Positions 1 through 26,148 of a stretch of 26,148 nt of DNA are shown in pieces. The stretch's first letter is position 1. The number at the start of each line of letters is the position of its first letter. The DNA lies in IMG/VR virus record IMGVR_UViG_3300032260_000023, positions 1 to 26,148 of that record; one strand, written 5' to 3'. This stretch comes from a virus. Lineage: Duplodnaviria > Caudoviricetes. The position numbers were made by a program, and so were the translations under genes. The notes beneath the pieces were generated by a model. It was not told the DNA's origin. It made no database searches and saw only the letters and a list, made by a program, of their open reading frames with translations.

Positions 1-96
1 GGGTGGAGTAATAGGCTGCAAAGGATGACATAATGGCACGATGGAAAATATGCTAGAATAGAGTATTATATGTAAAATCTCATTCCGTGAGGCAGT

Positions 97-684
97 ATGA
101 ATATACTTGTAAATGGATACCCTAAGCATGGGGTGCATGCGGCGTTAAAGACAGTAGAGCTTTTGGGCCTTCCAGTTCAATGCGCTATATCTCAGGAAGG
201 TGCTAGATTAGACCATTTGAAGGCTCATTTCACGCTTAATGGAATTACATATGTTGCAGAACTTAATGATATTAAGCATGTATTTATAGTTCGCAATCCA
301 CGCAATGCATTAATTTCATGGTTCCGGCAAGGGAACTTACCGCTCCAAACAGGAAAGCTTATTGGTCAAATCAAGAGCTTTAAAAGTGAGGGTGTGTCAT
401 ACCCAGATACCTATAATGATTACCTACCTTGGCTGAACGATCCCCAAACCCTAGTTGTACGATTTGAAGGTCTTGTATCTGATAAGGGAAAAACCATAGA
501 GAGAATTGCTGATTATCTCGGGGTTAAGTATTTTGATGATGCTTTTGAAAGCCTGCCAGGAGGAACTATCACGTGGATGGGCGAGTATAGTGATTGGCAG
601 AAGTGCTGGAATGATGATATTGAACAGGCGTGGATAGAATGTGGCGGATTAGAACTAGAAAAGGCATTAGGATATGCTGGTTGA
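97..684 (+). CDS. PAPS-dependent sulfotransferase-fold protein
   Basis: N-terminal GYPKHGVH (variant of the YPKSGT 5'-PSB loop), FIVRNPRNALISW (3'-PB RxPxxxxxS motif), LVVRFEGL and IERIADYLG, all typical of the Sulfotransfer family. Confidence 0.8.
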   Translation: MNILVNGYPKHGVHAALKTVELLGLPVQCAISQEGARLDHLKAHFTLNGITYVAELNDIKHVFIVRNPRNALISWFRQGNLPLQTGKLIGQIKSFKSEGVSYPDTYNDYLPWLNDPQTLVVRFEGLVSDKGKTIERIADYLGVKYFDDAFESLPGGTITWMGEYSDWQKCWNDDIEQAWIECGGLELEKALGYAG

Positions 685-1030
685 GTGTCTTATAAGAGTC
701 GTTGATAAAGTGGGGACAACTCAGCGCCTTGATGCGGGATTGACGAAAGATGGCGATGCCATTGTAATCCAACGTAGCCCTGGCATATGGGGGATTGAGG
801 ATTTTGCTAATCCTGATTGGCGTATTGTATTGATAGACCTAACGGCTACACAGGTTGATGCTTTATTGGCGGCAGAAACAGGAGAGTTTGCGTATAGGGA
901 TAATAGAAAAAGAAAATTTAGATTAAATACTGGAGCCATGACTCCCTACATTCATGATAATCCAACAGGGATTGTTGATCTAACCGACATGAATATGAAT
1001 GCTCTCATCATGCTTAAAGGCGAGCTGTAG
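674..1030 (+). CDS. hypothetical phage protein
   Basis: 118-aa ORF overlapping both neighbours in a co-directional operon. Confidence 0.75.
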   Translation: MLVECLIRVVDKVGTTQRLDAGLTKDGDAIVIQRSPGIWGIEDFANPDWRIVLIDLTATQVDALLAAETGEFAYRDNRKRKFRLNTGAMTPYIHDNPTGIVDLTDMNMNALIMLKGEL

Positions 1031-2055
1031 TGGCAACGCCAGTAGTTAAATCAATTGGAACAGCAACCAGAGACTATTCGACCATTCAGGCGTTTGAAGA
1101 TGCTATACCCGCATCCATAGTAGCTACAGATGAAACGTGGACAGGCGAAACATACAACGATTCTGAGTTTTCAGCAGGTACTACATTTTCTGGTACTACA
1201 ACAGACGCTACACACTGGATAACACTTACAACAGCAACCGGCGAATCTTTCATAGATGACGCTGGAGCTGCTTCCAACCCCCTAAAATATGATCAATCCA
1301 AAGGCGTAGGGATTAAGGTAACAGCCGCCTATACCCAGGCGATAAATATTTCCACGCAGTATGTAACGTTAGAAAAGATCCAAATTTGGAGAACGAGCGC
1401 GGGTGGTTCAAACAGAGTAATAATAGCCGGTAATAACACCACTATTAACAATAATATTTTGTATCAAGAAAATACTTTTGAGGCTGTATCACTAGCGTCA
1501 TCTGGATCAAAAATAATTAATAGTTTAATTATTACTAAATCAACAGGTGGGACTGGATTAGAGTTACTGTCGGGAGCTGGAGCTTATAACGTTACTGTCG
1601 CTAGTCCTTCAGACGTAACAAACTCAGGAACGGGTATCGTTGCTGTTTATGCTAATAACATTGTTAAAAACTGTTGTTCTTTTGGGTTTAATACGGATTA
1701 CTCAGCCTCTGGATGGGACACTACAAACAGCTCATACAATGCCTCTGATAGCACAGGCAACCCAGGCGGAAACTCTCAAGACAGCCTTACCTATGCAAAT
1801 CAATTTGAAAACACGACCTCTGCAAGCCATGATTTTCGCCTTAAAGCTGGCTCAGATTTAGAGGGCAACGGCACACGAGACGCTACAAACACTGGCGACC
1901 TGGATATTATAGGGCAAGCAAGATCAACAACAACGCCGGATATTGGTTGCTGGGAGTACCAGGCAGCAGCAGGCGCAATAAGTAATCTAGCTGGCAGCGG
2001 TGGGTTGGCTGGACAAGGTTCATTAATAGTCGGCCCTGGCGGGCTTGCGGGGTAA
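1030..2055 (+). CDS. putative virion protein, beta-helix (pectin-lyase-like) with choice-of-anchor-Q-like C-terminus
   Basis: Asn/Thr/Ser/Ile-rich beta-strand repeats (INNNILY, IINSLI, IVKNC); C-terminal DFRLKAGS...DIIGQAR...PDIGCWEY; GTG start overlaps the upstream TAG. Confidence 0.6.
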   Translation: MATPVVKSIGTATRDYSTIQAFEDAIPASIVATDETWTGETYNDSEFSAGTTFSGTTTDATHWITLTTATGESFIDDAGAASNPLKYDQSKGVGIKVTAAYTQAINISTQYVTLEKIQIWRTSAGGSNRVIIAGNNTTINNNILYQENTFEAVSLASSGSKIINSLIITKSTGGTGLELLSGAGAYNVTVASPSDVTNSGTGIVAVYANNIVKNCCSFGFNTDYSASGWDTTNSSYNASDSTGNPGGNSQDSLTYANQFENTTSASHDFRLKAGSDLEGNGTRDATNTGDLDIIGQARSTTTPDIGCWEYQAAAGAISNLAGSGGLAGQGSLIVGPGGLAG

Positions 2056-2058
2056 TAA

Positions 2059-4062
2059 GTGTATATTGGCGATTTTCCAGAAGATTATGCGACGCTTAAC
2101 TATAAGTTCACTACGCGCACCACAGCAGGTGTTCCTGCTACGCTGGGTGGCACTCCTGTAATTTCGGTATACGAATCAAACAGCGTTACTCAAATAACGG
2201 CAGGTATTACCTTAACAGCAGATTTTGACAGCGTTACTGGTCTTAATAATGTCCTAATTGATCTGTCTGCTTCTGCGCTATACACGGTGGATACCGATTT
2301 TCAGATCGTCATAACCACAGGCACTGTAAACAGCGTCAGCGTGGTAGGGGAAGTGGTCGGCTCATTCTCCATCGAGCGAAGTGGCGGGGTTTTGGCGCTA
2401 ATAAAAGCCGGAAACATTTCAGCAAATGTCACGCAGATTAGCGGCGATTCTACAGCAGCTGATAATCTAGAGCTACAGTACGATACAACCGGGCTGGCTG
2501 GTGATAACTTCCCTGCTACCCAGCTTCAGATAGGCCAACTTTCTGTTGGGTCGGCTGCTATTTCGACAGTTGCCGAGAGTTATACATTGACGACTGGCAC
2601 ACAGTCCTCTGGCACATATACAGACACGGAAACCGCAAACGATGTCGCGCACCAGCACACAGATACAGCAGGCGCGATGGAGTTGTATTATCAATTCGAC
2701 GTTGGCGGTAGCGGTGTTGCGTCTGAAGTCTCATTGCGGCACTACCTCACAAGCTCTAATGATACTGTCGGAATCTATGCTTATAATTGGGGCGGTGCGT
2801 CTTGGGATAAGCTGGGTGATAGAGGAGGCTCTAGCGCTACGTACCAAATCGATAACTGGTCACTATTGACCAGAAACACAGGAACAGGAGCAAACCTTGG
2901 AAAGGTAAGAATCCGCTATTACGAAGCAGCAGGGATGACATCCGCCACTCTTGCGGTGGATAAGATAGATGTTTCCTATGCGGTTGTTTCTCAATCAGTT
3001 GGCTATGATGGTGGTCAGGTCTGGATTGATACTGTGAACGGCACTTCCGGTGTAGAAAGTTATGTTAATGGTGTGGCTGATAATCCGGTTGACACGCTAG
3101 CATCGGCTACCACGATTGCAGGCAATGTTGGCCTAAATCAGTATTATGCATCTAATGATTCTACTATTACTTTTGCCTCATCGAGAGCGAATGAAGTATG
3201 GAAGGGCTACGGATGGGCATGCGTTCTTGGTGGACAAGAAGTAGGCGGGACGCATATTTTCCACGGTAATGATGTTTCTGGCACTGGAATATGCTCGGCA
3301 GAATGTCACATTGTAGACTCCCACGTTGGCGTGATTACTCTTGGTCAAAGCCATTTCAGTCGATGTGGGTTTAAGTCTAGCTTCACTGCTAACGCGGCAG
3401 CAGAATTCTTTGTAGAAACCTGTTATTCAGAGGTTGCAGGCGCATCAAATCCAACATTTGATTTCTCTGGCAATGGGGCATCTTCAACTATTAGTGTCAG
3501 AGAGTGGTATGGCGGCGGCACTTGGACGTTTGATGCAGATTGCACGGCTTCAATCGAAGTCCCGGTAGGCGGAAGTCATACAATTACCACAGGCGGCGGT
3601 GATATTGAATTTCGAGGAGCGCCTAAGAACATAACAGTCACCACCAGTGGAACAGGAACCACTAATATAGTCGTTTGGTCAGGGTGCCCTATCGTTGTAA
3701 ATGGCGCTGCTGGAACGGTTAACGTCTATGGCCTGCACAATGGTATAACAGGTACTTATGCTGGGTCTGTTACTGACTTGGGCGCAGACATCACTGATAT
3801 TCCTAGTATCTTGCTGGATACTGATGCTATCAAGGCGCTACTTGATGATCCACGGGGTGAACCCGGACAGGGGGCATTGCCTGTAAACCCTGATATTGTC
3901 ACCAAAATCGACTATCTTTATAAGTTGCTGAGAAACAAAAAGGACAATGATGGCACTACAACCAAATTCTATGCAGACGACGGAACCACAGTGGATCAGA
4001 AACAAACTACCTCAGAGTCAGGTGGCACAGTGACTAAGGGTGAGATAGAGAGCGGCCCATAG
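2059..4062 (+). CDS. large T/S/G-rich beta-structured putative virion (fibre/spike or head-fibre) protein
   Basis: 667-aa acidic Thr/Gly/Ser-rich ORF with structural-protein composition; no catalytic motif seen. Confidence 0.55.
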   Translation: MYIGDFPEDYATLNYKFTTRTTAGVPATLGGTPVISVYESNSVTQITAGITLTADFDSVTGLNNVLIDLSASALYTVDTDFQIVITTGTVNSVSVVGEVVGSFSIERSGGVLALIKAGNISANVTQISGDSTAADNLELQYDTTGLAGDNFPATQLQIGQLSVGSAAISTVAESYTLTTGTQSSGTYTDTETANDVAHQHTDTAGAMELYYQFDVGGSGVASEVSLRHYLTSSNDTVGIYAYNWGGASWDKLGDRGGSSATYQIDNWSLLTRNTGTGANLGKVRIRYYEAAGMTSATLAVDKIDVSYAVVSQSVGYDGGQVWIDTVNGTSGVESYVNGVADNPVDTLASATTIAGNVGLNQYYASNDSTITFASSRANEVWKGYGWACVLGGQEVGGTHIFHGNDVSGTGICSAECHIVDSHVGVITLGQSHFSRCGFKSSFTANAAAEFFVETCYSEVAGASNPTFDFSGNGASSTISVREWYGGGTWTFDADCTASIEVPVGGSHTITTGGGDIEFRGAPKNITVTTSGTGTTNIVVWSGCPIVVNGAAGTVNVYGLHNGITGTYAGSVTDLGADITDIPSILLDTDAIKALLDDPRGEPGQGALPVNPDIVTKIDYLYKLLRNKKDNDGTTTKFYADDGTTVDQKQTTSESGGTVTKGEIESGP

Positions 4063-4067
4063 CGTCA

Positions 4068-4098
4068 TTGACAAAATAGGATATTATATGCTTATAAA
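4068..4098 (+). promoter_or_regulatory. putative promoter upstream of the packaging operon
   Basis: Perfect TTGACA at 4068-4073 in an AT-rich gap; nearest -10-like hexamer TATAAA (4093-4098) is at a suboptimal 19-bp spacing. Confidence 0.4.
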
Positions 4099-4125
4099 TA
4101 ATCAATTAACAAACGGCCTGTACTA

Positions 4126-4386
4126 ATGCTTCGCTTTGATCCAATGGTATGGTCAATCCCTTTCTTCCTGGGAACGGCATCACAGGAGCATAAATTGAAC
4201 ATCACCAGAGTAGTTGAAGCGCTTATCATAGCGGGAGTGGCAGGAGGCGTGTCAGTTTACAGCGCACAACAAGTCACGGCAGAGAAAATGAACTCTCTAA
4301 GCTCTGCCATAGAGCGCATAGAGGCAAACCAGCTGCAAATACAGCGAGACATGTACAAACCAGTCATAGGAAAGAAGGAGGAATAA
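4126..4386 (+). CDS. small membrane protein with C-terminal coiled coil (holin-like possible)
   Basis: Hydrophobic VVEALIIAGVAGGVSVY followed by a heptad-like segment. Confidence 0.55.
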   Translation: MLRFDPMVWSIPFFLGTASQEHKLNITRVVEALIIAGVAGGVSVYSAQQVTAEKMNSLSSAIERIEANQLQIQRDMYKPVIGKKEE

Positions 4387-4484
4387 TGGGAAACGACGGA
4401 AAAGACGCAGTAGACCTATTCAAAGCATTATCCATTCAAGTAGCAGGGTTTATGGTGCTACTCAGCTCAATGTTTGCGTGGTGA
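4386..4484 (+). CDS. 32-aa hydrophobic peptide MGNDGKDAVDLFKALSIQVAGFMVLLSSMFAW
   Basis: Not in the ORF track. AAGGAGG RBS, TAATG overlap with the upstream stop, fills the gap before TerS. Confidence 0.55.
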   Translation: MGNDGKDAVDLFKALSIQVAGFMVLLSSMFAW

Positions 4485-4493
4485 GGTCATATT

Positions 4494-4802
4494 ATGTCCA
4501 CTCCAAAAACCATGAGAAAAGTCCTAAATCATGACGACAAAACACGCGCGAAGATTAAAACAAGTCACTTAATAAATCGTCTTACAGATCATGTGGATGG
4601 AAAAGTTGAACTTACAGCGTCGCAAGTCACTGCTGCGCTTGGATTAATTCGGAAAACGCTACCCGATCTAGCAGCGATGGAAGTCAAGGCTCATGTAGAA
4701 CATCACACTGTTTCATCTAACGTAATGACTGAGGATGAGTGGGGCAAAGAGTATGGCAATAGTCTGGAGACCACAAGCAGGCCCACAAAAGAGCTTAATT
4801 GA
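4494..4802 (+). CDS. putative terminase small subunit
   Basis: Immediately upstream of and overlapping TerL; helical KIKTSHLINRL...QVTAALGLIRKTLPDL pattern; GAGG RBS. Confidence 0.65.
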   Translation: MSTPKTMRKVLNHDDKTRAKIKTSHLINRLTDHVDGKVELTASQVTAALGLIRKTLPDLAAMEVKAHVEHHTVSSNVMTEDEWGKEYGNSLETTSRPTKELN

Positions 4803-6153
4803 TTGCCCTGTTTATGAAATCTTTTACGGTGGCGCAAGAGGCGGGGGGAAGACTGATGGTGTGCTCGGTAAGATGGCACTCAAAGCTAATAGGCTTGGTG
4901 CAAAATTCAATTGTGTATTTTTCCGCCATGAAATACCCATGCTCGATGATGCCATTGCCAGGTCACAACAGATATATGGTGCATTAGGTTGGCAGTGGCA
5001 GGATCAGAAGAAAACCTGGACTACGCCATATGGCGGAAGGTTAAGGTTTAGGCCGCTAGAGCGTACAAGGGACGCTGAGAAGTACCAGGGGCAGAACCTG
5101 AGTGATGTCTGCATAGAGGAGGCAGGCAACTACCCGGATCCAGCACCGATAATGAGGCTGCATGCGGTTATTAGGGGTAGTGGCGAGGGGCAAATGCACC
5201 TTACTGGCAACCCAGGAGGGCCAGGACAGCTTTGGATAAAGGACAGGTACATAGATCCATGCCCAGCAGGTAACAGGGTAATAACTGATATCCTTCCTGA
5301 TGGCTCGGAAAAGAAAAGGGTATTTATCCCGGCTAAGGTGAGAGATAACAAGATACTCCTTGCGAATGACCCTGGGTACATATCAAGCCTTTACTTGGTG
5401 GGATCGGAGCAACTGGTAAAAGCATGGCTGAACGGTGACTGGAGCGCGATAGAGGGCGCTTATTTTGATTGCTGGAGCAGTGATCTTGTTATCAGGCCAT
5501 TCGAAATACCAGGCCATTGGACAAGGATAATGTCTTTTGACTGGGGATCAGCCAGGCCGTTTTCAGTGGGTTGGTGGGCTGTAGCTTCAGAGGATTACAT
5601 TGGGGAAAATGGAAGAATCCCCAAAAATGCTATGATTAGGTATAGAGAGTGGTACGGCGCTAGCGGGCCTAATGTAGGTTTAAAGATGACAGCTGAAGAC
5701 GTAGCCATAGGCATTAAGGATAGGACAAGGGAGAAGATGCACAGATCAGTCGCAGACCCTGCTATTTTTGCAGAGGACGGCGGGCCAAGCATTGCAGAGA
5801 GAATGCGTAAGGCGGCAAAGATCAACTTCTATCCTGCTGATAACAAGCGTATTCCAGGCTGGGATCAGATGCGTGCTAGAATGCAAGGAGAAGATGATAG
5901 GCCAATGGTTTATTTGTTTAATACGTGCGCTGATTCAATACGGACAATACCGGCCTTGCAACATGACGAGATTAAACCAGAGGATCTTGATACAGATGGC
6001 GAGGATCATGCAGCAGACGAGTGGAGGTATGGGTTAATGGCTCGACCTTATGCAAGACCAAAGCCACCTAAAGAGAGGCCTATTAATTCTGTGCATGACA
6101 TGACCCTGAACGACTTGTGGAGTAAGGCACCTAAGAAGGGTAAGAGGATATGA
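4753..6153 (+). CDS. terL: terminase large subunit
   Basis: Q motif WRPQAGPQ, Walker A GGARGGGKT, Walker B VCIEEA, coupling motif TGNP, nuclease motifs SFDWG and DHAADEWRY; start at 4753 (MAIVW) or 4735. Confidence 0.96.
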   Translation: MAIVWRPQAGPQKSLIDCPVYEIFYGGARGGGKTDGVLGKMALKANRLGAKFNCVFFRHEIPMLDDAIARSQQIYGALGWQWQDQKKTWTTPYGGRLRFRPLERTRDAEKYQGQNLSDVCIEEAGNYPDPAPIMRLHAVIRGSGEGQMHLTGNPGGPGQLWIKDRYIDPCPAGNRVITDILPDGSEKKRVFIPAKVRDNKILLANDPGYISSLYLVGSEQLVKAWLNGDWSAIEGAYFDCWSSDLVIRPFEIPGHWTRIMSFDWGSARPFSVGWWAVASEDYIGENGRIPKNAMIRYREWYGASGPNVGLKMTAEDVAIGIKDRTREKMHRSVADPAIFAEDGGPSIAERMRKAAKINFYPADNKRIPGWDQMRARMQGEDDRPMVYLFNTCADSIRTIPALQHDEIKPEDLDTDGEDHAADEWRYGLMARPYARPKPPKERPINSVHDMTLNDLWSKAPKKGKRI

Positions 6154-6401
6154 GTACCAACCAAGAGCTACGCCAAGCAAGCATAAGAGCTGTAACCAGC
6201 ACAACCGGAACGCTCAATGAGGACTGGATAGCTTTATTTGATGTGAGGGCTATACCCGCTGGCTCGTTTAACGAGCGTATGATTGGCTATCTCCAAGGTC
6301 AACTGGTCAGCACAGAGACCAACCTACCAGAATTGAAAGATGCTTTTGCCGTATCGCAAGGCTTTGATAAGTGGGATTCAATGGGAACATTTACACCATG
6401 A
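6150..6401 (+). CDS. hypothetical protein between TerL and portal
   Basis: ATGA overlaps at both ends; GAGG RBS. Confidence 0.75.
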   Translation: MSTNQELRQASIRAVTSTTGTLNEDWIALFDVRAIPAGSFNERMIGYLQGQLVSTETNLPELKDAFAVSQGFDKWDSMGTFTP

Positions 6402-8524
6402 CAGTTATAAATTGGCTTGATGAGGTACAGAAGGCAGAGAAGCGCGAAAGCGAATGGAGAGAAAAAGCTAAGCTGGTAGTTGAGCGCTATCGAGATGAGA
6501 GGAACGCTAGCAATGATAATGACACTCGCTACAACATCCTATGGAGCAATACCGAGACTTTAAAGCCTGCCCTCTACTCAAACACACCTAAACCTATTGT
6601 CGATCGTCGCCATAAAGACCGTGATCCTGTTGGATTAGAAGCTTCTAAGATAATCGAAAGAGCGCTTGAGTACCATCTTGATTGTATTGATTTTGACGGC
6701 GAGATGAAGAGCGCTGTTGAAGATTACCTGTTACCTGCAAGAGCTGTGGCCAGGGTCAAATATGAGCCCACCTATGGCGAAGAGGAGACCCCAGAAGGAA
6801 AAGCCCCATTTAATCCGGTCGTGTATGAAAAGGCTGTACCAGAGTATGTTCACTGGAGAGACTTCCTAAACGGCCCTGGGCGCAGATGGTCAGAGGTCGA
6901 ATGGGTAGCATTTAAGGCCTATATGGATCGGGATGAGCTTGTGGAAAGGTTCGGTGAAATAGGCAACAAAATACCCTTGGATTATAAGATTGAAGAGGAA
7001 GATAGCGAGAGCCAAGCAGAAGAGAAGGCGACTATCTATGAGATTTGGGATAAAAAGAATAAGCAGGTCAGATGGCTAGCTAAAGAATACAAAGAATCAA
7101 TGCTTGAAGAGGGTGATCCACCTCTAAACTTCGATGGCTTTTACCCTTGTCCAAAGCCTTTGTACGCAGGGCATACCAACGACACTATTATACCCATCCC
7201 TCTTTATGTGCAGTATCAGGATCAAGCACAGGAGCTAGATCAGCTTACTAAGCGTATTGCATTGCTCACGGAGGCGCTGAAGGTTTCAGGCGTTTATGAT
7301 GGCTCAATAGATGGGCTGCAACAGCTAGTACTGGATGGGTGCGAGAATAAGTTAATACCTGTGGATAACTGGCCAAGCCATGTTAAGGGCGGAGGGATTA
7401 ATGGTGCAATTGATTTCTTGCCCATAGGTGAGGTAGCTACCGTTCTATTGGGTCTTTATGAGGCCAGGGAAAAAGTCAAGCAGGATCTTTACGAAATCAC
7501 TGGGATGTCTGACATTATCCGAGGGACAGTCGATCCACGTGAGAAGATGGGGCAGTCCAGGTTAAAAGCTCAGTATGCCACATTGCGGATATCAGACAGG
7601 CAGAAAGAGGTTGCACGATTCGCAAGGGATATGCTCCAGCTTATGTCGGAAGTCATTGCTGAGGAGTTCAGTCCTCAGACCTTAACCTTAATGACTGGGT
7701 TAGAAGTGCCTGAACAAGTTATTCGGTTATTGAGAGATGATCCTATCCGTAACTTTAGGATTGATCTTGAGACTGATTCTACCATTGAGCCAGATCAGCA
7801 GATGGAGAAACAGGCAAGGATTGAATTCTTGACTGCTGCTGGGTCTTTTCTCGATAGCGCTTTAGTGATTGGGGAGAAAGCGCCTAAAATGACCCCATTA
7901 TTGGGCGAAATGCTGTTGTTTGGGGTTAAGGGATTTGGGGTATCAAGGGATTTGGAGGGTGCTTTTGAAGAGGCTATGCAATCTATGCAGTCACAGCCAG
8001 AAACAGAAACAGACATGGAAGGTCAGCAGGAAGCAATGGAGCGGCAGGCAGAAACTAAGTTAAAAGCACAAGAAACTGCTGGCAAGCAAGAGATAGAGAA
8101 AGGAAAGCTTATCCTTGAAGATAAAGCTCAACAGCTTGAGGTGCATAAACAGCAGCATGCTATGGCCATGAAAGAAAAAGAGCTAACCATTAAAGAGCAA
8201 GAAGTGAGCATTAAGCAGCGCGAACAGGCCGTCAAAGAGGCAGAACTTACTTGCAAGTTTAATGAACAAGAGCAAGATAAGCAGCGTGAACTTGAGGAGA
8301 ATGAAGAGATGAAAAGCCAAGACATGCAGGCATTGCAGCAGATTGTGGAGACCTCACAAGCAACCGCGCAGGCAGCTGTTGAGTCATCAGAGGCCATTGC
8401 TCAAGCGATGATGCAACAAGCAAAGGCGATTATGCAGATTAGCGCACAAATGACCGCACCTAAAGAGCTTGTGAGGGATGAGAAAGGAAAGGCTGTTGGA
8501 GTGAGAACAGTGCTGGATAGCTGA
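6398..8524 (+). CDS. portal protein (P22-like, long C-terminal Q/E coiled-coil barrel)
   Basis: Position after TerL, ~710 aa, YNILWSN..TLKPALY and YEITGMSDIIRG motifs, Q/E/K-rich tail; ATGA-coupled start at 6398. Confidence 0.9.
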   Translation: MTVINWLDEVQKAEKRESEWREKAKLVVERYRDERNASNDNDTRYNILWSNTETLKPALYSNTPKPIVDRRHKDRDPVGLEASKIIERALEYHLDCIDFDGEMKSAVEDYLLPARAVARVKYEPTYGEEETPEGKAPFNPVVYEKAVPEYVHWRDFLNGPGRRWSEVEWVAFKAYMDRDELVERFGEIGNKIPLDYKIEEEDSESQAEEKATIYEIWDKKNKQVRWLAKEYKESMLEEGDPPLNFDGFYPCPKPLYAGHTNDTIIPIPLYVQYQDQAQELDQLTKRIALLTEALKVSGVYDGSIDGLQQLVLDGCENKLIPVDNWPSHVKGGGINGAIDFLPIGEVATVLLGLYEAREKVKQDLYEITGMSDIIRGTVDPREKMGQSRLKAQYATLRISDRQKEVARFARDMLQLMSEVIAEEFSPQTLTLMTGLEVPEQVIRLLRDDPIRNFRIDLETDSTIEPDQQMEKQARIEFLTAAGSFLDSALVIGEKAPKMTPLLGEMLLFGVKGFGVSRDLEGAFEEAMQSMQSQPETETDMEGQQEAMERQAETKLKAQETAGKQEIEKGKLILEDKAQQLEVHKQQHAMAMKEKELTIKEQEVSIKQREQAVKEAELTCKFNEQEQDKQRELEENEEMKSQDMQALQQIVETSQATAQAAVESSEAIAQAMMQQAKAIMQISAQMTAPKELVRDEKGKAVGVRTVLDS

Positions 8525-9033
8525 TGGCTATAACGACAATTGATGAGAAGCTTGCAGTCCTTAATCTGGACAATATTTTAGAGGCCGGGCTCGTCATTAA
8601 TGAAGCATCTCCTTTCTCTCAGGGTGATAAACAACAGTTGCTGTGGGGTTATCCTGGGGTTTTATGGGCTGAGACAGCGGCTGTTGTGCCTGAGCCAAGT
8701 CGTGGTGCCAGGGGCGGCGGGGCGAAATTATTTCCTGAAGACAACAGGCACCGCAGAAGAGAGATAGAAAGTATGTATGCGCTTCTCTCTGGGGAGCAGC
8801 TGGACGTGCCAGAAGAGATGGCGGAAGAGGCATCCAAGAAAGCTGCTGAAATCGTCAGGCCTTTTGCTAAGACCAAAGCCAAGAAACCTAAGCCAAACAG
8901 AGTAGATTGGGCTAAAATGTCAGTAATGGCTGACGCTGTGGAGCGCATGATATCGCTTTATGGTAAAGTTAAACGCAGAGAGCAGGCTATACTAGAAGAT
9001 GAGGAGGCAGCAATATTGTTGCTGATGTCATGA
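8524..9033 (+). CDS. hypothetical phage protein
   Basis: TGATG coupling to portal; ends DEEAAILLLMS. Confidence 0.75.
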   Translation: MAITTIDEKLAVLNLDNILEAGLVINEASPFSQGDKQQLLWGYPGVLWAETAAVVPEPSRGARGGGAKLFPEDNRHRRREIESMYALLSGEQLDVPEEMAEEASKKAAEIVRPFAKTKAKKPKPNRVDWAKMSVMADAVERMISLYGKVKRREQAILEDEEAAILLLMS

Positions 9034-9356
9034 TGCCAGTTTACGTCCATACATGTAAAAAGTGCGATAAAACTGTAGAGGTTTTCAGAAAAGTTGCAGA
9101 CTATGACAGGAATTTCCCCAAATGCTGTGGCAATAAAATGCCGAGAGTTCTATGTGCGCCAGCTGTGCTTGATGATATGACACCATATCGATCCCCTGTT
9201 GATGGTTCTATCATTAACTCAAGATCAGGCCATAGAAACCACCTAAAAGAACACAGGCTTATTGAGGTAGGAAACGAGAAACTAAGAGGTCATGCCAATA
9301 AAGGGTGTGAATCTGAAGGTGTGGCTGAGGATATCGTCAAGGCTATTAACCAATAG
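9030..9356 (+). CDS. FmdB-like zinc-ribbon protein
   Basis: MPVYVHTCKKC...PKCCG zinc-ribbon signature. Confidence 0.75.
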   Translation: MMPVYVHTCKKCDKTVEVFRKVADYDRNFPKCCGNKMPRVLCAPAVLDDMTPYRSPVDGSIINSRSGHRNHLKEHRLIEVGNEKLRGHANKGCESEGVAEDIVKAINQ

Positions 9357-9366
9357 GAGGTGATCG

Positions 9367-9411
9367 GTGGGTTGTAAGAAAGGCCGCAGAGGCGGTGGTA
9401 AACGTAAATAG
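9367..9411 (+). CDS. 14-aa basic micropeptide MGCKKGRRGGGKRK
   Basis: Near-perfect SD AGGAGGTGA (9355-9363) just before GTG at 9367; stop TAG at 9409-9411. Confidence 0.45.
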   Translation: MGCKKGRRGGGKRK

Positions 9412-9427
9412 AACGCTGTGAAGCGTT
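9412..9427 (+). promoter_or_regulatory. GUGA-tetraloop hairpin upstream of scaffold gene
   Basis: AACGCT-GTGA-AGCGTT, perfect 6-bp stem. Confidence 0.5.
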
Positions 9428-9454
9428 AATTTTCCCTTAAAGACGGAGTATATT

Positions 9455-10525
9455 TTGGATACACAAACCGACAGCACCCAAGACAACGGGCCAGCGGGCA
9501 GCCTTAATGATGAACTGCTTGCGGCATACGATTCTTACGAAGAGACTGAGGAACAAAGCAGTGAGAGAGATATTCCCGAGCCTGATACCGTTGGTGATAC
9601 TGATAGCATTGCCGATGATAGCACTGATAGTGATAATCTCAGCAAAGATGCAGGCGAAGAGCAGGAAACCCTGGAGGCCGAAAAAGAAGTAATTTCAGAG
9701 AAGGAAGAAGGCGGTATAACGGCTCCGGAACACTGGTCAGCAACTGACAAAGCAGTATTTGATAACTCACCCCCAGAGCTGCAAGAGTGGATTCTAGCCC
9801 GTCACAAGTCGATGGAGGCTGACTACACCAGAAAAACACAAGGTATTGCAGACTTTAAAAGGGACTATGAACCGGTTCAGGCGCTTCTTGATCCATATAA
9901 ATCGACATTAGCACAGATGGGCGTAACTCCCGCTCAATACGTTGAACGCCTAGCCCAGGCAGACAGGAAGCTTTCACAAGATCCCGTTAATGGGCTAAAA
10001 GAGATTGCCCAGATGTACAATATCCCTCTTTCTCAGCTGGGCGAGAACTCATCCGGAGAGGGAGACGAATTCGCAGATCCTGAGATGCAAACACTCCGGC
10101 AGGAGCTTGCCGACTTAAAAGGATCTGTAACACAGCGCCAGCAAGCCGAATATACTGAGCGCCAAAACACCATAGTCTCAGAAATCCAACAGTTTGCGGA
10201 AGCTAAAGACGATGCAGGAGAGTTAGCTCATCCGTATTTTAACGACGTGATGGACGATATTATGATGTTAGCGCAAGCAGAAAGAACTGCTGGCCGACAA
10301 CCGGTCTTACAAGACCTTTACGACAAAGCAATCTGGAGCAACACCTCTGTACGCGAACAAATGCAGGCGGCAATAACTGCCGCTCAAGCAAAGAAAGCGA
10401 TAGATGAGGCCAGTGCCAAGGCTGCACAAGCAAAGAAGGCCAGTAAAAGCGTAAGCGGAGCCCCACATGGTTCCGCACCTTCAGCGGATCTTTCTTTGCG
10501 AGAGCAACTATCAAGTCAATTTTGA
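9455..10525 (+). CDS. capsid scaffolding protein
   Basis: Acidic disordered N-terminus, APEHWS motif, coiled coils, directly before the MCP; TTG start with GGAG RBS. Confidence 0.8.
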   Translation: MDTQTDSTQDNGPAGSLNDELLAAYDSYEETEEQSSERDIPEPDTVGDTDSIADDSTDSDNLSKDAGEEQETLEAEKEVISEKEEGGITAPEHWSATDKAVFDNSPPELQEWILARHKSMEADYTRKTQGIADFKRDYEPVQALLDPYKSTLAQMGVTPAQYVERLAQADRKLSQDPVNGLKEIAQMYNIPLSQLGENSSGEGDEFADPEMQTLRQELADLKGSVTQRQQAEYTERQNTIVSEIQQFAEAKDDAGELAHPYFNDVMDDIMMLAQAERTAGRQPVLQDLYDKAIWSNTSVREQMQAAITAAQAKKAIDEASAKAAQAKKASKSVSGAPHGSAPSADLSLREQLSSQF

Positions 10526-10541
10526 CTAAGAGAGGTACACA

Positions 10542-11510
10542 ATGGCATCGCCTAACGTATCGGAGATTGTAACTACAACTCTCCGAAATAGGAGCAAGAA
10601 GTTGGCTGATAACGTCACCAACAACAACGCTCTGTTAAATCGCCTGAAAAAGAAGGGGAATAACCGTCCTTTTTCTGGCGGTCAGAATATCATGCAAGAG
10701 CTGGAATATGCCGAGAACGCGACTTATAAGCGTTACTCTGGTTATGAAACGCTTGATATAAGCCCATCTGATGTATTCAGTGCTGCAGAGTTCAACATTA
10801 AACAGGCAGCTGTAGCGGTCACTATTTCGGGCCTCGAACAGCTCCAAAACAGCGGCAAAGAGCAGATGATTGATCTGCTTGAAAGCCGCATTAAGAACGC
10901 AGAGCGCACCATGATGAATAACATATCAACTGATATCTATTCAGATGGTACTGCCGATAGCTCCAAGCAGATTGGCGGCTTACAGCTTCTGGTTGCAGAT
11001 GCTCCGGCAACTGGAACGGTGGGCGGTATTAACCGGGCAAACTTTGCGTTCTGGAGGAATCAAAATTATGATTTCTCTGATGAGTCAGTAACGCCCAGCT
11101 CTAGCACAATTCAAACCGCAATGAACACCTTGTGGTTAAACTGTGTTCGTAATAACGACAAGCCAGACCTTATCGTAGCGGATAATACTTATTTTCGTTA
11201 CTACTGGGAGTCACTTCAGGCTAATCAGCGTTTTACGTCTGAAGATATGGCTGCGGCTGGTTTCGACTCACTTAAGTTTATGAGTGCTGATGTGGTCTTT
11301 GATGGTGGTCAGGATGGTTCCGCCCCGTCATCTCACATGTATTTCCTTAACACGGATTACATCCACTTTCGGCCTCATCGTGATCGGGATTTCACTCCAC
11401 TAGATCCAGACCGCTTTGCAACCAATCAGGATGCAATGGTTAAGTTGATTGGGTGGGCCGGTAATATGACCCTTAGCAATGCGTCCCTCCAGGGCGTTAT
11501 TGTAGCCTAG
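10542..11510 (+). CDS. major capsid protein (HK97 fold)
   Basis: Recognised MCP-family N-terminus (SEIVTTTLRNRSKKLADNVTNNNALL) and C-terminus (GNMTLSNASLQG); position; GAGGT RBS. Confidence 0.9.
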   Translation: MASPNVSEIVTTTLRNRSKKLADNVTNNNALLNRLKKKGNNRPFSGGQNIMQELEYAENATYKRYSGYETLDISPSDVFSAAEFNIKQAAVAVTISGLEQLQNSGKEQMIDLLESRIKNAERTMMNNISTDIYSDGTADSSKQIGGLQLLVADAPATGTVGGINRANFAFWRNQNYDFSDESVTPSSSTIQTAMNTLWLNCVRNNDKPDLIVADNTYFRYYWESLQANQRFTSEDMAAAGFDSLKFMSADVVFDGGQDGSAPSSHMYFLNTDYIHFRPHRDRDFTPLDPDRFATNQDAMVKLIGWAGNMTLSNASLQGVIVA

Positions 11511-11523
11511 AGGAGGTGATCTA

Positions 11524-12042
11524 ATGGCTTTTACACCAACTAATAGCAACGCTAAGCATGCTGCTGATGGTTGTCTGGGTGTCGATCTTGATGGCACCAT
11601 TGCAGGCACCGGAACCAGTAATGACGAAGGCGGCGCTTTCCGTTTGGGCAAATGTGTAACAACCACAGAGGGTGGTAAATACATGTATGTCCATGCCAGT
11701 GCAGCAATCGCTCAGTATGATGCTGTCGGTATTGATGAAAACTTTGAAGCCGCGCCCTTAACCAAGGCAATGGCTGATGATGGCTGGATGGTTGGATTTG
11801 CGCAGGTAGCTCTTGCAGATAACGATTTTGGCTGGGTTGCCAGCCAGGGCTCCGATATTGGGTGCAATCTTTTGATTAGCTGTGCTGCTGATGTGGCTTT
11901 GTACACTTCTGCCACCGCAGGATCATTGGATGATGCGTCTACCAGTCAGACGAAGATTGATGGCGTGGTTGCAGTGACAACGATTACAGCAGCTACATCT
12001 GCTGAAATCATCGCAACTTACCCTAAATCTACAACCTTCTAG
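11524..12042 (+). CDS. putative capsid decoration/cement protein
   Basis: Small Ala/Gly-rich beta protein directly after MCP, with GKYMYV and FGWV motifs; strong RBS GAGGAGGTG. Confidence 0.65.
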   Translation: MAFTPTNSNAKHAADGCLGVDLDGTIAGTGTSNDEGGAFRLGKCVTTTEGGKYMYVHASAAIAQYDAVGIDENFEAAPLTKAMADDGWMVGFAQVALADNDFGWVASQGSDIGCNLLISCAADVALYTSATAGSLDDASTSQTKIDGVVAVTTITAATSAEIIATYPKSTTF

Positions 12043-12049
12043 GAGGTAC

Positions 12050-12072
12050 GCCCCGGCTTCGGTCGGGGCTTT
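12050..12072 (+). terminator. cUUCGg-capped hairpin (weak terminator and/or structured RBS)
   Basis: GCCCCGGC-TTCG-GTCGGGGC followed by only TTT, after the capsid genes. Confidence 0.6.
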
Positions 12073-12075
12073 AAC

Positions 12076-12888
12076 ATGGTTCCATTCTTACCAAAAGACC
12101 AGACAAGCGAAGAGACAATTAAAATCCGCATGGATAACGTGCGCGCTAATTGTCAGCTAGATTTGCCATGGTTTGAGCCTTCAGATGTCAGGAGGAGAGT
12201 AGTTGCTGCTTGTCCGGGCCCATCTTTGAAGGACAATCAAGGAAAGATGAGGAAAATGATAAAGGGCGCTGAGCTGTGGGCTGTAAATGGGGCTTATGGC
12301 TGGTTGCTTGATCGTGGTTTGATTCCTGATGTGATGGTTTTATGTGATGCTAAGCCAAACATGTTGGAGTTTATTAAAAAAACACATGATAAAACGGTTT
12401 TCTACATTGCTTCACAGTGTCATCCGGATGTTTTTAAGGCGCTAGAAGGTAAAAAGGTTTATTTATGGCATGCTTATTTAGATGGTATAGAAGATTACCT
12501 GAAAGATGAACAAGAAAGACCTTGCTCTGTCATACACGGAGGCGGCACTGTAGGCCTAAAAGCCATGTATCTTGCATACCTGAGAGGAAGCAGGCAGATA
12601 GATTATTATGGTTTAGATGGATCTATTGCTAATGGGGATCTGCATGTTAATGGGGCTGAATATATACCAGATAGAGAGCAATGCTACAGCAGAACATATG
12701 ATGTTGTATGCGCAGGCAGAGAGTTTAAGATAGCAGAAGGTTATGCATCACAAGCCCCTAATTTTGTTTCACAAATAGAGTTAATCCCTGATTGCAAAGT
12801 TAGGGCGCATGGGGATGGTTTAATCCCTCACATTTCTAAAATACTACAGGCTCAGCTAAGGCAGCCTACAGGAGTCAGTCATGGGTGA
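12076..12888 (+). CDS. DUF115/Maf (MptE-like) domain protein, putative glycosyltransferase-like enzyme
   Basis: CPGPSL, WAVNGAY, GLIPDVMVLCD, GGTVGLKAMYLAYLRG and YGLDGS motifs typical of this family. Confidence 0.7.
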   Translation: MVPFLPKDQTSEETIKIRMDNVRANCQLDLPWFEPSDVRRRVVAACPGPSLKDNQGKMRKMIKGAELWAVNGAYGWLLDRGLIPDVMVLCDAKPNMLEFIKKTHDKTVFYIASQCHPDVFKALEGKKVYLWHAYLDGIEDYLKDEQERPCSVIHGGGTVGLKAMYLAYLRGSRQIDYYGLDGSIANGDLHVNGAEYIPDREQCYSRTYDVVCAGREFKIAEGYASQAPNFVSQIELIPDCKVRAHGDGLIPHISKILQAQLRQPTGVSHG

Positions 12889-13495
12889 TACCGGCATTTT
12901 CCCACAGTTTTCCCTTAAATCAGTACAACATAAAGCCTCAAGCGAGAAAGAGGGAAGGCCTATCTTTAGAGATGTCGAATGGTTGGATATCCATATCGCT
13001 GGAGACAAAAACACGCAGGTTTCGCGCAAGGTAACTGACTTTGATAAACAGCGGTTTTCTGCGGAATATAATGCCTTCAAGCGAGGACAGGAGGCACCAG
13101 TAGAGGGAACTCCATTGCAAGAGTGGGCTTTATTGAGGCCTGCGCAGGTTTCTGAATTACTGGCGATGAGGTTTCGGTCAGTGGAGGATGTTGCTGGCAT
13201 GCCTGATACTGCGGTGCAGAAGATTGGAATGGGCGGGAGAGAGCTGAAGAAAAAAGCGCAAGCATGGCTAGATAGCGCCTCAAATGGTGCGGTTAGTCAA
13301 AAATTGGTCGCTGAAAACGAGCGGCAAGCCAGCGAGATAGGCATGCTTAAAGAGCAGCTTCAAGCCATGAACGCTACGATAGATGAGCTTAAGGCTTCAT
13401 TAGAGGATAAGCCTAAACCAAAGCGCAAGCGGCGCACAAAAGAACAGATCGCGGCAGATGAGGCGGGTGAAGTAAAGAGCTCCTTGGCAAGCTGA
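12881..13495 (+). CDS. conserved hypothetical phage head-region protein
   Basis: GTPLQEW...SVEDVA motif, C-terminal coiled coil and basic tail; GGAG RBS. Confidence 0.75.
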   Translation: MGDTGIFPQFSLKSVQHKASSEKEGRPIFRDVEWLDIHIAGDKNTQVSRKVTDFDKQRFSAEYNAFKRGQEAPVEGTPLQEWALLRPAQVSELLAMRFRSVEDVAGMPDTAVQKIGMGGRELKKKAQAWLDSASNGAVSQKLVAENERQASEIGMLKEQLQAMNATIDELKASLEDKPKPKRKRRTKEQIAADEAGEVKSSLAS

Positions 13496-13506
13496 TGGGG
13501 GACTAA

Positions 13507-14226
13507 ATGACTCTTCTAACGATATGCAGTAATGTAGCCAAAGAGATTCCTGTTGAAAGTCCGGTTACAATTTACGGCTCTTCAAATTCTACAGCTAAGC
13601 TTTTGCTAGCTTGCGCTCAGAAAGAGGGCCGTGTTTTAGCGAAAGAGTTTAACTGGCTTACTTTGGTTAAAGAGTACACCTTTACAACAGCAAATGGCAC
13701 GGCTGATTATGGTCTGCCAAGTGATTTTAGTCGGCTGGAAAACCAAACTATCTGGGATAGAACCAATTATTGGGAGATGAGAGGCCCAATATCACCACAG
13801 CAATGGCAGGAATATAAATCCTCTGTACTTGGTGACACTGTTACAGTCAGAAAACGGTATCGTATACGCGATGTTTCAGGAACAGTTAAGTTTTCCATAG
13901 ATCCAACCCCAGATAGCGCCGACGATTTAGTATTTGAATATGTATCTAATGCTTGGTGTGAGTCATCAGGTGGAACAGGCCAAACAGCCTGGGGCGCTGA
14001 TGACGATGTAGGGGTTATCGATGAGTACTTAATAGAGCTAGGTGTTTTGTGGCGAATGCTGAAGCGTCTTGGGATGGAATATGCAGACGAAAGGCAAGAG
14101 TATGAAAATCAGGTAAGAATAGCCAAGGCGCAAGACGGTGGAGCACCTGTGCTAAATTTAGCCGCAAGGCGACAAACCACACTGATCGGGCCGTGGAACG
14201 TGCCTGATACTGGGTTCGGCAGCTAA
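13507..14226 (+). CDS. head-tail adaptor (tail tubular protein A / P22 gp4-like role)
   Basis: MTLLTIC start, YGLPSDF motif, size and position before the nozzle gene. Confidence 0.75.
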   Translation: MTLLTICSNVAKEIPVESPVTIYGSSNSTAKLLLACAQKEGRVLAKEFNWLTLVKEYTFTTANGTADYGLPSDFSRLENQTIWDRTNYWEMRGPISPQQWQEYKSSVLGDTVTVRKRYRIRDVSGTVKFSIDPTPDSADDLVFEYVSNAWCESSGGTGQTAWGADDDVGVIDEYLIELGVLWRMLKRLGMEYADERQEYENQVRIAKAQDGGAPVLNLAARRQTTLIGPWNVPDTGFGS

Positions 14227-15701
14227 TGCCTTCTAGGCCTTTATCGGTTCCGTCACCATTCGGAGGGTGGAACACCCGTGATGCACTGGACGGAATGTCA
14301 CCTACAGATGCGGTGAAACTTGATAATTGGATACCGGGAATCAATAAAGTTTATACGCGAGATGGATACGCCTCTCATTCGACAGGAGTGGGAGCAGGAG
14401 CCGTGCAAACACTCGCAGAGTACCATTCAGGGGCCACAAGGAAGCTGCTAGCTTGTGGTGGTGGGGCGATTTATGACTCGACTTCTTCGGGGGCTGCAAC
14501 ATCTAAGGCCAGCGGATTTACTAACAATATTTGGTCTACCGCTAATTTTAGCGGGAAACTGTTTTTATTTAATGGCGATGATGCGCCGCAAGAATATGAT
14601 GGGTCAACAGTTTCTGCCTCAAGCTGGAGTGGATCCGGTTTAACGCCAGCTGATTTAGATGGCGTTAATGTGTTTAAAAACCGGCTTTTTATGTGGAATA
14701 GTGAAACGCAAGATTTTTGGTACGCTACAATAGATGCTGTTTCTGGCGCACTGACAAAGTTCCCCCTTTCTAGGATTACAGGTTTTGGTGGGAACTTGGT
14801 TGCGATGACAACCTGGACGATAGATAGTGGAACAGGCGTAGATGACTTAGCTGTGTTTATTATGTCTTCAGGGAATGTAGTTGTGTATGCAGGGACTGAT
14901 CCAGGCGACGCGGATGCGTGGGCTATTCAGGGCATTTATAATATTGGTCAGCCTTTAGATAAAAGGGCGGTTGTTAGAATAGGGGGTGATTTATTAATTG
15001 CCACTACAGACGACTATTCTTCTTTGACAAGTGTTTTAAGAAAGGGACACCTTGGGGGGTCTTCTAAGCTATCAGGGGCCGTTCAATCATCCGCCAGCGC
15101 AAATAAGGATGGTGCTGGATGGCAGGGCATACTATCCCCAAAGCATAGCCTGGTGCTGTTTAATGTCCCTAACTCAGATGGGAGCTTTGATCAGCACGTC
15201 ATAAACACCACATCGGGAGCACCATGTAGATTTAAGGATATCCCTTCTAATTGCTGGAGCCTGTATAGCGACGACCTTTATTTTGGCGGTGGTGGTGGCG
15301 TGGTGTATAAGTACACGGGAGACAATGACAACAGCTCTTCAATAGAGGCCGATGCCATACAGGCCTGGTCTATGATGGGCAGCCCAACCCGCAAGAGAGT
15401 GGCAGCCATTCGCCACATTATAGAAAGCACCTCCACCTCTCTATCTTATGAGGTAGGGATAGGGTTTGACTTTCAGCAAATATCAACTCCATCGCCATCT
15501 GTGACGACTGGATCATCTTCGCCTTGGGACACCTCTCCCTGGGATGTTACCCCCTGGGGAGCTGATTCGATTATTAACACCGACTGGAAGGTGGCTGGCG
15601 GTACTGGCCAGAGCATAGCCGCGAGAGTAAGGGTAAACACCAAAGCCCCGGCCTCATGGTTGAGAACTGACTACAGGCTAGAGGCAGGAGTAAACCTGTG
15701 A
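14226..15701 (+). CDS. tail nozzle / head-closure protein (P22 gp10 / T7 gp12-like role)
   Basis: SPFGGWNTRD start, beta-propeller-like repeats (FKNRLF, LFLFNG), C-terminal PWDTSPWD motif. Confidence 0.8.
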   Translation: MPSRPLSVPSPFGGWNTRDALDGMSPTDAVKLDNWIPGINKVYTRDGYASHSTGVGAGAVQTLAEYHSGATRKLLACGGGAIYDSTSSGAATSKASGFTNNIWSTANFSGKLFLFNGDDAPQEYDGSTVSASSWSGSGLTPADLDGVNVFKNRLFMWNSETQDFWYATIDAVSGALTKFPLSRITGFGGNLVAMTTWTIDSGTGVDDLAVFIMSSGNVVVYAGTDPGDADAWAIQGIYNIGQPLDKRAVVRIGGDLLIATTDDYSSLTSVLRKGHLGGSSKLSGAVQSSASANKDGAGWQGILSPKHSLVLFNVPNSDGSFDQHVINTTSGAPCRFKDIPSNCWSLYSDDLYFGGGGGVVYKYTGDNDNSSSIEADAIQAWSMMGSPTRKRVAAIRHIIESTSTSLSYEVGIGFDFQQISTPSPSVTTGSSSPWDTSPWDVTPWGADSIINTDWKVAGGTGQSIAARVRVNTKAPASWLRTDYRLEAGVNL

Positions 15702-16150
15702 TTTTATACGGCCATGATGCTGAGATTGCAGAATGGGTTGGGAGTGAGCTGGAGTGTTATTTCGAGCCAGCAGCAAAAGCTATAGGACTAGTGCTGAAAG
15801 GAAGAATAATCGCTGGCGTGGTCTATCATACCTATAGGCCAGGGTATAATATAGAGATGTCGATAGCATCAATTACGCCAAGATGGGCAAACGAAAACAG
15901 TTTAAGGGCTTTTTTCACTTATCCGTTTATACAATTAAATTTGCCGCGAGTTACGGCGGTTACTTCGAATAAAGCAACGTCAGTGCAAAAGTTTCTTGAG
16001 CGCCTTGGGTTTATCAAAGAAGGCATGATGAGAGAAGCGCACCCAGACGGTGATGCTCTTATTTATGGGTTGTTACGAAAAGACTGTAAATACATAGAGG
16101 AATTACCAGATGGGCAAAAAAAGCTCACCATCACCACCGCCGCCGCCTGA
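15698..16150 (+). CDS. GNAT-family acetyltransferase
   Basis: NKATSVQKFLERLGFIKEGMMRE (RimJ/RimL-type motif B); usual podovirus position between nozzle and ejection genes. Confidence 0.85.
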   Translation: MILYGHDAEIAEWVGSELECYFEPAAKAIGLVLKGRIIAGVVYHTYRPGYNIEMSIASITPRWANENSLRAFFTYPFIQLNLPRVTAVTSNKATSVQKFLERLGFIKEGMMREAHPDGDALIYGLLRKDCKYIEELPDGQKKLTITTAAA

Positions 16151-17447
16151 TCCTAAAGAGACAGCGGCAGCCCAGGCGGCAGCCAATAAAGAGGCTATAT
16201 TAACCTCGGCAGCAGTTAACAGGGTTGGCGAGTTAACTCCCTATGGTTCTACTCGGTGGGAAATTGACCCCACTGGGCCTGGTGCAGATAGAATGGCGGG
16301 CTATGAAAGGGATCTAGCAGACTGGCAGAAAGAAGTTGACGCAATAAATGCATACAACGCTAATTTGCCTGCTACCTCTACCCGTAAATGGGTTGGAACT
16401 CAAGGCGCTGATGCTCCAGGCAGAGAAGGCCGATGGGAGAACATCCAGGGTGTAGCGTCACCTCGCGATATACCTGAGCGCCCAGAAGAGCCCACCGTTG
16501 AAGAGGGTTGGCGACGGGTAATGGAGTTAACTCCAGAGGGGCAGGCTCAATTCGAGCAGCAGCAACAGCTTGCTTCTATGTTGGGCGGAAGCGCGATTGA
16601 AAGAGCAGAAGGTATACCAAGTGATCCTTTTCAGCTGCCAGGTGCAAGGCCTGAGCTTCAGGATGTTTCAGACGTAGAGCGGCGACAGTTTGATCGCGCA
16701 ATGGAGCTAATGAGGCCAGAGCTCGAAAAGCAAGAACGCAGGATGGAGACAGGCCTGAGTCAGAGGGGTATTCCCATTGGTGGTGAAGCCTGGGCGGACG
16801 TAACCGGACGATTTGGAAAAACCCGGGATGAAATGATGCGCGGTGCGGCATTTGATGCAATGAGAGCAGGTCAAACCGAGCAAGGGCGAAGATACGGCCT
16901 TGAAAGAGGTGCCTATCAGGATTTGATGAGTGATACCTTGCTTGAAAGACAGCAGCCAATGAATGAATTGGCGGCCATTCTTCAAGGATCACCGGCTTTG
17001 CAAACGCCACAATTCAGCCCACAAGCGCAATACCAAGCGGCTCCAGCGGACATAATGGGTGCTACTCAAATGCAGCAATCGGCATTGGGTCAGCAGTATC
17101 AACAGCAGGCACAGGAAGCGGCAGGAGCAAGGCAGGGAACGGCACAACTTGCCGGGACGGCTCTCATGGCGTTAGCTATGTTCTGCCACCCGTCCTTTAA
17201 AGAGAACAAGCGCCCTGTCTCTGAAATTCTGCCTAGAATGAAGATTCTTAGAGTTGAGGCATGGGATTATAAAAAAGGTGTTTGTGATGAGGATACACAC
17301 ATAGGCCCGTATGCTGATCAGTTTCAAAACCTGTTCGGGGTGGGTGATGGTGTGACGATTAACTACATTGATGCAATGGGTGTTTGCATGCTGGCGATTA
17401 AAGAATTGATTGATCGTGTTGAGTACCTGGAGTCAGAAAATGGCTAA
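16110..17447 (+). CDS. internal virion/ejection protein with C-terminal peptidase S74-like (intramolecular chaperone) domain
   Basis: MGKKSSPSPPPPPDP start, Q/A-rich body; C-terminal FKENK...WDYK...HIGPYA...INY...AIKEL pattern. Confidence 0.75.
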   Translation: MGKKSSPSPPPPPDPKETAAAQAAANKEAILTSAAVNRVGELTPYGSTRWEIDPTGPGADRMAGYERDLADWQKEVDAINAYNANLPATSTRKWVGTQGADAPGREGRWENIQGVASPRDIPERPEEPTVEEGWRRVMELTPEGQAQFEQQQQLASMLGGSAIERAEGIPSDPFQLPGARPELQDVSDVERRQFDRAMELMRPELEKQERRMETGLSQRGIPIGGEAWADVTGRFGKTRDEMMRGAAFDAMRAGQTEQGRRYGLERGAYQDLMSDTLLERQQPMNELAAILQGSPALQTPQFSPQAQYQAAPADIMGATQMQQSALGQQYQQQAQEAAGARQGTAQLAGTALMALAMFCHPSFKENKRPVSEILPRMKILRVEAWDYKKGVCDEDTHIGPYADQFQNLFGVGDGVTINYIDAMGVCMLAIKELIDRVEYLESENG

Positions 17448-18624
17448 CATGTTCATACAGAAAGACCCAGGCATTGAGCGCAGGCGCAGACTTGCTGCAT
17501 CAATGATGTCACGGCCTACACCATCAAACATGACGCATTGGAGCCAGGGACTTGGGGACGTGGCGCAAAAAGCGCTCGGTGCTTACATGTCTAAACAAGC
17601 TGATACAGAGGCAGAAGAGCGGCAATCAGCCCTTGGTGAAACTATGCAGCAAGCAGCTACTGCTGAGCCGTGGATAGACCCAGACACCCAGAAGCCAGAA
17701 GCCACTAAAATAGAGCAGATGGCGCGTGTGTTGGCACAAAATCCTGATACTGCTCCAATGGCCATGCAGATGAGAATGCAGGATGCGCAATCAAAGGATA
17801 AAAAAACCCAGGCTTTAGAATTGGCAAGTGCAAAAGCAAAAGCAGGGGGCGGGCCAAGCTCTATCCAAGAGTGGAACGTATATAACGCAATGTCTCCAGA
17901 GGATCAGGAGCGCTTCTTAACTATGAAACGTGCTAATCGCTTGTATGATGTAGGCGGTGAATTTAGGGGAATGACCCAGACCACACAGGAGCCTACTGTA
18001 TCACTTGAAAAGACCCTAAAGCCTGGAGAGCGCCCAGAAGTAAGAGGACAGCAAGCGGCAGCTAAAACAGCAGCCACTCAGTTTGAAACCGCTAAAGGAA
18101 AGTGGCGCGCGTCTGAAACTAAACTATTAAGTACTCTTAAGTCATCGAAAGCCCGTCAAGAAGTATTGGATACAACCATTGAAAAGGCGAAAACATTACT
18201 TAGCAAGTGGACAACCTCCTATGGAGGCATGCTGGCCAATGTTCCGGCCACGGAGTCAAAGCGCCTTAGTAATCTGCTTGATACGATCAAGGCCAATGTG
18301 GGGTTTTCCGAGCTTCAGTCTTTGCGTGATAACTCCCCAACAGGCGGTGCCTTAGGTCAGGTTTCAGAGATGGAAAACAGGCTTTTGCAGTCTGTTCTAG
18401 GCTCTTTGGATCAGGTTGGCGATATGGGCGATTTAGCTGCAACACTGGATACTGTAAGCACACAAAGGCTTTCTGCTATTCAGAGGATGGAGGAGGCCTA
18501 CAACATGGATAAGGGTACTTACGGAACGAGAATTAAGATGCTAAAGCCAGGAGAAGATACTGGAGAGCCTTCTGATGTGGGCGAAATGTCGGATGAAGAG
18601 CTAATGAAATCACTGGGACTATAA
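17440..18624 (+). CDS. putative DNA ejection (internal virion) protein
   Basis: Helical A/Q/K-rich protein with GGALGQVSEME motif; GGAG RBS before ATG at 17440. Confidence 0.7.
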   Translation: MANMFIQKDPGIERRRRLAASMMSRPTPSNMTHWSQGLGDVAQKALGAYMSKQADTEAEERQSALGETMQQAATAEPWIDPDTQKPEATKIEQMARVLAQNPDTAPMAMQMRMQDAQSKDKKTQALELASAKAKAGGGPSSIQEWNVYNAMSPEDQERFLTMKRANRLYDVGGEFRGMTQTTQEPTVSLEKTLKPGERPEVRGQQAAAKTAATQFETAKGKWRASETKLLSTLKSSKARQEVLDTTIEKAKTLLSKWTTSYGGMLANVPATESKRLSNLLDTIKANVGFSELQSLRDNSPTGGALGQVSEMENRLLQSVLGSLDQVGDMGDLAATLDTVSTQRLSAIQRMEEAYNMDKGTYGTRIKMLKPGEDTGEPSDVGEMSDEELMKSLGL

Positions 18625-20066
18625 TGCCAACCAAACTAGAACTGCTTGCAGAAGCGCATGGAAGAGGATTGCTTCCTCCAGATAAAGCGGCCGCTTTTGA
18701 GGAATACCAGCGCAGGCAAGGCGGTCAAATAGAAGCGGATGTTCCACGTGAAACAAAGCCTGAGGCGCAAGATTTTTCTTTTGTTGAGATGCTTAAGAAT
18801 ATCCCTGAAAGCGCATCTAATATTGTCGGCGGCACTGTTGAAGCGCTTATGGAGCCAGGACAAACTGCTGAGGCTTTAGGGCGGCTCGGGAAGGGCGCTG
18901 TAGATAAAAGTTTCAGGCTTCTATCAGAAGAAGCGGCAAGGATGACGCAGGAAGGCGGAAGACCTGAGCTTGCAGAGCGGCTTGCTGTAGAGAGAACGCC
19001 AGACGAGGCGACAGTAGAGGCTGTTGGTCAGGCTATCATGGATAGGTATGGATCTATGGAGGCATTCCAGAAAACAGTGCAGGAAGACCCTGTAGGAGCG
19101 CTGATGGACTTGTCAGGAGCCGGGATGGCTGCGGGTGGGGCTGCTCGGGTTCCAGCGTTGACCAAGGCGGCAGCGGCTATTGATCCGTTTAACTTGGCGA
19201 CAAAAGGAACAAAGGTTGCTGCTGGTAAGGCAATACCCAAAGACATGCCAACAGGAATGATGGAGAGCGCTGCAAAGTTTGGCACGACCGTTGATCCAGC
19301 TAAGCGCAAAAGATTAGCTAGAACCATGCTAGAGGAGAAAATAGGGCCAACGGCAAAAGGAGTTGAAAAAAGGTCTGCGCTTGTTAACACGCTAAACAAT
19401 GAGATTGACACCCTTATAGATACAGCAGAAACAGCAGGGAAGTCAGTTCCTGTGGATACGGTATTTAGGCACTTTAAGTCTCTAAGGCAGAAAGTTGGAG
19501 GCCCAAAAATAGAGGGGGCTAGGGATCTTCGCATAGTTAATAAGGTTGCAAAAGATTTCAAGCAGCATCTTGAAAAAACAGGTAAAACGAGTTTTACCCC
19601 GTCTGAATTACAGGAATTTAAAAAAGACCTATGGCAAAGGGTGGATTTTGAGAGAGGTCAAGGCAGGGCGGTTAAAGCTAAAGAGGAGTCTTTTTACGCT
19701 GCTGGTAGAGGTGCGAAAGAAGGAATTGAAGAGATGGTTCCTGAAGTTGGCCCTGTTAACCTAAGGGAAGGCAGGCTTCTAGAGCTTAGAAAGCCATTAG
19801 AAAGGGCGGCATCAAGGATTGAAAACAGGGATCTTATAGGGTTAAGTGCTCCTGCAAAGATTGGCGGCGGAACCGTAGTGGGTGGGCCAGCAGGTACGGC
19901 AGTTGGCACCCTTGCGGCCCTATTGGATGCACCAAAGATAAAGGCATTAACTGCGCAGGGGTTACATAATGTACAGCAAACTAAACTGGCTGAGTTGCTG
20001 AATGCCAATGTGCCAATGACAGTGGCAAGACAGATCGCCATGCAGTACGGTCGAGAGAATCAGTAA
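18624..20066 (+). CDS. putative DNA ejection (internal virion) protein
   Basis: A/G-rich helical protein, TAATG-coupled, located before the tail fibre gene. Confidence 0.7.
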   Translation: MPTKLELLAEAHGRGLLPPDKAAAFEEYQRRQGGQIEADVPRETKPEAQDFSFVEMLKNIPESASNIVGGTVEALMEPGQTAEALGRLGKGAVDKSFRLLSEEAARMTQEGGRPELAERLAVERTPDEATVEAVGQAIMDRYGSMEAFQKTVQEDPVGALMDLSGAGMAAGGAARVPALTKAAAAIDPFNLATKGTKVAAGKAIPKDMPTGMMESAAKFGTTVDPAKRKRLARTMLEEKIGPTAKGVEKRSALVNTLNNEIDTLIDTAETAGKSVPVDTVFRHFKSLRQKVGGPKIEGARDLRIVNKVAKDFKQHLEKTGKTSFTPSELQEFKKDLWQRVDFERGQGRAVKAKEESFYAAGRGAKEGIEEMVPEVGPVNLREGRLLELRKPLERAASRIENRDLIGLSAPAKIGGGTVVGGPAGTAVGTLAALLDAPKIKALTAQGLHNVQQTKLAELLNANVPMTVARQIAMQYGRENQ

Positions 20067-20137
20067 AATATATTTACTATGCCGTTGATGGCTAAGTAAA
20101 TCAGATAACCGATAACAGCGGTAGTGAGTAGTTCCAT
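20060..20137 (-). CDS. 25-aa single-TM antisense peptide MELLTTAVIGYLIYLAINGIVNIFY
   Basis: Manually translated; fills the intergenic gap; extended -10 (TGcTATTAT) lies 6 nt before ATG. Confidence 0.45.
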   Translation of the reverse strand: MELLTTAVIGYLIYLAINGIVNIFY

Positions 20138-20151
20138 AGTTGAATAATAGC

Positions 20152-20165
20152 ACGTCGTGAGGCGT
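20152..20165 (+). promoter_or_regulatory. GUGA-tetraloop hairpin upstream of tail fibre gene
   Basis: ACGTC-GTGA-GGCGT immediately 5' of the RBS GAGGTG. Confidence 0.45.
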
Positions 20166-20177
20166 TAGAGGTGAAAG

Positions 20178-21446
20178 ATGTCTTGGAATGGGTCAGGAGT
20201 ATTTAACAGGATTTATAACTGGGTAGCAGACCGCGATGCTAATATTGATATTACTGCCTCTAGGTTTGACGCTGAGAACGATGATTTTGCTTCCGGTATT
20301 CAGGCATGTCTTGCGAAAAATGGAGAGAACTCACCCACTGCTGATCTTCCAATGAACAGCAAAAAACATACGGATGTTGATGATGCCACTGCCAGAAATC
20401 AATACTCAGCCGTAGGTCAAGTGCAGGATGGTGAATTTAATTACGCTACTGATACAGGGGCAGCGGATGCTTATGCTATATCTCCAACGCCGGTTATAAC
20501 TGCGTATGTTGCTGGGCAGGAATTTAGTTATATAGCCACCAACGCAAGTACTGGTTCTTCAACGCTGTCCGTGTCGGGATTACCTGCTAAAGCGCAAAAG
20601 AAAAATGGCAATGCCGATGATACTGTAGCTAATGATATTAAGACCAATGATCTAATAACGGTCAAATATGATGGAACTGTATTCCAGATAACAGATAAAA
20701 AAAGGCTTAGCCCTGGAGAGGTTGATACAACCGAGTTATCTGATAATGCAGTAACAGAGGATAAGCTAGCAACAGCACTGGTTCATTTGGCGAAAGTTGG
20801 CGTTGAAGGTTCAGCGGTTGCCTCTGCGAGTACGATTGATCTTGACGCTGCTACTGGTGAATTTGTCCACATTACCGGAACTACAACCATAACAGCCATT
20901 ACGTTGGCTCAAGGCATAGAAAGAACGGTTGTATTTGATGGTATTTTAACACTAAGCAATGGGGCGGGCTTAATCCTTAAGAGCGGTGCAAATATCACTA
21001 CAGCAGCTGGTGACACTGCCACTTTTAGAGGAGAAGGAAGTAGCGTAACCAGATGCACAGGATATGATAGAGCTGACGGAAAAGCACTAGTTACATCAGC
21101 ACCGTTCTCCGACTCTTATACTAGCACTGAAATCACTATCTCTGCTGCTGGAAACGTGACTCCATCTCACGGGCTCTCATCACAGCCAACTCTTGTTCAG
21201 GCACGAGTTGTGTGTAAAACAGCAGAATATAACTACTCTATTGGGGATGAGGTTGTGATTAACCCTACAGGAATGGCACAGGCCTCTGCTGATGGCAGAG
21301 GGTTGGTGATTGTGCCAACAGCAAGTACGCTGTACATTCAGTTTGCTAGCTCATCGCAACCAATAGAAATTTTAAACAAAACTACCGGCGTACCAGAGTT
21401 TATTACTAATGCAAATTGGAAGCTTGTTGTGAGGGCGTGGGTATAA
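20178..21446 (+). CDS. tail fibre / tailspike protein
   Basis: MSWNGSGVF podoviral attachment N-terminus, GAADAY, ASASTIDL and HITGTTTITAI fibre motifs; last gene of the late operon. Confidence 0.8.
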   Translation: MSWNGSGVFNRIYNWVADRDANIDITASRFDAENDDFASGIQACLAKNGENSPTADLPMNSKKHTDVDDATARNQYSAVGQVQDGEFNYATDTGAADAYAISPTPVITAYVAGQEFSYIATNASTGSSTLSVSGLPAKAQKKNGNADDTVANDIKTNDLITVKYDGTVFQITDKKRLSPGEVDTTELSDNAVTEDKLATALVHLAKVGVEGSAVASASTIDLDAATGEFVHITGTTTITAITLAQGIERTVVFDGILTLSNGAGLILKSGANITTAAGDTATFRGEGSSVTRCTGYDRADGKALVTSAPFSDSYTSTEITISAAGNVTPSHGLSSQPTLVQARVVCKTAEYNYSIGDEVVINPTGMAQASADGRGLVIVPTASTLYIQFASSSQPIEILNKTTGVPEFITNANWKLVVRAWV

Positions 21447-21498
21447 TCTATCATCCAACCCGTTAGGATTTAGGCTGCATAGTTATGTCTAGCCCTTG

Positions 21499-21708
21499 TT
21501 ATGTGCCTAGCCACGGCGCAATTGTTACAGCCTGTCTTGCTGGGTCAAATCTCTTATCATCGCGCAAGCAAACTGGAATAATCTTTCCATCAGGGTAGCC
21601 ACAGCCAAAGCATGCCTGTGTTGTTGCATGTCCATGTCTACAGTGATGACCACCAGCGCTATTGGATATCAACCCGCTACACCAGTCTTCTTTTTTAAGA
21701 TTATTCAT
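21499..21708 (-). CDS. cassette C1 ORF, Cys/His-rich hypothetical protein
   Basis: 69 aa; HHCRHGH and CFGC; stop TAA is the TTA of GTTATGT (21498). Confidence 0.7.
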   Translation of the reverse strand: MNNLKKEDWCSGLISNSAGGHHCRHGHATTQACFGCGYPDGKIIPVCLRDDKRFDPARQAVTIAPWLGT

Positions 21709-21721
21709 AATTTACCCCGTC

Positions 21722-21808
21722 ACATAACAAAGCCAATCAAGCGGAGCGCCTAAAGCTTTGCGGTTTATTTATAGTTGGTAGCGCGCCAGCTTATTGGCAA
21801 CGTTAGGT
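21722..21808 (+). repeat. attC-like site 1 (87 bp)
   Basis: R'' ACATAAC; GCCAATCAAGC pairs with GCTTATTGGC with one extra C; R' GTTAGGT. Confidence 0.9.
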
Positions 21809-22006
21809 GGCAGGCTTAGCGTCGCTGTCAATTTCAGGTTTTAGGCAGTTAACAGTAACAACAACGCTGTAGCCATTTTCTATTATTTTGTAATCCAAGT
21901 TCGCCTCCTTGCATTTTTTTACAGATTCAACTTGCTCATCTACTGATAAAGAGCAGCCACCTAACAAAAACATCAAGCTGACAGTCAGGGTCGTTACTTT
22001 TTTCAT
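21803..22006 (-). CDS. cassette C2 ORF, predicted small lipoprotein
   Basis: MKK + hydrophobic core + LGGC lipobox (Cys18); starts inside attC2 and stops in the R' box at 21802. Confidence 0.8.
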   Translation of the reverse strand: MKKVTTLTVSLMFLLGGCSLSVDEQVESVKKCKEANLDYKIIENGYSVVVTVNCLKPEIDSDAKPAT

Positions 22007-22069
22007 AATCCTAGTTTCCTATAGTTTGTTCTGGCTGCATCAGTAGCAGCTTATGTAATTCCGTTACAC
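21959..22069 (+). repeat. attC-like site 2 (111 bp)
   Basis: R'' ACCTAAC; ACATCAAGCTG pairs with CAGCTTATGT with extra C; R' GTTACAC. Confidence 0.88.
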
Positions 22070-22132
22070 ATACGGCCTAACGCCATGCTCTCTTAAAATG
22101 GCTCTGTATCGTTTGATCTCTGACTCAATCAT
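22064..22132 (-). CDS. 22-aa ORF MIESEIKRYRAILREHGVRPYV
   Basis: Manually translated; ATG overlaps the end of the YbcO-like gene; stop TAA in the R' box at 22063. Confidence 0.35.
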   Translation of the reverse strand: MIESEIKRYRAILREHGVRPYV

Positions 22133-22424
22133 CGCTTGCGCGCCTGATATTAGTTAGCATTATCCAGTGCAAAAACTCTTCACTCCTTTCAGTGCTTTTG
22201 CTCCCGCCCACCCACATCTGGTATTTAGCTTCAGAGAATAGCTCATCACATGCCTGACAAAATTCTGCCGTTGCTATATCCGTGCATTTTATGCCTCGCC
22301 CTTTGCCGTAAGAATGCGATCTAAATCCGTTGTAATGGCACGGCCTTGTCTCTCCATCCCTTCCGCATCTAATGCAGCCGCGGTGCCTTGCTTTATCTAA
22401 CTCTTTTCTGTCTCTATTCTTCAT
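22125..22424 (-). CDS. YbcO/DUF1364-like zinc-binding nin-region protein
   Basis: CIRC...CH...GKGRGIKCTD...CQAC pattern; ATGA-coupled start at 22424. Confidence 0.7.
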   Translation of the reverse strand: MKNRDRKELDKARHRGCIRCGRDGETRPCHYNGFRSHSYGKGRGIKCTDIATAEFCQACDELFSEAKYQMWVGGSKSTERSEEFLHWIMLTNIRRASDD

Positions 22425-22825
22425 AGGCCAAAGCACAGCATAGCTGCGTCTCGTGTATGCTCATTAGAGCCACCCTCCCACCCTGTTATTTGCTTAAATA
22501 CATTAGCCTTAACCTTACCCTTCGGAGGCTGCGTGATGACCTTATAACCCATATCCATAAGCATAGCTGACATTAACTCAGCCTCTCGGCATACTCTTCC
22601 TATGTTATGTGCGGTTGTCCCAGATTTGTCTTTGTGCCAGTTTGCCTTAGTCCGTGGCACCTCCACGACGCAAGCAAACACATCGTCAGGGGCCACGCTG
22701 GTTTTTATTAAATTCAGCGCGGACACGAAGTTTTCATTGGATAGCGCGATCAGCTTTTTTGACTGCCTGTCGTAGATTGCCACCCCTGTTGATTTACCCG
22801 GATCAATGCCGATAGTGAATTTCAT
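22421..22825 (-). CDS. RuvC-like (RNase H fold) putative Holliday junction resolvase
   Basis: IGIDPGKSTGVA, VVEVP and NEHTRDAAM catalytic acidic residues. Confidence 0.75.
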   Translation of the reverse strand: MKFTIGIDPGKSTGVAIYDRQSKKLIALSNENFVSALNLIKTSVAPDDVFACVVEVPRTKANWHKDKSGTTAHNIGRVCREAELMSAMLMDMGYKVITQPPKGKVKANVFKQITGWEGGSNEHTRDAAMLCFGL

Positions 22826-23289
22826 TTGTAGTATTTCCTGAATTTATCCAAAATAGGCAGCGGCTCACCTATTGATTGATAATGAGACTCTATGGCATTC
22901 ATGTAAGCTTTCATCTGATTCAGCGTAGCCCAAGATAGAGAGATGCGTTTTGCATGCTGCTCCAGCTTGTCATGCTGCCTGGTTTCTTGGTATATGGCCA
23001 GAAGCTCCACCCATTGCTCCTGTAACGGTGTCTGCGGGGAGGTAACATAAATCCTGGCTAAGAACTTAGCTTTAAGCATTCTATGCAGGTAGTCCTCGCT
23101 CTCGCCCTGTTCAGCTAAATGCTTTATCCAGCACCCAAATAACCCTCCAAGCTGTGCAAGCGTTTTGGCTACAGCTATTTTCCTGAGAATCACCTCATAT
23201 GTGCCGTTTAGATCATGGGATCTAATATCAGTAATGGCTCTTTGCAATGAGCCTGAGTGAGATAAAACATATCTGCTTGAGTCATCCAT
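22822..23289 (-). CDS. NinB/YbcN-like recombination protein
   Basis: KTLAQLGGLFGCW resembles RSLxQNxxxxxW; C-terminal QMKAYMNAIE...IGEPLP; probable start at 23289 (TGATG coupling) rather than 23340. Confidence 0.65.
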   Translation of the reverse strand: MDDSSRYVLSHSGSLQRAITDIRSHDLNGTYEVILRKIAVAKTLAQLGGLFGCWIKHLAEQGESEDYLHRMLKAKFLARIYVTSPQTPLQEQWVELLAIYQETRQHDKLEQHAKRISLSWATLNQMKAYMNAIESHYQSIGEPLPILDKFRKYYK

Positions 23290-23375
23290 CAGAACCCTCC
23301 AGCAGAACCAGAATACAAAACCAACAAGAAATATACACACCCAGCCTGTAGTGCCTTAGCTAAACAATGGGTCAT
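23289..23375 (-). CDS. 28-aa peptide MTHCLAKALQAGCVYFLLVLYSGSAGGF
   Basis: Strong SD AAGGAGG (complement of 23384-23390); its TGA overlaps the ATG of the NinB-like gene. Confidence 0.5.
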   Translation of the reverse strand: MTHCLAKALQAGCVYFLLVLYSGSAGGF

Positions 23376-23430
23376 TGATAATTCCTCCTTAATACTTGAC
23401 CGCTTCATTTGTGGTGCCGAATATCATGTG

Positions 23431-23754
23431 TTATGCATCATACCGCTTAGTCATTTCAGAAACGGTTTTGCAAGCAACACAGTCAGACATAAATCCAACA
23501 CCACCGTGCTTTTTGCAGAGATTAATAGCCTTATCTCCGTCAAAGCTCAATAGGTCTAGCAGCATGCCAATATCAGCAGCAAGCGTATTTAACTCATTAG
23601 CAACTTCAATCACTTTCATCGCGGTGCCGTTTTTGTGGATGATTGTGGCATCACCAAAATATCCCTGCTTAATGGTATAAACAGGCATAACAAGGTTGTT
23701 CAACGCAGATTCGCTGCTGTGGTGCTTGGTTTTGGTATCTGTGTTCTGTTCCAT
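23431..23754 (-). CDS. cassette C3 ORF, hypothetical (C-terminal CKKH...CVAC)
   Basis: GGAG RBS and ATG inside attC3; stop in GTTATGC at 23430. Confidence 0.75.
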   Translation of the reverse strand: MEQNTDTKTKHHSSESALNNLVMPVYTIKQGYFGDATIIHKNGTAMKVIEVANELNTLAADIGMLLDLLSFDGDKAINLCKKHGGVGFMSDCVACKTVSEMTKRYDA

Positions 23755-23807
23755 TTTATAGTCTCCAGCGGTTTAAACCCGCTCTCTGGTTAACAACGAT
23801 GTTAGCC
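23685..23807 (+). repeat. attC-like site 3 (123 bp)
   Basis: R'' GCATAAC; GTTGTTCAAC pairs with GTTAACAAC with extra C; R' GTTAGCC. Confidence 0.88.
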
Positions 23808-23811
23808 GTCA

Positions 23812-24123
23812 CTAAATACGCTGAGCCTCCGCTGTTTTTATGGCGTTCTGTTTTGCTTTATTTCGCTCTTTTTCGTCAGCCTCGTCATGCAGATTGTCGA
23901 TAACTTTTGCAGCTTTGCGGATATTATCAGCAGAATTTCCGAATCGTTGAGCCATATTGTATTCCTTGGCAGTTGCTGCAAGTTCTGCAATTTCATCAAA
24001 CTTTCCAGCCACTATTTTAAGCATCTGGCTCCAGTCTGTCTCATCACGGCTAACAAAATTATTCAACGCGGACTTATCACCGTCAGCGGCGGGTTTTACA
24101 TCAGTATTTTTGTTCATAATCAT
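23812..24123 (-). CDS. cassette C4 ORF, helical hypothetical protein
   Basis: AAGGA RBS and ATG inside attC4; TAG stop 10 nt inside the cassette end. Confidence 0.75.
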   Translation of the reverse strand: MIMNKNTDVKPAADGDKSALNNFVSRDETDWSQMLKIVAGKFDEIAELAATAKEYNMAQRFGNSADNIRKAAKVIDNLHDEADEKERNKAKQNAIKTAEAQRI

Positions 24124-24169
24124 CTGTCCTTAAAGTTCAGTTTCAAGCCGGTTAATAAAATCGTTAGTC
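24048..24169 (+). repeat. attC-like site 4 (122 bp)
   Basis: R'' GGCTAAC; TTATTCAAC pairs with GTTAATAA with extra C; R' GTTAGTC. Confidence 0.88.
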
Positions 24170-24406
24170 TGCGCTAGCAGCTTTGCAGTTCTCTGCTCTG
24201 TTCACAATCCTCCAGGTTTCAAGGATCTGAAATTGCATATAAGCCAAATGCTCAAGCATCTCTGATTTTCCTTTCTGACCGTGCATCCTTAGATACTCTA
24301 GTAGCTCCTCTTGCTGAAACAGTCCGTCAGGCTCACCAACATGGTACATTCCAGTGTCGTCATCGGTTACAACGGTTACTGTAGCCATCTGTTTTCTTTC
24401 TGGCAT
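24164..24406 (-). CDS. cassette C5 ORF, hypothetical
   Basis: Own RBS (GGAGTGAG) in the cassette body; stop in R' at 24163. Confidence 0.75.
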   Translation of the reverse strand: MPERKQMATVTVVTDDDTGMYHVGEPDGLFQQEELLEYLRMHGQKGKSEMLEHLAYMQFQILETWRIVNRAENCKAASAD

Positions 24407-24433
24407 TTCATCTCACTCCGTAGCAGGGGCGCA

Positions 24434-24523
24434 CACTAACAAAGCAAATCCAGCGGATGCCGATAGTCGTGCGCGTTTTAGTCAATTACCGTGCTAGGCA
24501 CAGCTGATTATGCAACGTTAGGT
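24434..24523 (+). repeat. attC-like site 5 (90 bp)
   Basis: R'' CACTAAC; AATCCAGC pairs with GCTGATT with extra C; R' GTTAGGT. Confidence 0.88.
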
Positions 24524-24934
24524 GGCAAAATCGAAGCGCCAGCATGGGTAGCCATTTGAAACATTGCAATATTCCATCACCAGTATTAACTTTAGGTTTT
24601 GGTCATCAACCCAATCACGTAGAAAAGCCTCTATTTTTTCAGGCTCTCGGTTGTTCCAATATTGCCCTTTATTGCCAAAGTGTTTTTGGCATAGCTCATC
24701 ATGTTTGGCAAAATCCCACTGAAGAAGGCGGTCACTATAAATTGTGGAGGTTGCCTCATTATTCTTGCCGCCGCGCCACTGAACAAACCCATCGTAACTG
24801 TAAGGGTGCGTTTGCTTTGTTCGCTTTACGGGTTTGTCGTGCTCATCAACCTTGCCACATAACAAAGCAAATCCAGCTGACCCGCTACTGTGGTGGTTGT
24901 AATCAGTTTCAAACAGAGTATTTAGGTTATTCAT
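24518..24934 (-). CDS. cassette C6 ORF, aromatic-rich hypothetical protein
   Basis: HPYSYD, YSDRLLQWD and GYPCWRF motifs; ATG and AGGA inside attC6; stop in R' at 24517. Confidence 0.8.
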   Translation of the reverse strand: MNNLNTLFETDYNHHSSGSAGFALLCGKVDEHDKPVKRTKQTHPYSYDGFVQWRGGKNNEATSTIYSDRLLQWDFAKHDELCQKHFGNKGQYWNNREPEKIEAFLRDWVDDQNLKLILVMEYCNVSNGYPCWRFDFAT

Positions 24935-24987
24935 ATCGTTTAGTCCTGTGGTTGTGTCTCGCGGTCATCTGATTTACAACGTTATAA
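24857..24987 (+). repeat. attC-like site 6 (131 bp)
   Basis: R'' ACATAAC; AAATCCAG-c-TGACC pairs with GGTCA-t-CTGATTT with extra C; R' GTTATAA. Confidence 0.88.
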
Positions 24988-25404
24988 CGCACGTAGAAAG
25001 TCCTTCACGGCCTTCTGGTTTTCGGTTTCGTTGTCATCATAACCTCCGCAATAAAAACAGAACTTATTGCTCTTTAAATACTCCAGGGTGGCATCCTGTG
25101 GGTCATATTGGCCTTCAAAGCCATAGCATGAACAATGACTACCGCTAAATTCACAGTATTCTTTTGTGTCCTTGTGCTGCAATAGAAAATAAGATGAAGA
25201 ATCACAACCCCAGCTACCTACTGATTCATAGGCAATAACCACATCGTAGCCCTCTAATATTTCAGCAAGCTCTTTTGTATCCTTTTCTGAAATATCGCCA
25301 CCACTCCAGCCTTCACCCTGGGTTCCAGCGTACTCTGAAGCAATGTGAGCCTTAACCCCTGCTTCATCTAATTCTTTCAAGTCCTCTAAAAACAGTTGTT
25401 TCAT
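24982..25404 (-). CDS. cassette C7 ORF, acidic hypothetical protein with GSHCSCYG motif
   Basis: Own GGAG RBS; stop in R' at 24981. Confidence 0.8.
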   Translation of the reverse strand: MKQLFLEDLKELDEAGVKAHIASEYAGTQGEGWSGGDISEKDTKELAEILEGYDVVIAYESVGSWGCDSSSYFLLQHKDTKEYCEFSGSHCSCYGFEGQYDPQDATLEYLKSNKFCFYCGGYDDNETENQKAVKDFLRAL

Positions 25405-25425
25405 CGTAGTTCTCCGTTGGTGCTG

Positions 25426-25495
25426 TTATAACAAAACGCTCTAGCAGACATTCGCTGCGCTGCGCTTGCTCATGCATGTGAGCTAAGTGTTAGTT
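25426..25495 (+). repeat. attC-like site 7 (70 bp, 59-be-like)
   Basis: R'' TTATAAC, GCTCTAGC...TGAGC arms (imperfect), CGCTGCGCT centre, R' GTTAGTT. Confidence 0.8.
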
Positions 25496-25786
25496 GTCTT
25501 CAACGATAACTATGCCACCCTTAATCAGAACTTTTTTATTCTTGCTTCCAAGCCACAAAGTTACGGTGTCCACCCTCTGCTCATCTACCACCATAGAACT
25601 ATCCGTGATGGTTTTTAGTAGCTTTCCGTTAAGCTCGGTATACACATAAGCTGTTCTTTCTGTTCCAGTAACATCTGCTTTTATGTTATACGTTCCGCGT
25701 TGAGCATTCTCGCATCCGACAACTAACAAGCAGGTCAAGCAGACTGCTAACAGCGGTGCTTTTTTGGAGTTTAATAGTGTTTTCAC
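25490..25786 (-). CDS. cassette C8 ORF, predicted lipoprotein
   Basis: GTG start and GAGGA RBS inside attC8; basic N-region, hydrophobic core, VVGC lipobox-like motif (Cys25); stop in R' at 25489. Confidence 0.8.
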   Translation of the reverse strand: MKTLLNSKKAPLLAVCLTCLLVVGCENAQRGTYNIKADVTGTERTAYVYTELNGKLLKTITDSSMVVDEQRVDTVTLWLGSKNKKVLIKGGIVIVEDN

Positions 25787-25849
25787 GGTTAAGTCCTCTT
25801 AATTAAATTTGTGCCACGTTTCCGCAGCTCCTTACCTTTATCGTTATCT
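25721..25849 (+). repeat. attC-like site 8 (129 bp)
   Basis: R'' AACTAAC; AGGTCAAG pairs with CTTACCT with extra C; R' GTTATCT. Confidence 0.88.
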
Positions 25850-26146
25850 ACCTAGATCCTCATGCGAGGCAATCGCTATTGCAGAAGCAACAGCAAGGTG
25901 TATTCCAGCTCGGCTGCTAAGGCCATGCCTGCTCCTAACTTTCCCGCCTCCATCAACCACAAGGAGTTCTTGCTTGGCACGCTCGGCTTTTCTTAGCTCC
26001 ATCTCGGTTGCTATTTGCGCTTGTCTTTCTTCCTCCAGTGCAATTGCCTGCTCTTTGCGTTGGGCGAAAGTTCCTCGGTTTTTAGCTTGTCCCATAGTCT
26101 TATCTCGGTAGATAACAAAGTTGTTCAAAACGACGCGGAGGTCGTT
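25844..26146 (-). CDS. cassette C9 ORF, hypothetical (start uncertain: ATG at 26095 or beyond the window edge)
   Basis: Frame stays open through attC9 to the window end (...VVLNNFVIYRD); stop in R' at 25843. Confidence 0.7.
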   Translation of the reverse strand, partial: NDLRVVLNNFVIYRDKTMGQAKNRGTFAQRKEQAIALEEERQAQIATEMELRKAERAKQELLVVDGGGKVRSRHGLSSRAGIHLAVASAIAIASHEDLGR

Positions 26147-26148
26147 GG
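26110..26148 (+). repeat. attC-like site 9, left arm only (truncated by window)
   Basis: R'' AGATAAC followed by AAAGTTGTTCAA, nearly identical to the left arm of site 3. Confidence 0.75.

What the first reader, a model, noticed from the sequence alone, without database searches (positions are those of the whole stretch)
21499..26148. Integron-type attC gene-cassette arrays built into a phage genome, with no integrase in view
Seen: nine attC-like sites (21722, 21959, 23685, 24048, 24434, 24857, 25426, 25721, 26110), each starting with an NNNTAAC box and, where complete, ending in a GTTANNN box. In seven of the eight complete sites the inner arms pair with one unpaired C on the + strand; site 7 is imperfect. 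The central loops are variable, lengths are 70-131 bp, and the sites separate single short ORFs. Established: this is the R''-L''-VTS-L'-R' architecture recombined by integron integrases (IntI), and to my knowledge such arrays are described for bacterial chromosomes and plasmids and are rare or unreported in phages. Inference: the phage uses cassette recombination, via host IntI in trans or an integrase outside the window, to acquire and shuffle accessory genes in its nin-like operon.
Basis: partly seen in the sequence, partly recalled or inferred. Interest (0 to 1): 0.95.

Follow-up and report, generated by a model that had tools for sequence, protein, structure and literature searches.

The report
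Backward integron cassettes swapped in phage
A phage carries nine integron-type folding DNA sites that divide its small accessory genes into units whose genes face backwards compared with bacterial cassettes, and related contigs hold different units starting and ending at the expected cut point, so the phage likely borrows its host's integron integrase to swap its own genes.

Summary
Observation confirmed. Nine attC sites lie in two arrays (2 and 7) of a podovirus-like contig. A covariance model built from 41 bacterial attC sites hits all 8 complete sites. Each unit's left border matches its own R'' box, as in a circular cassette (best of 362,880 pairings). Two other contigs share array A's borders but carry 3 and 5 different cassettes, diverging and rejoining at G|TT; one cassette is a type IV csf-cysH operon. 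Eight stop in G|TTA and five start inside their own attC loop. Array starts are reused attI-like motifs. No recombinase is on this contig or in three complete phages with 8-18 such sites, so host IntI in trans is the likeliest enzyme (about 0.75, untested). Phage attC clusters are published (Qi 2023), and their IntI1-active PH101 site lies in a reversed array, unremarked in the text I searched. This scan noted the reversed layout before on other DNA (17 findings). New variant of a known kind.

The parts
21448..21504 (+). Array A start site, attI-like (TGTCTAG-CCCTT-G|TT, crossover after G 21498); no attC body upstream
   Evidence: Shared with L334 and L335, which diverge after G|TTA; same register as first-cassette borders beside intI in L302 and L304; related motif at 4 array starts of G005
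21499..21708 (-). Cassette 1 ORF, 69 aa, no family; stop TAA is the G|TTA border
   Evidence: same cassette (21498-21753, 0 differences) in run X2 behind other sequence
21722..21808 (+). attC 1, 87 bp, short class (start codon outside); + = top strand
   Evidence: 58 bits
21803..22006 (-). Cassette 2 ORF, 67 aa, lipoprotein-like N-terminus; starts inside attC 2
   Evidence: (weak hits only)
21959..22069 (+). attC 2, 111 bp, long class; its R' G|TT at 22063 is the shared right border of array A
22063..22129 (-). Leftover last 21 codons of a ninG gene; its stop codon is the right half of the array A target site
   Evidence: 98.5% identical to L001, where it ends a Pfam NinG gene
22125..23340 (-). 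Non-cassette block between the arrays: HNH endonuclease, Holliday junction resolvase, and a 172-aa gene without family hit (NinB-like is my recalled label)
23415..23436 (+). Array B start site (GCCGAATAT-N5-G|TT, G at 23430); no attC body upstream; second reused start motif
   Evidence: Same motif in G006 (once) and G007 (twice; both at array starts)
23431..23754 (-). Cassette 3 ORF, 107 aa; starts inside attC 3
   Evidence: first 22 aa 91% identical in G004 with a different gene body
23685..23807 (+). attC 3, 123 bp, long class
23812..24123 (-). Cassette 4 ORF, 103 aa; starts inside attC 4; stop TAG lies 10 nt inside the border
24048..24169 (+). attC 4, 122 bp, long class
24164..24406 (-). 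Cassette 5 ORF, 80 aa
24434..24523 (+). attC 5, 90 bp, short class
24518..24934 (-). Cassette 6 ORF, 138 aa, family of at least 308 proteins; first 26 codons are coded by attC 6
24857..24987 (+). attC 6, 131 bp, long class
24982..25404 (-). Cassette 7 ORF, 140 aa, viral family; its PHROG label 'integrase' is not supported
25426..25495 (+). attC 7, 70 bp, degenerate, short class
   Evidence: 23 bits
25490..25786 (-). Cassette 8 ORF, 98 aa, phrog_2316; starts inside attC 8
25721..25849 (+). attC 8, 129 bp, long class
25844..26128 (-). Cassette 9 ORF; start uncertain (frame open to the contig end, or ATG at 26095)
26110..26148 (+). attC 9, left arm only, cut by the contig end

Best explanation
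The phage carries two arrays of attC gene cassettes whose genes lie on the bottom strand, the mirror image of bacterial cassettes, and relatives hold different cassettes between the same G|TT borders; the host's integron integrase likely does the swapping in trans. Shown: each unit runs from G|TTA (the gene's stop codon in 8 of 9) through the gene to its own attC. Short attC sites (70-90 bp) are intergenic; long ones (111-131 bp) hold the ribosome site and start codon in the loop and code a leader peptide. Each array starts at a reused non-attC motif. Inferred: folded bottom strands are recombined by IntI (attC x attC excision, attC x start-site insertion). A leftward phage operon promoter beyond the contig end would transcribe the arrays, so new cassettes would join the far end of the transcript. 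Inferred, weaker: the mirror layout would keep host cassettes, many of them anti-phage, silent if they enter the phage array, and would make the recombining strand the one exposed in transcription.
For: Circular-cassette signature: left border against own R'' matches 54 of 72 positions (nt 5-12), against 19 of 64 for the site's own R'; best of 362,880 pairings. Covariance model from bacterial sites hits 8 of 8 complete sites on the - strand; 17 of 22 genomes holding arrays of this attC type encode IntI above cut-off, 0 of 14 controls. Three alleles of array A (window 2, L334 3, L335 5 cassettes, none shared) leave at 21501-21510 and rejoin at G|TT 22063; L335 shares only GTTA past the cut. Run X2, another study, holds 21498-21753 with 0 differences starting exactly at the G; 12 of 18 loose ends shown lie within 5 nt of an R' or R'' box (11 more not shown). 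Left ends of arrays lack an attC body and array A ends in one, as a crossover at R' predicts. No tyrosine recombinase on the contig; none, and no serine recombinase, in complete G003, G005, G007 with 8, 16 and 18 sites. Orientation: 45 of 51 consecutive pairs in nine other phage records reversed, 1 forward, 5 unclear; bacterial pairs 19 forward, 2 reversed, 9 unclear of 30. PH101_attC2, recombined by IntI1 in Qi et al. 2023, lies in a reversed array.
Against: No recombination was measured on these sites, and no circle junction or precise deletion was seen. The contig is about 69% complete, so a recombinase could lie outside. The host is unknown. Folds are weak and the top strand is more stable at sites 1, 5 and 7. 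Six of nine sites have a 6-nt R''-L'' spacer (also common in the bacterial set) rather than the 5 nt of aadA7; site 7 is degenerate. The attI-like motif was defined after seeing the sites and is in only 3 of 20 intI upstream regions; the array B motif was not found in any bacterial locus held. L334, L335 and run X1 are probably not independent of the window. The reasons offered for the mirror layout are untested.
Confidence: 0.75

Rival explanations
1. The cassettes are real, but a recombinase coded by this phage in the missing third of its genome, or by a helper element, swaps them.
For: Contig is linear and about 69% complete. An earlier scan note reports a Xer-type recombinase beside a reversed array in another phage (e1-6087349; not checked on its DNA).
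Against: Three complete phages with the same attC family and layout have no TIGR02249, PF00589 or PF00239 match; PH101 has no PF00589 or PF00239 match either. The 'integrase'-labelled cassette 7 protein has no conserved Arg and no recombinase fold.
Confidence: 0.1
2. The attC-like sites act as shared linkers for homologous or annealing-type recombination, or as RNA hairpins that couple translation; IntI is not needed today.
For: attC bodies are 70-88% alike between phages; the phages also share non-attC segments of 63-109 bp; the long sites carry ribosome sites and starts.
Against: Homology-driven exchange does not explain the match between each unit's two ends, the extrahelical bases, or L335 diverging with only GTTA shared past the cut.
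Confidence: 0.09
3. A piece of a host integron was captured once and is frozen in the phage.
For: Captured integron segments are described in Vibrio and Shewanella prophages (Qi 2023); one R' in L335 is mutated to ATT.
Against: Genes are reversed, unlike host arrays; cassette 6, 7 and 8 products belong to viral or phage families; three different alleles sit between the same borders.
Confidence: 0.04
4. The region is host DNA or is mis-joined to the phage structural module.
For: The phages in this population share short segments at the array borders, which can cause chimeric joins.
Against: L335 independently joins the same tail gene end (21266-21446, 99%) to the same start site; contigs in X1 across 22751-25871 have even depth of 46-49; the arrays flank phage nin-type genes. 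A wrong join would still be phage to phage.
Confidence: 0.02

Closest known systems
CALINs in virulent phages (Qi et al. 2023, PMC9892861; read parts 2-4 of 7, a term search of the main text, supplement part 1 of 2; figures and Dryad file not seen)
   Same: Clusters of attC sites in a phage without intI. By my model and the records' annotation PH101 (3 sites) and MW202573 (4 sites) have the same reversed layout.
   Different: The paper describes PH101 as typical of bacterial arrays and its text has no remark on reversed genes. TJE1 is forward. Not described in what I read: start codons in the attC loop, reused start sites, natural alleles swapped at G|TT.
Bacterial integron cassettes and attC sites recombined by IntI
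   Same: R''-L''-loop-L'-R' layout, extrahelical G on one strand, crossover at G|TT, complementary cassette ends.
   Different: Gene on the bottom strand with its stop in the upstream border; no intI; expression would come from the far end, not from a Pc beside attI.
SALINs and attG insertion (Loot et al., bioRxiv 10.1101/2022.09.11.507474; 12 of 26 matched passages seen)
   Same: IntI inserts cassettes at GWT sites outside an integron, and they can be excised; the array A target includes the ninG stop codon.
   Different: Here several cassettes are stacked at fixed, reused start motifs and are oriented with the phage operon.

Membership tests
attC site / integron gene cassette | R'' (..TAAC) and R' (GTT..) boxes 50-140 bp apart | tested here: met
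   9 of 9 R'' and 8 of 8 R'
attC site / integron gene cassette | L''/L' pairing with an extrahelical G on the bottom strand | tested here: met
   7 of 8 complete sites; site 7 degenerate
attC site / integron gene cassette | Covariance-model support | tested here: met
   Own model from 41 bacterial sites (17 of 23 pairs with changes on both sides) hits 8 of 8 and 0 of 17 capsid-locus controls. The bacterial sites were fetched with a motif taken from the window; IntegronFinder itself could not be run; Rfam gave 0 hits.
attC site / integron gene cassette | Units move with breakpoints at G|TT | tested here: met
attC site / integron gene cassette | Bottom strand folds more stably than top | tested here: inconclusive
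   5 of 8; weak folds
attC site / integron gene cassette | Recombination by IntI | not testable with these tools
   Shown in print for PH101 sites, one of which I placed in a reversed array
Canonical cassette orientation | Gene on the top strand, ending at its attC | tested here: not met
   9 of 9 ORFs on the bottom strand
Complete integron | intI gene next to the array | tested here: not met
   No PF00589 match on the contig; none left of either array; contig 69% complete
Complete integron | attI site | tested here: inconclusive
   21487-21501 fits the register of two bacterial attI candidates, motif post hoc; 23430 motif seen only in phages
Complete integron | Pc promoter reading into the array from attI | tested here: inconclusive
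   10 promoter-like matches against 8.5 expected; genes face the other way
CALIN | Cluster of attC sites in one orientation without a nearby intI | tested here: met
Tyrosine recombinase (cassette 7 product, PHROG label 'integrase') | Conserved R-H-R-Y catalytic set and fold | tested here: not met
   No Arg conserved in 80% of 100 aligned homologues; confident model (pLDDT 93) has no PDB match at E 0.001 and matches only unnamed or uncharacterized viral proteins

The most novel reading that the evidence does not exclude
Phages run a mirror-image integron of their own: dedicated start sites, host IntI as the engine, and reusable attC modules that bring a ribosome site and start codon and are grafted onto ordinary phage genes at the R'' box. 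This would be a cassette factory caught in action and a firewall that silences incoming host defence cassettes. It would make de novo cassette formation directly testable.
Probability: 0.35. Interest if true: 0.9.

Novelty: new variant of a known kind. Interest (0 to 1): 0.7.

Why it matters
Integrons are seen as bacterial devices that stockpile anti-phage genes. Here phages appear to use the same recombination sites, turned round, to reshuffle their own accessory genes, including a type IV csf-cysH operon in a sister allele and a Lar-like gene in another phage. That would be a site-specific source of phage mosaicism that depends on a host enzyme. The same attC bodies occur with different genes, joined at R'', and one gene family occurs both inside and outside cassettes. 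This bears on cassette genesis, which Loot et al. 2017 (PMC5371416, Discussion) call largely unknown.

Tried and rejected
Rfam scan of the window: 0 hits. The chance control had an index error and is void; one search replaces it. The orientation tally (viral 14 reversed, 2 forward, 3 unclear, 21 unassigned; bacterial 10 forward, 2 reversed, 2 unclear, 46 unassigned) was too strict and was redone. L298 (G009), scored forward-forward and reversed-forward, was not part of the set. 28 of the 31 loci had no site by my scanner. Crossover at R'' instead of R' as the cassette boundary: rejected from the shape of the array ends. 'Integrase' label of cassette 7: rejected. Cassette proteins: no PADLOC hit in 9 of 9, no Pfam hit above cut-off. 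blastn of site 3 against GenBank phages: no match. No RNA holder listed. No excision or circle junction in four runs, which are contigs only. Run X1 gave almost no cover of 2600-21447; records are filtered and 13% were unread, so nothing follows from it. Promoter scan at chance level. Host not identified: capsid relatives are 52-59% identical in Bradyrhizobium, Myxococcus and Stenotrophomonas phages. No look-alike earlier finding by place. PMC10500605 passages gave nothing usable.
Full report
Context. The window is the whole record G000, a linear virus contig of 26,148 bp, about 69% complete. Bases 1-21446 hold a + strand virion module: terminase, portal, major head and tail proteins, with capsid relatives in Mx8-like phages. 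From 21499 to the end all likely genes are on the - strand. No tyrosine recombinase is on the contig.

Observation. The + strand has the extra C of L'', so the - strand is the bottom strand. I built a covariance model from 41 attC sites of bacterial genomes. It hits all 8 complete sites on the - strand and nothing elsewhere in the window, and 0 of 17 capsid-locus controls. Those bacterial sites were fetched with a motif from the window, so the model is not fully independent for the left arm; 17 of their 22 genomes encode IntI. Against: the folds are weak, the bottom strand is more stable in only 5 of 8, and site 7 is degenerate.

The units are cassettes that have moved. In a circular cassette the bases after G|TT pair with the bases before the cassette's own R''. 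All nine units show this: 54 of 72 positions against 19 of 64 for the linear partner, the best of 362,880 pairings. The first unit of each array has such a border (21498, 23430) with no attC body before it. Two other contigs share array A's borders with different cargo. L334 (same record as L001, L113) carries 3 cassettes and L335 carries 5; both leave the window at or just after G|TTA 21498 and rejoin at G|TT 22063. The right border is the stop codon of ninG, whole in L001 and left as 21 codons in the window. Run X1, possibly the source, holds all three alleles. Run X2, from another study, holds 21498-21753 unchanged, starting at the G behind letters that resemble an attC right arm (the resemblance is my reading). 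No circle junction was seen.

All nine ORFs are on the bottom strand. Eight end in the TAA that is the complement of G|TTA. Sites 2, 3, 4, 6 and 8 contain the ribosome site and start codon in the loop; sites 1, 5 and 7 do not; site 9 is open. Across 81 phage sites, those under 105 bp had the start outside in 32, inside in 4, unplaced in 13; longer ones inside in 23, outside in 5, unplaced in 4. In nine other phage records 45 of 51 consecutive pairs were reversed, 1 forward, 5 unclear; the signature there was 272 of 408 against a shuffled mean of 147 and maximum of 181. Bacterial pairs were 19 forward, 2 reversed, 9 unclear of 30. These sets were fetched by window-derived motifs and describe this attC family only; L298 was left out.

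Start sites. The array A border reads TGTCTA-N-N5-G|TT in the window and L335, one base different in L334. Two bacterial first-cassette borders beside intI have the same register (L302, L304), and four array starts in G005 fit, two of them seen after the motif was set. The motif occurs once in the window, against a background of 0.5-0.8 per 100 kb, but in only 3 of 20 intI upstream regions. The array B border motif recurs in G006 and twice in G007; G003 repeats a third motif three times. I read these as attI-like receptor sites; this is inference.

Enzyme. Complete phages G003, G005 and G007 carry 8, 16 and 18 sites and have no match to IntI, phage integrase or resolvase profiles. The cassette 7 protein, whose PHROG family is labelled integrase, has no conserved Arg and no recombinase fold. 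Host IntI in trans is therefore the simplest reading. IntI inserts cassettes at minimal GWT sites (Loot et al., bioRxiv 10.1101/2022.09.11.507474, passages).

Cargo and genesis. Window cargo is mostly without family; cassettes 6-8 belong to viral or phage families. L001's third cassette is 3.4 kb and codes Csf2, Csf1, a CysH-like protein and Csf3, a type IV-B-like operon; one published hypothesis is that such systems sponge guide RNAs (PMC8175902, passages). Its first start codon is inside the attC. Ten of 11 DNA matches between window attC bodies and other phages begin within 3 nt of R'', with unrelated genes beyond. For cassette 6, 94 of 120 listed homologue alignments start at residue 19 or later. 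Three of four viral homologue loci have no attC hit and the fourth sits behind a different long hairpin with the start in its loop. This suggests that attC modules are grafted onto ordinary phage genes at R''; it is inference.

Why reversed. Untested. A forward host cassette entering the start site would be antisense to the phage operon and silent, and phage cassettes entering a host attI would be silent too. Also, the coding strand is the recombining strand; placing bottom strands on the lagging-strand template affects excision (Loot et al. 2017, PMC5371416, abstract and Discussion part 1). The replication direction of this phage is unknown.

Known and new. Qi et al. 2023 reported 17 phage CALINs and IntI1 activity for 5 of 6 phage sites. 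By my model TJE1 is forward, while PH101 and MW202573 are reversed, and PH101_attC2 from their assay is one of the sites in that reversed array. A term search of their main text found no remark on reversal; I did not see their figures or the Dryad file, which may show it. Searches listed no paper on reversed phage cassette arrays; most subscription papers and bioRxiv supplements are outside this library. This scan holds 17 earlier notes with these words (8 shown), so the layout is not new within the scan. This window adds three natural alleles at one site, reused start motifs, the two attC classes and the published PH101 link.

Verdict. Real and more than chance; a new variant of a known kind; interest 0.7; IntI in trans 0.75.

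Noticed in passing
L001:1189-4528 (+): A csf2-csf1-cysH-like-csf3 operon (type IV-B-like; no cas11 identified) packaged as one 3.4-kb reversed cassette, first start codon inside the attC.
   Followed up: partly
window 21448-21510, 22062-22129, 23287-23395 against L001: A podovirus-like and a baseplate-bearing phage share only these short segments; they may be hotspots of module exchange.
   Followed up: partly
L335, first attC (reverse complement 533-662); three sites in G005 and one more in its other array: R' boxes read ATT instead of GTT, which would likely lock the neighbouring cassettes in place.
   Followed up: no
G003, G005, G007 (L322-L329): Complete 39-49 kb phages with 8-18 attC sites on both strands and repeated start motifs; those of G003 and G007 contain inverted repeats that could bind a protein.
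   Followed up: partly
L336:2350-2490: A homologue of cassette 6 sits behind a long hairpin of another type with the start codon in its loop (z -2.67): same design, different site family.
   Followed up: partly
L084:3701-4036: Lar-like restriction alleviation gene fused to an attC leader like that of window cassette 6.
   Followed up: partly
L120:284-520: A reversed cassette next to a forward gene on a 1.5-kb contig of a Candidatus Endoriftia genome: perhaps a phage cassette in a host array.
   Followed up: partly
window 97-684 and 12076-12888: Sulfotransferase (Pfam) at the contig start, and a 270-aa gene without PHROG hit inside the head module that may modify the virion (my guess).
   Followed up: no
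window 24982-25404: Confidently folded 140-aa viral protein with invariant Cys, His, Asp and Glu residues and no solved structural match; could bind a metal.
   Followed up: partly
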